A stretch of 64,000 nt of DNA, from NCBI GenBank assembly GCA_016186115.1, contig JACPMK010000002.1, positions 8,983 to 72,982 on the forward strand, read 5' to 3'. A model generated the notes under the pieces. It did no database searches. It saw only the letters and a program-made list of their open reading frames with translations, and was not told where the DNA came from. Below are positions 1 to 64,000 of the stretch, one piece after another (positions within the stretch are counted from its first letter, which is position 1; each line of letters opens with the position of its first letter). The DNA is from Candidatus Wildermuthbacteria bacterium (GTDB lineage: Bacteria; Patescibacteriota; Minisyncoccia; Minisyncoccales; UBA10102). The translations under genes were made by a program, and so were the position numbers.

Positions 1-19
1 ACTCGAACCTCAAGAGATT

Positions 20-1861
20 TTGCTTGATCGACTAGCACTGCAGCAAGAGGAAAACGGCCTTGAGCAAAAGCGAATTGAAGTTCCCCTTTCCAAAACTGTT
101 GCACGGGCAATCTTTCTTTTGTTGCTAGTGGGCTTGGGGGTGTTTCTTGAGAGGACTTTTCATTTTCAAATTGCCGAACATCGTGCCCTTTCTGCTCTTG
201 CCGAACAGAACATGATTCGTACGGTTCCGATCTTTGCGGAAAGGGGCGTGATGTACGATCATTCCATGCGCCAGCTTGTGTTTAATCGTTCAGGATTTGA
301 TCTTATATGCGACAAGCGCGATATGCCTTCTGACCGCGAGGGTCTCGAGCGAAACTTGCGTTTGCTTAGCAAAATTCTTGAGCGGCCATTTGATGAATTG
401 AAAGCGAATTTCGGAGAAACGAGTGCCCCATTCTTTCTTGCTCAAGAAAAACTTTCTCACGAGCAGCGTATTATCTGGGAGGCGAAAAAGAACGAGGTCT
501 CGGGCTGTGAGGTCAGGGAAACGATTGTGCGAGAGTATGCGGGCAATGCTTTCGCGCATCTTCTTGGATATGTCTCGAGTATCTCTGTACAGGAATTAAG
601 AGAAAAGCCGGGATATTTTGTAGGAGAAAATATCGGAAAAATGGGCGTCGAGTCGTCCTATGAAGATGTTTTGCGTGGGGAACCGGGCGAAATCCTTATT
701 GAAAAAGATGCAATGGGCAATGTTTTGTCAGAAGGAAAAGCGAAGGATCCTCGATCGGGAAATAATGCTGTGCTATGGCTTCGTTCTGAACTCCAGCAGA
801 AAGCGCAGAATGCTTTGCAAAATGTATTTGAGAAAACAGGGACAAAGAAAGGAGCAGTAGTTGCAATGGATCCCCGGAACGGAGGAGTGCTGGCGCTTGT
901 CAGTTTGCCCACGTTCGATAATAATATCTTTACGAAAGGAATGGCTGCGCAGGAATGGGAACAACTGCAGCGCGATCCCTCTGCTCCCTTGTTTAATCGG
1001 GCGATTTCGGGAATCGGATATCCTACTGGTTCCGTGATTAAACCCCTGGTGGGTCTGGCTGCTCTGCAGGAGGGCATCATTAACGAGAAAAAAATTATTT
1101 ATGCTCCTTTGGAATTATGTATATGGAATAAATACAGTCAACAAGATGAGTGTTTCCGCGATTGGACGTATCATGGTGATAGCGATATCAAGAGAGCAAT
1201 TGCTGAATCGATCAATACATTTTTTTATATCATAGGAGGAGGATACGGAGATATCGAGGGGCTTGGCGCGCAGAAAATAAAAGAGTATATCCAGGAATTC
1301 GGCTGGGGAAGCAAAACGGGGATCGACATTCCTGGCGAGGGTGCTGGCATATTACCGAATCTTGAAAAGGATTGGCGCTTAGGGAATACCTACCATTTTT
1401 CCATTGGCCAAGGTCCTTTTTCCATTACACCTGTTCAGGTCGCAGCTGCCTTTGGCGCGATTGCCAATGGCGGCACGCTTTATCAGCCAAGGGTTGTGGA
1501 AAGAATTATTGATAAGGAGAAAAATACAGTAAGAGAAATTCAACCTGTGATTATACGAGATCATTTGTCAGATGCTTCGTATCTGGAAACAATCCGAAAG
1601 GGCATGAGGCAAACCGTAACCGCGGGATCTGCTACTAATTGGCTGAATGAACTTCCGGTAAAAGTTGCAGCAAAAACAGGCACTGCGCAAACAGGGAGGA
1701 AAACTTCCGATGGGAAAGATTATTTATACAACTGGACAGTTGCGTTTGCGCCTTACGAAAACCCGGAGATCGTTGTCGTGGCAGTGGTGGAAAATGCCAG
1801 AGAAAATCAGGCGGTCGCACTGCCCGTGGTAAAAGATATTCTTGAAGAGTATTTTAGATAA
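20..1861 (+). CDS. class B penicillin-binding protein (PBP2/FtsI-type peptidoglycan transpeptidase)
   Basis: 613-aa ORF with an N-terminal TM helix (AIFLLLLVGLGVFL), an SxxK motif (GSVIKP) and a KTG motif (AKTGTA). The frame stays open back to base 2, so the true start may lie upstream of the window. Confidence 0.85.
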   Translation: MLDRLALQQEENGLEQKRIEVPLSKTVARAIFLLLLVGLGVFLERTFHFQIAEHRALSALAEQNMIRTVPIFAERGVMYDHSMRQLVFNRSGFDLICDKRDMPSDREGLERNLRLLSKILERPFDELKANFGETSAPFFLAQEKLSHEQRIIWEAKKNEVSGCEVRETIVREYAGNAFAHLLGYVSSISVQELREKPGYFVGENIGKMGVESSYEDVLRGEPGEILIEKDAMGNVLSEGKAKDPRSGNNAVLWLRSELQQKAQNALQNVFEKTGTKKGAVVAMDPRNGGVLALVSLPTFDNNIFTKGMAAQEWEQLQRDPSAPLFNRAISGIGYPTGSVIKPLVGLAALQEGIINEKKIIYAPLELCIWNKYSQQDECFRDWTYHGDSDIKRAIAESINTFFYIIGGGYGDIEGLGAQKIKEYIQEFGWGSKTGIDIPGEGAGILPNLEKDWRLGNTYHFSIGQGPFSITPVQVAAAFGAIANGGTLYQPRVVERIIDKEKNTVREIQPVIIRDHLSDASYLETIRKGMRQTVTAGSATNWLNELPVKVAAKTGTAQTGRKTSDGKDYLYNWTVAFAPYENPEIVVVAVVENARENQAVALPVVKDILEEYFR

Positions 1862-1863
1862 AT

Positions 1864-2319
1864 ATGGCAAATTACATTACTGAAGAAGGAGTAAAGAAAA
1901 TTAAAGAAGAGCTCGATTATTTGAAGAATACCAAGCGCAAAGAAATTACCGAACGGATACGCGTTGCGGTTGCTCATGGCGACTTGAGTGAGAACTTTGA
2001 GTATGCGGCGGCAAGAGAGGAACAGGAAATGGTTGAGTTGCGGATACGCGAATTAGAAGAGGTTCTTTTGAATTCGACAAAGGTTTCGACGTCTGTTTCG
2101 GGAGATACGGTGCAAATTGGTTCTCATATTCTTCTCGAGGTTGACAGCAAAAAAGTGGAGTATATCATCACAGGTCCCCAGGAAACAGACCCTCTCAATG
2201 GAAAAATTTCAGCCGAGTCGCCTTTGGGCCGGGCCCTTTTGGGCAGAAGGAAAGGCGATACCGCAAGCTTGGAAACCCCCGGCGGCAAAACCATATACAA
2301 AATCCTTGAGATTGCGTAG
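1864..2319 (+). CDS. greA: transcription elongation factor GreA
   Basis: 151 aa. GreA-like N-terminal coiled coil (LSENFEYAAAREEQ) and a C-terminal FKBP-like domain. Starts 3 nt after the PBP stop. Confidence 0.9.
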   Translation: MANYITEEGVKKIKEELDYLKNTKRKEITERIRVAVAHGDLSENFEYAAAREEQEMVELRIRELEEVLLNSTKVSTSVSGDTVQIGSHILLEVDSKKVEYIITGPQETDPLNGKISAESPLGRALLGRRKGDTASLETPGGKTIYKILEIA

Positions 2320-2445
2320 GAACCGTATCGGGAGAATCGTATAAGGTTTATTATAAGATTTTTTGTTGCTATTTTTTGTTATAAATAATATTGTCTGTAA
2401 TAAATGCGATCGCAAGTATTATAGACAAAGCAATTCCTCTTTGTT

Positions 2446-3003
2446 TTAGGAAAGAAGTCCGAAATGACTCCGTAGTTTTATGTCATCTGATATTTTCTCC
2501 ACGATAGCAAGCTGAACATAGTGTGTTATACCCAGAAGTTCTGCTAAGAGCTGAATTTCGTTTTCGCAAGGCCATGGGCATGCCCAGGCGCTTTTTTGAA
2601 TTTGAAAGAAACCAAGGTTTTGCAATCTCATTCGTAACGCATTTCTTGCCGCCTTCTTTTTCTCTGGAATATCAAAGAGCACAATTCGCCATTTCCTGTC
2701 CCATTTTGATGGTTTTTCTATGTGGAGTTCTTCAAGGCGGTACTGTTTTACCTTTCTTTTGCCATTTTCTGTGAGTGCTACTGTAATCGTATTATCCTGT
2801 TTTTTAAGAATGACAAGACTATTTCTTTTTAGGTAGGAAAGCGTTTGTGCAATTTTTCGTTTGTCTCTTCCCCGAAACTCTTTTTTCCGTTGGAATATTT
2901 TGGCAAGTGGCATAAGAGCTCCGGGAGCAGTGAACGCTACCACCATGACTCCTCCCATAGCAAGCCCCAGGAGTATCTTTTTTGTAAGTTCTCTTTTTTT
3001 CAT
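2446..3003 (-). CDS. PaaX-like C-terminal domain protein (putative regulator), N-terminally hydrophobic
   Basis: 185 aa. The segment WRIVLFDIPEKKKAARNALRMRLQNLGFFQIQKSAWACP resembles the PaaX-family effector domain. A GGAGG Shine-Dalgarno sits upstream on the minus strand. Confidence 0.45.
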   Translation of the reverse strand: MKKRELTKKILLGLAMGGVMVVAFTAPGALMPLAKIFQRKKEFRGRDKRKIAQTLSYLKRNSLVILKKQDNTITVALTENGKRKVKQYRLEELHIEKPSKWDRKWRIVLFDIPEKKKAARNALRMRLQNLGFFQIQKSAWACPWPCENEIQLLAELLGITHYVQLAIVEKISDDIKLRSHFGLLS

Positions 3004-3122
3004 TCTTTCATTATTTCAAAAGGAGGAGTATATTGTCAACAGAATTTGCGATCGCTAGATTTGTAGGCAAATAGATAATAGATGTCGATTTTCCCTAGCG
3101 TTTGACACGCACAGTAGAATTC

Positions 3123-3151
3123 TTGACATTTTGGGGGTTGTGACATATAGT
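3123..3151 (+). promoter_or_regulatory. sigma70-like promoter (TTGACA-17-TATAGT) for the GlcG-like gene
   Basis: TTGACA at 3123-3128, an exact 17-nt spacer, TATAGT at 3146-3151. AAGGAGG SD at 3184-3190, before the TTG start at 3198. Confidence 0.55.
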
Positions 3152-3197
3152 AGAGGTTACTGCTCAAAAATGAGCAAGTGAAAAAGGAGGCGTTATT

Positions 3198-3614
3198 TTG
3201 ACCAAGTCCTTCCAGAAGAAGCACATCTCTCTTCAGACGGCCCAGGACATGGTGGTTGCCGCCATGAAGAAGGCCCAGGAGATCGGCGTGCCGAGTTCTA
3301 TTGCCGTGTGCGATGCCGATGGCACTCTCAAGGCCTTTGTCCGCATGGATGGCGCCGCCCTACTCTCGGTGCGCGTTGCTCAGCAAAAGGCGTGGACAGC
3401 CATCTCCTTCGGCATGGCCACGCATCAGTGGTTTGAGTTCATTAAAGGCGACCCGCCCCTGCTGCACGGCATTGTGCATCAGCAAGACCTCATTGTCTTT
3501 GGCGGTGGCTACCCCATCAAGGAAGGCAACGACATCATTGGTGGCATTGGCGTCAGCGGTGGGCACTACAGCCAGGACCAGCAGGTAGCGGAGGCCGGGC
3601 TGGCAGCGGTATAG
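3198..3614 (+). CDS. GlcG/HbpS-like heme-binding protein (DUF336 family)
   Basis: 138 aa. The pattern AV(C)DxxG...GGG(Y)PI...GxIGVSGG is typical of GlcG/DUF336. Strong SD, its own promoter and terminator. Codons are visibly GC-rich (GCC/GGC) compared with the neighbouring genes. Confidence 0.7.
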   Translation: MTKSFQKKHISLQTAQDMVVAAMKKAQEIGVPSSIAVCDADGTLKAFVRMDGAALLSVRVAQQKAWTAISFGMATHQWFEFIKGDPPLLHGIVHQQDLIVFGGGYPIKEGNDIIGGIGVSGGHYSQDQQVAEAGLAAV

Positions 3615-3632
3615 CAGGTTTGATCTTTCAAC

Positions 3633-3674
3633 GGGGTGGTTGAGCGAAAGCTCAATCACCCCGCATTGTTTTTA
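3633..3674 (+). terminator. intrinsic terminator after the GlcG-like gene
   Basis: 13-bp stem GGGGTGGTTGAGC/GCTCAATCACCCC (one G-T pair) with a GAAA loop, followed by GCATTGTTTTTA. Confidence 0.7.
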
Positions 3675-3724
3675 TGGCGTTGTTTTTGACCGGAGGCGGA
3701 AAATGCAGTAGAATTATGTAAACT

Positions 3725-5188
3725 ATGGCTACGATTGAAGAGATAAGAAAAGCAAGGTTAGAGAAATTAACGCGTCTGCAAAAAGCAGGGCTTTTGGCAT
3801 ATCCTTTAAAACTCAAAAGAACTTACAGAATTCAAGAACTTGTGAAAAGTTTTGCTCAATTGGCCAAAAGCCAGAAAGAAATCACCGTAACAGGCAGGAT
3901 CCGAAGTATACGCGAGCATGGCGGTTCCACGTTTTTTAACATTGAAGACGCGACAGGAATGATTCAATCCTATATCAAGCGCGACAGAGTGGGAGAAAAT
4001 GCCTATCAGCTTTTTCTTGAGAATTTCGATATCGGCGATTTCGTACAGGTGCGGGGCATTTTGTTCAATACAAAAAAGGGAGAAAAAACCATTGAGGTCG
4101 CTGATTACAAAATGCTTGCCAAAACATTTTTGCCTCTGCCCGATAAATGGCATGGACTTCAGGACGTGGAAGAAAGATACCGCAAAAGATACCTCGACCT
4201 CATTTTCAATGCAGAGGTAAAACAAAAATTCGAGCAGCGCGCAAAAATTCTCAAAGCCATCCGCGCATTTCTTGACGCAGAGGGATTTTTCGAGGTTGAA
4301 ACCCCAATTCTTCAGCCCTTGTATGGGGGAGCCGAAGCAAAGCCCTTCGTTACTCGTTTGAATGCTTTTGAGATGGATATGTATCTGCGCATAGCACCTG
4401 AACTTTATTTAAAACGTCTGATCGTTGGCGGGTTTGAAAAAGTATACGAAATCGGGCGCGTGTTTCGCAACGAGGGCGTTGACCGTTCGCATAATCCCGA
4501 TTTCACCATGCTCGAATTTTACTGGGCTTATGCTGATTATAAAGATTTGATGAAATTGACCGAGAAATTGTTTCTCCATATTTTTAAGGAATTATTCAAG
4601 AGAGCAAAAATCACGTACGAGGGCAAAGAATTGAATTTTAAAGCCCCTTGGCCGAGAATCGAGTACGTAGATTTGCTCCGCCAATATGCAAAAGTAGACA
4701 TTGAATCAGCAAATAAAGATGCCTTAACGCAGAAGGCAGAAGCATTGGGAGTTCCCGTGGACGCAAAATTCAGCAAGTTTCAAGTGGCTGATGCGATGTA
4801 CAAAAAATATTGCTTGCCTCGCCTTTGGAATCCAACTTTTGTCATTCATCATCCTGCAGGGTCAAAACCGCTCGCCAAGCAATTGGATGATGATCCTTCC
4901 AAGCTCGGATCTTTTCAGCTTATTGCCGCAGGATGGGAGTTGGTCAATGCGTTTTCCGAACAGAATAATCCTTTGCAGCAGCGCAAGATTTTTGAAGAGC
5001 AAGATACATTGCGCAAAGAAGGCATGGGCGAGGCACATCCTTTTGACGAGGATTTTCTAGAAGCCCTTGAATATGGCATGCCCCCGACTGCAGGATTCGG
5101 CATGGGCATTGACCGCCTCACTGCGCTCCTTACTGATTCCCATTCTTTGCGCGAAGTGATTTTATTCCCCACCATGAAACCGAAATAG
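3725..5188 (+). CDS. lysS: lysyl-tRNA synthetase, class II
   Basis: 487 aa. N-terminal OB anticodon-binding domain and class II motifs (FRNEG, GxGxGxDR: GFGMGIDRL). Confidence 0.92.
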   Translation: MATIEEIRKARLEKLTRLQKAGLLAYPLKLKRTYRIQELVKSFAQLAKSQKEITVTGRIRSIREHGGSTFFNIEDATGMIQSYIKRDRVGENAYQLFLENFDIGDFVQVRGILFNTKKGEKTIEVADYKMLAKTFLPLPDKWHGLQDVEERYRKRYLDLIFNAEVKQKFEQRAKILKAIRAFLDAEGFFEVETPILQPLYGGAEAKPFVTRLNAFEMDMYLRIAPELYLKRLIVGGFEKVYEIGRVFRNEGVDRSHNPDFTMLEFYWAYADYKDLMKLTEKLFLHIFKELFKRAKITYEGKELNFKAPWPRIEYVDLLRQYAKVDIESANKDALTQKAEALGVPVDAKFSKFQVADAMYKKYCLPRLWNPTFVIHHPAGSKPLAKQLDDDPSKLGSFQLIAAGWELVNAFSEQNNPLQQRKIFEEQDTLRKEGMGEAHPFDEDFLEALEYGMPPTAGFGMGIDRLTALLTDSHSLREVILFPTMKPK

Positions 5189-5189
5189 T

Positions 5190-6425
5190 ATGCTCGACAT
5201 TAAATTCATTCGGGAAAATCCAGAAAAAGTAAAAGACGGGATTGCAAAAAAGGGAGCAAGACCAGATTTGGTTGACGCGGTGCTGGAATTGGATAAAAAA
5301 AGGCGGGGATATCTTCAGAAAGTGGAGGAATTAAAAGCCCGTCAGAACAAATTGGGAAAAGATCATGTCGAAGAGGCAAAAGAAATAAAAAACCAAATTA
5401 AGGAATTGGCGCCAGAGTTGGAAAGTATTGAAAAAGAACTCCATGAAACGATTTTGCGATTGCCCAACTTGCCTTTTGAAGATGTTCCGGTTGGAGACGA
5501 AAGCAAGAGCGTAGTATTGCGAGAGGCGGGGGAAAAGCCCAATTTTGATTTTCAATCAAAGGATTATATGGAGCTCGGTGAGTCCTTGGATTTGATTGAT
5601 GTAAAACGGGCTGGGAAGGTTGCCGGAAGCCGTTTCGGCTATCTCAAAAGAGAGGCAGCCTTAATCGAGTTTGCTTTAATGAAACTTGCTTTCGATGCGT
5701 TGACGAAAGAAGGTTTTATCCCAGTTGTTCCGCCAGTGATGCTGAAAAGCCAGATGGCTCGCGGGATGGGCTATCTGGAGCAGACCGATAAAGAAGAAGC
5801 ATACTATTTGCCACAGGATGATTTGTATCTGGCGGGAACTGCTGAACAGCCCTTAGGCACTCTTCATGCGGATGAAATTTTTGATGAGCAGGAGTTGCCC
5901 CGCAGGTATGCTGGGTTTTCAACCTGTTTTCGAAGGGAAGCCGGATCTTATGGGAAAGACACAAAAGGAATATTCAGAGTGCATCAGTTTGATAAAATAG
6001 AGATGTTTAGTTACGCAAAGCCCGAGGATTCAAAAAAAGAGCACGAGTTTTTATTGGGCCTTCAGGAAAAATTTATGAAGCAGCTTGAACTGCCTTACCA
6101 CGTGGTGCTCATCGCTTCTGGAGATTTGGGGAACCCAGCTGCCAAAAAATATGATATTGAAACTTGGTTGCCTTCGGAGGGGAGATACCGGGAGACCCAT
6201 TCCACTTCGAATTGCACTGATTATCAAGCGAGACGTTTGAACATCCGTTATCGCAAAAAGGACGGAGGGATCGAATTCGTCCATACCTTAAATGGTACTG
6301 TCTTTGCCATTGGCAGAATGCTGATTATGATAATGGAAAATTGCCAACAAAAGGATGGGAGTATAGCAATTCCCAAAGTTTTGCAAAAATATATAGGAAA
6401 GAAAAAAATCGAAAGGCCGGTCTAG
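5190..6425 (+). CDS. serS: seryl-tRNA synthetase
   Basis: 411 aa. N-terminal coiled-coil arm (MLDIKFIRENPE...), class II core (FRREAGS, TLNGT). Starts 2 nt after the lysS stop. Confidence 0.92.
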   Translation: MLDIKFIRENPEKVKDGIAKKGARPDLVDAVLELDKKRRGYLQKVEELKARQNKLGKDHVEEAKEIKNQIKELAPELESIEKELHETILRLPNLPFEDVPVGDESKSVVLREAGEKPNFDFQSKDYMELGESLDLIDVKRAGKVAGSRFGYLKREAALIEFALMKLAFDALTKEGFIPVVPPVMLKSQMARGMGYLEQTDKEEAYYLPQDDLYLAGTAEQPLGTLHADEIFDEQELPRRYAGFSTCFRREAGSYGKDTKGIFRVHQFDKIEMFSYAKPEDSKKEHEFLLGLQEKFMKQLELPYHVVLIASGDLGNPAAKKYDIETWLPSEGRYRETHSTSNCTDYQARRLNIRYRKKDGGIEFVHTLNGTVFAIGRMLIMIMENCQQKDGSIAIPKVLQKYIGKKKIERPV

Positions 6426-6679
6426 CGCGACCGGCCTCTTTGGAGGATCCATTTCCTCACTGTCTCTCCTGCCAACATTGGCCAGAAGCACGCAAGGACG
6501 ACGGTGGTTAAAGAATGGTCGAAAAATGCCTCTGTGCCGGCATTCTCTGCTCCATTCTTGATATGCCGCTCCTTGGCATTCAGATATTGATCTTTCTTTC
6601 TGGCTTGCAGAAAAATAGTGATAATTAATCCTGTCACATATATGGATATAAACCCCAGAACAAGTACTTCCCACATCAT
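6422..6679 (-). CDS. small membrane protein, unknown function
   Basis: 85 aa with two hydrophobic segments. AAGGAGG SD lies 6-7 nt upstream of the ATG on the minus strand. Its 3' end overlaps the serS stop by 4 nt (convergent genes). Confidence 0.5.
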   Translation of the reverse strand: MMWEVLVLGFISIYVTGLIITIFLQARKKDQYLNAKERHIKNGAENAGTEAFFDHSLTTVVLACFWPMLAGETVRKWILQRGRSR

Positions 6680-6743
6680 CTTCTACCTCCTTTAAGAGAA
6701 TAATGCCGCCTCCATAATATAATTTTTATAGAAATAGTCAAGC

Positions 6744-7511
6744 ATGCAGGAGAAAGATATTCTCATGAATGGGTTCAAAGTTCACTATAGAATCATGGGA
6801 CAGGGTCAACCGCTCTTGATTTTGCACGGCTGGGGTAGCTCCTCGGATCACTGGGTCAAAGTTCAGGAGCATATTGCAAGAGAGGAGATGGAAGTTGTTG
6901 TGCCCGATCTCCCCGGTTTTGGAAAAACCAATTGCCCGTCCGTAATTTGGGGCGTAAAGGATTACGCGGAATTTGTTGCGCAATTCGCAGCAAGCATCGG
7001 ATTAAAAAAGTTTTCTCTTGCCGGGCATTCTTTTGGCGGGCAGGTTGCAATCCAATTTGCGGTTTTCTATCCAGAGAAAATTGAAAAGCTTATTCTCATT
7101 GCTCCCGCGGCAATACGCAGAAGACCGGGCGTGAAAAATTCAGTGCTACGATTTGCCGCAAAAATAATTGGCATTGCGCTGTATGTTTTGCCTCCCAATG
7201 TGGGGGCGAATATAAAAAGTATAGGGTACCGGCTGCTGCGCAGGCCTGACTATCTGAAATCATACGGTATTATGAAGGATATCTTTAAACAAGTCATTAG
7301 CGAGGATTTGTCATCTGTTTTAAAAGATATTCGCGTACCAACGCTTTTGATATGGGGCAGGAGAGATACGCTCACTGCTCTTGAGGACGGGGTTTTTATG
7401 TCAAAGCAGATTCCCAATGCGATATTTAAGATCGATGATTCTTGCGGGCATAATTTTCATGTGCAGATTCCCGAAGTCTTGGCGAAAATGACAGTTCAGT
7501 TTATCAAATAA
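6744..7511 (+). CDS. alpha/beta-fold hydrolase
   Basis: 255 aa. HGWG oxyanion region, nucleophile elbow GHSFGG, C-terminal catalytic His (CGHNFH). Confidence 0.8.
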   Translation: MQEKDILMNGFKVHYRIMGQGQPLLILHGWGSSSDHWVKVQEHIAREEMEVVVPDLPGFGKTNCPSVIWGVKDYAEFVAQFAASIGLKKFSLAGHSFGGQVAIQFAVFYPEKIEKLILIAPAAIRRRPGVKNSVLRFAAKIIGIALYVLPPNVGANIKSIGYRLLRRPDYLKSYGIMKDIFKQVISEDLSSVLKDIRVPTLLIWGRRDTLTALEDGVFMSKQIPNAIFKIDDSCGHNFHVQIPEVLAKMTVQFIK

Positions 7512-7512
7512 A

Positions 7513-7541
7513 GCGCCAATCTCGTAATACGAGATTGGCGC
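7513..7541 (-). terminator. hairpin between convergent genes (terminator for the 67-aa gene)
   Basis: Perfect 12-bp stem GCGCCAATCTCG/CGAGATTGGCGC with a TAATA loop. A T-rich tract (TTTATTTG) follows on the minus strand only. Confidence 0.55.
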
Positions 7542-7553
7542 GGGGAAAGAACT

Positions 7554-7757
7554 TTACTTTTGCTCATTACTTTTGTCAGAGGATTCGGTAATTTCTACTT
7601 CTCCTTTGCCGCGAATCTTGATAACGAAGCGGCATTTAGGATTCGTGCATGCCCATGCCTTATAGGGGATAGGGGTCCCCTCTCTGGTATAATCTGATAG
7701 GGGAACCAAGTCCCCTTTCCCGCATCTCTGGCATTTTGGAAGGTTAGGTAGGACCAT
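7554..7757 (-). CDS. small zinc-ribbon protein
   Basis: 67 aa with CQRCG...X26...CTNPKC (CxxC/CxxxxC pair). AAAGGAGGAAAT SD directly upstream. Confidence 0.6.
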   Translation of the reverse strand: MVLPNLPKCQRCGKGDLVPLSDYTREGTPIPYKAWACTNPKCRFVIKIRGKGEVEITESSDKSNEQK

Positions 7758-7789
7758 ATTTCCTCCTTTAGCTACAGCTCTACCATATC

Positions 7790-9553
7790 ATGTTTGAAAC
7801 TCTATTCCCAAATATCATACATTTTCTTTTTTCATTGAGCGCGTTAGCGTTTTGGTCACTTCCGGTTTTGTGGTTGGTTCGTCAAGTGAAGGCAATCAAC
7901 GTATGGCTTTATCTCTGGCAATTAAAGGAATACCATATCGGAAGGTTCATTGACCATTTCCGTACTACAAAAGGGAAAAAGTTAGTATGCAACAAAGCGA
8001 TTGCAATTAAATTTCTATTTTTTCTGATTTTTATAAGTCAAGCAATTTATTTCGTGTTTGCATATCCTCTCGATAAAATTGTATCCCGCCCCGATATTGT
8101 GGAGGATTTTCTTCCATTTTTGCAAGTAGGGAGCTTTATTGGTCTATTCGGCATGTATAGTTTTGAGGCATATAGAGGAATCCGAAATTTTATAAAGAGG
8201 TTATACATTCCTGTTTTCACTAAAAAAATAATTTTCTTATTTTTTATAGGGATTACAGTACAAATCTTTTTGCCATTATCTTTATTCTTGACGCCAGTAT
8301 TTGCCAGTATTTTCCCTGATAGTTTTAAAAGTTTTACTGCTGGTATATTAATGTTTTTTGCGTTAGGGATTTTTGTAGATCTTGCCACTCCTATTATTGT
8401 TTCTGCAATAGTGCTTATCTTTCAACCATTTGCTATGTTGGGGAAGAGACATATTATTGCAAAGGCAAAACAGAAAAGGGCAAATCTGAAAAATTTGAAG
8501 GTAGTCGGTATCACAGGAAGCTACGGAAAAACATCAACCAAAGAATTTCTTTTTACCATATTACAAGAGAAATTTCGTGTATTAAAAACCCCGGAACACC
8601 GGAATTCCGAGATTGGAATTTCGCAAACAATTCTCAATGATTTAAAAGAAGATCACCAAATTTTTATTTGCGAAATGGGAGCGTACAATAAAGGAGGAGT
8701 GAAGTTGCTTGCAGAAATCGCCCAACCCCAGATTGCAATTCTCACGGGGGCAAATGAACAACACTTAGCTCTATTTGGTTCAATGGAGAATCTCTTGAGC
8801 GCAGAGGGTGGGGGAGAGCTAGTTGAGACATTGCCGGAAAATGGAACGGTAATCATAAATGGATATAGCGAAAAACTCAAAACTCAAATCCCCCGCCTTC
8901 GCCAGACCTATAGCGGGCAAGTAAAACTCAAAAAATTTATTGTTGCTGGGGAAGATATGCGAGCAGCGAATGTACGCGTGGAGAAGGAGAATATTTATTT
9001 TGAGGTAGATGGGGTGCAGTTTCAGGTGTCCGTATGTGGCGGCCACAACGTGCAGAATTTGTCGGTCGCCATAGCCGCGGCGCGAGAGCTGGGGATGGGG
9101 CTGAAAGAAATTGCAGAGGCGTGCGAGAAAATTACTCAAGATATGGGTGCAATGAAGTTGAGAAAAGGAATCAATGGGCTCAACATTATTAATGCAACGT
9201 ATTCCGCAAATCCTGATGGGGTTATTGCGGCTTTAGAATATCTGAAATTATGGGAAGGCAAAAAAGTTATTGTGATGCCGTGTCTCATTGAGCTTGGAAT
9301 GGCGTCCGAGCAAGTCCACAAAAAAATCGGCCAGAAAATAGGAGAGGTATGCGACTTGGCGATTATCGTTACCAAAGATAAATTTCAAGCCATCAAAGAA
9401 GGTATGGCTCAAGGCAAGGCAGAAGTTGTGTATTCAGAAAATCCTCAAGCAATTTTTGAAAAGGTAAGGCCTTTCACTGTGTCAGATAATGTGCTTTTGC
9501 TGGAAGGCAGAATACCGCAACAGATTATAAACCAGTTTGTAGAAAAACCATGA
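7790..9553 (+). CDS. murF: UDP-MurNAc-tripeptide--D-Ala-D-Ala ligase (MurF) with an N-terminal polytopic membrane domain
   Basis: 587 aa. Residues ~1-215 are hydrophobic TM-like segments. The Mur ligase P-loop GITGSYGKTSTKE follows, then the central and C-terminal domains. Confidence 0.8.
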   Translation: MFETLFPNIIHFLFSLSALAFWSLPVLWLVRQVKAINVWLYLWQLKEYHIGRFIDHFRTTKGKKLVCNKAIAIKFLFFLIFISQAIYFVFAYPLDKIVSRPDIVEDFLPFLQVGSFIGLFGMYSFEAYRGIRNFIKRLYIPVFTKKIIFLFFIGITVQIFLPLSLFLTPVFASIFPDSFKSFTAGILMFFALGIFVDLATPIIVSAIVLIFQPFAMLGKRHIIAKAKQKRANLKNLKVVGITGSYGKTSTKEFLFTILQEKFRVLKTPEHRNSEIGISQTILNDLKEDHQIFICEMGAYNKGGVKLLAEIAQPQIAILTGANEQHLALFGSMENLLSAEGGGELVETLPENGTVIINGYSEKLKTQIPRLRQTYSGQVKLKKFIVAGEDMRAANVRVEKENIYFEVDGVQFQVSVCGGHNVQNLSVAIAAARELGMGLKEIAEACEKITQDMGAMKLRKGINGLNIINATYSANPDGVIAALEYLKLWEGKKVIVMPCLIELGMASEQVHKKIGQKIGEVCDLAIIVTKDKFQAIKEGMAQGKAEVVYSENPQAIFEKVRPFTVSDNVLLLEGRIPQQIINQFVEKP

Positions 9554-10809
9554 GAATGATTTCGATTTCACTGTCGCCGAACACTGAACCAGACGATATC
9601 CGGCTTGCTTTCAAATTGCTTTTTCAGCCATGGCGGTGGCAAAAGGGTAATGCAATTGAAACGCTCGAAAAAGAATTTGCAGATTATCTTGGAGCAAAGC
9701 ACGCGATTTCTTTCAATAGCGGCAGATCCGCGCTTTTGGCGATTTTGGATGCTTTGGAGTTGGAGAAGGATGACGAGGTGTTGCTGCAGGCGTTTACATG
9801 CAATGCCGTGCCAAATCCTGTGATCTGGTCTGGGCTAAAACCGGTATATGTAGATTGCAACGAAAGCGATTTCAATATCGATGCGGCGGATTTGGAGAAG
9901 AAAATTACTCCCAAAAGCAGGGCAGTTGTTGTTCAGCATACATTTGGCATTCTGGCTGACCTCGAGAAAATAATGCAAATTTGCAAAGAACATGGCCTGA
10001 TTTTGATAGAGGACTGCGCGCATGCGCTCGGAGCAAAGTACAAAGGGAGGGAAGCCATGTCTGCCGGCAGGCAGGTAGGCACCCTTGGGAAAGTCGCGTT
10101 TTTTAGTTTTTCCCGCGACAAAGTGATTTCTTCGGTATATGGAGGCATGGCAACAACGAACGATCCTTCAATTGCCCAGAAAATTCGGCAATTTCAGGAC
10201 AAGGTTAGTTATCCCTCGCATTCATGGATTTTGCAGCAGCTTTTGCATCCGGTGATTATGAATATAAAGATCCTTCCTTTCTATGCTATAGGCGGAAAAT
10301 ACCTGCTGATTATAGCCCAGTGGCTGCACATTCTTTCTAAAGCTGTGCACTGGAAAGAGAAGAGAGGATTGAAGCCCTCGTATTTTCCTAGGCGTTTACC
10401 AAATGCTCTTGCGATTTTAGCGTTCCATCAGTTTAAAAAGCTCAATCGGTTTAATCAGCACCGCAAAGAAATTGCAGAATTATATTCTCGAGAGTTGGTC
10501 CATACCAAATACCAAATACTAAATACTAAATACCAAGAGGGGGGTATTTTTCTTCGCTTTCCCGTTCAGCATCCCAACGCACACGAAATTATCAAGAAGG
10601 CGTGGGCAAAGAATATTTTGATAGGGGATTGGTATACATTCCCTATCGCCCCCGACGATACGCAATTGGACAAGCTTCAATACGAAAAAGGAAACTGCCC
10701 CAATGCAGAACGACTTTCCCAGATTACCTTGAATCTTCCTACTCACGTCCGTATTAGTAGAAAAGAAGCGTATAAGATTATTGAGATTCTAAAAGGGTAT
10801 GCAAGTTAA
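9550..10809 (+). CDS. DegT/DnrJ/EryC1/StrS-family PLP-dependent aminotransferase
   Basis: 419 aa. AISFNSGRSALLAIL and FSFSRDK (PLP-lysine context) match the family. 4-nt overlap with the murF stop. Confidence 0.75.
   Translation: MRMISISLSPNTEPDDIRLAFKLLFQPWRWQKGNAIETLEKEFADYLGAKHAISFNSGRSALLAILDALELEKDDEVLLQAFTCNAVPNPVIWSGLKPVYVDCNESDFNIDAADLEKKITPKSRAVVVQHTFGILADLEKIMQICKEHGLILIEDCAHALGAKYKGREAMSAGRQVGTLGKVAFFSFSRDKVISSVYGGMATTNDPSIAQKIRQFQDKVSYPSHSWILQQLLHPVIMNIKILPFYAIGGKYLLIIAQWLHILSKAVHWKEKRGLKPSYFPRRLPNALAILAFHQFKKLNRFNQHRKEIAELYSRELVHTKYQILNTKYQEGGIFLRFPVQHPNAHEIIKKAWAKNILIGDWYTFPIAPDDTQLDKLQYEKGNCPNAERLSQITLNLPTHVRISRKEAYKIIEILKGYAS
10502..10536 (+). repeat. 5 tandem heptanucleotide units ATAC(C/T)AA inside the DegT-family CDS
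   Basis: ATACCAA ATACCAA ATACTAA ATACTAA ATACCAA, read directly from the sequence. Encodes HTKYQILNTKYQ. Confidence 0.9.
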
Positions 10810-11875
10810 AGAAGCAATAGATCAGGATATTTGGGAGGGGTTTTTGGGTAAATGTGCTGAAAGGACATTTCTGCAATCTTGGAATTGGGGGGAGTTTTGG
10901 CAAAAAAATGGCCTGTCTGCCTGTTCCGACTCGGAGACGAGGCGAGCCGGTAGGCAGGGGAATATGGTTTTGCGGCTGGGGGTGTTTGAAGGCGATGAGC
11001 TGCTTGGCGTCGCGCTTGTGGTCAAAGTTTCGGCAAAGAGGGGGACGTATTTGTTGGTGCAGCATGCCCCGATAATTCAAAAGTCAAAACTCAAAACTGA
11101 AATCCTTAAAGCTTTTTTGTGGGAGCTGAAAAAAATAGGAAAACAAGAGGGGGCAAGTTTTATACGCATGGCGCCGCTTTGGGAGCGGACAGGAGAAAAT
11201 GAGCGAATGCTCCGGGAATTTGGTTTTCGCCAGGCACCCATGCACGCGAACGCGTACGAGGCAACATGGAAACTGGATATCACGTCCTCAGAAGAAGAAT
11301 TGCTCAAAGGGATGCGCAAAACCACGCGCTATTTGATTCGGCAAGCCATGAAAAATCCCGATATTCAAGTGACGCAAAGCGACCGTCCGGAAGACGTTGT
11401 AATGTATGCGCAACTCAACGAAGCGGTAGCAACAAGACAGCAATTCGTGCCCTTTTCAAAAGAGTTTATCAAAAACGAGTTCGAGATTTTCTCGAAAGAA
11501 GGAGAAGCCCTGTTGTTTTTTGGTAAATATAAAGGGCAAGTGGTTGCGGCAGCGCTGGTCATTTTTTGGTCGGGCATTGCGTTTTACCATCAGGCGGCGT
11601 CTCTTGGCGAGTTTGCAAAACTTTCCATTCCCTATCTTGTTCAATGGGAAGCAATTCGAGAAGCAAAAAGGCGCGGATGCGCACTGTATGATTTTTGGGG
11701 ATATGTGGATCCCAAGAAATATCCGAATCATCCATGGGCAGGGCCTACACTATTTAAGATGGGATTCGGAGGAAGAGCTTTTGAGTATATGAAGACACAG
11801 GATTTTGTTTTATCATTGAGGTATTGGCCTATTGCATTATTTGAAAAACTGCGGAGATTTTCTCGTCATCTATAG
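10799..11875 (+). CDS. FemAB-family peptidoglycan interpeptide-bridge aminoacyltransferase (FemX-like)
   Basis: 358 aa. Length and landmarks (FLQSWNWGEFW near the N-terminus, FYHQAAS, YDFWG) resemble the FemAB/lipid II aminoacyl transferase family. Overlaps the upstream stop by 11 nt. Confidence 0.7.
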   Translation: MQVKEAIDQDIWEGFLGKCAERTFLQSWNWGEFWQKNGLSACSDSETRRAGRQGNMVLRLGVFEGDELLGVALVVKVSAKRGTYLLVQHAPIIQKSKLKTEILKAFLWELKKIGKQEGASFIRMAPLWERTGENERMLREFGFRQAPMHANAYEATWKLDITSSEEELLKGMRKTTRYLIRQAMKNPDIQVTQSDRPEDVVMYAQLNEAVATRQQFVPFSKEFIKNEFEIFSKEGEALLFFGKYKGQVVAAALVIFWSGIAFYHQAASLGEFAKLSIPYLVQWEAIREAKRRGCALYDFWGYVDPKKYPNHPWAGPTLFKMGFGGRAFEYMKTQDFVLSLRYWPIALFEKLRRFSRHL

Positions 11876-11881
11876 CAGAGC

Positions 11882-12700
11882 ATGGCAAAACGCTATCACA
11901 AGGCAAGGAGCATTAAAAAAAAGCGTTCATTTCTGCGAGGAAAATGGCTTTGGTTTTTTATTTTTCTCTTGGGATTTTTCTCGGGTGCTTTCTATATCTC
12001 GGTGTTTTCTTCTTTTTTTCAGCTTCAGCATATTCAAACATCGGGAAACGCTTCTGAAAACGCGGAATTGCAAGCAAGGGCAGAGCAGCTTCTTTCTCAA
12101 GAAGTTGGATTTCTAAACACCAAAAGTATCCTTGTGCTGAATCTTGAGCGCATCAAAACAGAACTTCTGTCGCAGTTTCCTGCTCTTGCAAGCATTTCTC
12201 TTAAGAGACAATTTCCAAATTCTCTTATCCTTGTTGCACAGGCAAGGGAAAAGGTTGCTTCATGGTGCGCCGATGCAGAAGAAAAACAATGTTTTGCACT
12301 TGATGAGGAAGGGGTTATCTTTTTGAAAGAAAATCATCCTCAAGGATTGCGGATTACTCTTGCCAAGGCCGTGTCTACACCCGTTGCATTAGGAGAACGG
12401 CTGATGGAAAAAGATACCCTTGGACTGCTGCTTCAATTTCAGAAGTCAATGGAGAATTTTCCTCTTTTGCAAAAAGATGGGGCAAAAGTTGTTCAGTTTA
12501 CTATTTTTTCTTCGAATCAGGTACGCGCAAAATTTTCTGAAGGTTGGGAAGCGTATCTCGATCCAGAAGGAGATTTTAACTGGGAAATAGCAAAACTTCA
12601 GGTGGTATTAGAAAAAAAGATCCCTTCCGAAAAGAGGAAGGGCCTTGAGTACATCGATCTCCGCTTCGGCGACCAAGCGTATATTAAGTATTCTCACTAG
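11882..12700 (+). CDS. FtsQ/DivIB-like cell division protein (TM + POTRA)
   Basis: 272 aa. Basic N-terminus, one TM (WLWFFIFLLGFFSGAFYISVF), then a POTRA-like segment (ILVLNLERIKTELLSQFPALASISLKRQFPNSLIL). Confidence 0.6.
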   Translation: MAKRYHKARSIKKKRSFLRGKWLWFFIFLLGFFSGAFYISVFSSFFQLQHIQTSGNASENAELQARAEQLLSQEVGFLNTKSILVLNLERIKTELLSQFPALASISLKRQFPNSLILVAQAREKVASWCADAEEKQCFALDEEGVIFLKENHPQGLRITLAKAVSTPVALGERLMEKDTLGLLLQFQKSMENFPLLQKDGAKVVQFTIFSSNQVRAKFSEGWEAYLDPEGDFNWEIAKLQVVLEKKIPSEKRKGLEYIDLRFGDQAYIKYSH

Positions 12701-14265
12701 AGAGGGGATACGTCTACACGGTAGAGGATGACTTGGCTGTCTTCTTTCTGGAATCTTTTTTGCTCCTGCCAATTGGCAGGAATTTGTTTGTAGTAGTCCC
12801 GCCAAGGATCTCTTCCTACAAACCAAACATAACTGCTTTGCGGCTGAACATCGCTTAGATTTTTTACCGCAATCGTATCTGCCCTTTCATAGATTAAGCT
12901 TGCTTCTCCGAATCCTTTTCTAATCCATTCGGGATCGGCAAAAATTTTGGCGGGGGAGCCAGTTTTGTTGTAATATGAAAAATCAAAATAGGCGTAGAGT
13001 TCGCCAACAACAATTTCATCCCCGGTTTTGTAGCTTGCATTGATTTGACGGCCGACTTCGCGCATGCCGTGTCCTTCGACAGTATCCACTTTGTATATTC
13101 CAAGCAGGAGCAGAATGGTGAAAAGAGGGGCAAACAAATATTTTGCAAATTTATTTTGAAGAGCGGAGACAAAAAGGGCGAGAAGTCCATAAAAGGCAAT
13201 TGATGACCAAACGAAATAGCGGTCTTGGTAGATAGGCGTGCGGATAGAGGAATAAAGAAAAATAAGGTACATGGGAATTAAAAAGTAACCAAGAATAAAA
13301 ATAGTTCCTCGCCATTGCGTTTTGCGTTTTGCAATAACAAATATCGCCATGATTGCTAACGCAATAAGGATCAATTCATGAATATAATTTGGGGTAGGAT
13401 AGGATCCGATGTGGTCAAAATTAATATAGGATAAAAATCGATATAAAGTACTCGGGACTGTTCGGATAGTCATCCATTCTTTTTGGATCCAATAGCTTGC
13501 GCTTACGCGCGTTGTTTGTTGCAAAAGAATTGGTATCCAGAACGCAAAAGCGCCAATAATAGCAATATGAGAAAGAACCCACGGCAGAGAAAATAACTTT
13601 TTGAATTGGATGGAAAATGGCGGCTGATAATTTTTCAGAAAAATGTAGAACCAATGGATGGGTAAAATCAATAAACTAAAATATTGAGTATATGCGGCTA
13701 GAATCATGGCAATAGAATAGAATGCCCACCATTTTGCATTTCGTCCTATGGAATTTTGTTCCGAGGCCCGCAAGAGAAAATATGTTGCTGCTGTTACTAG
13801 AAAAGCCACCAGCATCCACATCCGCGCTTCCTGCGAATAACGGATAAGAAATGGTCCCAGTGCGGTGAAAAGTGCAGCCCACTTGGCAACTTCTGCATTG
13901 AAAATTCTTTTCATCACGATATAGAAAAAGAAAACGACTCCGATTCCCAAGAGAGCCGAAAAGCCGCGTATCGCTAATTCTGAATTCCCAAAAATCTTTG
14001 CCCAGTAATGCAAAATTTCATAGTACAGCGGCGGATGAACATCAAGCATGGTACGGCGCAGTATTTCTTGCGGAGAAAACTGGATCATCATCATGGTAAA
14101 TCCCTCATCGTGCCAGATGGAGCGGCGGGCAATGAAAAGAAACCGAACAAGCGCGGCAAGCGCGAGGATTGCCGCAATAAGGATTCGTTCTTTTTGAAGA
14201 TAGGTTTTAATTGCTGATAGCATTGCTGTAATAGAAAAAGCCATCTTTTGCAGCAAACTGCCCAT
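12697..14265 (-). CDS. GT-C fold membrane glycosyltransferase (GT39/ArnT/PMT_2-like)
   Basis: 522 aa, polytopic. First-loop acidic motif IWHDEGF. Start uncertain, because it overlaps the upstream gene's end by 59 nt. Confidence 0.65.
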   Translation of the reverse strand: MGSLLQKMAFSITAMLSAIKTYLQKERILIAAILALAALVRFLFIARRSIWHDEGFTMMMIQFSPQEILRRTMLDVHPPLYYEILHYWAKIFGNSELAIRGFSALLGIGVVFFFYIVMKRIFNAEVAKWAALFTALGPFLIRYSQEARMWMLVAFLVTAATYFLLRASEQNSIGRNAKWWAFYSIAMILAAYTQYFSLLILPIHWFYIFLKNYQPPFSIQFKKLFSLPWVLSHIAIIGAFAFWIPILLQQTTRVSASYWIQKEWMTIRTVPSTLYRFLSYINFDHIGSYPTPNYIHELILIALAIMAIFVIAKRKTQWRGTIFILGYFLIPMYLIFLYSSIRTPIYQDRYFVWSSIAFYGLLALFVSALQNKFAKYLFAPLFTILLLLGIYKVDTVEGHGMREVGRQINASYKTGDEIVVGELYAYFDFSYYNKTGSPAKIFADPEWIRKGFGEASLIYERADTIAVKNLSDVQPQSSYVWFVGRDPWRDYYKQIPANWQEQKRFQKEDSQVILYRVDVSPL

Positions 14266-15778
14266 CGGGAAAACGATTTTCTAAAATGGGCCTTGCTTCT
14301 TTTGATAATGTTTCTTGGATCACGAAGATATATTTCGTTGAAGGAAGAATAGCAATTTTGTTCAGATTTTCAGCGTGATCGATGACGTAATAATTTCCAG
14401 AAATGCCGTAGAGGCCTTGGATGCGATGATCTTTGTGGTCATGCGTGAGAAAAGCTAATGAATGATTGGAGTAACCCAAAATAAGCGCGTATTTTTGGAT
14501 ATCCTTTGGAATCGTATTGAGAAATGCTGCCATTGAAGCAATATCGGCGTCATAGGCGCGATAGGTTGCCGGATCCTTTGCCCAGACAACAAAATATTTC
14601 ATATAGCCATATGCAGCGCTAAAAATCAAAATAAAAATTAAGAAAACATTAGCAATCTTTCTTGCGGGTATTTTTTTGTGGAGATACCTATGGAGGGGTT
14701 GGATGGCTAATACCGCAAAGATGTACATTACTGGGATAGTTCCAACAGCACGTAGCGCATGGGGAATTCCTTCGCCAGTGAGTATGGTTGGCGCCAGCAT
14801 AAAGCCAAACCAGAGCAGAAGGAAAAAATACTCTGGTTTTTTTATTCGTAGCAATGCAATAAAAATCCCAACAGCAGAGAAAATTCCTACCATTGGATCG
14901 AGCATTGGCGAGCCCCCGAGATTATGGCGGTAATTTTCATCTCCGGCATTGGTAAACATGAAGAGAGCTTTTGCGGTGTTTTCCAGAAGCAGTTGGATTG
15001 GACTTCCTAGCTCTGGATTTAAAATAGAAGTTCCAGCAGATCGTGCGAGAAAATCGCCGGGATGCTTGGCAAAGTATAATCCCATTGGCAAGTATATAAG
15101 TATTGCTGCGGCAATGCCGAGTACAATATTTCTCCAGTTTTCTTTGAGAAATACCCAGAGTTGGGATCGATAGAACAAAAGAAGATAGATCAAAAAGAAA
15201 AAGGCGATTGGCACAATCATGAGATAGGAAAGGTAGGTATAGAATCCTAAAGCAAAAAACACGCCCGTTGCAACAAAATAGATAGGTCGTTTTTCGCGCA
15301 GGGCTTTTGTGAGGAAATAGAAAAGGAAAACCAAGATAAAAGGAACCATAATGGCGCGAAAACCGTTGCGGCTGAATTGTACATGCCATGAGGAAACAGC
15401 CAAAAGAAAGCTTGCGATCAAAGCAGCGTTTTTCCCAAGCCACTGTTTTACCAAAAGATAAAGTCCAAAGACCGTAAGAATGCCAAGAATTGCCGGCGCA
15501 AGCCGAAGGGCCAGTTGAGTAAATCCGAGCCCGGGAATGGGAAAGAATACGCCAAAAGCTACGAAAATTCCTTGAAGATAAAAGAAAAGAGCTTCCCTTG
15601 GGCCATTGGTGTTATAAAAAACACGGAAATCATGGTTATCTATCATCCGGATGATATCCAAACCGTTTGCTGCTTCATCCGGATGAAGGCCCGGAGGAAG
15701 TGTATTGAGCTGCCACAACCTGAAAAACGCCGCAACGAGCAGAATCCCGATGAGAATGAAGGTCGATATTTTTTGCAT
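14207..15778 (-). CDS. GT-C fold membrane glycosyltransferase (GT39/ArnT-like), paralog
   Basis: 523 aa, polytopic. First-loop motif LHPDEAANGLD is typical of ArnT/PMT-type enzymes. Confidence 0.65.
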   Translation of the reverse strand: MQKISTFILIGILLVAAFFRLWQLNTLPPGLHPDEAANGLDIIRMIDNHDFRVFYNTNGPREALFFYLQGIFVAFGVFFPIPGLGFTQLALRLAPAILGILTVFGLYLLVKQWLGKNAALIASFLLAVSSWHVQFSRNGFRAIMVPFILVFLFYFLTKALREKRPIYFVATGVFFALGFYTYLSYLMIVPIAFFFLIYLLLFYRSQLWVFLKENWRNIVLGIAAAILIYLPMGLYFAKHPGDFLARSAGTSILNPELGSPIQLLLENTAKALFMFTNAGDENYRHNLGGSPMLDPMVGIFSAVGIFIALLRIKKPEYFFLLLWFGFMLAPTILTGEGIPHALRAVGTIPVMYIFAVLAIQPLHRYLHKKIPARKIANVFLIFILIFSAAYGYMKYFVVWAKDPATYRAYDADIASMAAFLNTIPKDIQKYALILGYSNHSLAFLTHDHKDHRIQGLYGISGNYYVIDHAENLNKIAILPSTKYIFVIQETLSKEARPILENRFPDGQFAAKDGFFYYSNAISN

Positions 15779-15867
15779 TTCTCTAGTGTACCATAGTTCA
15801 GTAGTTCTTAAAAAGAGAGCTAGCAGTCGAAGTGGTTATCCTTCGATAGATTCGGGGCAATACCGAG

Positions 15868-15894
15868 TTAGCAATCGGACGTATTGACTGCTAA
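15868..15894 (+). promoter_or_regulatory. CIRCE-like HrcA operator (degenerate)
   Basis: TTAGCAATC-N9-GACTGCTAA versus the consensus TTAGCACTC-N9-GAGTGCTAA. Lies 24 nt upstream of the hrcA ATG. Confidence 0.75.
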
Positions 15895-15917
15895 TTTTGG
15901 TTTGGTATCATAGAAAA

Positions 15918-16631
15918 ATGGCGCCAAGCGCACGACAAAGACAAATTCTCGCGAGCATTGTGACAGAGCATATTCGTTCTGCTTTGCCGGTGAGTTCCCA
16001 ATTTATCGAAGAGACCTATACTTTGGGAGTTTCCCCTGCTACGATTCGCAACGACATGAAGCAGCTCGATGAGAATGGCTACCTTTTTCAGCCCCATACT
16101 TCGGCGGGGCGAATTCCTACCGATAAGGGGTATCGCTTTTTTGTTGACGAGATTGTGCGGATAAGAATATCCCACGCAAGAAATATTTTTGCAGTTCTGG
16201 ATCGGTTGCAGAATGGCGAAGAAGATATGTTTCAGTTTGTGCAATTGCTTATGCAAAGATTGGCAAACGCCTCTTCTGCTTTGACGGTTGCCTACTTCAC
16301 GCAAAGAGAAGTGATGTGGAAGGAAGGTTGGGAGCAGGTGCTAGAGGAGCCAGAGTTTGAAGATAGAGAAACAATTTTTCGCTTCACTCAATTTATAGAA
16401 GATATTCAAGAGCATATGGAACAGTTTGAAGAAGGGCCATCTTTTCAGATATTTATTGGTGGAGAGAACCCCTTTTCAGAGGTCGAAGATTTTAGTATAA
16501 TAATTGGCGATTGCGCTTTTTCCGGCGGAGTGAAGGGGAAAATCGCAATGATCGGTCCGAAAAGAATGGCATACCAAAAAAATATTGGGCTGCTTCATGC
16601 CTTGGCGAAAAGAAATAAGGGATCAAAATAA
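15918..16631 (+). CDS. hrcA: heat-inducible transcription repressor HrcA (short form)
   Basis: N-terminal wHTH (RQRQILASIVTEHIRSALPVSS...LGVSPATIRNDM) and HTSAGRIPTDKGYRFFVDE. I prefer the ATG at 15918 over the TTG at 15897. First gene of hrcA-grpE-dnaK-dnaJ. Confidence 0.85.
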   Translation: MAPSARQRQILASIVTEHIRSALPVSSQFIEETYTLGVSPATIRNDMKQLDENGYLFQPHTSAGRIPTDKGYRFFVDEIVRIRISHARNIFAVLDRLQNGEEDMFQFVQLLMQRLANASSALTVAYFTQREVMWKEGWEQVLEEPEFEDRETIFRFTQFIEDIQEHMEQFEEGPSFQIFIGGENPFSEVEDFSIIIGDCAFSGGVKGKIAMIGPKRMAYQKNIGLLHALAKRNKGSK

Positions 16632-16632
16632 T

Positions 16633-17130
16633 ATGGCAGATGAAAAACCAGAACAGGAACAGCAGCTATCAGAGAGTTTCCAGAAAGAGCTTGAGGACTT
16701 GAGAAAGCAACGCGATGAGTATTTGGCTGGCTGGCAAAGAGCAAGAGCTGATTTGATCAATTACAAAAAAGAAGAAATGGCGCGGATCGGCGAAATGGCA
16801 AGCTATGTCACGGAATCCATTGTCCAGAAATTGCTACCTCTTGTTGATAATATCGAGATTGTTGAACAAAATCTTCCGGAAAATGTAAAAAATAATGTTC
16901 ATGTGAAGGGATTGTTGCAGTTAAAAACGCAACTGCAAGATTTTCTCAAGAGCAATGGCGTGCAGGAGTTGGAGGCGGAAGGACAAAAATTTAATCCGGA
17001 ATTTCATGAAGCAGTCGAGGAAGTTGACGTGAAAGAGAAGGAAGCAGCAATAGTTGCCGAAGTCGTCCAAAAAGGTTACTTGTTTCATGGGCATGTGCTA
17101 AGGCCAGCAAAAGTAAAAGTAGTAAAGTAA
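16633..17130 (+). CDS. grpE: nucleotide exchange factor GrpE
   Basis: GrpE coiled coil (YLAGWQRARADLINYKKE) and a C-terminal beta domain. I prefer the ATG at 16633, 2 nt after the hrcA stop. Confidence 0.88.
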   Translation: MADEKPEQEQQLSESFQKELEDLRKQRDEYLAGWQRARADLINYKKEEMARIGEMASYVTESIVQKLLPLVDNIEIVEQNLPENVKNNVHVKGLLQLKTQLQDFLKSNGVQELEAEGQKFNPEFHEAVEEVDVKEKEAAIVAEVVQKGYLFHGHVLRPAKVKVVK

Positions 17131-17136
17131 ATCATT

Positions 17137-19065
17137 ATGGCAAAAGTATTGGGAATTGATTTGGGCACATCAATATCAAAGATGGCAACTATTGTCGAAG
17201 GAGAACCGAAATGCATTGAAAGTCGGGAAGGTTCGATTTTGATTCCTTCCGTGGTTGCGATCTCAAAAAATGGCGAGCGGGTGGTGGGAATATTAGCAAA
17301 ACGTCAGGCCATTACAAATCCAAAGAATACCATTCATTCGGTTAAGCGATTTATTGGCCGGCGCTATTCCGACCCCGAGGTTCAAAAAGAATTGAAGATA
17401 TTGCCCTATGAGACCAGAGAAAGATCCGATAAAAGCGTAGAAATAAAGATGGATGAGAAATGGTACACGCCCATTGAAATTTCGGCAATGATTCTTCAGA
17501 AAATTAAACTCGATGCAGAAGAGAAATTGGGCGAGAAGATAACAAATGTCGTGATTACCTGTCCCGCAAATTTCGATGACTCCCAAAGAAAGGCAACAAA
17601 AACAGCAGGAGAGATCGCCGGTTTTAATGTTTTGAGAATTATCAACGAGCCAACCGCCGCGGCTCTTGCGTATGGCTTGGGCAAGAAAAAATCAGAGAAG
17701 GTTGCCGTGTACGACTTTGGAGGAGGAACATTTGACGTAACCATTCTTGACGTTGCTCCAGATACCGTGGAAGTTCTCGCAACGGGCGGAGAAGCGCACT
17801 TGGGAGGGGACGATTTCGATCAGCGAATTATTAATTGGATTATCGAGGAATTCAAGAAAGAACAGGGCATTGATTTGTCGGGTGATCCTCTTGCCTTGCA
17901 ACGTCTCAAGGAGGCGGCCGAGCGGGCGAAGATTGAATTATCTTCCGCGATGGAAACAGAGATTAATTTGCCTTTCATTAGTTCTGATGCGGCAGGGCCA
18001 AAACATTTGTATTACAAGATTACGAGGGCGCAGTTTGAACATATGATCCGCGATTTAGTAGAGAGGTCGGTTGAAAGAACAGCAAAAACATTGCAGGAAG
18101 CCCAACTCTCAAAAGATCAAGTCAACGAAATTGTGTTGGTAGGCGGAACTACCATTATTCCGGCAGTTCGTGAAGCAGTTAAAAACTTATTTGGAAAAGA
18201 ACCAAATAAAACCATCAATCCTGAAGAGGTGGTGGCGATGGGAGCTTCTATTGAAGCAGAGATTTTGACTGCCCAAAAAGAAGGGAGGGCTCCCGAAGGA
18301 GATATCAAAAGCGTGTTGCTTTTGGATGTATTGCCATTGTCATTAGGGATTGAAACACTCGGGGGAGTGAATACAATTATGATTCCCAAGAATACTACGA
18401 TTCCCGCATCCAAGACACAGGTTTTCTCAACTGCTGCAGACAACCAAACGTCGGTAGAAGTGAACGCATTGCAAGGAGAAAGGGCGATGGCAAAGGATAG
18501 CCGTTCTCTTGGAAAATTTATTCTTGATGGGATTATGTCGGCTCCCCGCGGGACACCCCAAGTTGAAGTTACATTTGATATTGACGCGAATGGATTGCTT
18601 ACGGTTAGCGCAAAAGACAAGGCAACCGGAAAATCTCAATCAGTCAGGATTGAGGGATCGGTTGGGTTGTCAAAAGAAGAAATTGAGCGGATGAAAAAAG
18701 ATGCAGAGATGTATGCGGCAGAAGATCAGACGAAGCGCGAATTGGCAGAAGCGAGAAATGCCGCAGAGAATTTGATTTATGTGACCGAAAAAATGTTGCG
18801 GGAGAATGGCGAAAAGATTCCCGCAGACATCAAGCAAGAAATCGAGGGGAAAATCAAGAGTTTGAAAGGGGTAAAGGATGGTGATAATATAGAGGATATC
18901 CGGAAAGCGACTCAAGAACTTTCCCAGACGGCGCAAAAAGCTGGTTCTGCGGTATATCAATCTCAAAAAGAGGGAGGGGAGAATTCTCAAGGGTCAGAAA
19001 ATCCAGGTCAGGGAGATCAGGATGGCGGAGCGAATCCGGAGGAAGGTGAGTACAAAGAAAAATAA
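17137..19065 (+). CDS. dnaK: chaperone DnaK (Hsp70)
   Basis: 642 aa. Hsp70 signatures GIDLGTS, DFGGGTFD and VLVGGTTIIPAV. Confidence 0.97.
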   Translation: MAKVLGIDLGTSISKMATIVEGEPKCIESREGSILIPSVVAISKNGERVVGILAKRQAITNPKNTIHSVKRFIGRRYSDPEVQKELKILPYETRERSDKSVEIKMDEKWYTPIEISAMILQKIKLDAEEKLGEKITNVVITCPANFDDSQRKATKTAGEIAGFNVLRIINEPTAAALAYGLGKKKSEKVAVYDFGGGTFDVTILDVAPDTVEVLATGGEAHLGGDDFDQRIINWIIEEFKKEQGIDLSGDPLALQRLKEAAERAKIELSSAMETEINLPFISSDAAGPKHLYYKITRAQFEHMIRDLVERSVERTAKTLQEAQLSKDQVNEIVLVGGTTIIPAVREAVKNLFGKEPNKTINPEEVVAMGASIEAEILTAQKEGRAPEGDIKSVLLLDVLPLSLGIETLGGVNTIMIPKNTTIPASKTQVFSTAADNQTSVEVNALQGERAMAKDSRSLGKFILDGIMSAPRGTPQVEVTFDIDANGLLTVSAKDKATGKSQSVRIEGSVGLSKEEIERMKKDAEMYAAEDQTKRELAEARNAAENLIYVTEKMLRENGEKIPADIKQEIEGKIKSLKGVKDGDNIEDIRKATQELSQTAQKAGSAVYQSQKEGGENSQGSENPGQGDQDGGANPEEGEYKEK

Positions 19066-19083
19066 ATTGCTACGCCACACGTT

Positions 19084-20208
19084 ATGAAGGACTATTATAG
19101 AATTCTTGGAGTGTCGAAAGACGCTTCCGAAGAAGACATTAAAAGCGCGTACCGTAAATTGGCTCACAAATATCATCCCGACAAGGGAGGGGATGGGGAG
19201 CATTTTAAAGAAATCAACGAGGCGTACCATATTCTTTCTGATCGGGACAAACGCGCTCAATATGATCGTTTTGGCAGGGTGTTCGAAGGAGGGGAAGCAG
19301 GCGGAGCCCAAGGGCCCGGCTTTGGCGGTTTTCGATGGGCATGGGGAAGACCGGCCGCAGGAGCTGGCGCAGATGAAGAGAACATTCCCGAAGGGTTTGG
19401 TTTCGACGCACAGGATTTGGGCGATATTTTTGAAGAATTTTTCGGGGGGGGCGCTGCTCAAAAAACTGTCAGCCCGAAACAGGGCAAGGATATTGAAGTT
19501 GAAATAGAGATTCCTCTTGAGGCAGTTTTGAAGGGTCAGGAAGAAACCTTGGCGCTGCATAAATTTATTAAATGTGAGCGATGCCAAGGGGTGGGAGCGG
19601 AGCCGGGCACACAGGTGAAGGAATGTTTTTCTTGCCGGGGCACAGGAGAAGTTCAGCATATCAAGCGCACAGTCTTCGGTTCTTTTACAAGGGTAGCTCC
19701 TTGTCCTGAATGCGGGGGAGATGGGTTGCGGGCAGAGAAAGTATGTAATGTGTGCAAAGGAGAAGGACGCGTCAAAGGGACGGAAGAATGTAAGGTAGTG
19801 ATTCCTCTGGGCGTGGATAGTCATCAGATTCTTAAAATTGATAAAAGGGGAGACGCAGGGCGGAAAAAGGGTCCGAGCGGGGATTTATATCTTAAGATTT
19901 TTATAAAACCCCACTCTATCTTTGAAAGAAAGGGAGACAATCTTTATCTTGATATTTCTATCCCCTTTTCGCGAGCAGCATTGGGAGGAGAGGTTGAGGT
20001 CCCTACATTGGAGGGCACTGTAATTCTTTTGAAAATTCCATCCGGCACCGAATCGGGAAAGGTTCTTCGAGTTGCAGAAAAGGGCCTGCCTCATTTTGGC
20101 GGATGGGGAAGAGGGCATCTCTTTGTGCATTTGCATATCGAGACGCCAAAGAAAATTACAAAAGAGCAAAAAGCGCTTCTCGAAAAACTCCAGAAGGAGG
20201 GGTTGTAA
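19084..20208 (+). CDS. dnaJ: co-chaperone DnaJ
   Basis: 374 aa. J domain with HPD (KYHPDKGG), G/F-rich linker, four CxxCxGxG zinc-finger repeats. Confidence 0.95.
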
Positions 20209-20237
20209 AATCGGTTTATTTCATGTATCTTAAGAGG

Positions 20238-20260
20238 AGGGCAGAGCCCTTCTTATTTTT
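20238..20260 (+). terminator. weak intrinsic terminator after dnaJ
   Basis: AGGGC-AGA-GCCCT hairpin followed by TCTTATTTTT. Confidence 0.4.
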
Positions 20261-20267
20261 GTGATCC

Positions 20268-20327
20268 GCCCCGCTAGCTCAATTGGCAGATCCGCCCGCT
20301 TGCGGGCGGACTTTTAAGCCGTTGGTT
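20268..20327 (+). pseudogene. tRNA-Lys-derived 5' fragment (copy A) with a GC hairpin replacing the D-stem 3' strand and the anticodon-stem 5' strand
   Basis: GCCCCGC TA GCTC AATTGGCA GA is identical to the intact tRNA-Lys. Then a 20-nt hairpin TCCGCCCG-CTTG-CGGGCGGA, then CTTTTAAGCCGTTGGTT. It stops at the variable loop, 1 nt before the GIY-YIG ATG, with no T arm or 3' acceptor strand. Confidence 0.7.
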
Positions 20328-20328
20328 T

Positions 20329-20589
20329 ATGAAGTACACTGTATACGTAGTCAGGAACAGGGAACGAAACAAAATATACATTGGATACACGAGCAATCTT
20401 ATAAAAAGATTAGCAAGACACAATAAAGAATTACCCGGTAAGAAAAGTTCATTCACAAGTAAGATGAACGGCCACTGGGAAGTCGCGTATTCGGAGGATC
20501 ACAGTACCATAGAAGAAGCAATGGCAAGAGAAAAGTATTTGAAAAGTTATCGAGGTAGAGCGTTTATAAAGAAAATTATCGGACAGTAG
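20329..20589 (+). CDS. small GIY-YIG nuclease-family protein (UPF0213/YhbQ-like)
   Basis: 86 aa. YVVRN..KIYIGYTSNLIKRLARH (GIY-YIG and Arg) plus a downstream Glu (EEAMAREKYLK). No SD; the ATG abuts the tRNA-like fragment. Confidence 0.75.
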   Translation: MKYTVYVVRNRERNKIYIGYTSNLIKRLARHNKELPGKKSSFTSKMNGHWEVAYSEDHSTIEEAMAREKYLKSYRGRAFIKKIIGQ

Positions 20590-20593
20590 TAAT

Positions 20594-20666
20594 GCCCCGC
20601 TAGCTCAATTGGCAGAGCATCGGCCTTTTAAGCCGTTGGTTGCGCGTTCGAGTCGCGCGCGGGGCA
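20594..20666 (+). tRNA. tRNA-Lys (anticodon UUU)
   Basis: Manual cloverleaf. Acceptor GCCCCGC/GCGGGGC; D arm GCTC-AATTGGCA-GAGC; anticodon arm TCGGC-CTTTTAA-GCCGT; variable loop TGGTT; T arm GCGCG-TTCGAGT-CGCGC; discriminator A. CCA is not encoded. Confidence 0.9.
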
Positions 20667-20673
20667 CTCATCA

Positions 20674-20751
20674 TAGCTCAATTGGCAGATCCGCCCGCTT
20701 GCGGGCGGACTTTTAAGCCGTTGGTTGCGCGTTCGAGTCGCGCGCGGGGCA
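20674..20751 (+). pseudogene. tRNA-Lys-derived copy C (hairpin variant) lacking the 5' acceptor strand
   Basis: Positions 20674-20726 are identical to 20275-20327 (a 53-nt direct repeat including the GC hairpin). An intact T arm and 3' acceptor GCGGGGC-A follow. Preceded by CTCATCA instead of GCCCCGC. Confidence 0.7.
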
Positions 20752-20870
20752 CCCTTCGACTCCGCTCAAGGTAAACTTCTACAAGACATGCTTAGCCTGT
20801 CTATTCTATTTGACGGATGGGGTTGGTCTGATGTAAGTTAAAGTAACCTATCAAAAAGGGGGGACAAAAG

Positions 20871-21077
20871 ATGTATCCCACAGCCGTAGAGAGAGATTTT
20901 AGAGTTCTTGAGAAAGCTGCGCACAGTAGCAAAATTTCTGTGCAAGAGGCAAGTGGGGCATTGATCTGTCATGCCCATCGTAGGGCTGGTGGGGATGTGG
21001 ACGAATCAATCCTCGCCCTCGAGGGATTGGGATTGATCAAGAGGGAGGGGAATACTTTGGTGCTCAATGGAAAATAG
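20871..21077 (+). CDS. small hypothetical protein (possible winged-helix)
   Basis: 68 aa. AAAAGGGGGG SD upstream and a terminator downstream. The ending LALEGLGLIKREGNTLVLNGK resembles a wHTH wing. Confidence 0.5.
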   Translation: MYPTAVERDFRVLEKAAHSSKISVQEASGALICHAHRRAGGDVDESILALEGLGLIKREGNTLVLNGK

Positions 21078-21102
21078 TTGAGATCTTTGGAGAGTGTTTC
21101 GG

Positions 21103-21139
21103 GGGCTGGCCACAAATAGTGACCAGCCCTCTTTTTATT
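21103..21139 (+). terminator. intrinsic terminator
   Basis: GGGCTGG/CCAGCCC stem followed by TCTTTTTATT. Confidence 0.65.
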
Positions 21140-21264
21140 GAAGAGCATACTATTTGTTCAGCTTGCAAAGGTTGTTGGGATACGATAATCTGTACGCTGA
21201 CTGCTCAACTAATCCTTGGAAGGTCGCAGGAGCAGAGAATTACTTAATAAGATATGTAGTGTTC

Positions 21265-23076
21265 ATGACGTACTCGTCCATACTTCGTATGGCCATGCGA
21301 ATTTTTCTTGTGGCCGTGATCGTTATTTCCACGTTCGTAACTTCGATTGTCGGCTCTTATTTGAGAGCTCGAACAGATCAAAATGAAGAAAATACTGTGC
21401 ATGCGCAATCAAGCGTTAATGTGTGGTGGCCTGTTCCCAATGTAAAAGTAGGGGGCGTGCAGCCATTCAAAGCAATGATTTCTGGGCAGGATGTCAATTC
21501 CTATGATATGTATTGGCAGGTAGATGGAGATCGGTTGAACTCGATGCATACCAGCTATACTGATTATCCGCATAAGGAAGCGATGGTTGATCTCTCTGGC
21601 TGGAATTGGCGGGGAGCAGGGCCCTATACCATTGCGTTTATCGCAAAGGATCGGGCAAATAACACTATTGCCCAGAGTTCTTTTGTCATCTACACTTCTT
21701 CTCCAACTCCGAAAAAAAGTTATGTTCTGACATCCTTGTGGCCAGTTGATGGTTCGCGTATCGTGGGATCGCAACTTTTTAAGGCCGTTATCGAAGATAA
21801 GTCCATCGAAGAATATCATATATATTGGCAGGTGGATGGTGACCGGTTGAATCCCATGGAGAACAGCTATACGGGTTTTCCCCACAAAGAAACAGTGATA
21901 GAGCTTTCGGGCTGGACATGGCGAGGTGAGGGACCATATCGGATAACTTTTGTCGCCAAAGATAACAGCCAGAACGAGCTTGCGAGAAAGGATATGGCGA
22001 TTTATGTGCCGAGATCGATACCAACTCCAACGCCAGTTCCTGTTTCTGTGTCTATGCCAGTAGCTACTTCCATATTCTCGCCGACCCCAACCGTAGTCCC
22101 AACCCCGATTCAAATCTCGATTCCAACTCCTTCTTTGGCTTCTGTTTCAAGCCAACCTTCTTCTGTGTCAGAAAATCTTTCTTTGCCTATTGCTCAAGCG
22201 CAATCTTCCTCTGCTTTCTATGTGGATCCAAATTCTTCTGCAAAAAAACAAGCTGATATGTGGAGATGGACGAGGCCAGACGATGCGCGTTTGATGAATC
22301 TTATAGCATCGCAACCAGTTGCAAAATGGGTGGGGGATTGGAATAGCGATATTCGCAAAGAGGCGCAGGAATACACAAACAAGGCAACGGAAACAAATAC
22401 CATTCCAATCTTCGCGGTGTACAATGTTCCGGGAAGGGATTGTAGTAACTATTCTGCAGGAGGCGCGCAAACTGCTGAAAAGTACAAGAATTGGATTAAT
22501 GCTTTTGCTTCGGGAATCGGTGATCAAAAAGCCACCGTGATTCTTGAGCCAGATGCCTTGGCTTTGATGGATTGTTTGTCGTCCCAGGCAAAACAGGTGC
22601 GATTCGACCTGATTGCTTATGCGGTGAGCAAGCTCAAGGCAAACGGAAAGACAAAGGTATATGTTGATGCAGGCCATGCGAAGTGGATTGCATCAACAGA
22701 AATGGCCGAGCGTTTGCAGAAAGCGGGCATTCAGCAGGCAGATGGATTTGCTTTGAATGTTTCAAATTTCTACAGTAATGAAGAAAACGTGAGATACGGA
22801 GAAGAGGTTTCGCGGAATACCGGCGGGAAACACTTTGTGATTGACTCGAGCAGAAATGGAGTTGGGGCGTTGGCTGATTTGGCATGGTGCAATCCTCAAG
22901 GCCGGGCTCTTGGAACCCGACCAACCGTCAATACCGGCCATTCATTATTGGATGCTTATCTCTGGGTTAAGGTACCGGGAGAGTCCGACGGCCCTTGCAA
23001 CGGAGGGCCTTCGGCAGGCCAGTGGTGGCCGGAGTACGCGCTTGATCTTGCCCGCAAGTACATTACTAGAGATTGA
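21265..23076 (+). CDS. secreted/anchored glycoside hydrolase family 6 (GH6) protein with two N-terminal tandem beta-sandwich-like repeats
   Basis: GH6 signatures AVYNVPGRDC and TVILEPDALA. N-terminal TM anchor, two ~95-aa repeats (..YWQVDGDRLN..PHKE..LSGW.WRG.GPY.I.F.AKD..), Pro/Thr/Ser linker. The ORF is open from TTG 21154; I place the start at ATG 21265, which is uncertain. Confidence 0.85.
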   Translation: MTYSSILRMAMRIFLVAVIVISTFVTSIVGSYLRARTDQNEENTVHAQSSVNVWWPVPNVKVGGVQPFKAMISGQDVNSYDMYWQVDGDRLNSMHTSYTDYPHKEAMVDLSGWNWRGAGPYTIAFIAKDRANNTIAQSSFVIYTSSPTPKKSYVLTSLWPVDGSRIVGSQLFKAVIEDKSIEEYHIYWQVDGDRLNPMENSYTGFPHKETVIELSGWTWRGEGPYRITFVAKDNSQNELARKDMAIYVPRSIPTPTPVPVSVSMPVATSIFSPTPTVVPTPIQISIPTPSLASVSSQPSSVSENLSLPIAQAQSSSAFYVDPNSSAKKQADMWRWTRPDDARLMNLIASQPVAKWVGDWNSDIRKEAQEYTNKATETNTIPIFAVYNVPGRDCSNYSAGGAQTAEKYKNWINAFASGIGDQKATVILEPDALALMDCLSSQAKQVRFDLIAYAVSKLKANGKTKVYVDAGHAKWIASTEMAERLQKAGIQQADGFALNVSNFYSNEENVRYGEEVSRNTGGKHFVIDSSRNGVGALADLAWCNPQGRALGTRPTVNTGHSLLDAYLWVKVPGESDGPCNGGPSAGQWWPEYALDLARKYITRD

Positions 23077-24571
23077 GATCGGGCGTATCGTAACGCAGGC
23101 GATAGACCGAAAGAGTCAAGCCCGGAGAAAACTGACGGGTTTCCAGTCGCTCAAAGCGCGTATCGAAATACATCTTGATCTTTTCTTTGTAGCCCTGATC
23201 GTAGCTAAGCAAAAGCCATGCCTTCTGATGATGATCGCCTAGTTGGCGCACTTGATCGGGTAAGGCGGATTCATCGAACGGAGGAATTGGCCCTCTCTGA
23301 TAGCGATCCCAGATAGGCAGGGTCGCTATTTGAGTTGGGCCGTCGTAGTAATAAAGTATTGGATAAATGGTAAAAGGCGCAGAAAGAATAATGATGTCTT
23401 GGGGAGCGGCATTCTGTAGAAGATACGCGCTTACTGTTTTGTAATCCTCCCGTTCAGGATTTCTCGCATTAGTCACTTCGAATAGAAGAGACCCAATCAT
23501 GAGGGCAATAAGAGTGATCTGTAAAAATGTTGCGATTTTGGAAGGGTATACAAAAAAGAGCCACGAAATCAGGAGATACAGCGACGGAACGGTAAAAATA
23601 AGATATCGGCTTAAAAACGCCGGTTGCAGAGTGATGCTGACGAGAAAGAGGAGAAGGACAGGAACAAAGAGAGTAACTAAAAAGTATGTAGCTTCCAAAG
23701 AAATTTTTCGATTTTTTTGAATGGCAAGAAATCCAAACAGCGTGGTCATGGGCCAGAGGGACAGGATGATCGTGTTGAAATGTGTAGTTTGAAATCCAAA
23801 CAAAAATTGAGAAAAAGCGTTGAGAAGATCAATGCTTGTGGGAGAGGCGAGATGGGGCACGGCATTTGGTGAGGATTCGTTCATAACGATATAGAATATC
23901 CATGGGCTGAATACGATGCCAAGAAGCAGAGACACAATAAAAAAATTGCGAATGGCGGCAAAAGAAATTTGCTTGCGTTGAAAAAAAGCGAATGCCCACT
24001 GGCTGCAGAGTAAAAGAAAGTAGAGGTAGTGAGTGAAAATTCCAAAAAGAGAAACAAAAAAATATCCTGTCCATACCAGCCATCCTGTTTGATTCCGAAG
24101 AATCTTGAGGAAGAAATAATGGGAAAGTATCGCAAGAAGAGTGAGAAGCGTGTACATTCGAATCTCGTTGCCGAACCAATTCATAAATGGCGAGACCGCA
24201 AAAAGAATTGCTGCATATAATCCAACCGAGGAATTATAAGCAGATCTTCCCAAGAGAAAAAGAGCGGGAATTCCCAAGGCGAAAAAGATAAGCGACAGCA
24301 TCCTTGCTTGTTCAAGACCTTCTCCCATAAGGATTTGCCAATAATGCAAAATCAGATGGTAGAGAGGCACGTGAACATCTTCAGAAACAATCTGAAGAAT
24401 TTTGAGAGGGCTGTGATATGCCTGCCATAAACTTTGAGCTTCATCGAGCCGAAGGCCTTGCTGGGAGAAAAGAAAAAAAGAGAGCCCTGCTACGAAGAGG
24501 ATGAGCAGGAGAAGAATTTCTCCGATGGGCATCGCGTCTTGTTCAAAAGAAGGGCGTTGCTGGTTGTTCAT
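23066..24571 (-). CDS. GT-C fold membrane glycosyltransferase (GT39/PMT_2-like), third paralog
   Basis: 501 aa, polytopic. First-loop motif GLRLDEAQSLW. 4-nt overlap with the upstream GT2 stop. Its 3' end overlaps the GH6 3' end by 11 nt (convergent genes). Confidence 0.65.
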   Translation of the reverse strand: MNNQQRPSFEQDAMPIGEILLLLILFVAGLSFFLFSQQGLRLDEAQSLWQAYHSPLKILQIVSEDVHVPLYHLILHYWQILMGEGLEQARMLSLIFFALGIPALFLLGRSAYNSSVGLYAAILFAVSPFMNWFGNEIRMYTLLTLLAILSHYFFLKILRNQTGWLVWTGYFFVSLFGIFTHYLYFLLLCSQWAFAFFQRKQISFAAIRNFFIVSLLLGIVFSPWIFYIVMNESSPNAVPHLASPTSIDLLNAFSQFLFGFQTTHFNTIILSLWPMTTLFGFLAIQKNRKISLEATYFLVTLFVPVLLLFLVSITLQPAFLSRYLIFTVPSLYLLISWLFFVYPSKIATFLQITLIALMIGSLLFEVTNARNPEREDYKTVSAYLLQNAAPQDIIILSAPFTIYPILYYYDGPTQIATLPIWDRYQRGPIPPFDESALPDQVRQLGDHHQKAWLLLSYDQGYKEKIKMYFDTRFERLETRQFSPGLTLSVYRLRYDTPDLNL

Positions 24572-26196
24572 AGAATATGTTCTTTTTGCGGCTGCGGGGA
24601 AAGTTCAATGGATTCTTCTCTGGGAATCTCCGCGACAGGAAGAGAAACGTGTTCGGGAGCCGCTGCTTTAATAAATGGGGTAAAAAGCGCAATATAAATA
24701 AATGCCCATGCGGTATTGGTTATGAAAGAAGCACTGATTCCCTCTCGGAGAATTCCTACTCCTATCCCAATAACCACAAGCGCAATATACGCCATATGGG
24801 GTACTACAAGGTAGAGAAAATTTCCATAAATTTGGGTTTTCGAAGTGATCACAAATCCTCCTCTTTTTTTAAAAAGATATTCAAGCAATGCTTGCACATG
24901 GATACTCCATGAACTAAGGGAAAATGCCAGTGCACGGAAGGTGTATGAAAAATTACTTGCATTTTGGAGATTGTAAAGCGTAAGAAAGATATATGGAATA
25001 AATATAATCGCCAAACTCACCGTAGAGATGACAAATGGCACGAGCCCCGTATAAAAGTAGAAAATGGGAATGAGGGCACTTAAAAGAAAGGCAACTCCTG
25101 AAAAATAGAAGGTTGCCGATGCGAGGTATTGAATTTTTTGCGCAAGAGTGAGTCCTTTTTGCAAAAGAGGATTACGCTTGAAAAGGAGTTCGATACTCCC
25201 CCTTGCCCATCGCAGTTGCTGATTATAATAGGAAAGAAAGTCCTGCGGAGCCAACCCTTCCGCAAGAACCTTAGGGATATAGACCGATTTCCAGCCGTGT
25301 TCGTGGATGAGCATTCCGGTAACGACATCTTCTGCGACATTATTGATAACCATTCCCCCTATTTCCTCGATTGCCGTTCTGCGGAGTACCATGTTGGTCC
25401 CGCACATGATGGCCGAGTTCTGGCGGTTTTTCCCCCGGCAGATTGCTCCGAAAAATAGTTCCTGCTGTTCCCAGGCAGCCCCGGTCACGAGATTTTGTTT
25501 ATGATTTTTGTAGTATTGGGGCGTTTGCACAAAGCCAACTTTCCAATCTGCAAAATAGGGCATTGTGACCTTGAGAAAATCAACATGGGGCACATGGTCA
25601 GCATCGAACACCGCAATGAAGTTGCTCGTTGTTTCTTTTAGGGCGTGGTTGATGTTTCCCGCTTTGGCTCCCCCCGGAATTTTTCTGGTAATACAAGCGA
25701 CACCGTATCGAAGCGCCAATTCTTCGATTTCTCTCCAATTTTCTTTCCCGGCGACATACCCGTCATTTAGGATGAAGATCTTAAAACGCGGGTAATGCAT
25801 CGCGAGTGCTCCTTTGAGAGTTTCCTCTACAACGCCAGCCGGTTCTCCTGCCACCGGAATAAAAACATCAACCTTTGGGAAGAATAATTTTGTGATCGGC
25901 TGATCGGTCTCATCTTTGATTCCCCACACCGTATAGATAAAAGTGAATGTTTGCCAAAGATAAAATATTTGTCCCGTAATAAGAATGGCGTATAAATAGA
26001 TGTTTCCTGTTTCAAACCAAAACGCAAGCAACCCAAAATGGAGCAACGCCAAAGTGCCGTTGACAACCAAAAGCACGACCGATGTCCGTGCTTTTAGGGA
26101 TTTTGTTGCGTTGTTTGGTTGAGAGAAAGATTGTCTTGCCATATGGAGGAAAATATATTGGGAAGAGCTTTGTGATAGAGCGCAATGCCGAACCAT
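24568..26196 (-). CDS. processive family-2 glycosyltransferase, cellulose synthase (BcsA/CelA)-like, no PilZ domain
   Basis: GT2 motifs DADHVP, QTPQYY, CGTNMVLRR and QQLRWARGSIE (QxxRW), with TM helices on both sides. Start uncertain (ATG at 26196 or 26142). Overlaps the GH8 gene's end. Confidence 0.85.
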   Translation of the reverse strand: MVRHCALSQSSSQYIFLHMARQSFSQPNNATKSLKARTSVVLLVVNGTLALLHFGLLAFWFETGNIYLYAILITGQIFYLWQTFTFIYTVWGIKDETDQPITKLFFPKVDVFIPVAGEPAGVVEETLKGALAMHYPRFKIFILNDGYVAGKENWREIEELALRYGVACITRKIPGGAKAGNINHALKETTSNFIAVFDADHVPHVDFLKVTMPYFADWKVGFVQTPQYYKNHKQNLVTGAAWEQQELFFGAICRGKNRQNSAIMCGTNMVLRRTAIEEIGGMVINNVAEDVVTGMLIHEHGWKSVYIPKVLAEGLAPQDFLSYYNQQLRWARGSIELLFKRNPLLQKGLTLAQKIQYLASATFYFSGVAFLLSALIPIFYFYTGLVPFVISTVSLAIIFIPYIFLTLYNLQNASNFSYTFRALAFSLSSWSIHVQALLEYLFKKRGGFVITSKTQIYGNFLYLVVPHMAYIALVVIGIGVGILREGISASFITNTAWAFIYIALFTPFIKAAAPEHVSLPVAEIPREESIELSPQPQKEHIL

Positions 26197-27356
26197 GCCC
26201 AGTTGTCATCATAATAAGAGAGCGTGCCTTTCCATGTTTCACTGTCTGGGTTGTACAGAGTTTTCAATTTTCGTTCGTAGATTATTTTTGCCTGTTCGGG
26301 TTTTTGCACGAGAAAATATCCTATGTTTGCGCCGTAGAATGCCGGGGTCTCGTAAGGCGATACAATTTTCCCGTCATGGGTATAGGATGTAGCAAGAAAG
26401 CCATTCTGTTCCCACTGTTGATTCAAGAATACTAATTTCGTTAGGATATCTTTTGCTTTCTGGTCTTGGAACCATTCCCAATCCAGTGCAATTCTCCATG
26501 GAATTCTCATGGCATCAAAACTGTAATGAGTCGTAAGTTGTGACGTAGAAGGGGAGAGGATGTTTCCGGTTTGCCGGTCGATCAGAATCCAATCCGGAGG
26601 AAGAGAAGAGCTTGTTTGACTATTGAGTGGAGATTGCATGCTTTGCTCGAGCACGTCATAAGCACTATTCACGAGCGCCATCCAGTCGTGTTCCTGATCT
26701 ACAATGCTGAAGATCCGGTAGGCATAAGGCGCAAAGTAGGAAGGATTTACCACAATGGTTGGTTCCAGCTTATCTTTCTCGGTATCATTTGAGACGAGAA
26801 AAGGTTTTTCTTGAATCGTCACCACTTCTTTTTCCCAGATGTCAGAGATAATGGGTTTTGCATCTTGGAGATACTTGGGATCAAGCCATCGCGCATAGGC
26901 AAAGAGCAGAGAAAGAGCAATATCGGTGTCTCCATCGGTGGCAGTATTTTGCCCGCCGGTTTCAGTAATAATTCCATACGATCCATCTGCTCGCTTTCCG
27001 AAAAGCCAAGAAAATAGGTGATCTTCCTCCCGCTGGAGGTTATCTTTGGTCCATTGCCAGCTTCGATCAAATGTCTCTTTGTCATCCTCCCATACGGCAC
27101 GGAGCATGGTATAGCTTTGTCCTTCGGAAGTGGTGATGTTGCCCCTCGATTTGTCGAGTGTTCTCCATGTTCCCGGCTCCAAGTATTCTTGTTTGTATGC
27201 CCGCCATAAAGAATTCAGCATGAGCTTTTCTGAAAAAATCAGTGGCGCCTCCCTCTCTCTGATCTGTATGAAGACAATAGAAGCGGCTCCAATAATTCCT
27301 GCGCAGAGTAAAAATAATAATACGACCTTTTGTTTGGACGTCATAGAAATATTCAC
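26094..27356 (-). CDS. glycoside hydrolase family 8 endoglucanase (BcsZ-like)
   Basis: 420 aa. Signal/TM N-terminus and GH8 landmarks TSEGQSYTMLRAVW and ATDGDTDIALSLLFA. Confidence 0.85.
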   Translation of the reverse strand: MNISMTSKQKVVLLFLLCAGIIGAASIVFIQIREREAPLIFSEKLMLNSLWRAYKQEYLEPGTWRTLDKSRGNITTSEGQSYTMLRAVWEDDKETFDRSWQWTKDNLQREEDHLFSWLFGKRADGSYGIITETGGQNTATDGDTDIALSLLFAYARWLDPKYLQDAKPIISDIWEKEVVTIQEKPFLVSNDTEKDKLEPTIVVNPSYFAPYAYRIFSIVDQEHDWMALVNSAYDVLEQSMQSPLNSQTSSSLPPDWILIDRQTGNILSPSTSQLTTHYSFDAMRIPWRIALDWEWFQDQKAKDILTKLVFLNQQWEQNGFLATSYTHDGKIVSPYETPAFYGANIGYFLVQKPEQAKIIYERKLKTLYNPDSETWKGTLSYYDDNWAWFGIALYHKALPNIFSSIWQDNLSLNQTTQQNP

Positions 27357-27431
27357 TTGATAAATTTTATGTCCTTAACAAAGGACGTTTCTTGACAATG
27401 TGAACTTACAACAGAGCTATTGCGCGAGCTA

Positions 27432-27460
27432 TTGACAAAATCAAAATTATATGCTAATAT
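27432..27460 (+). promoter_or_regulatory. sigma70-like promoter (TTGACA-17-TAATAT) preceded by a direct repeat GAGCTATTG-CGC-GAGCTATTG
   Basis: TTGACA at 27432-27437, a 17-nt spacer, TAATAT at 27455-27460. The 9-nt direct repeats lie at 27414-27422 and 27426-27434, and the second overlaps the -35 box. Confidence 0.6.
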
Positions 27461-27466
27461 TGAGGT

Positions 27467-27928
27467 GTTTCATACAGTTGAGCAGATCTTTTCATAAGTT
27501 AAGACGCGTCAATGAGTGCCCGACCGAGCATTAAGTGAAGAATTTAGTGCTTGGCGGGGACTGATTGAACATAAAAAAGAAGGGGGTACGCCATGGCTAG
27601 CAATTCTAAACCGGTAAAATATTTCGTGGTGAAGGGCATGGTGGCCTTTACCAGACAGGAGGCGCTCGGTCTTAAACAGAAGTAGAGCGCCGCATGCCGG
27701 TGGCACGCCGGCAGAGGTGGAGACCTTTCTGAGTCGCACTTGCTCGGATCGCCTGAAATGTCTCCAATCTCTTAAGTCCATGACATGAGTCGTGCGTTTA
27801 AGAGATTGACAACAGCTCTTTATAAAACTTTTCCATAGCGGCGAAATGGACATTAATGCAGAACCATTCAGAACAATTTCTTTTAGGAATGTATGTACCA
27901 AACAGTTAGTGTCCAGTTCGCCGCTATG
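27467..27928 (+). ncRNA. candidate structured RNA or long 5' leader (class unknown)
   Basis: Six helices were read by eye:
- 27524-27537 with 27737-27747, enclosing about 200 nt.
- 27628-27637 with 27643-27652.
- 27661-27667 with 27685-27691.
- 27695-27700 with 27708-27713.
- 27765-27775 with 27798-27808.
- 27835-27856 with 27906-27927, a 22-nt arm pair with 20/22 complementarity that ends 1 nt before the SD.
The only long ORF here (minus strand, 130 aa) looks non-coding. Confidence 0.4.
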
Positions 27929-27940
27929 AAAGGAGAAATC

Positions 27941-28183
27941 ATGCTTTTTTATATTATTTTTATCATGGTGCTGGTTGCGATCGCGTTTGTGCTATGGCTA
28001 GTTTTGAGAGCTTTGGATCGGAAGGAAGAAATTCAAGACAAGAGTTCTCAAAGCGTCAGCCCAGAGGATCTTATCGGGATTCTTTCTGGGCCTAATGATC
28101 CAAGGCACAACGCAGCGTATCCTGCGTTGTGGAATTATCTGGAGAATCACGAAGAGGACGATGATCACCACGCCATACATTAA
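27941..28183 (+). CDS. small membrane protein with an acidic/His-rich tail, unknown function
   Basis: 80 aa counted from the ATG at 27941, preceded by AAAGGAG. One TM (MLFYIIFIMVLVAIAFVLWLVL). C-terminus NHEEDDDHHAIH. Confidence 0.6.
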   Translation: MLFYIIFIMVLVAIAFVLWLVLRALDRKEEIQDKSSQSVSPEDLIGILSGPNDPRHNAAYPALWNYLENHEEDDDHHAIH

Positions 28184-28369
28184 GGGAGAGCAGCAATTGT
28201 TCGTTGCTCTCCCGCCCATCAAAGTTCGGCACATTCGACAAGCTCAGAGGCGGATTTTGATGGGGAAAGTTATTTCAAGAACGATGTGAGGACTTGCACA
28301 AGTCCTTAATTATATGGTAAATTCATATAAGTGGCTAGATTCTAATGAAAGTAAACGAAGGAGGAGAAA

Positions 28370-28633
28370 ATGGAATACAGATTGAGTCCCCGGCGCCTTA
28401 ACTGGCGAGAGCCCGGGGATCCAGAAACCGTCGCGCACGAGTGCGATGGAAAAGATCACTATCTCGTCGATCTGTCTCGTTGCGTGTTCCCTGTGGCAGT
28501 ACGATTGGGAGAGGGACATGGGGTGGTGCAAATCCGAAGAGAGGGGGCATGCCCTAATCCTGTTAGATGCGATGGAGCGTTGGAAGATCTCATCGCACAA
28601 AATGACGCAGAAATGACAATTAAATATAACTAG
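28370..28633 (+). CDS. hypothetical protein (orphan)
   Basis: 87 aa. AAGGAGGAG SD. GC-richer than its surroundings. No motif recognised. Confidence 0.5.
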   Translation: MEYRLSPRRLNWREPGDPETVAHECDGKDHYLVDLSRCVFPVAVRLGEGHGVVQIRREGACPNPVRCDGALEDLIAQNDAEMTIKYN

Positions 28634-28910
28634 TCGAACTTAACAGGGAGGCGCATGTCCAAACCGACTACGCCTCCCACCACAATTTTGATTCTTCTTT
28701 TTCATAGGGGCTTTTGGGGATGATTTTCCGCTTGTTGAAGACAATTTGCTCTTTTCAATCTCCCTCCTTTATTCTATTTCAACAAGCACCTAAGAGCCCC
28801 GCTGAAAAGGAAGAAAAAGAAAACCCTGAAATGGTTTTCTTTTTTGCTGGACAAGGCATAGAAAATGTGCAATACTACAGTTAGATTCAGTTTCTGAAGG
28901 AGGGGTTCCA

Positions 28911-29396
28911 ATGAGTCAGCTGACGCTTAGGTTGCCTAGTGCCTCCATACATTTCATGTGTCCTCTTACCGATGTTCGCTGCGTGAAGATTCACGGGAGC
29001 ACACTATTTCTACCTGGCGACTGGGAGAAGGGTAAAAGAGGTGTAATTATTCACTGTGATTTTCCTGGAGTCGCCTTCAATAGACCAGAAGATCTCGAAC
29101 GGCTATTCAGCGGGCGCTCGTTTGAGATAGAGATCGATCTCGACAGGATTTCTCCGGTTATTTCAATCCGTCAACAGGTATGGCGCCGGGCATTTTCGGC
29201 AATGTGGCTTACCCGCTTTTTCGAAGGAGAGAAGGTTGGTGGAAATCCCATCTGGAAGCATCGGGGGCCAGCTTGGCTCCTTTTGTGCACCGATGACCTT
29301 CGGAGAGGACGGGTCCACAGGGCGGGCCATTCGGAGGAATATGGCATTGAGTCCAAGACAATCAATGAAGTAATAATGCAAAGGGCTGCTTCGTAA
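28911..29396 (+). CDS. hypothetical protein (orphan)
   Basis: 161 aa. GAAGGAGGGG SD. Upstream terminator (GAAAACC/GGTTTTC + TTTTTT) and downstream terminator. No motif recognised. Confidence 0.55.
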   Translation: MSQLTLRLPSASIHFMCPLTDVRCVKIHGSTLFLPGDWEKGKRGVIIHCDFPGVAFNRPEDLERLFSGRSFEIEIDLDRISPVISIRQQVWRRAFSAMWLTRFFEGEKVGGNPIWKHRGPAWLLLCTDDLRRGRVHRAGHSEEYGIESKTINEVIMQRAAS

Positions 29397-29415
29397 GAAG
29401 CGGCCCTCCTTTATT
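29383..29415 (+). terminator. intrinsic terminator
   Basis: GGGCTGCTTC-GTAA-GAAGCGGCCC stem-loop (one G-T pair) followed by TCCTTTATT. The stop codon lies in the loop. Confidence 0.7.
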
Positions 29416-29455
29416 GTGAGTGAAAAATAAGTGTGATATAGTGTATTCGTATTTT

Positions 29456-30664
29456 ATGAAAAAGATTGCACAGATTATTTTTATTGGTATCGGAGCTGTC
29501 GGGTTGGTCGTGCTTGGTTTTGGAGCTGGGTTTTCTGTCGGCAAAGAGCAGGGGACTGTGATTCCTATTGAGGGCGCAATCAATTTGACTCAAGACAAAC
29601 CCGCAGCAGCTGACTTTTCTCTTTTTTGGCGGGCATGGGGTGTAATACAGAATCAATTTGCTGACCGGAATGAGTTGAACCAGCAGAACATGATGTACGG
29701 CGCGATTTCTGGAATGGTGGAGAGTTTGGGGGATGAGTATACTGTGTTTATGACTCCGGATGAGTCAAAGAAGTTTTTGGAAGACGTTTCCGGTACTTTT
29801 GAAGGAGTCGGGATGGAGGTTGGCATGCGCGACGGGCAACTAAAAGTCATTGCTCCTCTCGAGAAATCCCCGGCTCAAAAAGCAGGGATCATGGCGGGAG
29901 ATACAATCGTAAACATTGACGATACTTCAACAGAAAACATATCTTTGGATCAGGCAATTTTCCTGATTCGCGGCCCCAAAGGAACGAACGTGCGGTTGTT
30001 GATTATGCGACAGGGTTTCAATCAGCCAAAGGAATTCGTTATCAAACGTGATGTTATTGAGGTCCCTTCTCTCAAATGGGAACTGAAAGATAAGGTTGCC
30101 TATATTCATCTGTATCAATTTTCTGATCGGGTAGTGCAAGATTTCCGTAAGGCGGCTTCCCAGATTCTTTCTTCGGGAGCGGATCGGATTGTGCTTGATT
30201 TGAGAAATAATCCGGGAGGATATTTGCAGGCCGCTCAAGACATTGCAGGATGGTTCTTGAAAGACGGTCAAACCGTTGTGATAGAGGATTTCAAAGCCGA
30301 AGGGAAGCAGGAGCCCTATGCGGTAGAAGGCGATGGTGCATTTTTGCATTATCCTATGGTAGTATTAATGAATCAGGGATCGGCCTCGGCATCAGAGATT
30401 CTCGCGGGAGCCATTCGGGACAACCGCGGAATTATGCTGATTGGCGAGCAATCGTTTGGCAAAGGATCTGTGCAGGAGCTTGTCAAATTGCAGGATAGTT
30501 CTACGATAAAAGTAACAGTTGCGCGCTGGCTTACTCCCAAAGGCAATCAGATTGACGGCAAGGGTCTGAAACCGGATATTGAAGTAAAGATCACCGAAGA
30601 GGACAGTGTACAAGGGAAAGATCCGCAGCTCGAGAAAGCTCTTGAAGTTGTGAAAGATTTATGA
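29456..30664 (+). CDS. ctpA: carboxy-terminal processing protease (S41, CtpA/Prc-like) with a PDZ domain
   Basis: N-terminal TM, PDZ (GIMAGDTIVNIDD), S41 catalytic region GSASASEILAGA and a downstream Lys. I prefer the ATG at 29456 (MKKIAQIIF...). Confidence 0.88.
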   Translation: MKKIAQIIFIGIGAVGLVVLGFGAGFSVGKEQGTVIPIEGAINLTQDKPAAADFSLFWRAWGVIQNQFADRNELNQQNMMYGAISGMVESLGDEYTVFMTPDESKKFLEDVSGTFEGVGMEVGMRDGQLKVIAPLEKSPAQKAGIMAGDTIVNIDDTSTENISLDQAIFLIRGPKGTNVRLLIMRQGFNQPKEFVIKRDVIEVPSLKWELKDKVAYIHLYQFSDRVVQDFRKAASQILSSGADRIVLDLRNNPGGYLQAAQDIAGWFLKDGQTVVIEDFKAEGKQEPYAVEGDGAFLHYPMVVLMNQGSASASEILAGAIRDNRGIMLIGEQSFGKGSVQELVKLQDSSTIKVTVARWLTPKGNQIDGKGLKPDIEVKITEEDSVQGKDPQLEKALEVVKDL

Positions 30665-30700
30665 GAGAATACCAAGATATATAAAGATCAGCTAAAAATT

Positions 30701-31156
30701 ATGAGAGTGGTGTTATTGAGCGATATCGAAAACATAGGAAAACAATTTGAAATCAAAGAAGTTGCAGACGGCTACGCAAGAAATTTTCTCATTCCTCAAG
30801 GGCTGGTGCGTCCTGCCACCAAACAAACACTTCAGTGGCTTTCTATGCAAAAAGAAATTGCAGAGAAAAAAGCAGAAGATGCGCTCAAACAAACTCAAGA
30901 ATTGGCCTCGAAATTAGATGATCTCGAGGTCTCCATCCCTATGAAAGTTGGCGAAGAGGGCCAGCTTTTTGAGGCAATCACCGCGGCCAAAATTGCCGAT
31001 CGTTTGAAAGAGATGGGATACGATGTGAAAAAGAATCAGGTGAAAATTGAAAATCCCATCAAAGAGCTTGGGGAATTTCCCGTCAAAATTGCTTTCGATC
31101 ATAATTTGGAAGCAGAGATCAGCGTTATCGTCACCGAAGAAGAAAGCAACGGCTAA
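30701..31156 (+). CDS. rplI: 50S ribosomal protein L9
   Basis: 151 aa. MRVVLLSDIENIGKQFEIKEVADGYARNFLIPQGL is a canonical L9 N-terminus. Confidence 0.93.
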   Translation: MRVVLLSDIENIGKQFEIKEVADGYARNFLIPQGLVRPATKQTLQWLSMQKEIAEKKAEDALKQTQELASKLDDLEVSIPMKVGEEGQLFEAITAAKIADRLKEMGYDVKKNQVKIENPIKELGEFPVKIAFDHNLEAEISVIVTEEESNG

Positions 31157-31188
31157 ATTGGGTTTTTGATAAGGTAACCATTTTCACA

Positions 31189-32814
31189 ATGACAAGGTTT
31201 ATTTTTGTTGCGGGCGGAGTCATGTCGGGCGTAGGGAAGGGTGTCGCTACTGCTTCCATCGCAAAGATTCTCCAGAGCAAAGGATTTCGGGTAAGTGCGC
31301 TCAAAATTGATCCCTATATCAATGTAGATGCAGGAACAATGAACCCCATTGAGCATGGGGAAGTTTTTGTGACCGACGATGGCACAGAATGCGATCAGGA
31401 TGTTGGCAACTACGAGCGTTTTTTAAACGAAAGTTTTAGCACATGGAACTATCTTACAACCGGCCGCGTGTATCAGGCGGTGATCAATCGCGAGCGAAAT
31501 CTTGAATACGGCGGACGGTGCGTTGAAGTTGTGCCTCACATTCCTCTCGAGGTTATTGCGCGCATCGAAGAGGCAGGCAAGAAAGACAGGGCGGATTTTA
31601 TTCTTGTTGAAATCGGAGGCACCGTAGGGGAGTATCAAAACCTTCTTTTTTTGGAAGCCGCGCGTATGATGAAACTCACTATGCCTAGCCGGGTTCTTTT
31701 TGCTTTGGTTACGTATTTGCCAGTGCCCCGGATGATCGGAGAAATGAAAACCAAACCCACCCAGACCGCAGTTCGTTCTTTAAACTCGGCAGGAATTCAG
31801 CCCGATATTATTCTTGCGCGATCGGAATTGCCGGTTGATGAACCGCGCAAGAAAAAAATTTCTATCTTTTGCAATGTTGCGCCCGAAGATGTGATTTCGG
31901 CTCCTGATGTCCATTCGATTTATGAAATTCCTTTGAATTTTGAAAAAGATAATCTGGGAAACCGAATTCTGCAAAAATTTCGACTGCAAAAAAAAGCCCA
32001 TGATTTGCGCGATTGGAGACGATTGGTAGAAGTGATCCATGCAAAAAAGCCGGAAGTTCATATCGGCGTGGTGGGGAAATATTTTGAAACAGGGGAATTC
32101 ACTCTCATGGATTCTTACATTTCTGTCATTGAAGCAATTAAGCATGCGAGCTGGGCAAATAAGAGAGAACCAAAAATCACGTGGCTTTCAGCGGAAAAAT
32201 ATGAAAAAAATCCCAAAGCGATTAAGGAGCTCGCATCATTCGACGGCATTATTGTTCCCGGAGGGTTTGGAAACAGGGGAGTGGAGGGAAAAATAAAAGC
32301 CATTCAATTTTGCAGGGAACAAAGAATCTCATTTTTGGGACTTTGCTTTGGTTTGCAGCTGGCGGTCATTGAATTTGCAAGAAATGCGTGTGGAGTTCGA
32401 GACGCAACTTCGGGCGAGTTTAATCCTCATGCCAAGCATCTTCTGATCGATGTGATGCCAGAGCAAAAGGTACTGCTCAAGGAAAAACGCTACGGCGGCA
32501 CGATGCGGCTCGGCAAATATTTTTGTCAGATTACAAAAGGGACTCATGCTTTCCGGGCGTACGGACAGACCGAAATCTCCGAGCGCCATCGCCATCGCTA
32601 CGAGGTAAACAACGAATACCGCGAGATCTTGGAAAAGAAGGGGATGGTATTTTCTGGCATTAATCCCGAAAGAAACTTGGTAGAAATTATGGAGTTAAAA
32701 AACCACCCATTTTTTGTGGGTGTTCAATTTCATCCGGAGTTAAGGTCGCGTCCCCTTATTCCTCATCCATTATTTCGAGAGTTCGTGCGGGTGAGTTCCC
32801 GTGGGAGAACATGA
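31189..32814 (+). CDS. pyrG: CTP synthase
   Basis: 541 aa. N-terminal synthetase domain ([13 protein letters not shown]), C-terminal glutamine amidotransferase domain (GLCFGLQ, FHPE). Confidence 0.95.
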
Positions 32815-33074
32815 ACTTTTCTTGCAAGCCGGCGGGAATTTGTAAAGCTTCTTTTCCGAAAAGGAGTAAAGCGAACAATTCCCTCGCACAATGCAAAAAG
32901 GGTATTATCGCGGCCAATTCCTACATTTTTGCCGGCGAAAAAATGTGTTCCATGCTGCCGAACCAAAATTTGACCAGCTTTTGTAAACTGCCCTTCGAAA
33001 AGTTTGATTCCAAGATATTTGGGCTGCGAATCCCTTCCTAGTTGCGTGGATCCGCCAGCTTTTGATGTAGCCAT
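32763..33074 (-). CDS. rpmA: 50S ribosomal protein L27
   Basis: [20 protein letters not shown]...[24 protein letters not shown] matches L27. The C-terminal extension overlaps the pyrG 3' end by 52 nt (convergent genes). Confidence 0.9.
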
Positions 33075-33082
33075 ACCTTTCT

Positions 33083-33274
33083 ATGGTATCAAGGTTTCAA
33101 GAGATTGTCAATGAGCTTTTAGAACTGATCAAAAAATATGAAAAGGATATTGTCCTTGTAATTGGAGTTATTTTGATTTCTTTGCTTTCTTTTGCGATTG
33201 GGTATCTTGTTGCGAAAGAGCAGCTCAAGGAGCCCATTCAAATTGAAGATTTTTCGTCTGCCGATCGTCAATAA
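33083..33274 (+). CDS. small single-TM protein, unknown function
   Basis: 63 aa, one TM (IVLVIGVILISLLSFAIGYLV). No obvious SD. An AT-rich hairpin (AATAAGAG/CTCTTATT) follows. Confidence 0.35.
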   Translation: MVSRFQEIVNELLELIKKYEKDIVLVIGVILISLLSFAIGYLVAKEQLKEPIQIEDFSSADRQ

Positions 33275-33292
33275 GAGTAGCTCTTATTCATC

Positions 33293-33320
33293 TTGAAATG
33301 TAGGGGTAAAACGCTATAAT
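33293..33320 (+). promoter_or_regulatory. sigma70-like promoter (TTGAAA-16-TATAAT)
   Basis: TTGAAA at 33293-33298 and TATAAT at 33315-33320. AAAGGAGGTGAGG SD before the TTG start at 33362. Confidence 0.55.
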
Positions 33321-33361
33321 AGAAAAAGAATTCTCGAGTGTAAAGAGAAAGGAGGTGAGGA

Positions 33362-34216
33362 TTGGGTTCAGTAATAGTAAATACAGAGGAAGCGGTGGCG
33401 GCATACCTTCTTCAGGGAGGTGTCGGATTCCTTCCCTGGAGAGAGGGCTTATGGGCCATGGTCTGCGTTGAAGAGGCGGCAGAACGCATGGCTCAGATCA
33501 AGGGCAGAGAAGGGAAGAAACCCTTTTTCTACCTTGCGGTCGGGCCAGCAAAAGAACTTTGGACCTATCCCGGAATTGCGCATTTTGGGAATAATCTCCA
33601 CAAGGTGATTGTGGAGATCTGCGGGCGGGTCACGCCCATCGCGGTGCTTCTTCCCGCAGATTCGCGACTCCACAAGATTTCTCCTCGTACATGTGGTAAG
33701 ATAGAAATTTCTCAACGAGGGGAAAAGAAGACAGTACCTACAGTAGGATTTATGTTCGCGGGGAGTTCTCCGCCGGAAGAACAATTAGGCCATGGCGATA
33801 CCTTTGCTCGATTAAGAGCTCTGCTTCCTGCCGAAGTACGTATTCTTGGGACGTCGGCTAACAAGAGCGTAGATCCCTATACGAACGGATCTGGTCATTA
33901 CAATTTCCCGGATTTGGAATTTGATTTCCACGAGGATGAGGTATGTTTTTTGGTAAGACCATCTCACGCCCTGGCAGATAAACTACCCGTATCAGCATCA
34001 GTGGTTTATCTACGGGAGAGTGGATTTCCTTTTCGGGCAGTAGAAGGACATATTGTCCGGATCGGTTCAACTCCCGAAAACAAATTGCGGCAAATTTTAG
34101 AAGATGCGGGAGTTCGATCGATCCAACGAGCTCTTTCCTTTCGCGAAGTGCACGCTTATGATTACGCAGCACGCGAGCAAGCATGCAAGGATGCGATGCA
34201 ATATCCAAGGGCCTAG
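33362..34216 (+). CDS. divergent YrdC/Sua5 (threonylcarbamoyl-AMP synthase)-like domain protein
   Basis: 284 aa. YLLQGGVGFLPWREGLWAMVC...AAERMAQIKGREGKKPFFYLAV, then PIAVLLP and ILGTSANKS, follow the YrdC-domain order. However, the usual PTDT-type substrate loop reads PWRE. GC-richer than its neighbours. Confidence 0.45.
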   Translation: MGSVIVNTEEAVAAYLLQGGVGFLPWREGLWAMVCVEEAAERMAQIKGREGKKPFFYLAVGPAKELWTYPGIAHFGNNLHKVIVEICGRVTPIAVLLPADSRLHKISPRTCGKIEISQRGEKKTVPTVGFMFAGSSPPEEQLGHGDTFARLRALLPAEVRILGTSANKSVDPYTNGSGHYNFPDLEFDFHEDEVCFLVRPSHALADKLPVSASVVYLRESGFPFRAVEGHIVRIGSTPENKLRQILEDAGVRSIQRALSFREVHAYDYAAREQACKDAMQYPRA

Positions 34217-34441
34217 CTGACAATTATGTACCAGCTAGGCCCGTTTCATTCACTCTATGAGTGAGGGAAGTTTAACTTCCTTCATACTTTCATACTGACT
34301 TTGCAGATTTTCTTTAAGGATGCCTATGGGGTAGTAAAAGTTAGTCGAGCATTATTCAATAGGCAGCGGGGTTGACAGAAGAGAGTTAGATGCGCAGTGA
34401 GTAGGGGAGAGGTATAATGAAGTGATCTATGGAAAAAGCAA

Positions 34442-35398
34442 TCAGCTGGTCAGTTTTCCGCCGCTGTGGAATTTGCGATGAATATCGCGGAGTTGTTTTG
34501 AAGTGACGTGGGCGTAAATTTGGGTGGTGGCAAGATTTTTATGTCCAAGAAACTCCTGGATCAGTCGCAAATCCACTCCTTGGGCAAGAAGGTCCGTCGC
34601 AAAAGAATGGCGGAGCGTATGGGGAGTGGTAAATGAGGGGATTCCTGCCTTTGCCACGTATTTTTTTACGAGTTGTTCAATGGAGCGAGTCGAAAGCCGC
34701 CTGGGCCCTTTTGCGGGCCCTTTATAATTGATAAAGAGCGCTTTTTCTTCGTCTTTTCTTTTTGCGAGATACTTGCGCAGGGCTTCCACGGCGCGTTCCG
34801 AGAAATACACTGGCCTTGGACGGCTCCCTTTGCCAACAACTACTATTTCAAGATCCTTTGTATCGGGCAGAATTTTGAGCTGTTCACGGTCGAGACCCGC
34901 AAGTTCTGCAACGCGGAGACCGGTAGAAAAAAAGCTTTCCAATATTGCACGATCGCGAAGGCCAGCAGGAGAAGAGGAATCAGGCGCAGCGAGCAATTGA
35001 TTGAGTTGTTCTAACGTGAGGAATTTGACGGTGCGGCCTCCCTTTTCCCGGATAAGTTTTATTTTATCAGCAGGCAGGGAAAGGATATTGCGTTCTGCAA
35101 AATAGACCAAAAGGTTCCGTAGGGCGATGAGATAATAGTTTTGGGTGGAATGTTTGAGGGGTTCTTTGGTCGTTTGGTTGAGGGTACGAGAGAGGAACAC
35201 TCTAAAGTCCCAAATATGTTTATCAGTGAGCTCGTGAGGTTTTAGTTCCGATAAATTATTTTTTTGGAGCCAGTCAGAAAATTTTTTCAAAAATCTTGCA
35301 TAGGTTTGCTGGCTTTTGTTGCTCAAGCCTTTTTCAATATCTACATATTCCAGAAAGTTATGAATATGGCCTGGGATTGGTTTTTCGCTGGTTTCCAT
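34442..35398 (-). CDS. tyrosine recombinase, XerC/XerD family
   Basis: 318 aa. N-terminal SAM-like core-binding domain. Catalytic region with R (GLRVAE), HTLRHSFAT, LGH and the Tyr in TQIYAHV. Confidence 0.88.
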   Translation of the reverse strand: METSEKPIPGHIHNFLEYVDIEKGLSNKSQQTYARFLKKFSDWLQKNNLSELKPHELTDKHIWDFRVFLSRTLNQTTKEPLKHSTQNYYLIALRNLLVYFAERNILSLPADKIKLIREKGGRTVKFLTLEQLNQLLAAPDSSSPAGLRDRAILESFFSTGLRVAELAGLDREQLKILPDTKDLEIVVVGKGSRPRPVYFSERAVEALRKYLAKRKDEEKALFINYKGPAKGPRRLSTRSIEQLVKKYVAKAGIPSFTTPHTLRHSFATDLLAQGVDLRLIQEFLGHKNLATTQIYAHVTSKQLRDIHRKFHSGGKLTS

Positions 35399-35520
35399 AG
35401 GGTTCTTTTATTATACTCTATACTTCGGTAAAGGTACATTATGCGAAGTATACTATATTCAATATAAACCCTCCCCTAGGGGGTCGTCAATAGGGTTCAT
35501 CGGCTCTTCGAGAGACAGCG

Positions 35521-35952
35521 TTACTTTTGCTGCGGTTCTTTCGTATTGAAAAGGGAAATAAATTTCTCAAAAATATTTTTACTTTGTTTGAACGTTTGCG
35601 TTTGGAGATCGTGTTGCACCTCTTGTTTTTCTTTTTGCAGCTCTTCTTCAAGAGCAGGACGCTTTGATTCAAAAAGGTTGAGCACAAAGGTCTTTATCCC
35701 CTGCCAAATCTTTTTGCCCCATGAAAAAACGTAGATATCCATCTGCTTTTGGATCCAGCTGGCCACGCCAAACATGAAAGGAGCAATCTTTTGCTGCCAG
35801 ATGCGCACTACGCTTTCGTTCATTTTTTGCAGTTGACCAGATGCATCTTGAGGTTGCGGTGAGGGTTGTGCTGCCAAGACATTGAAAAACAAAGCCAATC
35901 CCGCAGCTATGCAGAGCATTATGAGCAAATTTCTATAGGAGAAAGAGAGCAT
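35521..35952 (-). CDS. secreted/membrane-anchored hypothetical protein
   Basis: I prefer the ATG at 35952 (MLSFSYRNLLIMLCIAAGLALFFNVLAA, signal-like), 4 nt after the gltX stop. The longer ORF would overlap gltX by 80 nt. Confidence 0.5.
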   Translation of the reverse strand: MLSFSYRNLLIMLCIAAGLALFFNVLAAQPSPQPQDASGQLQKMNESVVRIWQQKIAPFMFGVASWIQKQMDIYVFSWGKKIWQGIKTFVLNLFESKRPALEEELQKEKQEVQHDLQTQTFKQSKNIFEKFISLFNTKEPQQK

Positions 35953-35956
35953 ATTT

Positions 35957-37417
35957 TTATATTGCTGTAAGTTTTTGTTGTGCTTCCTTGATGCGCTCAA
36001 GTGTTTTTTCTTTGCCCAATACCGTAGCAACTTCAAATGGGCCTGCCGAGGCCTGTTTTCCAGTTAGAGCCGTCCTTAAGGGCCAGAGAAGATATCCCCT
36101 GTCTTTTTCTTTTTCTGCTTCGCCAAGCAAAATGTTGGCAAGAGTATCTCGTTCCCAATCTTTTTCTGAAACTGCAGAAAGAATTGTTTCTAATTTTTCG
36201 AGCGCTTCTTTTGTCTTTCGTGGAGTAGAGTTTTTCCACGTCAAAAGTTCTTTGGGGTAATCCAATTGCTCAACAAAGAAATAATCAGCGAGGGCTGCAA
36301 TTTCAGAAAGATTTTGCATACGCTCTTGATACAGCGCGATAATTTGTTCAAGTTTTTTTATTTCAAGTCCGGTTTGGGGAAGATATGGCATAACAAGTTG
36401 CGTCAATTCGGAAGGCGACTTTTTGCGAATATAGGAGGCATTGAGCCAATTGAGCCGCTTTTCATTGAAAACCGCTCCTGCTTTTTGAACGCGTTCCAAA
36501 GAGAATTCCTTTATTAATTCCTCAATGGAGAAAATTTCTTCTTCTGTTCCGGGATTCCAGCCAAGGAGGGCAAGAAAATTAATCACAGCTTCAGGGAGAT
36601 ACCCTTGTGTACGATAGCGCGCGACCGATTGATCGCCATGGCGTTTGCTCAATTTTGTACGATCTTCTCCGAGCAGCAACGGCAAGTGGGCGTACAGAGG
36701 CCGGGGAAGTCCAAGGGCTTCCTGAAGCAGAATTTGTTTTGGGGTATTGGGAATATGATCCTCTCCCCTGATCACGTGAGTGATGTTCATTTCGTAGTCG
36801 TCTACCACGACAGAAAAATTATAGAGCGGCGTCTCTAAATCCTTTGCAATGACAATATCCCCGAGCAATTCGGTATCGAAAGAAATTTTTCCGCGAATGA
36901 GATCATCAAAAGTTATTGTTTTTTTCTCTCCAATAAATCGAATAACTTTTGCTTCCCCCTTTTTCAAACGGCTTTCGCATTCTTCTTTGCCAAGACCTCG
37001 GCATTTGCCCGTATAATGCGGTATCACTCCCCTGCTCAATTGATCTTGTCGGATTGCCTCGAGTTCTTCCGGTTTGCAAAAGCAATAGTATGCTTTCCCC
37101 TGCTCCAGCAATTGCTCCAGATATTTTTTGTATATTGCTGTACGTTCACTCTGGCGGTAAAATTCATCCCATTGAAGGCCAAGCCATGAGAGATTTTCCG
37201 TGATATCTTTTTCCCATTCTGGTTTTGATCGCGCTTTATCGGTATCTTCGATGCGCAAGATAAAAATCCCCTTCTCTTTTTTTGAGAAAAGATAATTGAA
37301 TAGCGCAGTGCGTACGCCTCCCATGTGCAAGGGGCCGGTGGGAGAAGGCGCGTAGCGCGTGCGAATTTGTTTCTGCGTGTTTTGCATAGATATGCCCGAC
37401 TCTTTGATCACATTCAA
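35957..37417 (-). CDS. gltX: glutamyl-tRNA synthetase
   Basis: Class I motifs PSPTGPLHMGG (HIGH-like) and KLSKR (KMSKS). An alternative start at 37387 (MQNTQKQIRTRYAPSPTG) is plausible. Confidence 0.92.
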   Translation of the reverse strand: MNVIKESGISMQNTQKQIRTRYAPSPTGPLHMGGVRTALFNYLFSKKEKGIFILRIEDTDKARSKPEWEKDITENLSWLGLQWDEFYRQSERTAIYKKYLEQLLEQGKAYYCFCKPEELEAIRQDQLSRGVIPHYTGKCRGLGKEECESRLKKGEAKVIRFIGEKKTITFDDLIRGKISFDTELLGDIVIAKDLETPLYNFSVVVDDYEMNITHVIRGEDHIPNTPKQILLQEALGLPRPLYAHLPLLLGEDRTKLSKRHGDQSVARYRTQGYLPEAVINFLALLGWNPGTEEEIFSIEELIKEFSLERVQKAGAVFNEKRLNWLNASYIRKKSPSELTQLVMPYLPQTGLEIKKLEQIIALYQERMQNLSEIAALADYFFVEQLDYPKELLTWKNSTPRKTKEALEKLETILSAVSEKDWERDTLANILLGEAEKEKDRGYLLWPLRTALTGKQASAGPFEVATVLGKEKTLERIKEAQQKLTAI

Positions 37418-37420
37418 ACA

Positions 37421-38545
37421 CTATTTCTTTAAGTATTCAAGAATATAAGTTGCGATAATGCGAGCGGCGTTGGGACGGGCAAATTCTTGCGCTGCTTGCG
37501 ACATTGCGCTCGAAATTTTTGGAGAGGAAAGCACAGTTCGGATTTTTTCCCAGAAAAAATGAGGCGTAAGATTGCTTTCTTCTAGAACGATTGCAGCTCC
37601 TGTTTTGCCATAAGAGTACGCGTTTTTCAGCTGATGGGCTTGGGCGGCTTCCGGCAGAGGAATGAGCAAACTCGGTTTCCCGAGTGCCGCGATTTCAAAA
37701 ATGGATCCCGAACCGGCTCTACTTATGATAAAATCAGCAGCAGCATAGGCATGGCGCAGCTCCGTCTCTTTTAAGAATGGAACGGGGTGATAGTATTCTT
37801 GTTGCTCTTTGGAGAGCATAACCATTGCCTCTGTTTTCACCTGCTGGAAATTTTTTTCTCCTGTTTGATGGATAGTCTCAACCGATTTTGTCATTTCTCC
37901 TATGATCTGCAAGAGAATATCATTGATTCTTTGCGCCCCTTGCGAGCCCCCCACTATAAGAAGAATAGGCCTCCCGCCCTGTAAATGGAATATGCTGGCT
38001 GCTTCTTTGGGAGAGCCAGTAAGAATTTCTTTTCGAATAGGGTTGCCTACCAGTATGATTTTCTTTTTGGAAATTTGCTCGGTATAGGGAAAGGAAGCAA
38101 AAATTTCTACTGCGAATCTTCCTGCGATTTGGTTGGCAAGACCCGGCGCAACGTCTGATTCATGGAGAAAGATAGGGATCCGTAGGATCCACCCCGCAAT
38201 TGTCACCGGCAACGCTCCGTACCCTCCTTTGCTTAGGATGACATCGGGTGCAATGAAAAAGAGTTTCCAGAATGCAACGAGAATCCCGGCAGGTATTTTG
38301 AGTGTTACATCAAAAATATTCTGTAAGACGCTTTGCGGATTCCAATACCTGCGGAGTTTGCCCGAAAGGATTGAAGAGACGCTTACTCCTTCCTGAAGAA
38401 AAAGCATGCGGGAAAACTGATCATCGGGACCCAGGTAGAACATTTGCAAAGTGTTTAGAGGCGATGATCTTCGTAGTTCTCTTGCGACCGCGATTAAAGG
38501 AAGAATATGGCCTCCGGTACCGCCGCCCGTGAATACAATTTTCAT
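37421..38545 (-). CDS. murG: UDP-GlcNAc:undecaprenyl-PP-MurNAc-pentapeptide GlcNAc transferase MurG
   Basis: 374 aa. N-terminal GGGTGGHILP motif and GT28 architecture. 4-nt overlap with the ftsW stop. Confidence 0.92.
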   Translation of the reverse strand: MKIVFTGGGTGGHILPLIAVARELRRSSPLNTLQMFYLGPDDQFSRMLFLQEGVSVSSILSGKLRRYWNPQSVLQNIFDVTLKIPAGILVAFWKLFFIAPDVILSKGGYGALPVTIAGWILRIPIFLHESDVAPGLANQIAGRFAVEIFASFPYTEQISKKKIILVGNPIRKEILTGSPKEAASIFHLQGGRPILLIVGGSQGAQRINDILLQIIGEMTKSVETIHQTGEKNFQQVKTEAMVMLSKEQQEYYHPVPFLKETELRHAYAAADFIISRAGSGSIFEIAALGKPSLLIPLPEAAQAHQLKNAYSYGKTGAAIVLEESNLTPHFFWEKIRTVLSSPKISSAMSQAAQEFARPNAARIIATYILEYLKK

Positions 38546-39654
38546 ACTGTTTTTTGTTTGGATATATTAAGCAAAATTCCAAGAGCAATCAACTCGGTCA
38601 CGAGCGCTGACCCCCCATAGCTTATAAATGGAAGCGGAATCCCGGTCATGGGCAGAAGACGGATCATGGCCCCGATATTGATGAATGCCTGTAGCGTGAT
38701 CCACCATACGATCCCTGTGGCGACAAGGCCCGAAAACTGGTCGGGAGCCCTTCTTGCCACCACAAACCCTCTCCAGCAAAACGCAAGAAAAAGCGCGATT
38801 AGGAGGAATGCCCCAGCGAATCCTGTCTCTTCGGCAAAGATCGCAAAAATAGAATCAGAGATTGGTTCGGGCAGAGTGCCAAATTTTTGAAAACTTAATC
38901 CCAGTCCAACTCCTGTCAATCCCCCCGAGCCAATGCCGATAAGAGCTTGTTTGATCTGGTACCCCTTTCCTAGCGGGTCTAAACTTGGATTAAGAAATAC
39001 AAGAAATCTGCTTAATCGATAGGGCGCAATCTGAACAAGAAAGAACAGGGCGGCTGTGCCCGTGGCGATCATCGAAAGCGTGTGCCATAAAGGAGTGGAG
39101 GCAAGGAAGTACATCGCGAGCCCTATCATAATAATAATTCCGAGCGTGCTTAGATCGGGCTGGAGAATAAGGAGGATTCCCATCACTCCGAGAATTCCCA
39201 AAAAGGGCAGGAGGAGTTCTTTCAATGCTCTTTGGGTTTTTATACCATTTTTTGCGCCAGTGGATCTTGATGTAAGAAAAGCAGCAACGTAAAGAATGGC
39301 AATAAACTTAATCAATTCCGAGGGTTGAATTGAAATGGGCCCCACAAAGATCCAGCGATGCGCTCCTCCCAAGTTTGACCCGACCCCCGGAATGAATACC
39401 ATGCCCAAAAGAATAATACCAATGCAAAGTAGAGCAAAACTCCATCGTTTAAGGAAAGACAGGGGGAAAAAGAAGGCAATGGTGCCGAGCAAAACGCCGG
39501 GCAAAACTCCAAAAAGAAGTTGATGATTAAGATAGTAAAAAGTGCTTCCGGTGCGCGAAATGGAAAACGATGCCGAGACGCTTGCGAGAATAAGAATTCC
39601 CAAAAACAGAAGCGCTGCACAAATACTCAAAAGAATGAAATCCGGTTTTCTCAT
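38542..39654 (-). CDS. ftsW: SEDS-family peptidoglycan polymerase FtsW/RodA
   Basis: 370 aa, ~10 TM segments. SEDS landmarks IQPSELIKF and GxGxSxQK-like (GLGLSFQKF). Confidence 0.88.
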   Translation of the reverse strand: MRKPDFILLSICAALLFLGILILASVSASFSISRTGSTFYYLNHQLLFGVLPGVLLGTIAFFFPLSFLKRWSFALLCIGIILLGMVFIPGVGSNLGGAHRWIFVGPISIQPSELIKFIAILYVAAFLTSRSTGAKNGIKTQRALKELLLPFLGILGVMGILLILQPDLSTLGIIIMIGLAMYFLASTPLWHTLSMIATGTAALFFLVQIAPYRLSRFLVFLNPSLDPLGKGYQIKQALIGIGSGGLTGVGLGLSFQKFGTLPEPISDSIFAIFAEETGFAGAFLLIALFLAFCWRGFVVARRAPDQFSGLVATGIVWWITLQAFINIGAMIRLLPMTGIPLPFISYGGSALVTELIALGILLNISKQKTV

Positions 39655-39690
39655 GATTATTGTAGTGTATCATACTGCAGAGTGTTTCTC

Positions 39691-39820
39691 CAAAAGAAAA
39701 GGACCACTCAAGTGAGAGTGGCCTTTTTTATATGTGAGAAGGTGCTGTATCTGTTGAACTCTCGATAGGAGTGTCTCTACCCGAGACCAGGGGCTCAAAA
39801 ATTGAGAGCCGCAACAGCGT
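39691..39820 (-). ncRNA. candidate transcription-attenuator leader or small RNA between mraY and ftsW
   Basis: Lies downstream of the minus-strand promoter at 39827-39855. Internal rod: CUGUUG..CUCUC ... GAGAG..CAACAG. The terminator hairpin GGCCACUC-(loop)-GAGUGG(U)CC followed by UUUUCUUUU ends 36 nt before the ftsW ATG. Confidence 0.4.
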
Positions 39821-39826
39821 ATTTCT

Positions 39827-39855
39827 ATTATATTGGAGTCAAACAGAGCAGTCAA
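39827..39855 (-). promoter_or_regulatory. sigma70-like promoter (TTGACT-17-TATAAT) on the minus strand
   Basis: The minus-strand TTGACT is the plus-strand AGTCAA at 39850-39855. The minus-strand TATAAT is the plus-strand ATTATA at 39827-39832. The spacer is exactly 17 nt. Confidence 0.6.
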
Positions 39856-39882
39856 CATTTTGTTTTCCACATGGGATACGGG

Positions 39883-40995
39883 TTAGTGAGAGCTTAGCCA
39901 GATTGCTATGGCAGAAAAAATGCCAGCAAGAGTCCAGGCATACATCACAATGCGGGCTTCATCCCATCCTTTCATTTCAAAATGGTGATGCAGAGGAGCC
40001 ATGGCAAAAAGCCGTCTTCCAAAGAGTACGCGCCATGTCGTTTGCACCATTACCGAAGCAATTTCGATGAAAAATATTCCTCCGATAAGCGGCAAAAGCA
40101 CTACTCGATCAAGCGCAAATGCAATTGCCGTAAGTATAATCCCCAATCCCAGCGATGCCACGTCTCCCATCTGATATTTTGCAGGTTTGATATTGAATAA
40201 CAAATATCCAAGTAATGCTCCCATAATGGTTGCAATGAGAAAGGCGAGGTCCCTGCTCCCTTGTTGAATTGCGATAAAGAGATAGGATCCGAAAGCGAAA
40301 AGAAGGGTTCCGGCAGATAGCCCATCAATGCCATCGGTGATATTCACCGCATTTGCCATAAACATTACGAGAAAAATGATGATAGGAATAATAAAGAGCC
40401 CAACATCAATAAGTCCAATCCATGGAAGCCACAAGCTTGTCCATCCAAGCTTAAAGGAAAGCCACCAGGCAATAATAATTCCGATTAAAAACTGCACCAG
40501 AATTTTTTCATGTGCTTGAATACCATGCCCGGGATGAGATCCGAGCAGATAAAAGAATCGTTTGTAGCACTGCCATGGGAAGGTTATGACATACCACACA
40601 CGCATTTTTAATTCTTTATGCTTGCGGATTAACAATCCGATACGCCCCAAGGTGCGCACCGGCCTTGAACTTCTCGCAAAAATGTTCAATAAATCGTCAG
40701 CTCCTCCTAATAATGCGGAAAGAAGAAATACTCCGATTGGAACATAGGTTGTAGCGCGATGCCAATTGAAAAGCATGGTTAGAGCAGTGATCACCACTAC
40801 CAGAATCATTCCGCCCATAATGGGTGTCCCCTTTTTCATCAGGCGTCCCTCAATAAGAAATGAAAAATCGCGTTCGTCTTTTCTTACGACTCCAAATTTT
40901 TTCAGTAACCGAATAAGAAAAGGAGAACCCAAAATGGTAAGAAGAAGGGCAGAGGAAAAAAATATAAATACGGAGTCGCTAAAGGATAACTGCAT
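39883..40995 (-). CDS. mraY: phospho-N-acetylmuramoyl-pentapeptide transferase MraY
   Basis: 370 aa, polytopic. MraY signature NAVNITDGIDGL and C-terminal PLHHHFE. Confidence 0.93.
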   Translation of the reverse strand: MQLSFSDSVFIFFSSALLLTILGSPFLIRLLKKFGVVRKDERDFSFLIEGRLMKKGTPIMGGMILVVVITALTMLFNWHRATTYVPIGVFLLSALLGGADDLLNIFARSSRPVRTLGRIGLLIRKHKELKMRVWYVITFPWQCYKRFFYLLGSHPGHGIQAHEKILVQFLIGIIIAWWLSFKLGWTSLWLPWIGLIDVGLFIIPIIIFLVMFMANAVNITDGIDGLSAGTLLFAFGSYLFIAIQQGSRDLAFLIATIMGALLGYLLFNIKPAKYQMGDVASLGLGIILTAIAFALDRVVLLPLIGGIFFIEIASVMVQTTWRVLFGRRLFAMAPLHHHFEMKGWDEARIVMYAWTLAGIFSAIAIWLSSH

Positions 40996-40998
40996 ATG

Positions 40999-41820
40999 CT
41001 AAGGGTGAGAAAGAAATAAGGGGTGATAAAGCTCCGGCTTTCCTAGGCGCAGGGTAGTGTGCCCGGTATCTGGAAATTCCTGCCATTCTTGCTGTTCTAA
41101 TGGATTTTGCATCTCGCGGATAGCAATTATTCCATTTTTTATGCCGAATCCATTATTTTCTCTCACGGATTGAGCGTAAAAAATGCGTATCGGATCCTTG
41201 TTTTCATTATATTCTACCCGAGTAGTTAGAAGCGCATGATCAATTTCTGCGTTTGTATCAGCTCTATCTGCTATGTACTGAAAACGGATTAAGTCACCTG
41301 GTCGGATTTCTCTCACATCTCGGAACTTTTTTGCATTTGGTTCATTGGTAAGAGTTTCAATATCAATATGAGTAAATGGGCGGAAAAAAGCAGCAATTCT
41401 CCCTGCCGCGCCCCTATGAGGAAATCGTAAAACCTGATATATCCGTTTTCCATTTATCTGTTTAAGCCATGCATCGAAAACATGGGCAATAAAGCCCGAG
41501 CAATCAATGCCAAGCTTACGCTTCCTCATAATATCTCGTATTTCTTCTTCTTGCATAAGGGAAAAATTTCTCCCCTCGAGCTTTTCTATCATATGGATCT
41601 CATCGGCAATTTCTTTTGGAGATCCCTTTCCAGAAAAGGCATTAAGACCCCATCGTTCTCTTCCGCTTCTTGGATTACGGTAATATGGGCAACGAATTCG
41701 TTTTTCTGCTTTAATAGGAAGATACTCGTATTGCTCGATTACTTTTTGAGCCGCAACGGGTATATCGGATATATTTTTATCTGTTGTAATCATAGTATTG
41801 AATACGAAAAAGTTCTTCAT
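40999..41820 (-). CDS. NlpC/P60-family cysteine peptidase/amidase-like protein
   Basis: 273 aa. Catalytic Cys context GIDCSGFIAHVF, downstream IRPGDLI and the His in EIDHALL. No signal peptide is evident. Stop lies 4 nt before the mraY start. Confidence 0.65.
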   Translation of the reverse strand: MKNFFVFNTMITTDKNISDIPVAAQKVIEQYEYLPIKAEKRIRCPYYRNPRSGRERWGLNAFSGKGSPKEIADEIHMIEKLEGRNFSLMQEEEIRDIMRKRKLGIDCSGFIAHVFDAWLKQINGKRIYQVLRFPHRGAAGRIAAFFRPFTHIDIETLTNEPNAKKFRDVREIRPGDLIRFQYIADRADTNAEIDHALLTTRVEYNENKDPIRIFYAQSVRENNGFGIKNGIIAIREMQNPLEQQEWQEFPDTGHTTLRLGKPELYHPLFLSHP

Positions 41821-42988
41821 TCTCCCCTACTTTTTTCATGCGGCTGGGCAAGACATTGGGAACATTGGGAAATAAAATTGTGTTTGCAAGTATTTCTTTT
41901 TCTGATTTATTACGGTAGAGAATTTGATATGCTGGAAACGGCAGCAGCAAAGGAGGATGGAGTTCCTCATCCGGAATAAATCCATTGTTCCTCATCATAT
42001 CATGAATCCAGATGAAAAAAAGAGGCAACTTCCCTATTTTCCAGTGAAGTTTTGCTTCAAAGGAAATACTTGCCGGCTGATGGGTATTCACCTCAATAAA
42101 GTATACTTTTTTTGTTTTTTGCCCTACTAATACATCAATGCCAAACAATCCGATATACCCCTCTTGATGCATTTTTTGTCCTACTTTCTCCAAAATAAGC
42201 TGAATTTGTTCTTGTTGGCTTGAAGTGAGATTTTCTGCCGGTTTTTGGAAATCATTCCCTACCGTAGCAAGAGGATTATTGGTTGCTTCTTTCAAGCCCG
42301 TAAGCTGCATGCTTATTGAGCCGTGATAAACAGAGCCATTTTTTGCGACCAATCCATTCAGAGTATAGCTTTCTCCATGCAGAAATGGCGAAACCCGTAC
42401 TTGCCGTTCTGGAAATTTCTCAATGAGCGGTTTTATATCTTGGAGAGAATGGATGAGAAGTGTTCCGCCTCCGCTGTGTCCAATATTAAACTGTGCTATA
42501 ACCGGATATTGTTTCGCTCGTATTTTCGAAGGAAATTGTTTTAATGAAAAAATTTTTGTAGGAACAAATGGAACAGCCGTGTGCAATTTTTCGTATTGGC
42601 TCAATTTATTTTCAAAAATTGTGGCGATTTCTGCTTTTGGAGTCCATAAATTCCAACCCTTCTTTTCGCATAGGTCTTCTATTAATTGCGATGTTTTTAA
42701 AACAATAATCGCTACCGGATTTTTCTTTTCCTCTTGCTGAATATATTTTTGTACAGCAGGAAATTGAAGCATTCCGTAACTCCCCCTTTCTAAGATCCTA
42801 TCGAGTTCCTTTTTTTCTAAATGTTCTTCGAGAATAAAAAGAGGAGTTCCTTGAGAATGAAGTTCTTCTGTAAGTTTGCTTTTGTAGGGGCAAATAACGT
42901 GATAGTTTGGTATCACGCTTTCTGTGCCCGTAGCCCGTTCAGGATCAAGCGCCACATAGAAAATTGTATACGAATTTTCTTTTTGCAT
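41777..42988 (-). CDS. ATP-grasp fold ligase, unknown specificity
   Basis: 403 aa. The central and C-terminal ATP-grasp pattern (YPVIAQFNIGHSGGGT..., GYIGLFGIDVLV...KVYFIEVNTHQP) is present. It lacks the Ddl N-terminal GEDG motif. Confidence 0.65.
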   Translation of the reverse strand: MQKENSYTIFYVALDPERATGTESVIPNYHVICPYKSKLTEELHSQGTPLFILEEHLEKKELDRILERGSYGMLQFPAVQKYIQQEEKKNPVAIIVLKTSQLIEDLCEKKGWNLWTPKAEIATIFENKLSQYEKLHTAVPFVPTKIFSLKQFPSKIRAKQYPVIAQFNIGHSGGGTLLIHSLQDIKPLIEKFPERQVRVSPFLHGESYTLNGLVAKNGSVYHGSISMQLTGLKEATNNPLATVGNDFQKPAENLTSSQQEQIQLILEKVGQKMHQEGYIGLFGIDVLVGQKTKKVYFIEVNTHQPASISFEAKLHWKIGKLPLFFIWIHDMMRNNGFIPDEELHPPLLLPFPAYQILYRNKSEKEILANTILFPNVPNVLPSRMKKVGENEELFRIQYYDYNR

Positions 42989-42994
42989 TATATA

Positions 42995-43927
42995 TTAATT
43001 TGTTGCGATGCAAATTGTTTTTGCGTTTCGATGTTGCGGATGAATTGTGCGATGTTTCTGAACTGCGGCGAAGGTAAGTAAGCTTTCCGGGCCGAACTTT
43101 CTGGAAGGATTTTCTATCGCTTGTTCCGTGGTAGAGAGTTCTTGCTTTGAAATTATGTATCCCCCGCCCTTCGTATTATTGAGAATATGGAGAATTTCAT
43201 TCTTTCGGTGCGCAATGCGATCGATAACCGCTCTTGCTGGGTGCTCTTTTTCGGGTGTAAATTCTTTGTCAAAAATCTCGGCAATGGGATGAACCATAGT
43301 GGTTTGCACGCAATAAATGCGCGGAATTTGGATGTTCTGCTGTTCCAAAATTTTATAGCCAGCATAGAGGCCAGCAATGGTCGCGCCGGAAGATGTTGGG
43401 ACAAAGATTTCTTCGACCTCGCCATACTCTTTTGCAAGCTCGAAAGCAAGGGTTTTGTATCCTTCGATTGCCAAGGAGTCAACTGATGCGCGAAGGTATG
43501 GAATATGATGATTTTTGCTCCATTGGAACGCTTCTTTTTTTGGGGTGTTGCTTTGGTGCAGAATGCTGATGGGAAATTGTTTGAGATATCGAAGTCGATC
43601 TTCTGGGAAATCTTTACGGACAAATATATGGAGTTTTATGCTTGCCAGTTTGCAATAATACGCAGCAGATTTTGCGGCGCTTCCCGATGAAGATATCACA
43701 AGTTCGGGAGTGTCTTGCATATGCCAATACGAAACCCAATACTGAAAAGAGCGATCTTTGTGCGTTGCAGTGGGGTTGGCGCTCTCATCTTTAATCCAGA
43801 TGTTTTCTCGTTCCCCCTTTGACGCGGTATAGTTTAGTTGATAGAGTGGAGTTGGGCGTATGATTCCGGAGAGTTGGAATTTCTCTGGAATAGGGGTCGA
43901 AAAATAATTGTTATATTCCCAAAACAT
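42995..43927 (-). CDS. fold-type II (PALP, Trp-synthase-beta-like) PLP-dependent enzyme
   Basis: 310 aa. PLP-lysine motif ESANPTATHKDR (compare NPTGSFKDR) and a glycine-rich phosphate loop (PTSSGATIAGL). Confidence 0.7.
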   Translation of the reverse strand: MFWEYNNYFSTPIPEKFQLSGIIRPTPLYQLNYTASKGERENIWIKDESANPTATHKDRSFQYWVSYWHMQDTPELVISSSGSAAKSAAYYCKLASIKLHIFVRKDFPEDRLRYLKQFPISILHQSNTPKKEAFQWSKNHHIPYLRASVDSLAIEGYKTLAFELAKEYGEVEEIFVPTSSGATIAGLYAGYKILEQQNIQIPRIYCVQTTMVHPIAEIFDKEFTPEKEHPARAVIDRIAHRKNEILHILNNTKGGGYIISKQELSTTEQAIENPSRKFGPESLLTFAAVQKHRTIHPQHRNAKTICIATN

Positions 43928-43929
43928 AT

Positions 43930-44115
43930 ATGGCAGAGGAAAAGAAACAAATTGATGTTCAGTGTCTTGAATGCAAAAATATCAATAAACTGTCTGAAGA
44001 CGATGCCAAGGTTGGACGGTGGTTTGAATGCAAATTCTGCGGAACAACCTACGAGATTACGGGAGTAAAGCCGGATGGTTCGTTGGAGTTGCACCCGATC
44101 GAAGAAGAGAAATAG
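43930..44115 (+). CDS. LysW/ArgW-like zinc-ribbon protein (putative amino-group carrier protein)
   Basis: 61 aa. CLEC-X20-CKFCG followed by TYEITGVKPDGSLELHPIEEEK, that is, a zinc ribbon plus an acidic tail as in LysW. Its start codon lies 2 nt from the divergent PLP gene's start. It overlaps the tail of the Mur ligase ORF antisense by 59 nt. No SD. Confidence 0.5.
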   Translation: MAEEKKQIDVQCLECKNINKLSEDDAKVGRWFECKFCGTTYEITGVKPDGSLELHPIEEEK

Positions 44116-45409
44116 TTTCCTCAATCATTCCGCGGAATCCTTTCTGACTCATAAAAGCAATCACGCCTTTTTGCTTGGATTGTCGCCAGTGCGCGGCAAT
44201 TTTTGTTATACGCCTGATTAATTCCACATCGCTGGGGATATATTCCATGTGTTGATAATTTCCAGAAAATTTCTTCCAGAGCCGTTCATTAAAATGAGCA
44301 ATTGTTTCACGTGCCGCACTCACGCGCGGCAGCAAAATATAATCTGTCTTGGCAAAGCAGGTTGCATAGGATTTTTGATTGAGCGCCTTGGTGTTTCTGC
44401 TGCCGGGTTCGTACACCGCCAGTATTTTTCTTTGAGGATACTGTTCTTGAAGTGTTTCTAATACCCCCTCAACTTTTTCTGGCGAATGAGCATTATCATC
44501 GATAATAACAATCCCCTTTTCATCATATCTTACTTCTTGTCTTCGTTTTACCCCTTGAAAGGTATCAAGTGCTTTTCGAATAATTGGATTTGATATGCCG
44601 ATTGCTTTTGCCAATACTGCTGCTGCTTGGCTGTTTTCACGCCAGGCCTTGCCTTTGAACGGCGGTGTAAAGTGTAATTCCCGATCTTCGTTGTACCATA
44701 GCACTTTCTTGGTGGTGTTTTTGAGAAGTTCTTTCAGATACTCCCCTTCTGCGTTTGCTATGATAGCTCCTTCTTTCGGCATTTTTGCAACTAATTTTCT
44801 AAAAATTTCTCTGTAAGATTTTTTCGTTGGGTAGATATCCATGTGGTCCCATGTGATACCGGTGAGAATCAAAAACCGCGGATGATATTCAAGAAACTTT
44901 GCGGTTTTTTTCCAGTTTGCGACCGGATATTCATCTCCTTCCATCACGCTCCACGAGGAATCGGTTTTGCGAATGCCGTCGGGAAAATTTTTGGCAATTC
45001 CCCCGATCATAAAATTTGGGTTATGCCCCGCAACTTCCAAAATCCACGTCACCAATGCCGTGGTGGAGGTTTTTCCTTTGGACCCTGCCACTACGATCGC
45101 ATTTTTCCCTTCTATCAATTGCGGCAGAACTTCGGCGTATGCTTTGTACGGAATTTTGTGCTGGATGGCGAACTTCAGTTCGGGATTTTTCTTGGTTATA
45201 AAAGCCATAACCACGCATAAGTCTGGCTTGGGGTTGAGGTGCTCCTCTTTATAGCCCGGCATAACGGTAATCCCGTTTTGCTCCAAATATGTGCTCATAG
45301 GCGGGAAAAACGCCCTATCGGATCCCGTAACCTTCCAGCCCATTTTTTTGTACAGCACTGCCAAGGGAGCCATTGTCACCCCCGCAACTCCTATAAAATG
45401 CACGTGCAT
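44057..45409 (-). CDS. Mur ligase, Mpl/MurC type (UDP-MurNAc--L-Ala or tripeptide ligase)
   Basis: 450 aa. N-terminal HFIGVAGVTMAPLAVLYKKMGWKVTGSD..FPPMS (Mpl-like YPPMS motif) and P-loop GSKGKTSTT. The last ~19 codons may be a read-on tail. Confidence 0.85.
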   Translation of the reverse strand: MHVHFIGVAGVTMAPLAVLYKKMGWKVTGSDRAFFPPMSTYLEQNGITVMPGYKEEHLNPKPDLCVVMAFITKKNPELKFAIQHKIPYKAYAEVLPQLIEGKNAIVVAGSKGKTSTTALVTWILEVAGHNPNFMIGGIAKNFPDGIRKTDSSWSVMEGDEYPVANWKKTAKFLEYHPRFLILTGITWDHMDIYPTKKSYREIFRKLVAKMPKEGAIIANAEGEYLKELLKNTTKKVLWYNEDRELHFTPPFKGKAWRENSQAAAVLAKAIGISNPIIRKALDTFQGVKRRQEVRYDEKGIVIIDDNAHSPEKVEGVLETLQEQYPQRKILAVYEPGSRNTKALNQKSYATCFAKTDYILLPRVSAARETIAHFNERLWKKFSGNYQHMEYIPSDVELIRRITKIAAHWRQSKQKGVIAFMSQKGFRGMIEETISLLRSGATPTNHPALLP

Positions 45410-45447
45410 ATTCTTAACCCTAGCACAAAAGCGCCAAGAGTGGAATA

Positions 45448-46662
45448 ATGGATATCATGCGTTTTCCTGAAGCAAAAAGCATTACCAAAACAGCAACAAT
45501 TTCCCATTTTTTGCTGATGCTGGGGTATAAAACCTTTTCTTTTTTCTTTCCCCTGTTTTTGCTTCAGCAGGGATTGTCCATTCCGCAGGTGGGGTATGTG
45601 TACTTGTTGTTGTACTTGCCCATGGTGCTGTTTTCGCCATTAGTTGGATTTTTCAATCGTAAAATCAATCCTTCGTTTTTCATTATTTTCGGCATTGCAG
45701 GATACGCCCTGTATGCCTTTGCCATGATTGTGAGCGGGCCTTCGCCGATATTTTTCGCGGCGCAAGTGTTGCTTGGACTTGCCGCTGCTTTGTTCTTTGT
45801 ATCTTTTCGGGCTCTTCTGATTGGCGCCCGGCTGCCCCAGCCCGATCGATCATTTGGCTGGTTTTATTCTGCTCCCGTTTATGGGGAAGCTGTAGCTCCG
45901 GTGCTGGGTTCTCTTATCATTTGGCAATTTGGATTTGTGGGTGTGTTTATTGTAAGTTTATTCATCCATATCGCAAACGCCGTGTTTACTTTTTTTGCGC
46001 TTCGTTCTGCCGGCACAAAGCTCAAAGAGGGCGTTTCCTTGCCAGAACTTGGCACGCGATATGTTGCCATTGGAAAAGGTCTGCTCAACCGGACGATTCT
46101 ACCCATTATTATCATTTCCTTGAGCATTCTTTTTTCTGCGGGAATATATCGTTCTTTCTTTGTGGTATTTTTGAAAGATCTCGGATGGACCCAGAATTCC
46201 ATTCTGCTGTATGGTTCTCTTTCTTCGATTCTTTTTATTCCTTTTTCACTTCTGCTCATTCGATATCTCGGAAAACATCACAGTTTTGCCAATGTGCGCA
46301 ATGGAGTGTTTGTCTATGGCGTGAGTTCTGTGGTGTTCGGGTTCTTTGCTCCCCTGCTCCATTTTGTTGGCGTGCTCTTTCTTATGCTGATTCACGACAT
46401 TGGTTCAATCATGGCAAACTCGGGAAGGTCAGGGTTACTTTCGCGCACATTTTTCCGTTATCCTCACGAAACGGCAGTGGTGGATACTCTTTTTTCTCCG
46501 TTGGGGACCGCGTTGGGCTCATTGGTTGCGGCGCTCCTTATCGGAGTAATAGGATTTGTCGGATTGTTTGTTGGCAGCGGCGCATTTGTGTTGGCGTTAG
46601 GAATATTTATTTTCATGCTAAGCAAGCGCCTCGCGCTTCAACAAAAAACCCTTCCTCAATAA
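45448..46662 (+). CDS. MFS-type transporter
   Basis: 404 aa, ~12 hydrophobic segments in a 6+6 arrangement. Confidence 0.7.
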   Translation: MDIMRFPEAKSITKTATISHFLLMLGYKTFSFFFPLFLLQQGLSIPQVGYVYLLLYLPMVLFSPLVGFFNRKINPSFFIIFGIAGYALYAFAMIVSGPSPIFFAAQVLLGLAAALFFVSFRALLIGARLPQPDRSFGWFYSAPVYGEAVAPVLGSLIIWQFGFVGVFIVSLFIHIANAVFTFFALRSAGTKLKEGVSLPELGTRYVAIGKGLLNRTILPIIIISLSILFSAGIYRSFFVVFLKDLGWTQNSILLYGSLSSILFIPFSLLLIRYLGKHHSFANVRNGVFVYGVSSVVFGFFAPLLHFVGVLFLMLIHDIGSIMANSGRSGLLSRTFFRYPHETAVVDTLFSPLGTALGSLVAALLIGVIGFVGLFVGSGAFVLALGIFIFMLSKRLALQQKTLPQ

Positions 46663-46717
46663 AAATAGCGCCCGTAGCGATTTCTCGCTCGGGCGCTTTT
46701 GAGGTTTTGCGACTTGT

Positions 46718-47830
46718 TTATAGGATGCGCTCGAGGGCGCGGCGGACAAAGTCGGGGTCGCGGATGGCGTCGCCAACCGGGAGGCCGGTTTCTTTCTCGA
46801 TGCGCCGGGTTTCGTTTGTGATTTCTTCATCGGTCATGCCGGCGGTATTAAGAGCAACCGCAACAACTCTTGCGTTGCGGTATCGCGGAAGAATCGCTGC
46901 TTCGTAGTGCGCGATTGCCTCGGGAATACTTGGAAGTTTTACTAATGAAGATCCGATGGAATGTTTTCGTTGTGGCCGATGCACCAGAACCAAATGGGTT
47001 GGAACTGCCCCATGCAAAAGCGAAATGGTAGTGTTGGAAAATGCAGGATGATACAAACTCCCCTGCCCTTCCACAAAAAATGTTTCATACTCTTTGGCGT
47101 CTTTTTCCAAAATCATTTTTTCAACTGCGCCCGCCATAAAATCAGCAGGCAAAGCATCAATGGAATACCCCCATCCTTCGATCATAATGCAAGTTTGGCC
47201 AGTTGGAATCATGCATGATTTGATTCCCTTTTGCAACGCCGCCTTGTACAGTTCATAAGAAACAGTCATTTTGCCCAAGGCCGCATCAGTCCCCACAGTG
47301 AGCACGATTGGTTTTTTGATGTGATATGCTTTGGCAGAGCAAATGGGAATTTCTTGGAGATTAACATCGCTCCGCACGTCCCAAATCACAGCTTTTGATT
47401 TTTCTGCCGCATGCCGGAATTTTTCGTTTTCTTTCAGCGAATAATGCAGTCCTGAAACAATATGCATCCCCTGCTCTAAAGCCCAGACAATGTCGTCTTC
47501 CCATTCTTTTGGCAATTCTCCGCCTTCGGGGGCCGCGCCCAAGATTAATATGGTCGCTCGGGTCTTTGTTTGGGCCTCTTTGAACGAAGAGAAAATGGGT
47601 AGGTCTGCATTTTTGCAATTTTCGAGATATGCTCTTAAAACTTCTTTTGCGCTCCTTTCCGTCGCCTTTGAATCCACAATCCCCCCTATCGGATAGCTTG
47701 CGTAACGCAAAATCCCGTCTGCGGTTTTGGCGCGCATGGGAAATTTTGCCCTTGCTTGGCTGCCGAAAACTCCCTCGGCATAAATTAGGGAGACATGTTT
47801 GTTTAGATCAATCGGAGCATTTCCATTCAT
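46718..47830 (-). CDS. DUF1611-family protein (DgcN-like, P-loop-containing)
   Basis: 370 aa. VGTDAALGKMT P-loop-like motif and the overall pattern of the DUF1611 family. The 3' part is visibly GC-rich. Confidence 0.6.
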   Translation of the reverse strand: MNGNAPIDLNKHVSLIYAEGVFGSQARAKFPMRAKTADGILRYASYPIGGIVDSKATERSAKEVLRAYLENCKNADLPIFSSFKEAQTKTRATILILGAAPEGGELPKEWEDDIVWALEQGMHIVSGLHYSLKENEKFRHAAEKSKAVIWDVRSDVNLQEIPICSAKAYHIKKPIVLTVGTDAALGKMTVSYELYKAALQKGIKSCMIPTGQTCIMIEGWGYSIDALPADFMAGAVEKMILEKDAKEYETFFVEGQGSLYHPAFSNTTISLLHGAVPTHLVLVHRPQRKHSIGSSLVKLPSIPEAIAHYEAAILPRYRNARVVAVALNTAGMTDEEITNETRRIEKETGLPVGDAIRDPDFVRRALERIL

Positions 47831-47944
47831 GCAAATAATTGTTCAGTATACTATGTTTAATTCCTAATTCCTAATTTTTAATGTTTAATGAAAAAAGAGC
47901 GAGCCATGTCCCTAAAGGGAACCCTTCGCAGTGCGACGGCACGA

Positions 47945-47964
47945 CCTGCCTGCCGGCAGGCAGG
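47945..47964. repeat. perfect 20-nt GC-rich palindrome CCTGCCTGCCGGCAGGCAGG
   Basis: Read directly from the sequence. Lies in the 194-nt spacer between the Kelch gene's stop and the DUF1611 gene's start. No U-tract on either side. Confidence 0.9.
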
Positions 47965-48024
47965 GAAAAGAGCAAATTTCCAGCAGGAAATTATGCGTGT
48001 TCCCTGAGGGGATATGGCGATCGA

Positions 48025-49146
48025 TTATGGCTCGAAGCTCGAGTACCATATTTCGTTGTTCCATGACCAGTCCTCGGTCATGCCGCCAGTGAGCCATAGT
48101 TTGCCCTGAAACACGGCCGTAGCATGGTCTTCTCTGCCTCTCCAAGGCGCGTTTTGACTCGTTTTTTGCCACTCTAGGCCGTTTTTCGAGTACCAGACGT
48201 CTCTTATTCCTTTCCCCTGTTTTGTATCCCATCCGCTGATGATCCAGAGGGTGTTTTCATATACCTCGAGAGCAAGGCCGTGGCGCACGGAAAATGGCGC
48301 GTTATCGGTGACCAGTTGCCAATTCAGACCATCTTCTGAAACCCAAATGTCATTGGTTGCATCTGCTCCGCCGAGCGGCACGCCTCCAATGAGCCACAGT
48401 TTGTTTTGAAATGTTGCAACCGCATGGTCATAGCGCGGCGACCATGGAGCCGATTCGGTGACAATGCTCCAATCTTTGCCATTTTCCGAAATCCAGATAT
48501 CGTTGTAAGTTTTTCGCGTGTCAAAACGCACTCCTCCCATCAGCCACAATTTTCCTTGGAATTGCGTAATGGTGTGTCCTTCTCTTCCTTCCCATGCTGT
48601 TTGTTTTGAAACTCTTTTCCAATTCTCGCCATCCGAAGTATTCCAAATATCGTTTTGGTATTTCCATACCGTGTTATTCCAACCGCCCATCAGCCAGAGC
48701 TTGTCCTGAAAAACAACAAGCGGAAGCGAGCGGCGTTGCTGCCACGGTGCGTTGTTGGTGACGAGTTCCCAGTTTGTGCCATTGGAGGAGGACCAGATAT
48801 CGCTGTAATGGGGCATGTTCCAGTATTCTTTTTGCTGGGGTTCTCCTCCCAATCCTCCCATCAGCCAAAGTGTATCGCGGAATACTACCAGTCCATGAGA
48901 ATCCCTTTTGGGCCATGGGATAAAGGCGGGATCAACTTGTTTCCACGTGAGCTGCTGGAGATCTGCCTGTTTTGCAGTAGGAACATTTTCTTGCCGCTCT
49001 ATCGCTTGGGTATTATTTTCTTCTTGTTTCTCGTTTTGTTTTTCGCGCAGAAGGTTGACAATGCCAACAATACTAAGAACAAAGAAAATGCCCATTATTA
49101 TTCCGAGTGCTCCAATGAGAATTTTAGAAACATGTTCTTTTTTCAT
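48025..49146 (-). CDS. membrane-anchored Kelch-repeat beta-propeller protein
   Basis: 373 aa. N-terminal TM and six repeats centred on (D/G/N)xLW(L/I)xGG with W-rich spacing. Confidence 0.8.
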   Translation of the reverse strand: MKKEHVSKILIGALGIIMGIFFVLSIVGIVNLLREKQNEKQEENNTQAIERQENVPTAKQADLQQLTWKQVDPAFIPWPKRDSHGLVVFRDTLWLMGGLGGEPQQKEYWNMPHYSDIWSSSNGTNWELVTNNAPWQQRRSLPLVVFQDKLWLMGGWNNTVWKYQNDIWNTSDGENWKRVSKQTAWEGREGHTITQFQGKLWLMGGVRFDTRKTYNDIWISENGKDWSIVTESAPWSPRYDHAVATFQNKLWLIGGVPLGGADATNDIWVSEDGLNWQLVTDNAPFSVRHGLALEVYENTLWIISGWDTKQGKGIRDVWYSKNGLEWQKTSQNAPWRGREDHATAVFQGKLWLTGGMTEDWSWNNEIWYSSFEP

Positions 49147-50090
49147 TTGTATGTTGCGAGGATCCAGTCGGTAAGTTCTTCCATTTCCTGAAAGCGATGT
49201 GGAGTATTCAGCATTATATTAACAATATATCCTTTGCGATCCGGCGATTCCAACACAAGAAGAAGTGTGCCTTGAGCTGTGGGAGTCATGCCTGTTTTTC
49301 CGCCAAGAATTTTTGTAGGCCAGCCGTCATGCCCCAGCAGCTTATTCGTATTAGACATAATATGATGTGGTTTGCTTTCCGCGGTCAAGAGAGTAAATTT
49401 TTCAATGGAGAGCATGTCGAAAATAGATGGGAAATTGACAAGGAGATATCTGGTCAGCAGGGCGAGATCTGAAGATGAGGACGTATTCAGTTTTTCCGCT
49501 GATGTTTTTGGATCGAGGCCGGTCGGATTGCTAAATTGCATGGAGGAAAGACCCAATTCTTTTGCGTTTTCATTCATGAGTTGGACGAAGTGGTCCCGCC
49601 CGACGACTTCTGCGAGCGCTGCTGCTGCGTCGTTGCTTGATTCAACGAGCAAAGAATAAAGAAGTCCTTGGACGGTAAATACTTCGCCTGTTTTGAAATT
49701 GCCGCTGTCCTCTGGCTCTTGGATTGCTTTTTCTGAAATCACAACAGGAGCATCAAGGTTGTAATGCTTTAGTACAACGAGCGCAGTCATCAGTTTTGAA
49801 ATACTTGCAATAGGCAGGGGTTTTTCTCCGTTTATATCCAGCAATATCTTTGATTCTTCTGTTGTGCGGTCGAAAAATATAGAGTATACGGCATGAGCAG
49901 AAAATTCCGGGGCTGAATTTGGGGTTGGAGTAATGGATGCGGCGGGTGATGGCGTCGGGGTTTCAAAAACCTGTGCTGCAAGATTGTTTTGTATGTTCTT
50001 TTTGTTGGTAGAAATTTCGGAAAGGAACAAGATTCCTCCGCCCACTGTCAATAGAAACACAACTGCGATAAGGTAATCCTTTTGATGCAT
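49143..50090 (-). CDS. D-alanyl-D-alanine carboxypeptidase (peptidase S11, PBP5-like)
   Basis: 315 aa. SxxK (ASISKLMTA), SxN (ESSNDA) and KTG (GKTGMT) motifs. N-terminal TM/signal. Confidence 0.85.
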   Translation of the reverse strand: MHQKDYLIAVVFLLTVGGGILFLSEISTNKKNIQNNLAAQVFETPTPSPAASITPTPNSAPEFSAHAVYSIFFDRTTEESKILLDINGEKPLPIASISKLMTALVVLKHYNLDAPVVISEKAIQEPEDSGNFKTGEVFTVQGLLYSLLVESSNDAAAALAEVVGRDHFVQLMNENAKELGLSSMQFSNPTGLDPKTSAEKLNTSSSSDLALLTRYLLVNFPSIFDMLSIEKFTLLTAESKPHHIMSNTNKLLGHDGWPTKILGGKTGMTPTAQGTLLLVLESPDRKGYIVNIMLNTPHRFQEMEELTDWILATYK

Positions 50091-50099
50091 ATGCAGTAT

Positions 50100-51512
50100 T
50101 TATGACTTCTTTTGAGATTTTGTTTCTATTTTTAGGTGAAGCTCCTTGAGCTGTTGTTCTGATATTTCACTGGGCGATTGCATGAGCAGATCTCTGCTGT
50201 CGCCTGTTTTTGGAAATGCAATTACTTCGCGGATACTCTGCTCACTTTGAAGCAGAGACATAAGCCGGTCGAATCCCCACGCGATTCCTCCGTGCGGAGG
50301 CGCGCCATACGAAAACGCCTCGAGCATGTGTCCGAAGTTTGCTTGGATTCGTTCTTTTTCGTATCCCATGATCTCAAAGACCTGCTCCAACGCTTCTGGT
50401 TGATGATTGCGAATGCTTCCGCCGCCGATTTCCATTCCGTTCAGTACCACATCATATTGAGACGTAAGAATCTCTGCAATATTACGCTTTGCCATAAGAT
50501 CATTCATATATTCGGGCTTTGGCGCAGAAAATGGATTGTGAGTGAAGGTCCAGCCGTTGGTTTCCTTGTCTTTTTCGAAGAATGGAAAATCAATCACCCA
50601 GCAAAACGCGAGCAAATCTGGGTTGTTTTTGTCTTTGCGCAAATCCGGGCGATCGGTTCCATATTTTTGTATTACATCTTTATACAATAATTGCGGAAAT
50701 GGAATTTCCTGTATTTCTTTTTTCGGGTAGAGCTTTTTTACTAGCGCAATCAAGAGTTGTTCGTTCAATTCCATCACATCTTCCCGTTCCACAAAGCTCA
50801 TTTCAAGATCAAGTTGAGTAAATTCCGGCTGGCGGTCTGCTCTCGGGTCTTCGTCGCGAAGACAACGGGCGAATTGGAAATACCGTTCAAATCCTGCAAC
50901 CTGAAGCAATTGTTTGTATTGCTGGGGGCTTTGCGGCAAGGCATAGAATTTTCCTGCGTAGAGCCGCGATGGTACCACAAAGTCGCGCGCCCCTTCCGGG
51001 GTTGATTTCGTCAGCAGAGGTGTTTCAATTTCGATAAATCCCTCATTGCTAAGAAATTCTCGGACAAATCCAAAAACTGTATGGCGCTTTGTCAGGTTTT
51101 CTTTCAGTCGTTTTCTTCGCAGATCGAGATACCGATACTGCAGACGTTTTTCTTCGTTCAGGTCGTATCCATTCGTATCGATCGTAAACGGCAAGGTTTT
51201 TGCTTGAGAAAAAATCACGATTTTTTCTGCCGCGATTTCTATTTCGCCTGTGGCGATCGCGGGATTTTTCATCGCTTGCGGGCGTTCTTGTACCGTACCC
51301 TCAATTTCGACAACCCATTCCGATCTCAGGGCTTGAGCTGTTTTGTAGGTTTCTGCCTGTTGCGGCGTGGATACGCATTGGGCAACTCCCTCTTTGTCGC
51401 GCAGATCAATAAAAGTAATTTTGCCATGATCGCGCCGGCCGTCAATCCATCCCGCAATTTTTACTTTTTCGCCCTTGTGACTCGGTGTTTCGTTGGTAAA
51501 AATTCTCTTCAT
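50100..51512 (-). CDS. aspS: aspartyl-tRNA synthetase, bacterial-type core without the GAD insertion domain
   Basis: 470 aa. OB fold, motif 2 region CLRDEDPRADRQPEFTQLDLEMSF, motif 3 GGIAWGFDRL. Only about 190 aa separate motifs 2 and 3. Confidence 0.9.
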   Translation of the reverse strand: MKRIFTNETPSHKGEKVKIAGWIDGRRDHGKITFIDLRDKEGVAQCVSTPQQAETYKTAQALRSEWVVEIEGTVQERPQAMKNPAIATGEIEIAAEKIVIFSQAKTLPFTIDTNGYDLNEEKRLQYRYLDLRRKRLKENLTKRHTVFGFVREFLSNEGFIEIETPLLTKSTPEGARDFVVPSRLYAGKFYALPQSPQQYKQLLQVAGFERYFQFARCLRDEDPRADRQPEFTQLDLEMSFVEREDVMELNEQLLIALVKKLYPKKEIQEIPFPQLLYKDVIQKYGTDRPDLRKDKNNPDLLAFCWVIDFPFFEKDKETNGWTFTHNPFSAPKPEYMNDLMAKRNIAEILTSQYDVVLNGMEIGGGSIRNHQPEALEQVFEIMGYEKERIQANFGHMLEAFSYGAPPHGGIAWGFDRLMSLLQSEQSIREVIAFPKTGDSRDLLMQSPSEISEQQLKELHLKIETKSQKKS

Positions 51513-51564
51513 ATCTTCAAAACCAGTATACCCTTCTCATCCAAAAACATCAACAACATATAAA

Positions 51565-51610
51565 GATCAAAAGGCGGGCTGATGCGTGATCAGCCCGCCG
51601 TATTTTTTTC
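51565..51610. terminator. bidirectional hairpin terminator
   Basis: 11-bp stem GGCGGGCTGAT/ATCAGCCCGCC (51573-51599). Flanked by AAAA on the 5' side and GTATTTTTTT on the 3' side. Lies between the Zn-ribbon gene's stop and the aspS start. Confidence 0.65.
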
Positions 51611-51625
51611 GAAAGGCGAAAAGAG

Positions 51626-52045
51626 CTACCGACTATTGGACGTTTTTATTCGGGCATGCCTTTGTTTTTGGTAGCAATTTTGGCAGAGTTTACCGCTGCT
51701 GAGTACCTTTTCTTCTCCGCAATTTTCGCACAAGCCGATTTTTGCGTATTTATAACAGTTCTGGCAGATTGGCTCGCCCGATTCAAGTCGTACCTCTACC
51801 GGACCATTCTGTAGGCATATCATGCATTTTTCGTAGATAGAAAGGTTCTTGCTGTAGTAGCAGTGTCTGCAAACTGGTTTGCCTTCCAGTGTATGCACGA
51901 GGATCCACTTAACCTTGCCGCAGATCGAGCATGTTGTGCGTCTCGCCGGATCTTTGGAGAAGCACATCCTGCACATCAACTTGCCGGAAATATAATTGCG
52001 ATGGACTTCTTTTTCTTTTTCGCAAATACTGCAGATTCCTTGCAT
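51626..52045 (-). CDS. cysteine-rich protein with four tandem CxxC...CxxC zinc-ribbon modules
   Basis: 139 aa with 16 Cys in 8 CxxC pairs (CSIC..CRMC, CSIC..CRHC, CMIC..CQNC, CENC..CQNC). GGGAGG SD. Confidence 0.7.
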   Translation of the reverse strand: MQGICSICEKEKEVHRNYISGKLMCRMCFSKDPARRTTCSICGKVKWILVHTLEGKPVCRHCYYSKNLSIYEKCMICLQNGPVEVRLESGEPICQNCYKYAKIGLCENCGEEKVLSSGKLCQNCYQKQRHARIKTSNSR

Positions 52046-52103
52046 CGTTTTCCTCCCTTCCTGCCCATATTCTTATCCAATATTGCCAGGGTAGTCAAGT
52101 GCA

Positions 52104-52142
52104 ATAAAAAATCCCGCTTAGACAAGGATGCCTTCAGCGGGA
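52104..52142 (-). terminator. intrinsic terminator of the 64-aa zinc-ribbon gene
   Basis: On the minus strand, an ATCCCGCT/AGCGGGAT stem with a 16-nt loop, followed by TTTTTTATT. Confidence 0.55.
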
Positions 52143-52328
52143 TAAATTTGTTGCTATTTGTCTTTCAACGCATAGCTTGCAAAGGCCGGCAGCGTTGATA
52201 GATTGTGTGAGACGCTCGCATTCGGTGCATTGTTTATACATTTTTCTACACCGAGAGCATATGAGGCCATGTTTATTTCGCTTTACAATTTTTTTCTGTT
52301 CGCCACATATATAGCATCTCCCCCACAT
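52134..52328 (-). CDS. cysteine-rich protein with two CxxC...CxxC zinc-ribbon modules (paralog of the 139-aa protein)
   Basis: 64 aa (CYIC..CSRC, CTEC..CKLC). AGGAGG SD. Its own TTGACA-18-TACAAT promoter on the minus strand (52376-52405). Confidence 0.7.
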   Translation of the reverse strand: MWGRCYICGEQKKIVKRNKHGLICSRCRKMYKQCTECERLTQSINAAGLCKLCVERQIATNLSR

Positions 52329-52416
52329 ATCACACCTCCTGTAACAGAGGATATTATCTCTGATCTTCTTTGTGAATTGTAGTCCTCTTTGGTTGATTTT
52401 GTCAAATTAAAACTGG

Positions 52417-52464
52417 ATTGCTTAACTTAGTTAAGCAATTGACTAGACAGGCTTAGCCTGTCTA
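52417..52464 (-). terminator. twin perfect hairpins immediately after the giant gene's stop
   Basis: ATTGCTTAAC-TTA-GTTAAGCAAT (52417-52439) and TAGACAGGC-TTA-GCCTGTCTA (52444-52464). Neither has a clear U-tract. Confidence 0.5.
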
Positions 52465-55400
52465 CTAAAACGGGGATACTTCGCGATAGACAGGCGGCGT
52501 AAGAGAGAAGCTGCAAATCACGGAGTCGGGATGAAATGTTACGTCCTTGAGATTCGTGAACTTCGGGCATGCTCCCGTGATATAAAAATCATATTCATTA
52601 CCCGATAATTCCTGAATCGTGCCAAAAATTTTTCCCGAAATCGACTGAATTCCGACATGAACGCTGTTTTGTATCGTAACATTTTTGAATTGCACATCGC
52701 TTTGTTCCACGACAATCGCACCCTCATCAGTTTTACTGCCGCCGTATTTTATAATGGTATGTTCGAGTACAGAGCCCGAACTTTCGGGCGTAAAATGAAT
52801 TCTGCGCCAGCTATTCATTGGATGCGACGGCGAAGTTACGCCAGCCACAGAATCATCGCCAAGCGCAGTGAATATCACAGGATTTTCTGCGGTGCCTTTG
52901 CTTAAGAGGCTGCCTCGTATAATGAGTTGTGATTCCGGGGTGAGTCCGGCAAATTTGATGACTACTCCCGGTTCAATGGTAAGCATTCTATTTTTATACG
53001 CTAGGAAATTCTCATAGATCATGTAGGGCATAGCATCTTTTGGCAAGATAAAGTTCATATCTTGTAGTGGCCCCTGGATGAAAATTGCATTGTATTCATT
53101 ATCTGTTGCGGTGTTGTTTGCGAGTTGAGTTGATCCATGAAAAAGTCGTATAGGATAGGCATTGTCAGTGAAGGTGTTATCGCGTACTACTGGCGCGCTG
53201 GGTTTTATTGGCGGATTCTGCTGAACCAAAATTCCGATCCATTGTTCAGAAAAAGAAGAATTGGTAACGGTTGGACTGCCGTTTTGTATTTCAATTCCCA
53301 TCGTTTTGCGCGAGATCCCTTGGAATTCAACGTGGTCAATTTCAGATTCAGAATCAGCTAGGTAGAGTTGCGTTTCCTGCCCCGATCCCTTGAGGATTGC
53401 GTTGCGGATAACCACATTACTTTGTTCTGCCCATATAGAATAGGATCTTGAGCTAGGAGAAGAACACGAGGGTTTTGCTGTAGCTGCTTTTTCGATGACC
53501 ACAAATTCTAATTTGGAATTCGTACTTGTAGGGGTAAAATGCATGCCGCACCAATTAGGGAAATTGCCATCTCCATAATTTGTAAAAATGATCTGGTTTT
53601 CTTCTGTTCCTTGTGCATTCAGTGTTCCTTCCACAAGAATTTCCGATACATTTTTCCCGTAGACCATCTGTAGAGTCACTCCCGGTTCTATTGTAAGTAT
53701 CTTTTTCTTAGGGATTTTTAAACTTGCAGTTGCATAATATGGGTTTGCTGATTTTGTGAGAGTAATATGGTCAAACTCATCAAATCGCAGGTAAGAGATT
53801 CTTGTTTCAGTGCCTTTGAGAGGAGTTGCGCTGTTTCTTTCCCCAGGCGTGCCGTTGATCAAAAAATATTTTGCATCTTTTCCATTTGTGAGAATAAGGT
53901 TGTTCGTTGTCCAATTCGAAGAGTCGGAACTCGGCTCTGTTGGAGAAATTCTTTCCATGGAAGCCCTTACCCAGTCCCCCCTTGAATTTTTTTCATTGAT
54001 GCCGGCAAACCAACCGCTCGAGGCATCGACCGCGTCGATAAGATTTTCTTTGGCATCGTAGAGTTTGAGAATTTCTCCGTCGTTGCGCATCGCTCCTTTG
54101 TATACTGTGGAGGGCGTATACACTTCGCGCAGATTGTGCGCATCAGATCGTATTAATAAATGGTAACGCTTTGGCAAAAGGGTGCCCGAAAGCATGATTT
54201 CGGATTTAGAGTCATCATCGCCAATAATAAATTTCCAATCGGTAATGTTGATCGTTTCTTCGCTCGCATTATAGAGTTCAATCCATTCATCATTTGCATC
54301 TGCTTTTGTTCCCATCCACGCAACCTCATTGATGATAACCTTGCCTACAGAATGAGTTGGTAGCTCTATCCTCGTTGAAATACTGTTCTCTTCGCTTTCG
54401 TTGCCACCTTTATCTTTTGTTTTTGCATAAAATGTATACATATGTTTGTCTTGCCCTTGCAGTTGAACAGCGAAGTTTTCCGGCCCCATGGGCAGCATTC
54501 CCGATTCTTTTGCTTGCCATTGTTGCCACTCATTTTCTTCGTCGATTCTATACTGAAGCGTACTTTCTCCATTTTCGTTTGGATCGTCATGATACCAAAG
54601 TACGACTCCGTCGATGTTGCTTGGGGTTACTATCGCAATAGGATTTGATAATTCCCAAGAAAGCGTAAAAATGGCTTCTTGTTGCACAGGAGCAAGAGAG
54701 CCAAAAAGAACTTTCGGAGGAATAGTAGTTTCTTCTGGTAATTGTTCAGTCGTTTCCGTTTCCTCTTCTTGGACATCGTCCTCTATTGTCTCTGGATCTT
54801 CTATGATTTCTTCGTTTCCTTCTGTTGCGGTATTGTTCTCTTGCTGCGCCTCTGATTCGTTTAAGGTATACTGTGTCTGCTCTTGGTTTTCGGGTTGTGT
54901 GGCATGCATTATCTGTGCAGCATTTCTTGCTCGAGGCGTGGGATTCTGTATTTCAAAGTCCTGTGCATTGTTATCCGTATCTTTTGGAGATGCGCCCTCT
55001 ATTTTTCTGCCAACAGAATATCCTGCTGGCGGATTTTCTGCAGGCGTTTCTTCGAAATCAGTAGCATTTCCCAGTCCTACTTTATCCACAAGTTCGCTAT
55101 TTGGATTGTAGAGCAATATGGTATTGTTTTCTGCTATTGCATAGGTTTTGCCGGAGTAGAAAAAATCAGGAGTGGGTTCTCCTCGGTAATTTTTTGTGCC
55201 GTCTTCGTTATCTTGAGGCGTAATAAGAAAATATCCATTTGCTCCGATAGCTCCGCGAAAACTCGGAGCACTTACGAGATTGGACTCGTTGCCGCTTGAT
55301 GTTTTCTTTTTGAGAGACCAGCCGGAGAGATCGATGTTCTCATTGGTAGGATTGAATAATTCTATAAATTCATCCTTTGCAGAAATATTGCTTTCTATTT

Positions 55401-57249
55401 GAATTTCAGAGATTAAAATTTTTTGGTAGATCTGGACCTGATTTTCTTCCTTGGGTTGCTGTTGTTGAGGATTTGTATTACTTCCGAGCGCATACATAGG
55501 TTGTTTTGGCTGTTCCCAAGTGAGCTCGGGCAGTCGTCTCATCGGCTGCTTTGTATCATTATCTCCGCCCGGCCATTTTGGGTCTGCAATAACTTTGTCT
55601 TGTAAGGCGCAGGTGTTATCAAAAAGATACAATGCTTCATCTTCGTTTTTCAGACCTCCTTTATAAATATAGTTAGCTGGAATGTCTGGTAGCGTTGTAT
55701 CGTCAGTGCGTTCCAAAAGAAAAGTTCCAGAAGCAGGAATGCCGTATTCTGGACCGAATAAAATCGAAATCTCCTGATTTTTGTTGAGCAATTGCCATCC
55801 CGAAAGGTTGATTGGCGTGAGTTGGGTATTCTTTAATTGCATCCATTCATCAAATGACGAATTTGTGGTGCCCATCCACGCGATCTCCTTAAAAATAACG
55901 CTGGAATATTGTGGGATGGCATCGGGGCTGGGGCTGCACCAAGTAATAGATGGTTCTTGGATTTTTTCTTTGATCTGTTTTTGCGGCTGCGGAGTTTGTG
56001 TGGGTTGCGGGGTAGGGCTTGACAACGCTTCTGCCTGAACTGTCTTTTTTTCTTCCTCCTCCTTTTGTATTTGCTTTTGTTGGAGAATTATTTTTTGAGG
56101 CGTTGGAGTCGGATCCGGTGGAACGGTTGTCGGTGGAGTATTTTCGTTCCTTTTTTGTTCGGCCACTGCTTTCTGCGGTAGTCCGACCTCTCTAATACTT
56201 AATTCAGCGCTAAGATTGTCCGGATTCTGCAAGGTCTTTTCTGCTTCTTTGGTTACTTTTTTGGTCTGTTGCCAGACATACTGTGCACCTTGTTTTACTT
56301 TATTCCATACACTCGCTACCCCTTGTTGCGTTTTAAGAACAACGAGTTCTTTAGTAATTGGTTTTGCCTTGTTCGGATCTTTGTACTCTGCCTTTGCCCA
56401 CGCATTCTGCGGTGGATCTCCACCTAATGGCAAACCGTAAAATTGCTTCTTTCCTATTTTCAGCGGCACCATTCCCAGCGTTGGTGATTTTTCTTTTGAT
56501 ATTAAAGATTTATTCTCTCCATGGCGTTCTTCAAATTCACGCTGAAGATCTTCAAGTGGAGTGAGTTTGTAGTAGGGACTATCATGCGCAATTTTTGGGG
56601 TATATGTATTTATGTTGTTGAAGAAATTCCCTTCCGCTAGATTCCAACGAGAGAGATTGCATTTGCCATCTGGCGCATAATCTGGACAATTGGAATGAGA
56701 GCCCTTAGCAATATACACCCAAGGATGTTTTACATCACTTAATTTTTTGGAATCAAATATACCTGTATTCGTGTTCCCTCCTTGGTGAAAGGAGCCGAGT
56801 ACGCTTTTAATTTTCTGTGTCTTACGATCGATGACGACAAAAACAGACTCCCAATCGCCGTAGTGTTCATTCAAGCCATTATTGAATACATAGAAGTACC
56901 AGTATTGATAAACAATATCAGGAGTTGATGTTTTATCTATAGAGTAGAAGGCAGCAAAATTCTTTAACTTTTCCTCAATAGAAAGCGCATTGTATTTTTG
57001 TTTAGCTTCTTCACCGGAAATTTCTTGAAGTGCATTGTTATAATAGAAGTTTAATGGATTTGTGGGATAATATCCTTCTTCTTTATGTAGCCAAATATTA
57101 GGAGCATAGGTACTAGCTGGCGGGATATTTTCTTCATTAGTTTGACCTAATGCCAGGGTTACCCCCAACAAAAAAAGCGCGACAGAGAGTACATATTTAT
57201 TTATAAATATCGTCTTCGTTAAGTTAAGTTTCCCCATACCGAATTGCAC
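52465..57249 (-). CDS. giant secreted multidomain protein: Vps62/DUF946-like N-terminus, three lamin-tail (LTD) domains, parallel beta-helix repeats
   Basis: 1594 aa. Signal/TM N-terminus. YAPNIWLHKEEGYYPTNP (Vps62-like). Q/P/T/E-rich linkers. LTD hallmarks at three sites (IFKEIAWMG..DEWMQLKN, LISEIQI..DEFIELFN, VIINEVAWMG..DEWIELYN). The C-terminal ~550 aa carry periodic beta-helix-like repeats. Confidence 0.75.
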   Translation of the reverse strand: MQFGMGKLNLTKTIFINKYVLSVALFLLGVTLALGQTNEENIPPASTYAPNIWLHKEEGYYPTNPLNFYYNNALQEISGEEAKQKYNALSIEEKLKNFAAFYSIDKTSTPDIVYQYWYFYVFNNGLNEHYGDWESVFVVIDRKTQKIKSVLGSFHQGGNTNTGIFDSKKLSDVKHPWVYIAKGSHSNCPDYAPDGKCNLSRWNLAEGNFFNNINTYTPKIAHDSPYYKLTPLEDLQREFEERHGENKSLISKEKSPTLGMVPLKIGKKQFYGLPLGGDPPQNAWAKAEYKDPNKAKPITKELVVLKTQQGVASVWNKVKQGAQYVWQQTKKVTKEAEKTLQNPDNLSAELSIREVGLPQKAVAEQKRNENTPPTTVPPDPTPTPQKIILQQKQIQKEEEEKKTVQAEALSSPTPQPTQTPQPQKQIKEKIQEPSITWCSPSPDAIPQYSSVIFKEIAWMGTTNSSFDEWMQLKNTQLTPINLSGWQLLNKNQEISILFGPEYGIPASGTFLLERTDDTTLPDIPANYIYKGGLKNEDEALYLFDNTCALQDKVIADPKWPGGDNDTKQPMRRLPELTWEQPKQPMYALGSNTNPQQQQPKEENQVQIYQKILISEIQIESNISAKDEFIELFNPTNENIDLSGWSLKKKTSSGNESNLVSAPSFRGAIGANGYFLITPQDNEDGTKNYRGEPTPDFFYSGKTYAIAENNTILLYNPNSELVDKVGLGNATDFEETPAENPPAGYSVGRKIEGASPKDTDNNAQDFEIQNPTPRARNAAQIMHATQPENQEQTQYTLNESEAQQENNTATEGNEEIIEDPETIEDDVQEEETETTEQLPEETTIPPKVLFGSLAPVQQEAIFTLSWELSNPIAIVTPSNIDGVVLWYHDDPNENGESTLQYRIDEENEWQQWQAKESGMLPMGPENFAVQLQGQDKHMYTFYAKTKDKGGNESEENSISTRIELPTHSVGKVIINEVAWMGTKADANDEWIELYNASEETINITDWKFIIGDDDSKSEIMLSGTLLPKRYHLLIRSDAHNLREVYTPSTVYKGAMRNDGEILKLYDAKENLIDAVDASSGWFAGINEKNSRGDWVRASMERISPTEPSSDSSNWTTNNLILTNGKDAKYFLINGTPGERNSATPLKGTETRISYLRFDEFDHITLTKSANPYYATASLKIPKKKILTIEPGVTLQMVYGKNVSEILVEGTLNAQGTEENQIIFTNYGDGNFPNWCGMHFTPTSTNSKLEFVVIEKAATAKPSCSSPSSRSYSIWAEQSNVVIRNAILKGSGQETQLYLADSESEIDHVEFQGISRKTMGIEIQNGSPTVTNSSFSEQWIGILVQQNPPIKPSAPVVRDNTFTDNAYPIRLFHGSTQLANNTATDNEYNAIFIQGPLQDMNFILPKDAMPYMIYENFLAYKNRMLTIEPGVVIKFAGLTPESQLIIRGSLLSKGTAENPVIFTALGDDSVAGVTSPSHPMNSWRRIHFTPESSGSVLEHTIIKYGGSKTDEGAIVVEQSDVQFKNVTIQNSVHVGIQSISGKIFGTIQELSGNEYDFYITGACPKFTNLKDVTFHPDSVICSFSLTPPVYREVSPF

Positions 57250-57877
57250 TCGCTATCATCCAGCCAAGTACACATCCCATAAATAAGAAAGTAAAAATAT
57301 ACGATGACAGGAGCGAACTCAGAGATTCTCCCAAATAATTACCAATGATCGGACTTATCAAAGCAGTGGATAGCAGACTTGTCGCTGTGGCTAGTCCAAT
57401 TTTTATTAGATTTTTTTTGAGAAGGATTCCATATAGTGTTCCGGTAAACAATCCTACTATAGCAAATTCCAAATATAGAACTCCTATTCGTAGGGAAGGT
57501 TGGAGGTCCCAGTAATAGAAAATTTTCGACAAAAATTCATTTGGTTCGGATGGAAGCAAAAATTCAAGTAGAACTGTACCCCATATTACTAGCCATTCTA
57601 TCCATATCATCGGTATGATGAAAGACATAAGCCAGCCGAGGGTGCCGATGGACATTACTTTGAACATCAGTTTTCTATCGCCGGAAAATAAAACAAGGGA
57701 TAAACTCCCTAAGATGCCAAAGGCGACTGCGCCTAAAATGTAAGAGAATGGATTGGTGAATGTTTCGTTGCTGCCGACGGTGCCACGGTATGCTTCAATG
57801 CCCCAGATTGCGCCGGCTAAACCGAAACCAATGATGGGGGCGAGAGTGCGCTTGTGGCGCAGGAGAAATCCTTTCAT
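57224..57877 (-). CDS. polytopic membrane protein, unknown function
   Basis: 217 aa, ~6 hydrophobic segments. Its stop overlaps the giant gene's start by 26 nt. Confidence 0.6.
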   Translation of the reverse strand: MKGFLLRHKRTLAPIIGFGLAGAIWGIEAYRGTVGSNETFTNPFSYILGAVAFGILGSLSLVLFSGDRKLMFKVMSIGTLGWLMSFIIPMIWIEWLVIWGTVLLEFLLPSEPNEFLSKIFYYWDLQPSLRIGVLYLEFAIVGLFTGTLYGILLKKNLIKIGLATATSLLSTALISPIIGNYLGESLSSLLSSYIFTFLFMGCVLGWMIASAIRYGET

Positions 57878-57885
57878 TACTGTCG

Positions 57886-58287
57886 TTAATTATTGGGATT
57901 ATTCTCGTTTGGATTATTCTCGGGGAGCATGCAGCTTTTGAGCTGGCTGACGATGTCTTTGGGAGTATGAGAAGTTTTCAAGAGATAGGCGCAAGCCCCC
58001 AACGTAAGGGCTTCTCTTTTTACTTTCGGGTCTTCAAAATTTGAGAACGCAATAACCGGAATTGAGGCAATGTCGGGGTCGTCTTGTTTTTTCCATAAAA
58101 AGGATAGGCCATTGGTATTTTGCAGAATAATGTCGAGCAAAATGGCATCGGGCTTTTCCGCTTTTGCTTTTTGAAAACCCTCTTCGCTCGTGGCGGCCGT
58201 GAGCACTTCAAGGCCCTCGCGCTCCAATTTATCGCGGTACATATTCGCAAGCATCTGTTCGTCTTCAATGATGAGGATTTTCCTCAT
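57886..58287 (-). CDS. stand-alone response regulator receiver domain (no output domain)
   Basis: 133 aa. Acidic pocket (IIEDE), phospho-acceptor context AILLDIIL, conserved K (LLKTSHTPK). Asn/Pro-rich tail ENNPNENNPNN. Confidence 0.85.
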   Translation of the reverse strand: MRKILIIEDEQMLANMYRDKLEREGLEVLTAATSEEGFQKAKAEKPDAILLDIILQNTNGLSFLWKKQDDPDIASIPVIAFSNFEDPKVKREALTLGACAYLLKTSHTPKDIVSQLKSCMLPENNPNENNPNN

Positions 58288-59909
58288 GTGTTCATCCTAG
58301 GACTTTCTTGGGGTTGGTTCAATGGCAGTTCGATATGGAAAGTGCTCCCCTTTCCTTTTCCTGCGGATTCCGCCCAGATTTTTCCATTATGCAAGCGAAC
58401 AAATTGATCTGCTATGTAGAGGCCAAGGCCCGCGCCTTCGGTCCATGATTTCATGCCGGCAGTTCCGCGGGAAAAACTTTGGAAAAGCGTTTTAACTTCT
58501 GATTGCGTCATGCCATCGCCTGTATCTGCTACAGCAATATGCACCCTTTCATTTTCTTGTTGTTTTGCCTTTAGGGTAATAGACCCGGTGGCGGTGTAGC
58601 GTATTGCGTTATCGATAAGATTGATTAGTACATTTCGAATTTTTTCTTCATCAACCAAAATTTGAGGCAATGGTTTTTGAGGTTTCTCAAACAGCAATTG
58701 GAGATTTTTTTGCTGCGCTTTTATCTGAATAGCCCCAATTGTGCTTTCGATAATTTGCTCTATATTTGCCGGAGCCAAATCCACGGTTATTTTTCCCGAT
58801 TCAATTCTTGATAAGCTCAATAGATCGTTTACCAGTTTTATTAATCTTTCATTGGAGTCGTACACATTGCTTAAAACTTTTATTGCCTTCTGGCTAATTT
58901 TGCCATAGCTTCCTTCAATGAGCATCGAGGCATATCCTTTAATCGCGGTGAGCGGCGCCCGCAGCTGATGGGATGCAATCGAGATGAATTCTGATTTAGC
59001 CGCGTCGAGTTTCTTTAGCTCGACATTGGCCACTTCAAGTTTTTGAGTTAGAGTTTCAAGCTGTTCCCGCTGCCTGACTTCTTGACGCACCGCTTTTACG
59101 AGAAAATAACCAAGAGTTGCTGTGCCGATAAAGAGAAACAAGTTGAAAATTGTTTGTGAAAGATTTTCCGGACTAAAAATATTAAGAAATAATATCGCAA
59201 CAAGAAGAGCTGTGAGTATTTCAGTCGCGATTACTTTGATATCAAGCAGACGATATCGAAAGATTGCATATGCGGCAAGAAAAAGGAAGGGAATCGTGAA
59301 TAAGGGGCCAAATTGTATAAAAGATGTGTTCTGGAAAATCGCCACTGTTATAAACTGTGTGGGAATAAGCAGAAGAAACATGATTAAATATCCTATTCCA
59401 AGATACATGAGCTGTTTCTTTCTTACTTCTTGCGCTTTTTTTAATTCCCGGATCAGTTTAATTCCGCCAAAGATAAAAAGGGAAAAGATTGCGGCTGCAA
59501 ACAAACCAATGAGAGGGCCGACTACTGGTGTTGGGATCCCCCCATCAATTCGGGCTAATCCTCGAAAGACATAGGGACTTTGCGTGGCAATCATTGCTAC
59601 TAATGCAAGTATGCTCGGAAAGAGTATAATAGGTTTTTTGAGAGAGAGTTGCCCCTCGGCAAAGCTATAAACTAATAAGAAAAATACCCACTTGAGCAAT
59701 ACTGCGAAGAAAAGTACAAGACGTACAAAATAAAGTTGATAAGGAGATATTTGTAGGGATAAATAATTTATAAAAGACCAAAATAGAATTGCTACTCCCG
59801 CAAATAAAAATAGGTTTCTATTTCTTCCGTGTTCGCCCCTGGAGACAATTCCCAGCAGGGTGAGCGTAAGTGTAATGGTAAGTAGTGTAGAAGAAAAAGC
59901 TATCGGCAT
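58284..59909 (-). CDS. sensor histidine kinase with an N-terminal multi-TM (7TM-type) sensor region
   Basis: 541 aa. About 7 TM segments, then the H box SHQLRAPLTAIKG, N box NLIDNAIRYT, and G boxes DTGDGM and GAGLGL. 4-nt overlap with the RR start. Confidence 0.88.
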   Translation of the reverse strand: MPIAFSSTLLTITLTLTLLGIVSRGEHGRNRNLFLFAGVAILFWSFINYLSLQISPYQLYFVRLVLFFAVLLKWVFFLLVYSFAEGQLSLKKPIILFPSILALVAMIATQSPYVFRGLARIDGGIPTPVVGPLIGLFAAAIFSLFIFGGIKLIRELKKAQEVRKKQLMYLGIGYLIMFLLLIPTQFITVAIFQNTSFIQFGPLFTIPFLFLAAYAIFRYRLLDIKVIATEILTALLVAILFLNIFSPENLSQTIFNLFLFIGTATLGYFLVKAVRQEVRQREQLETLTQKLEVANVELKKLDAAKSEFISIASHQLRAPLTAIKGYASMLIEGSYGKISQKAIKVLSNVYDSNERLIKLVNDLLSLSRIESGKITVDLAPANIEQIIESTIGAIQIKAQQKNLQLLFEKPQKPLPQILVDEEKIRNVLINLIDNAIRYTATGSITLKAKQQENERVHIAVADTGDGMTQSEVKTLFQSFSRGTAGMKSWTEGAGLGLYIADQFVRLHNGKIWAESAGKGKGSTFHIELPLNQPQESPRMNT

Positions 59910-59910
59910 T

Positions 59911-61473
59911 TTATTTATGGTTGGTTTTCATAACCCACATTTGTTTTGTTCCCATTTTAAAATACATTGGATGTTCTTTGGGCCAAAAAACAAGTTTCGG
60001 TATTGACCTTGAGCCAAGATGCTGGTGGAGCTCTCTAAACTCGGAATTTTTTTCTAAAAGATGCGACAGAATTTTTTTAAGAACTAAATTTTTTTCTTTG
60101 CTTGTGATTTTGTAATCTTTACACAATTCGATATTAATTTCGAGGTATTGATTTTGTCCTTTGCTATACTTTGTAAGCATTGTAAATTTACCGGTTACAA
60201 ATTTACTTATAGGATTTTCAAGCAGTGCAGCTCGGATTGTTTCGGGATAAATTTGGAGTCCGTAAAGAGTAGTGCTGAGGTCCTTTCGTTCGTAAACATA
60301 CACAAACGGAAGTTTATATATATTATCTTTGCCCAATATGTTGGCACCTTCTTTCAGAAGATCAACCCCCGCTTTTTTAAAAATGGATTCGACCTCATGA
60401 AAAAGCATTGTTCCACCGTGGTCGCCAATAGCATAACGTATGAGTGGAAGAGTGTTGTTTCCCGTTAGGAGAATATCTTTTTCCGATGTTGTTTCAAATG
60501 TAATAAAAAGGGGGTTATATTGGGCGAGTGTGGGCGTTTTGATGCTCTGCGAGAATAAAGCAAGAAATAATGATTGGTCTTGCATTGCTATTCTTCTGGC
60601 TAGAATTGCTATAGGAGTTTCAAAAGCCATTGCCCCGATGTCTGCTGATCCGTAAATATTTAATGTATCGAGATACAGATTTTTAATGCCTGTCTTTTGA
60701 ATAAGATAATCTCTGAAATGCTCCGTAAAAGATTCAGCCGCAAATAAAAGACGGATGCGCAAGCGATGTAGATCTACTCCTTCCTCTGCTGACTCATCTA
60801 TAATATCTTTTATAAAAGGCGGGTACCCCACAAGAATTGTTTGAGCAAAATTTGGCGCGATCTTTTTTAGAGCCTTAAAAATCTCTCCTTTATTGATACC
60901 GGGGGTGAGGATGGAAATGGGATATCCTCTTTGGCCTGCCAGTTCGAAGGCCTTATAGGTAATTAACCCCCCGATCCATACGCCCATACCAAAACAGATA
61001 AGTACAAGGGTTGGTTTCTTTCCGTAAGAGCTATTCTGCAAATAGAGTTCCAGCAGTATCGAATATTGCCAGTCGAGATCATTATTTCTTGAGAAATAGA
61101 ACGGTTCTCCAGTGGAGCCAGAGGTGGCAGTAAGAACCATTGGCTTTGCAATCGATCCATTCCAGTGAAGTTTTTCTATGGGATATTGACGGAGGTAATC
61201 TGCTTTACTCGTAGGAGGAACGAGTTGAAAATCTTGCCAGTTTTTGATTTTTTTGGGGTTGATCCCATGTTTGCTGAGAAAATCCTTATATGCCGGCACT
61301 TGATTTGCGGCCCTATGGAAAAGATCCAAGGCTCTCGTTTCTCTTTCTTGATTCCAGAATTGCTCTTGTTTTACATGGATATTTTTGAGAATGTGCTGTG
61401 GAGGGGCGTATTGTTTATGCATTGCTTTCATGCGTTTGGCGTTTTGTAGTTCGAAGAAAAATTTGTTCCGCAA
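59911..61473 (-). CDS. adenylate-forming enzyme, PaaK / coenzyme F390 synthetase-like family
   Basis: 520 aa. AMP-binding motif LTATSGSTGEPFYF. Length and layout resemble phenylacetate-CoA ligase-type enzymes. The start is probably internal (M15 or M18), because the ORF overlaps the upstream gene's end. Confidence 0.65.
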   Translation of the reverse strand: MRNKFFFELQNAKRMKAMHKQYAPPQHILKNIHVKQEQFWNQERETRALDLFHRAANQVPAYKDFLSKHGINPKKIKNWQDFQLVPPTSKADYLRQYPIEKLHWNGSIAKPMVLTATSGSTGEPFYFSRNNDLDWQYSILLELYLQNSSYGKKPTLVLICFGMGVWIGGLITYKAFELAGQRGYPISILTPGINKGEIFKALKKIAPNFAQTILVGYPPFIKDIIDESAEEGVDLHRLRIRLLFAAESFTEHFRDYLIQKTGIKNLYLDTLNIYGSADIGAMAFETPIAILARRIAMQDQSLFLALFSQSIKTPTLAQYNPLFITFETTSEKDILLTGNNTLPLIRYAIGDHGGTMLFHEVESIFKKAGVDLLKEGANILGKDNIYKLPFVYVYERKDLSTTLYGLQIYPETIRAALLENPISKFVTGKFTMLTKYSKGQNQYLEINIELCKDYKITSKEKNLVLKKILSHLLEKNSEFRELHQHLGSRSIPKLVFWPKEHPMYFKMGTKQMWVMKTNHK

Positions 61474-62497
61474 GCATATCGGCTATATAATTTGTAGGCT
61501 GTTTTTCTTTCTGTGACAAATTAAGAATTTTTTCTGTGGTATTGCTAATATTCTCAACGCACTCTTCGACTCTTGCTTTATTATATCCTTTTGGATTTAG
61601 TTCTGCGACTACATTAATAAGACCCCCTGCGTTTGCCAAGTAATCGGGCACATATAGAATACCTTTTCTGTGCAAAAGCATTCCGACTTTTCCGTTCGCT
61701 AGCTGATTATTCGCACCTCCGCAAATAATTTTGCATCGTAATTCTTTTACAGTAGTTTGTGTAAATTCATTCCCAAGTGCACATGGTGAATACACATCGA
61801 CCTTCTCTTTATGAATTTCTGATGGTCTGACTATTTTTACCTTAGGAAATTTTTTCTGCATGGATTGAGTTTTTGTTTTATCAACGTCAGCCGCTATAAT
61901 GATTGCGCCATTTTCGTACAATAAATGGCATAACTCTCCGCCTACCTTGCCAAGTCCTTTAATCGCGAATACTCTTCCAGCGATTTCAGAGTTTCCTAGG
62001 GCAAGTTTTAGAGCTGCTTTGATAGCATAAAATACTCCTTTCGCAGCCCATGGAGAAGGATCTCCTGCGATATTCGGTTTTCCTATGATAAAAGGAGATT
62101 TCTTTAGGAGGATGCGCATATCCATTTCGTCGATTCCCACATCTTCTCCAGTATGTAGGGAGCCATTTAGCAGATTGATTTTTTGAGCGTATGCATAGAG
62201 AAGGTTTTCTGTTTTTGCTCTTCGGGAATGAGCTATAATGACACCTTTACCCCCTCCGTAAGGCACATCAGCAAGCGCGCATTTATAGGTCATCGCTTTC
62301 GATAAGTTTAGGGCATCGCGGAGCGCCTCAATATCCGAGGCATATTGTCGGTATCTAGTTCCTCCCACTGCGGGTCCGAGATTGGTGTTGTGAATAGCAA
62401 TAAAACCTCGCAGGCCACTCTTTTTTTCAGAGAAAAAGGATACAAGTTCGTGGTTGTCGAATTCGGGGAGGCGGTCGTAGGGGAAGTTATGAGACAT
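61415..62497 (-). CDS. Glu/Leu/Phe/Val-family amino acid dehydrogenase (leucine dehydrogenase-like)
   Basis: 360 aa. Catalytic Lys region VPYGGGKGVI and Rossmann motif IKGLGKVGGEL. Confidence 0.8.
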   Translation of the reverse strand: MSHNFPYDRLPEFDNHELVSFFSEKKSGLRGFIAIHNTNLGPAVGGTRYRQYASDIEALRDALNLSKAMTYKCALADVPYGGGKGVIIAHSRRAKTENLLYAYAQKINLLNGSLHTGEDVGIDEMDMRILLKKSPFIIGKPNIAGDPSPWAAKGVFYAIKAALKLALGNSEIAGRVFAIKGLGKVGGELCHLLYENGAIIIAADVDKTKTQSMQKKFPKVKIVRPSEIHKEKVDVYSPCALGNEFTQTTVKELRCKIICGGANNQLANGKVGMLLHRKGILYVPDYLANAGGLINVVAELNPKGYNKARVEECVENISNTTEKILNLSQKEKQPTNYIADMLAEQIFLRTTKRQTHESNA

Positions 62498-62502
62498 AGA
62501 GA

Positions 62503-63618
62503 TTACGCATAAAGAGAATCCATTTGGAAGTAATATCGGCCCGATTTTATTTTTGATGGAGTGGTTGCCAATTGTCTTATCGCGTAACAGGCAGCGGCAC
62601 CGCGCAGAAACGAGGACTCGGCCAACTGGGGAATTCCCGCCAATGCAGAACCCACCAAAGGAAAAGATTGCTGAAGCCGTTTGGTGAGATGCTGTGTTCC
62701 TATAAAATCTCTTGCCAAAGCCACAAATTTTCGCACATCTTTTTTCACTGGATCCAAATGCGCGATTTGATTTTTGATTACTGTTTTGAGATAACCGTTT
62801 AGGATTGGTAATTCGGGATTAAGGTCGTATCGCTCAACGTCGATGATCACGTTTTCGCCGTTGCCCGTAACCATGATAACCGGAATACGATATTTTCTTG
62901 CGGCTTCCCGAATTGAAATTTTGAGCTGTAAGTGATCCGTCTCCTCTACCAATACGTCAACTTTAGGATGCAGTAAGAATTCTTCTTCTTTGCCCGGCAC
63001 AATGCCTAGGGGAAATATGGTGAGATCAGCAAAGGGGTTGATCTCGTAGATTTGTTGAGCAGAGAGAATTGCTTTGTTCATTCCTATTTGATGGACACAG
63101 GAGCGAAAACGATTGAGGTTTGAAAGTGACAAAGGGTCGTTGTCAGCAAGCTTCATCATTTTTACTCCTTCGAGCGCAAGACAGATGGCGATGGGGTTGC
63201 CCACATTAAGCCCTGCAATGCCGACTCTGATATTTTTGAGCTTTTGCTGTTCTTCTACGGTAATAAGATTTTGATTACGGGAGATTCGTACTTTTTCGAA
63301 ATCCGGCTGTTCGAGCGTATGCACGAGAAGGAAACGCCAAGGGTAAAATACCCATATTCCTTGCGCTAAGCTGTTTTTACCTCCACTTTTTTTTTCGGCG
63401 GGCCGTAAAAGTAGAGAAGGATTGCGAATAATGCGGAGTTCTTTTTGCTGGTCTTCCCATTCATCAATCACTGAAAGCACTTTTTTTGTTTTGATTAATT
63501 CGGCTATCCGTATTTGGTCTACCTTCTTTTTCATCGAGAAAATCAATGGCGCATACGAAGCGCTTTCCTTCTGCTGTGCCTTGTCTAGTAATTGTGCGAT
63601 CGCTTGGATATGATTCAT
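62503..63618 (-). CDS. ThiF/MoeB/HesA-family E1-like adenylyltransferase with a ~130-aa N-terminal extension
   Basis: 371 aa. Nucleotide-binding VGIAGLNVGNPIAICLALEGV, and LADNDPLSLSNLNR typical of E1-like enzymes. No CxxC zinc site is evident. Confidence 0.65.
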   Translation of the reverse strand: MNHIQAIAQLLDKAQQKESASYAPLIFSMKKKVDQIRIAELIKTKKVLSVIDEWEDQQKELRIIRNPSLLLRPAEKKSGGKNSLAQGIWVFYPWRFLLVHTLEQPDFEKVRISRNQNLITVEEQQKLKNIRVGIAGLNVGNPIAICLALEGVKMMKLADNDPLSLSNLNRFRSCVHQIGMNKAILSAQQIYEINPFADLTIFPLGIVPGKEEEFLLHPKVDVLVEETDHLQLKISIREAARKYRIPVIMVTGNGENVIIDVERYDLNPELPILNGYLKTVIKNQIAHLDPVKKDVRKFVALARDFIGTQHLTKRLQQSFPLVGSALAGIPQLAESSFLRGAAACYAIRQLATTPSKIKSGRYYFQMDSLYA

Positions 63619-64000
63619 CGCAAAAGTTTGTCTTCTACGGGATGTTTCGGCGTGAGGGGTTGTTTTGCTGCCATAGAGCCGGCGCAGAAAAGGAATTGCG
63701 GGAGGAGATTAGCGCCAAGCAGTTGTTGCACGTTTTTATGCAAATCCCCTATTTCAATTGCCGCAATAAAAATGGATGTTTGAAGACCGGAATTCTGGAG
63801 CTCAATCATAAGACGTTCAACAAGCCGTCCGGTTTTCATCCAGACAGTGGGAGAATTTTCTTTTGCCGTGACAATGCAGATAAGAGGAGCAGAAGAAACA
63901 CTGCGATAATTGAGTTTCGCAAGAAATTTCCCAAGATCCATGAATTTCATGAGAAAAGGAGTGAGAATCGAAATGATCATGGGCATCCGAAGAGAATAGC
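63615..64000 (-). CDS. nitroreductase-fold (FMN oxidoreductase, SagB/Rv1355c-C-terminal-like) protein, 5'-truncated by the window edge
   Basis: The C-terminal 123+ aa are visible. The frame remains open upstream of M at 63986 to the window end. The pattern (…TGRLVERLMIELQNSGLQTSIF…LFCAGSMA) resembles a nitroreductase C-terminal half. 4-nt ATGA overlap with the E1-like gene. Confidence 0.45.
   Translation of the reverse strand, partial: YSLRMPMIISILTPFLMKFMDLGKFLAKLNYRSVSSAPLICIVTAKENSPTVWMKTGRLVERLMIELQNSGLQTSIFIAAIEIGDLHKNVQQLLGANLLPQFLFCAGSMAAKQPLTPKHPVEDKLLR

Follow-up and report, generated by a model that had tools for sequence, protein, structure and literature searches.

What produced the arrangement of a tRNA-Lys locus in a candidate-phyla-radiation (CPR) bacterium, Candidatus Wildermuthbacteria, in which a working-looking tRNA gene lies beside a very small predicted GIY-YIG nuclease gene and between two crippled partial copies of itself? 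The locus lies in a 64,000-nt stretch of DNA, hereafter the window (GCA_016186115.1, contig JACPMK010000002.1, positions 8,983 to 72,982 of the forward strand). A preliminary description, made from the sequence alone, reported a tRNA-Lys locus rearranged around a GIY-YIG ORF with 53-nt direct repeats carrying a GC hairpin, and this observation was confirmed in all its coordinates and sequences. The parts of the locus, all on the + strand, are the following.

20234..20254 (+), intrinsic terminator of dnaJ, 13 nt upstream of copy A, given for context only
20268..20290 (+), copy A, part 1, GCCCCGCTAGCTCAATTGGCAGA, tRNA-Lys nt 1-23 (5′ acceptor strand, 5′ strand of the D stem, D loop, GA), 23/23 identical to B at 20594-20616
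20275..20327 (+), left copy of the 53-nt direct repeat, 100% identical to 20674-20726
20291..20310 (+), hairpin of copy A, TCCGCCCG-CTTG-CGGGCGGA, 20 nt, replacing tRNA nt 24-31, a member of the TCCGCC...GGCGGA hairpin family
20311..20327 (+), copy A, part 2, CTTTTAAGCCGTTGGTT, tRNA-Lys nt 32-48 (anticodon loop, 3′ strand of the anticodon stem, variable loop), 17/17 identical to B, serving as the leader of the ORF without a Shine-Dalgarno sequence
20329..20589 (+), intact 86-aa stand-alone GIY-YIG ORF, its ATG starting one nucleotide after copy A
20594..20666 (+), copy B, functional-looking tRNA-Lys(UUU), the only tRNA in the window
20667..20673 (+), 7-nt spacer (ctcatca), where the 5′ acceptor strand of copy C would be
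20674..20751 (+), copy C, tRNA nt 8-23, hairpin (20690-20709), then nt 32-73 with an intact T arm, 3′ acceptor strand and discriminator base, 42/42 identical to the 3′ part of B (43/43 when the next base, which is outside the tRNA, is also compared)

The hairpin replaces exactly GCATCGGC (tRNA nt 24-31) of B, and its 20-mer occurs only at these two places in the window, whereas no match was expected in shuffled sequences. Copy B was called tRNA-Lys(UUU) by ARAGORN and by Rfam (67.2 bits), while copy C scores only 21.4 bits on the Rfam tRNA model, below the gathering score of 29, copy A is not detected at all and ARAGORN calls neither. Hence, A and C do not qualify as functional tRNAs by these thresholds. 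Folded alone, the hairpin reaches -16.6 kcal/mol (z = -4.25) and it forms in the minimum-free-energy structures of both A and C, with only B folding as a cloverleaf. Rfam searches at E <= 10 over positions 20000-21000 and at gathering score over the whole window gave only the tRNA of copy B, and no group I intron was found between the tRNA parts. Independent Logan assemblies of the same organism reproduce the junction between dnaJ and copy A up to the hairpin and then break there, as expected at a repeat, and are therefore not informative on polymorphism between strains.

Is the ORF a member of a recognised nuclease family? The 86-aa protein matches the Pfam GIY-YIG profile PF01541 with 57.3 bits against a cut-off of 22.6 (E 2e-15), and the residues Y6, Y17, R27, H31 and E68 are invariant in a 12-sequence alignment of the family, their assignment to catalytic roles being by analogy with I-TevI. 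The AlphaFold model (pLDDT 87) has an alpha/beta GIY-YIG fold, and the nearest solved structures are UPF0213 proteins, the Slx1 nuclease domain and the I-TevI catalytic domain. The catalytic domain covers the 86 aa fully, leaving no DNA-binding module that could read a long target, and family members are mostly 80-125 aa. The family comprises 2181 clusters at 50% identity (E <= 1e-10).

To determine whether the arrangement is a one-off rearrangement, species-representative genomes were searched with the hairpin-junction pattern TCCGCC-N(2-10)-GGCGGACTNTTAAGC. At least 119 contigs, mostly from Patescibacteria, were retrieved, against about 10 matches that we estimate to occur by chance, and 157 sites were found, nearly all preceded by a tRNA D arm. 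Among 136 loci (the 119 pattern loci, 16 loci found through the protein, and the window), 89 carry a GIY-YIG ORF. The general order is a(n)-[ORF]-tRNA-[ORF]-c(n), where a and c are the upstream and downstream partial copies, O the ORF and B the tRNA, with the layouts aOB at 33 loci, aB at 20, BOc at 6, Bc at 5 and aOBc at 4, in addition to arrays. A metagenome sample chosen by protein and not by hairpin shows the same logic at tRNA-Asn, Met, Val, Ala, Glu, Asp, Cys and Leu. In this sample, 44 of 80 loci have a same-strand tRNA within 150 nt (Lys, Asn, Met, Val, Ala, Asp, Arg, Phe, Gln, Glu or Leu) and 58 of 80 have a GC hairpin within 130 nt. ORF clusters track tRNA identity, with a nearest-neighbour agreement of 86/108 against 0.41 by chance, although this set includes the loci ascertained through tRNA-Lys, which inflates the figure.

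The hairpin itself (consensus TCC-GNC-RRYY-GNC-GGA) appears to be selected for its structure. Among the TCC...GGA-anchored sites next to ORFs, 146 stems are perfect and 7 have one mismatch, and the inner triplet varies together with its complement (GCC 113, GTC 18, CGC, CGA, GGC, CGG). These compensatory changes were read from such counts and not from a formal covariation test, which would have been circular on an alignment of sequences selected for perfect stems. The loop is 4 nt in 118 of 146 sites and longer inserts extend the stem, as in the window. The 7 mismatched stems are too few for a comparison of G:U with A:C mismatches to tell an RNA from a DNA hairpin. The hairpin is not a genome-wide palindromic repeat of the REP or DUS kind, since 181 of 194 canonical copies lie within 300 nt of tRNA or GIY features, which cover 16% of the bases. 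A similar palindrome at 12764 of the window lies inside a coding ORF and looks coincidental.

The tRNA-derived parts usually match the local tRNA. Of 92 upstream copies, 47 are identical to the local tRNA over nt 1-23, and 23 of 42 downstream copies have at most 1 mismatch over nt 32-76, while the loci carry 48 different acceptor stems among 99 tRNAs. Position 34 drifts in the copies (ATT or GTT where B has TTT), so they are not decoders. Comparison with related genomes, a check that the preliminary description had proposed, revealed empty sites: the closest dnaJ relatives, at 70% and 65% identity (loci L139/L140 and L142/L144), have dnaK-dnaJ followed by one canonical tRNA-Lys, with no ORF and no fragments. 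Similarly, loci L020 and L117 differ by a clean presence or absence of ORF plus c, and L075 compared with L054 shows ORF decay. These comparisons are between species, and no recent presence/absence polymorphism at the strain level was found. In L007, a syntenic relative with a cassette at the same dnaJ position, the 5′ acceptor strand of a pairs 7/7 with the 3′ acceptor strand of c, while B has a different acceptor stem, indicating that a and c are complementary halves of a tRNA-Lys different from B. The DnaJ fragment and the tRNA features of L007 point in different directions as to which of a/c or B is native.

Taken together, we favour, with moderate confidence, the interpretation that the locus holds one copy of a widespread selfish cassette, built around a stand-alone mini GIY-YIG nuclease gene, which lives inside tRNA genes and behaves like a free-standing homing endonuclease gene. 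The ancestral state would be one canonical tRNA-Lys(UUU) downstream of dnaJ, and the hairpin would be a module borne by the cassette that replaces part of the cloverleaf in the spare tRNA copies. In this view, the nuclease promotes a break in a tRNA gene at or near the segment that the hairpin replaces, and the break is repaired from a cassette-bearing allele, the conserved D-arm (nt 8-23) and anticodon-loop (nt 32-4x) stretches of the repeats serving as homology arms. This would copy in hairpin, ORF, tRNA and hairpin, with one tRNA copy remaining functional so that the host is not harmed. The hairpin is proposed to abolish the cloverleaf fold of the spare copies and any target site, and to interrupt homology with the working copy, which would slow loss of the ORF by recombination. 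Recombination and gene conversion between the repeats would then produce arrays, flips of the ORF from one side of the tRNA to the other, homogenisation with the local tRNA and, finally, ORF decay that leaves hairpin-bearing tRNA fragments. The analysis establishes the anatomy of the locus, its recurrence, the empty sites, the covariation of the hairpin, the local origin of the tRNA parts and an intact (predicted) nuclease fold with its conserved residues, whereas cleavage, the cleavage site, homing and the role of the hairpin are inferred.

Several features fit this interpretation less well. The ORF lies between genes and outside any detected intron, as expected of a free-standing homing endonuclease gene, and ORF-containing and ORF-less alleles exist at the same locus in related genomes. 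However, the working tRNA inside every cassette keeps the very segment that the hairpin replaces, which argues against simple immunity: if that segment is the cleavage site, the cassette-bearing genome is not immune, unlike in classical homing. An 86-aa catalytic core has no domain to read a long target. Moreover, the hairpin sits at different cloverleaf positions in different tRNAs (D loop, whole D arm, nt 24-31, nt 38-47, whole anticodon arm, T loop), hence one fixed relation between cleavage site and hairpin is not obvious. ORFs from different species are at most about 80% identical and show a partly vertical signal (nearest neighbour in the same taxon for 8/31, against 0.075 by chance). 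Long vertical residence with concerted evolution could explain much of the pattern.

The interpretation given in the preliminary description was only partly supported. Its reading of the locus as the footprint of a homing-type event is supported insofar as this is the insertion of a GIY-YIG ORF at a tRNA gene, and the small GIY-YIG family is strongly associated with tRNA genes elsewhere. Its suggestion that A and C are two halves of one gene is supported, as a possibility, by L007. In contrast, its model in which a hairpin-variant tRNA-like gene existed first and was later split by an insertion of GIY-YIG ORF and tRNA-Lys with a 53-nt duplication is unlikely. This model is the most economical description of the window sequence, a and c of L007 are complementary halves of one gene different from B, and complete hairpin variants with both acceptor strands exist (loci L147 and L112), but syntenic relatives carry a single canonical tRNA-Lys at this site, most loci have only a or only c, and the hairpin follows the ORF family to other tRNAs and other cloverleaf positions, and so belongs to the cassette and not to a host gene. 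The proposal that the hairpin is an intrinsic terminator exapted from the anticodon loop rests on the 8-bp GC stem followed by CUUUU in the window and is not supported, being very unlikely on the comparative data. A rule-based terminator scan did not flag the hairpin, whereas it flagged the dnaJ terminator 40 nt upstream; with anticodon CTT the tail is CUCUUAA; and at tRNA-Asn, Met, Val, Ala and Glu the hairpin is followed by GGTAGAGC, CGTAGG, TGACAG or AGGTCG and not by U runs. In addition, in the commonest layout (aOB) the hairpin lies between the 5′ end of copy a and B, with no c copy or second tRNA-Lys nearby, and if B is transcribed from upstream of copy a, as we infer, efficient termination there would silence it. 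The idea of a nuclease-resistant decoy or immunity copy is neither shown nor excluded. An assembly artefact, which the breaks of short-read assemblies at the hairpin might suggest, is also very unlikely, because the same architecture occurs in more than 100 independent MAGs and metagenome contigs and the A junction is reproduced in several Logan assemblies.

Alternatively, the hairpin could work mainly at the RNA level for the ORF, as an mRNA-end protector or a processing and translation module, with tRNA-processing enzymes releasing the ORF message from the tRNA precursor and the tRNA fragments being mere by-products. This remains a tentative possibility and does not exclude the favoured interpretation. 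The hairpin flanks the ORF, on its 5′ side in type I (median of 18 nt from hairpin end to ATG) or 0-40 nt after the stop in type II; Shine-Dalgarno-like motifs are present in only 2 of 52 family leaders; and in Lys cassettes the single-stranded CUUUUAAGC follows the hairpin. Stem extension and loop variation fit a single-strand fold, and the ORF stop often lies inside the tRNA (the TAG at nt 8-10 in 24 of 50 loci), implying co-transcription. However, hairpins also sit in copies far from any ORF, such as copy C of the window and arrays of a or c without an ORF, and in T loops and acceptor regions of degenerate copies. It is also conceivable, but unlikely, that the cassette is an old, vertically inherited and possibly host-useful small nuclease operon with tRNA genes, whose duplicated tRNA pieces are kept similar by gene conversion without any mobility. 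The partly vertical signal, the absence of near-identical ORFs across species, the tight overlap of ORF and tRNA and the conserved active-site residues agree with this view. On the other hand, presence is patchy among close relatives, ORFs are frameshifted, truncated or lost, different GIY subfamilies form serial nested insertions at one tRNA (loci L119, L042 and L053), the same logic occurs at more than 10 different tRNAs, and in L007 a and c belong to a different tRNA lineage than B.

How does the cassette compare with systems already described? Full-text literature searches, which did not extend to subscription-only papers, found no description of this arrangement. The free-standing GIY-YIG homing endonucleases of T-even phages (Seg family), especially SegB in the T4 tRNA gene cluster, are likewise encoded outside introns and inteins among tRNA genes, and breaks in the tRNA region favour inheritance of the ORF and its flanks (PMC2988022). 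SegB-driven segmental amplification of the tRNA region (PMC13096335) resembles the tandem arrays seen here. However, Seg proteins are about 200 aa or more and have DNA-binding domains, and Seg loci are not known to contain hairpin-substituted partial tRNA copies. A phage origin was not supported, as the present cassettes are in cellular CPR genomes, the hairpin pattern gave 0 hits and the protein 4 weak hits in viral contigs, and PHROGs returned only weak homing endonuclease hits. The UPF0213 / COG2827 stand-alone mini GIY-YIG proteins (EF2693 = 1ywl, BH0048 = 1zg2) have the same size and single-domain architecture and are the best sequence and fold matches among solved structures (E 4.7e-6; Foldseek rank 1), but similarity is remote (about 20% identity), and they are structural-genomics proteins with no assigned function or described genomic context. 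The Slx1 nuclease domain shares the GIY-YIG core fold (TM about 0.6, 30-33% identity over about 73 residues). Slx1 acts on branched DNA, has a RING domain and needs Slx4, and no such partner or domain is present here.

Integrative elements that target tRNA genes also leave inserted DNA flanked by a partial tRNA copy (att duplication) while a working tRNA is restored, and such fragments confuse tRNA annotation (PMC9897764). Here, the insert is only about 0.3-0.4 kb and holds only the 86-aa ORF and a tRNA, without an integrase or other tyrosine or serine recombinase. Both 5′ and 3′ fragments occur, with 5′ fragments predominating, and they carry a conserved hairpin in place of a cloverleaf segment. 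Hairpins also flank the unit in a manner recalling the ssDNA transposons of the IS200/IS605 type, but the only ORF is GIY-YIG and not an HUH (TnpA) transposase. Fractured genes, in which a host gene is split by a free-standing endonuclease gene (PMC2677866), and group I introns in Patescibacteria tRNA genes (bioRxiv 10.1101/2025.07.03.662931) are selfish endonuclease-linked insertions that split or occupy essential genes without killing function, and CPR tRNA genes are hot spots for such elements. In the present case, function is kept by a duplicated intact tRNA and not by split inteins or a self-splicing ribozyme.

A more speculative and, on present evidence, unlikely hypothesis is that the conserved hairpin is the cis-acting substrate of the mini GIY-YIG protein, which would then act as an Slx1-like structure-specific nuclease on the hairpin extruded as a cruciform or formed in single-stranded DNA. 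The unit hairpin-ORF(-tRNA)-hairpin would then be a new class of hairpin-dependent mobile cassette, using the universally conserved D-arm and anticodon-loop stretches of tRNA genes as portable homology arms and able to copy its hairpin into new places of tRNA-like DNA. Nested hairpin-in-hairpin arrangements (loci L164 and L166) and hairpins that replace D arms, anticodon arms and T loops fit this hypothesis. In the aOBc form, recombination between the two repeats would delete both the ORF and the working tRNA, leaving a dead hairpin variant, which we infer would work as an addiction mechanism.

If the favoured interpretation is correct, a large and so far function-less protein family would have a defined life style, as selfish cassettes that nest in tRNA genes and are recognisable by a conserved hairpin. 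This would explain many tRNA pseudogene fragments and tandem tRNA-like arrays in CPR genomes, as well as short-read assembly breaks at these loci, and would provide annotators with a simple signature (D arm, then TCCGCC-N4-GGCGGA, then anticodon loop). An 86-aa nuclease, a 16-20-nt hairpin and a tRNA gene would also constitute a very small experimental system in which to ask how a catalytic core without a DNA-binding domain finds a target and how an element can occupy an essential single-copy gene without killing the host.

As to taxonomic range, the non-CPR labels of some MAGs (Gammaproteobacteria and others) are doubtful, since locus L031 shares the Leu/Lys/Arg/Arg tRNA cluster, and its nearest ORF neighbour, with Shapirobacteria loci, and no cross-phylum transfer is claimed from these labels. 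The wider family does, however, reach Bacteroidota-like contigs, as in locus L015, next to a Por_Secre_tail protein.

The arrangement given in the preliminary description of this locus was confirmed exactly at the sequence level. In the Candidatus Wildermuthbacteria MAG, in which the ORF and DnaJ are 100% identical to NCBI entries, the locus comprises the following elements:

20268-20327, copy A, consisting of tRNA-Lys nt 1-23, the 20-nt hairpin TCCGCCCG-CTTG-CGGGCGGA, then nt 32-48
20329-20589, an 86-aa ORF starting one base after copy A
20594-20666, copy B, a canonical tRNA-Lys(UUU) starting four bases after the double stop of the ORF
20674-20751, copy C, starting seven bases after copy B and consisting of nt 8-23, the same hairpin and a complete 3′ half
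20275-20327 and 20674-20726, the two copies of an exact 53-nt repeat

Copy B is called by ARAGORN and scores 67.2 bits with Rfam, while copy C reaches only 21.4 bits on the tRNA model (gathering score 29) and copy A is not detected. The hairpin replaces precisely GCATCGGC, which corresponds to the D-stem 3′ strand, position 26 and the anticodon-stem 5′ strand. Folding predictions showed that only B adopts a cloverleaf, whereas the hairpin is predicted in both A and C (−16.6 kcal/mol alone, z = −4.25). The hairpin 20-mer occurs nowhere else in the 64 kb. An 18-nt perfect palindrome of the same TCC...GGA shape, TCCTGCCAATTGGCAGGA, is present at 12764-12781, but it lies inside a 522-aa minus-strand ORF (12697-14265) and is probably a coincidence. 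Copy B is the only tRNA gene in the window, which contains a single Rfam family hit at gathering score. The intrinsic terminator of the dnaK-dnaJ operon (20234-20254, GAGGAGGGCAGAGCCCTTCTT followed by a T run) lies only 13 nt upstream of copy A, and no sigma-70-like promoter was found between dnaJ and copy A. A 68-aa ORF of unknown function (20871-21077) begins about 120 nt downstream of copy C. In addition, three independent short-read Logan contigs of the same organism (L136-L138) all end 96 nt after the dnaJ stop, inside the copy-A hairpin; the cassette repeat systematically breaks assemblies.

The locus is one member of a large class. Distant homologues of the ORF found by protein search showed the same layout with other tRNA-Lys sequences (loci L001, L007, L008 and L016). 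A hairpin-junction pattern, TCCGCC-N(2-10)-GGCGGACTNTTAAGC, then hit at least 119 contigs of species-representative genomes, where about 10 hits are expected by chance according to our estimate, and no viral contig. Because these 119 loci were found with a hairpin pattern, their stem sequence is fixed by design, and statements on hairpin variation rest on a protein-ascertained sample. The 157 sites are almost all preceded by a tRNA D arm and were annotated with ARAGORN and with an HMM of the ORF family. Designating as a the 5′ fragment with hairpin, as O the ORF, as B the intact tRNA-Lys and as c the hairpin copy with a 3′ half, the layouts were aOB (33 loci), aB (20), BOc (6), Bc (5) and aOBc, the type found in the window (4, plus variants). 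Arrays such as aOaOB and aaaaaBOc also occur, the general order being a(n)-[O]-B-[O]-c(n). In type I loci (ORF upstream of B), the ORF stop is the TAG of the tRNA's own U8-A9-G10 in 24 of 50 loci, while in type II loci (ORF downstream of B) the stop lies in the D loop or in the hairpin of c. As a result, the AT-rich sequence that seems to replace the 5′ acceptor strand of many c copies is simply the end of the ORF.

This logic is not specific to tRNA-Lys. In a sample of 80 metagenome loci chosen by protein similarity alone, 44 have a same-strand tRNA within 150 nt (isoacceptors Lys, Asn, Met, Val, Ala, Asp, Arg, Phe, Gln, Glu and Leu), the true count being higher because intron-bearing tRNA-Asn genes are missed, and 58 have a GC hairpin within 130 nt of the ORF. 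ORF clusters follow tRNA identity, with a nearest-neighbour agreement of 86/108 against 0.41 by chance, in a set that includes the Lys-ascertained loci, which inflates the figure. The hairpin sits at different places in the spare tRNA copy, replacing or interrupting nt 23/24-31/32 in tRNA-Lys and tRNA-Val, the D loop, the whole D arm or nt 25-34 in tRNA-Asn, nt 38-47 in tRNA-Met, the whole anticodon arm in tRNA-Ala and tRNA-Glu, and the T loop in degenerate copies. For example, locus L094 (5150-5650, minus strand) carries an array of tRNA-Glu 5′ fragments in which the whole anticodon arm is replaced by a UUCG-tetraloop hairpin (TCAGCC-TTCG-GGCTGA), followed by an intact tRNA-Glu, a GIY ORF of another subfamily and a c copy with two hairpins. 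A hairpin nested inside the loop of another hairpin (TCCGCCA[TCCGCCAGTTGGCGGA]GGCGGA) was found twice, about 40-70 nt upstream of the ORF in the tRNA-Asn 5′ fragments of loci L164 and L166, as if the hairpin could be copied into itself.

The hairpin is a selected structure that belongs to the cassette. Among TCC...GGA-anchored candidates next to ORFs, 146 stems are perfect and 7 have one mismatch. The inner three pairs change with compensation (GCC 113, GTC 18, CGC, CGA, GGC, CGG and others), the loop is 4 nt in 118 of 146, mostly RRYY, and additional bases, when inserted, extend the stem, as in the 8-bp version of the window. This fits a single-strand fold (RNA, ssDNA or a cruciform) rather than a duplex site of fixed spacing. 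The hairpin is not a dispersed genomic repeat, since 181 of 194 canonical copies lie within 300 nt of tRNA or GIY features, which make up 16% of the sampled bases. However, two canonical hairpins (TCCGCCAGCYGGCGGA) of locus L026 (4038-4053 and 4617-4632) lie more than 1.5 kb from any tRNA or GIY feature, in or next to a GTPase-like coding region with a GKSTLFN motif nearby. By contrast, the tRNA-derived parts are local: 47 of 92 upstream copies equal the neighbouring tRNA over all of nt 1-23, 23 of 42 downstream copies have at most 1 mismatch over nt 32-76, and the loci carry 48 different acceptor stems. Position 34 drifts in the copies (ATT or GTT), hence they are not used as decoders.

Several observations bear on gain, loss and decay of the cassette. 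The nearest DnaJ relatives, L139/L140 (70% identity) and L142/L144 (65%), keep dnaK-dnaJ followed by one ordinary tRNA-Lys(UUU) with no ORF and no fragments, and L139/L140 also show grpE and hrcA upstream. L007 lies at the same dnaJ position and has a-O-B-c. Similarly, two syntenic Doudnabacteria loci (L020 and L117) differ by a clean presence or absence of ORF plus c, and L054 keeps a-B and a remnant of the ORF 3′ end where L075 has a-O-a-B. Truncated or frameshifted ORFs (loci L053, L058 and L114) and serial insertions of different GIY subfamilies upstream of one tRNA (loci L119, L042 and L053) also occur. Type II Lys ORFs are scattered among type I ORFs in similarity space, so the ORF has changed sides repeatedly. 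There is some vertical signal, the nearest neighbour being in the same taxon in 8 of 31 cases against 0.075 by chance, and no near-identical ORFs were seen across species. It should be mentioned that the taxon labels of some MAGs are doubtful: L031, from a MAG labelled Gammaproteobacteria, shares with Shapirobacteria loci (L048, L052, L063, L072, L125 and L128) the same tRNA cluster (Leu-tag, Lys-ctt, Arg-tcg, Arg-tct), and its nearest ORF relative is also from that group, suggesting that the label may be wrong.

The ORF of the window is full length and encodes a GIY-YIG domain (PF01541, E 2e-15). It carries the residues that are invariant in the family alignment, including Y6, Y17, G19, R27, H31 and E68. 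The AlphaFold model is confident (pLDDT 87), and its nearest solved relatives are the function-less UPF0213 proteins BH0048 and EF2693, the Slx1 nuclease domain and the I-TevI catalytic domain. There is no room for a DNA-binding domain. The family is large, with 2181 clusters at 50% identity at E <= 1e-10 and 15197 at E <= 1e-3.

The analysis thus directly documents a nuclease ORF with conserved GIY-YIG residues, a retained tRNA copy that appears functional, spare tRNA pieces carrying a cassette-specific hairpin, and the occurrence of empty sites, arrays and decay, whereas cleavage, homing and the role of the hairpin are inferred. In the proposed mechanism, the cassette behaves like a free-standing homing endonuclease gene. 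A break in a naive tRNA gene, at or near the segment later occupied by the hairpin, would be repaired from a cassette-bearing allele, the two break ends pairing with the conserved D-arm (nt 8-23) and anticodon-loop (nt 32-4x) stretches of the repeats. With a donor of the form repeat-ORF-tRNA-repeat, this would reproduce the window exactly (nt 1-7 + repeat + ORF + B + repeat + nt 48-76), and it would also explain why, in L007, a and c are complementary halves of one tRNA-Lys while B is another. If one end paired with the intact copy instead, the aOB or BOc forms would result, while unequal recombination would give arrays and gene conversion would keep the arms like the local tRNA. The hairpin would disable the spare copy, both as a tRNA and as a target, and would cut the homology to the working copy into short blocks, which would slow deletion of the ORF. 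This model has weak points, as B keeps the substituted segment, so that there is no obvious immunity, the protein has no recognition domain, and the hairpin position varies between tRNAs. We consider the overall reading, a selfish nuclease cassette nesting in tRNA genes, more likely than not, and hold the specific homing steps with less confidence.

The interpretation offered in the preliminary description was only partly supported. Its proposal that a hairpin-variant gene existed before the insertion is unlikely in our view, and a purely vertical, non-mobile operon is similarly improbable. An RNA-level role of the hairpin in expression of the ORF remains a tentative possibility, which is compatible with the main reading. 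A role of the hairpin as a terminator and an assembly artefact are both considered very unlikely. A more speculative hypothesis, which cannot be excluded but to which we give a low probability, is that the hairpin is the nuclease's own structured substrate and that the unit is a new kind of hairpin-dependent mobile cassette.

Among known systems, the cassette would work most like the Seg-type free-standing GIY-YIG endonucleases of T4, notably SegB in the tRNA cluster (PMC2988022; PMC13096335), and it also resembles tRNA-targeting integrative elements that leave partial tRNA copies (PMC9897764). It fails defining features of both: there is no DNA-binding module, no integrase and no phage context. 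It also adds a conserved hairpin that replaces a cloverleaf segment in the duplicated tRNA pieces, a feature that we did not find described, and full-text literature searches, which did not extend to subscription-only publications, found no account of this arrangement. In loci L160 (about 950-1200) and L161 (about 950-1100), the GIY cassette sits 5′ of a tRNA-Asn(GUU) that is interrupted after nt 35 by a long insert resembling the group I introns at position 35/36 reported for Patescibacteria (bioRxiv 10.1101/2025.07.03.662931), which would represent two different selfish elements in one tRNA gene.

Follow-up and report, generated by a model that had tools for sequence, protein, structure and literature searches.

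The locus considered here raises the question of what occupies the 584 nt that separate a GH8 gene from a small plus-strand ORF (27941-28183) in a Candidatus Wildermuthbacteria MAG (CPR/Patescibacteria), of which a stretch of 64 kb, hereafter the window, was analysed. The small genomes of CPR bacteria rarely tolerate 0.5-1.4 kb of non-protein sequence and, to our knowledge, cis-regulatory RNAs are almost never annotated in these organisms. A sequence-only reading of the region had described a consensus-like promoter that fires into nested helices ending at the SD sequence of the small ORF, and had offered two readings, a large cis-regulatory leader or an independent structured ncRNA. The SD-occluding leader proposed there is the best available reading. 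We tentatively regard the feature as a lineage-specific structured 5' leader that is predicted to occlude the ribosome-binding site of the small ORF (ORF80), and give this a probability of roughly 40%. If the leader truly gates ORF80, it would be among the very few RNA-based regulatory elements proposed for the Candidate Phyla Radiation, and an orphan small membrane protein would be tied to the divergent cellulose synthase/GH8 operon.

Genomic setting

The studied feature lies upstream of the GH8 gene (26094-27344, minus strand), whose protein is identical to NCBI HYW95_00455 and which is the first gene of a GH8-GT2(BcsA-like)-PMT2 operon. Related loci were gathered from Patescibacteria, 80 of them linked to S41 (by a scan with an S41 alignment) and 80 linked to GH8 (by a metagenome scan with a GH8 alignment), amounting to 1.43 Mb; a scan of genome contigs with a single S41 protein had returned nothing. 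The nearest relatives of the flanking genes are 64% (S41) and 55-58% (GH8) identical at the protein level; S41-L9-PyrG is a widely conserved gene order. L010 and L012 are the closest genomes that span the site, and in them a 633-aa gene and a 363-aa gene are followed by tRNA-Lys and S41; the orthologues of the two genes are found in the window at 17137-20208 and tRNA-Lys at 20594. Since tRNA-Lys stands directly before S41 in L010 and L012, the DNA between the two in the window is read as an insertion:

20753..29420, no strand, lineage-specific insertion of ~8.7 kb, from tRNA-Lys to the S41 peptidase gene, defined by the gene order in L010 and L012

The insertion holds a conserved GH6/PMT2/GT2/GH8 cellulose cassette and an orphan block that includes the studied feature. 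The cassette recurs in 57 of the 80 GH8 loci and the leader and its ORFs in none, and no divergent gene or leader of such kind accompanies the GH8-GT2-PMT2 cassettes of other Patescibacteria (80 loci). The neighbouring tRNA gene is accompanied by partial tRNA duplications and a GIY-YIG ORF; a tRNA-Lys-derived att repeat was looked for near 29400, at the distal end of the insertion, and was not found. Decay of the genes found ahead of S41 or GH8 in relatives was also considered as a source of the block and discarded, as tblastn of those proteins against the block gave 0 matches.

Promoter and putative operator

The 5' part of the region carries the following elements:

27414..27434, plus strand, operator-like direct repeat GAGCTATTG-CGC-GAGCTATTG, with exact 9-nt copies at 27414-27422 and 27426-27434
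27432..27460, plus strand, sigma-70-type promoter TTGACA-17-(TG)cTAATAT, matching the consensus at 10/12 positions, with a TG extended -10
27446..27473, minus strand, promoter-like site ATGAAA-16-TATAAT, weaker and divergent, directed towards the GH8 operon, a consensus match only
27810..27818, minus strand, inverted third operator-like copy with one mismatch (GAGCTGTTGTCAA vs GAGCTATTGACAA), inside the leader and of marginal significance

The promoter is thus present as the sequence-only reading had it, with the addition of the extended -10, and so is the exact 9-nt repeat, which runs into the -35 box by 3 nt with its second copy. The inferred TSS lies near 27467. About 20 promoter sites of equal quality, mostly intergenic, are found on both strands of the 64-kb window, which suggests that this organism makes use of sigma-70-like promoters. 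The repeat unit GAGCTATTG has only its two exact copies in the whole window. Other 9-mers that repeat within 9-21 nt occur about 14 times elsewhere in the window, so the repeat by itself is not beyond chance and is suggestive only by its position. This position lies over both the plus-strand promoter and the weaker divergent promoter of the GH8 operon, which overlap in such a way that the -10 of the divergent site falls within the spacer of the plus-strand promoter. The overlap of the promoters and the placement of the repeat suggest a possible operator role for the latter, common to this transcript and the divergent GH8-cellulose-synthase operon.

Folding of the leader and of the downstream RNA

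On the plus strand, positions 27466-27945 fold with an MFE of -178 kcal/mol, vs -132 +/- 6.9 for dinucleotide shuffles (z = -6.67), and 0 of 100 shuffles fold as well; the minus strand of the same segment gives an MFE of -151.5 and z = -5.94. A scan of the whole 64 kb in 150-nt windows, with a background z of -0.36 (sd 1.3), places the lowest 1-kb running mean z anywhere in the window at 27450-28850, where thirteen 150-nt windows average -3.1 on the plus strand and -1.7 on the minus strand. By thermodynamic prediction, the plus-strand structure is therefore beyond chance and strand-biased. The segment is also richer in GC than its flanks, as had been noticed (0.50-0.53 at 27500-27800 vs 0.33-0.38). 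The excess of structure reaches ~900 nt past the end set in the sequence-only reading, through ORF80 and into ORF87, to about 28850, and the plus strand of 27940-28920 has z = -8.1. The predicted elements are:

27467..27940, plus strand, structured leader of ~475 nt, from the inferred TSS to the start of ORF80, defined by shuffle z-scores
27509..27568, plus strand, hairpin H1, 25 bp, pair probability about 1.0
27624..27713, plus strand, predicted hairpins H2 (27624-27655), H3 (27659-27693) and H4 (27695-27713), H2 and H3 being inside ORF30
27718..27766, plus strand, predicted hairpin H5 (27728-27748) with an optional enclosing 12-nt helix (27718-27729/27755-27766)
27765..27808, plus strand, hairpin H6, 12 + 6 bp, pair probabilities 0.82-1.0
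27828..27933, plus strand, hairpin H7, about 100 nt, from pair probabilities, with the base CUUUU/AAAGG
28184..28850, plus strand, continued structured RNA with perfect hairpins at 28184-28213 and 28215-28264, holding ORF87, from z-scores
28815-28843, plus strand, A/U-rich terminator-like hairpin within the structured continuation

About 20 long local hairpins, many of them perfect and with frequent G-U pairs on the plus strand, follow one another in a row, and no nested multi-junction fold or long-range junction architecture is predicted. Of the nested helices that had been described, the excess of structure is thus borne out and the nesting is not: the proposed closing helix of 27524-27537 with 27737-27747 has an ensemble pair probability of 0.00, bases 27524-27536 being instead inside the local hairpin H1 with a probability of about 1.0. 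The hairpin at 27765-27808 is recovered as H6, with the pair probabilities given above. The inverted repeat next to the SD proves longer than had been claimed, joining 27831-27856 to 27906-27931 over 26 nt with 88% complementarity and probabilities of about 1.0. An intrinsic terminator was looked for on the plus strand at 27460-28800 and was not found. With none of them ahead of ORF80, the simplest view is that the leader serves as the 5' UTR of the ORF80 mRNA.

The gap at 51513-52464 was inspected as a possible similar leader and set aside, as it holds genes for Cys-rich small proteins.

Reading frames in and after the leader

Four plus-strand reading frames and a terminator accompany the structured RNA:

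27593..27685, plus strand, ORF30 (MASNSKPVKYFVVKGMVAFTRQEALGLKQK), a small ORF or uORF candidate, with the SD AGAAGGGGGU 5 nt upstream, called by gene callers
27941..28183, plus strand, ORF80, an orphan that has a single hydrophobic segment at the N-terminus and ends in an acidic tail
28370-28633, plus strand, ORF87, with the SD GAAGGAGGAG and marginal codon usage
28911..29406 including the terminator, plus strand, ORF161, an orphan with the SD GAAGGAGGGG and poor codon statistics
29383-29406, plus strand, intrinsic terminator after ORF161

The sequence-only reading had seen no credible protein gene ahead of ORF80, its only long ORF being a minus-strand frame of 130 aa with poor composition. 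This judgement is right for the minus strand, where the frame (27509-27901) has codon log-likelihood ratios of -0.03 and -0.12 and no Pfam or NCBIfam match, so that it was rejected as a gene on both grounds; it passed over the 30-codon ORF30 on the plus strand. Gene callers call ORF30 in metagenomic contigs, its codon statistics are ambiguous, and its SD is predicted to be open (unpaired probability 0.81). ORF30 has 0 matches in the family libraries Pfam, PHROGs, PADLOC and NCBIfam, and none of the six-frame peptides of 27357-27940 matches the 160 related loci with E < 0.01.

ORF80, ORF87 and ORF161 are co-directional; a strong SD precedes each of them at the correct spacing (AAAGGAG, GAAGGAGGAG and GAAGGAGGGG, respectively), and all three have 0 matches in Pfam, PHROGs, PADLOC and NCBIfam. 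The codon log-likelihood ratios of ORF80 (0.17 and 0.14) are gene-like, and gene callers use an alternative start, the ATG at 27893, which extends the protein to 96 aa. Among 1.84 billion representative proteins, ORF80 matches only itself, apart from one match that was judged spurious, a 21-aa motif repeated seven times in a low-complexity protein of 1082 aa. ORF80 may not be a real gene. No relatives of ORF87 were found in the family-library, PDB, viral and fetched-loci searches. ORF161 matches only itself among 5.8 billion proteins, and its AlphaFold2 model is uninformative (pLDDT 35). In PDB sequences, nothing meaningful was found for ORF161 (best E = 0.72) and no meaningful match for ORF87, and the two IMG/VR protein scans with these ORFs were empty, as was one DNA-pattern scan of IMG/VR made to look for a viral origin.

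Accessibility of the ORF80 ribosome-binding site

Two upstream segments are predicted to take part in the pairing of the SD of ORF80:

27929..27935, plus strand, SD AAAGGAG of ORF80, with the ATG at 27941 and a 5-nt spacing
27480..27493, plus strand, 5'-proximal segment AGCAGAUCUUUUC, paired in the MFE structure with the SD/AUG region 27932-27946

At the base of H7, CUUUU (27828-32) is predicted to pair with AAAGG (27929-33) and so to cover the first half of the SD, with probabilities of 0.44-0.57 for U27829-32 with G27932 and A27931-29, and of 0.38 for C27828 with G27933; this U-tract reaches only the 5' half of GGAG. The AGCAGAUCUUUUC segment would pair with the remaining SD and with the AUG, at probabilities of 0.5-0.64 for the AUG-proximal part and about 0.25 for the SD part, values to be read with the caveat that thermodynamic prediction across 480 nt is unreliable for long-range pairs. 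Over all partners, the paired probability amounts to 0.89 for G27932 and 0.97 for G27933 in the SD, and to 0.6-0.96 for the bases that flank the AUG.

An unpaired probability of 0.15 is predicted for the SD of ORF80 at 37 C, and one of 0.22 when the full leader is included. When 36 other genes of the window were folded likewise, their SD sequences were unpaired with a mean probability of 0.53 and a minimum of 0.16, which makes the SD of ORF80 the least accessible among the 37 genes tested. With temperature, its predicted unpaired probability rises through 0.07, 0.08, 0.11, 0.15, 0.22 and 0.32 at 10, 20, 30, 37, 45 and 55 C. So gradual an opening, from 0.07 to 0.15 between 10 and 37 C, speaks against a thermometer in an organism that lives in groundwater. 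As for a riboswitch-type expression platform, SD sequestration is predicted and a terminator is absent from the leader. The earlier proposal, a large cis-regulatory leader in which the SD is either occluded or presented, agrees with these computations, namely with the strand-specific and thermodynamically exceptional structure, with the lack of a terminator before ORF80 and with the most occluded SD of 37. Its suggestions of a riboswitch, a thermosensor or an independent ncRNA gain nothing.

Search for RNA relatives

Known RNA families were searched with the 4227 covariance models of Rfam 15, at the gathering threshold over the whole window and at E <= 10 and E <= 5 over 27200-29500. At the gathering threshold, the sole match is the tRNA-Lys at 20594; the relaxed searches of 27200-29500 return only noise, the best score being 24 bits vs gathering scores of 40-64. 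The Rfam scan that had been suggested as a check agrees, even at E <= 10, with the earlier failure to recognise a known RNA family. ARAGORN found no tmRNA.

Nothing similar to 27357-29419 was detected in the 160 related loci by blastn, nhmmer or tblastn, and a covariance model of 27755-27935 (H6, H7 and the SD) found nothing in the same loci. The sequence-only reading had named missing conservation or covariation of the helices in related genomes as evidence against them, and no homologue is indeed present in these loci; this is a weak test, as the flanking proteins of the closest species are only about 55-64% identical and the block is absent there. Eight metagenomic (Logan) contigs represent the same organism in runs of two SRA accession series; they differ at a single position, an SNP at 28716 outside the leader, so that population variation is too low to use.

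Among the relatives, most intergenic gaps ahead of GH8 or S41 show unremarkable z-scores; the exception is L017, whose tRNA-S41 gap holds a ~450-nt ncRNA candidate with a promoter and a terminator, which is unrelated in sequence. Within the 64-kb window, self-BLAST found no other copies of 27357-29419. A MITE/REP or integron attC element was considered and rejected, the block being single-copy in the 64-kb window and inspection showing no RYYYAAC/GTTRRRY cores at the hairpin ends. A literature search on structured RNAs of CPR bacteria found nothing relevant.

Proposed explanation and alternatives

In the leader reading, the near-consensus promoter at 27432-60 would start a species-specific plus-strand mRNA near 27467, whose first ~475 nt would fold into a string of stable local hairpins, H1-H7, perhaps with a 30-codon upstream ORF among them. 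The CUUUU at the base of H7 would pair with the AAAGG of the ORF80 SD, and nucleotides at about +14 to +27 of the transcript with the remaining SD and the start codon, so that the default translation of ORF80 would be low. The occlusion could be relieved by 5' processing, by a trans-acting factor or by ribosomes translating the upstream ORF. A constitutive SD occlusion relieved by RNA remodelling is the form of regulation that we favour on analysis of these predictions, and we infer in this that the transcript is made, that ORF80 is translated, that the occlusion is regulatory and what relieves it. Against the leader reading, nothing similar occurs in the 160 related loci, ORF80 is an orphan, and the structure is equally strong through the ORFs and is not leader-specific, so that it may reflect the origin of the DNA instead of regulation.

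In a serious alternative, which we nonetheless consider rather unlikely, the ~2-kb orphan block is non-functional or relic DNA, a decayed mobile element or filler lying where a cellulose cassette gained by horizontal transfer meets the ancestral tRNA-Lys/S41 site. Its near-perfect palindromes would then stem from DNA-level processes, and the promoter, SD and ORF matches would not have been selected for the proposed regulation. The absence of the block from all relatives and its place inside the ~8.7-kb insertion, beside a tRNA with partial duplications and a GIY-YIG ORF, speak for such an origin, as do the lack of any ORF with a detectable relative, the poor codon statistics of ORF161, the row of long, nearly perfect local hairpins in place of a compact multi-junction fold, the spread of the structure beyond the UTR and the fact that the minus strand folds well too (z = -5.9). 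However, decay alone would sit uneasily with the strand bias (z of -3.1 on the plus strand, where G-U pairs are numerous, vs -1.7 on the minus strand), with a near-consensus promoter aimed into the block, and with three successive ORFs that have strong, well-spaced SDs, ORF80 also having gene-like codon usage. The sequence is moreover identical, bar the SNP at 28716, in the eight contigs of two SRA accession series, and neither repeat copies nor attC cores nor a distal tRNA-derived att repeat were found.

An independent structured ncRNA, either of ~470 nt or as the whole ~1.4-kb transcript, possibly dual-function and with the ORFs incidental or secondary, draws on the strongest sustained folding signal in the window (z of -6.7 at 27466-27945 and -8.1 at 27940-28920), on the 584 nt between GH8 and ORF80 that lack a credible long ORF, and on the L017 candidate in the equivalent tRNA-S41 gap, which would allow such RNAs to be common there. 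It is nevertheless a distinctly unlikely reading: no 3'-end signal lies ahead of ORF80, neither an Rfam match at E <= 10 nor a tmRNA was found, the lack of a homologue leaves no covariation, and the hairpins are local, with no long-range junctions and with a strong SD before each ORF. In a bolder variant, which we hold to be improbable, the whole plus-strand transcript of 27467-28850 (~1.4 kb) is a lineage-specific large or dual-function RNA of no described class. It would have a function of its own, such as that of a scaffold or of a stability element with micro-proteins encoded in it, and would have evolved newly or arrived together with the cellulose island. The last alternative, a type I toxin-antitoxin-like module, casts ORF80 as membrane-active, its mRNA as inert until processed, and an antisense or divergent sRNA as the antitoxin. 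The N-terminal hydrophobic helix of ORF80 would suit it, as would the long structured leader whose 5' end is predicted to pair with the SD/AUG, the likeness to the described leaders of zorO, dinQ and aapA1 (PMC5397157, PMC5066626, PMC5416894), and weak minus-strand promoter-like sites at 28337->28309 and 27915->27888. Yet ORF80, at 80-96 aa and with a long acidic tail, is larger than typical toxins, further co-directional ORFs follow it, no minus-strand terminator or clean antisense unit lies in 27400-28800, no paralogues occur within the window and there is no PADLOC or Pfam match, so that this module has a very low probability.

The SD-occluding leader remains our preferred reading of an element that belongs to a single genome and is not generalisable, and for now it is chiefly of use as a marked target when CPR enrichments from groundwater are studied by transcriptomics.

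Comparison with known systems

By its 0.5-1.4 kb size class, its excess of folding and its intergenic position with a promoter, the feature resembles the large RNAs OLE, GOLLD, ROOL, HEARO and raiA, and riboswitch and T-box leaders. It differs from the large ncRNAs of Rfam in that 0 of the 4227 models match, in that it shows no conserved family or multi-junction fold, and in that ORFs with strong SDs are embedded in it.

The setting next to cellulose genes invites another comparison. In E. coli, bcsEFG lies opposite bcsRQABZC, and BcsF is a small membrane protein. ORF80 is without a cellulose-related Pfam match, and the 80 homologous cassettes lack a divergent gene or leader; as in E. coli, however, a gene for a small single-pass membrane protein is divergent from an operon with GH8 (BcsZ-like) and GT2 (BcsA-like) genes, and the two divergent promoters overlap.

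The fourU RNA thermometers, such as those of Salmonella agsA and B. subtilis SPbeta blyA, have four U at the base of a hairpin that pair with the SD region, as is predicted here for 27829-32 (PMC3185406, PMC10586365). In the present leader, AAAG is covered by the U-tract, so that of GGAG a single G, the first, is included. The hairpin, of about 100 nt, is very stable, the predicted opening of the SD rising only from 0.07 to 0.15 between 10 and 37 C, and the leader is about 5-10x longer than known thermometers. Melting over physiological temperatures was not seen in silico (0.07-0.32 at 10-55 C), which speaks against a fourU thermometer.

Type I toxins are small hydrophobic membrane peptides, typically of under 60 aa. 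We do not place ORF80 among them, since its protein is unusually large and an antitoxin RNA gene is not apparent. A cognate antitoxin sRNA gene, as such systems have, was looked for at 27400-28800, where only weak minus-strand promoter-like sites were found; an mRNA kept inert by an RBS-sequestering UTR is predicted in silico. The 5' UTRs of type I toxin mRNAs that inhibit themselves, namely the 174-nt UTR of zorO, the +1 transcript of dinQ and H. pylori aapA1, offer a close comparison (PMC5397157, PMC5066626, PMC5416894). The ORF80 leader is about 2-3x longer than these, its protein is of 80-96 aa and ends in an acidic tail, an antitoxin RNA gene could not be identified, there are no paralogues and no homology, and further ORFs lie downstream. 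What they have in common with it is a long folded leader upstream of a small protein with a hydrophobic helix, and an RBS sequestered in part by the extreme 5' end of the transcript, which is predicted here and which 5' processing could release to activate translation. In kind, the feature is an ordinary structured 5' leader of an orphan operon in a lineage-specific insertion.

An insertion next to tRNA-Lys

The closest relatives lack about 8.7 kb found at window positions 20753-29420, between the genes for tRNA-Lys and the S41 peptidase; in these relatives the two genes lie 75-190 nt apart, with tRNA-Lys upstream. This stretch includes a GH6/PMT2/GT2 (BcsA-like)/GH8 cassette that is kept as a unit across many Patescibacteria. 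Just inside the insertion and upstream of the GH6 gene is a 68-aa ORF (20871-21077) that has no match in a Pfam search, and strong plus-strand structure is predicted at 21001-21250 (folding-energy z against shuffles, -4.6 to -5.2).

The tRNA-Lys side of the insertion carries the following features:

20268-20327, partial tRNA-Lys copy 1
20329-20589, GIY-YIG nuclease ORF, 86 aa (Pfam E = 2e-15)
20594-20667, intact tRNA-Lys(UUU)
20674-20752, partial tRNA-Lys copy 2

The intact tRNA is flanked on each side by a partial copy of itself (20268-20752), and in both copies a 20-nt GC hairpin, CCGCCCGCTTGCGGGCGG, replaces the 5' strand of the anticodon stem. Together with the nuclease ORF, located between copy 1 and the intact gene, this arrangement looks like something left behind by a mobile GIY-YIG element or by a recombination event at this tRNA.

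Promoters and RNA structure around the leader

Within the spacer of the plus-strand promoter that precedes the leader, the predicted structured RNA upstream of the small reading frame ORF80, falls the TATAAT -10 element of a minus-strand promoter-like site matching the consensus (27446-27473), and the two are predicted to be overlapping divergent promoters. The operator-like motif repeated at the plus-strand promoter has a third, inverted copy, GAGCTGTTGTCAA, 385 nt downstream, inside the leader (27810-27818).

The excess of plus-strand structure runs on through ORF80 and the next small reading frame, ORF87 (27940-28850), and the fold of 27940-28920 has a z of -8.1. Perfect hairpins of 10-14 bp lie within the former interval:

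28106-28131, hairpin
28184-28213, hairpin
28215-28264, hairpin

The second most structured kilobase in the window, on both strands, is 33300-34300 (running mean z about -2); it is overlapped by a 284-aa ORF with a TTG start (33362-34216), whose Pfam matches are all sub-threshold.

Cysteine-rich small ORFs

An apparent 950-nt gap on the minus strand (51513-52464) holds two Cys-rich ORFs with repeated CxxC motifs, both missed by the 150-aa ORF cutoff and probably encoding zinc-ribbon proteins:

52405->52376, minus, strong promoter TTGACA-18-TACAAT
52134-52328, minus, Cys-rich ORF, 64 aa
51626-52045, minus, Cys-rich ORF, 139 aa

The equivalent site in a related genome

In a related genome, L017 (CAYIVF010000006.1), an ORF-free stretch of about 450 nt lies between tRNA-Ala and S41 (5355-5850). 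Rfam returned no match for it, and nothing similar was found in the window or in other loci. With its TTGACA-17-TATAAT promoter, strong intrinsic terminator and a fold with a z of -4.3, it is a candidate ncRNA, separate from the leader, at the equivalent genomic position.
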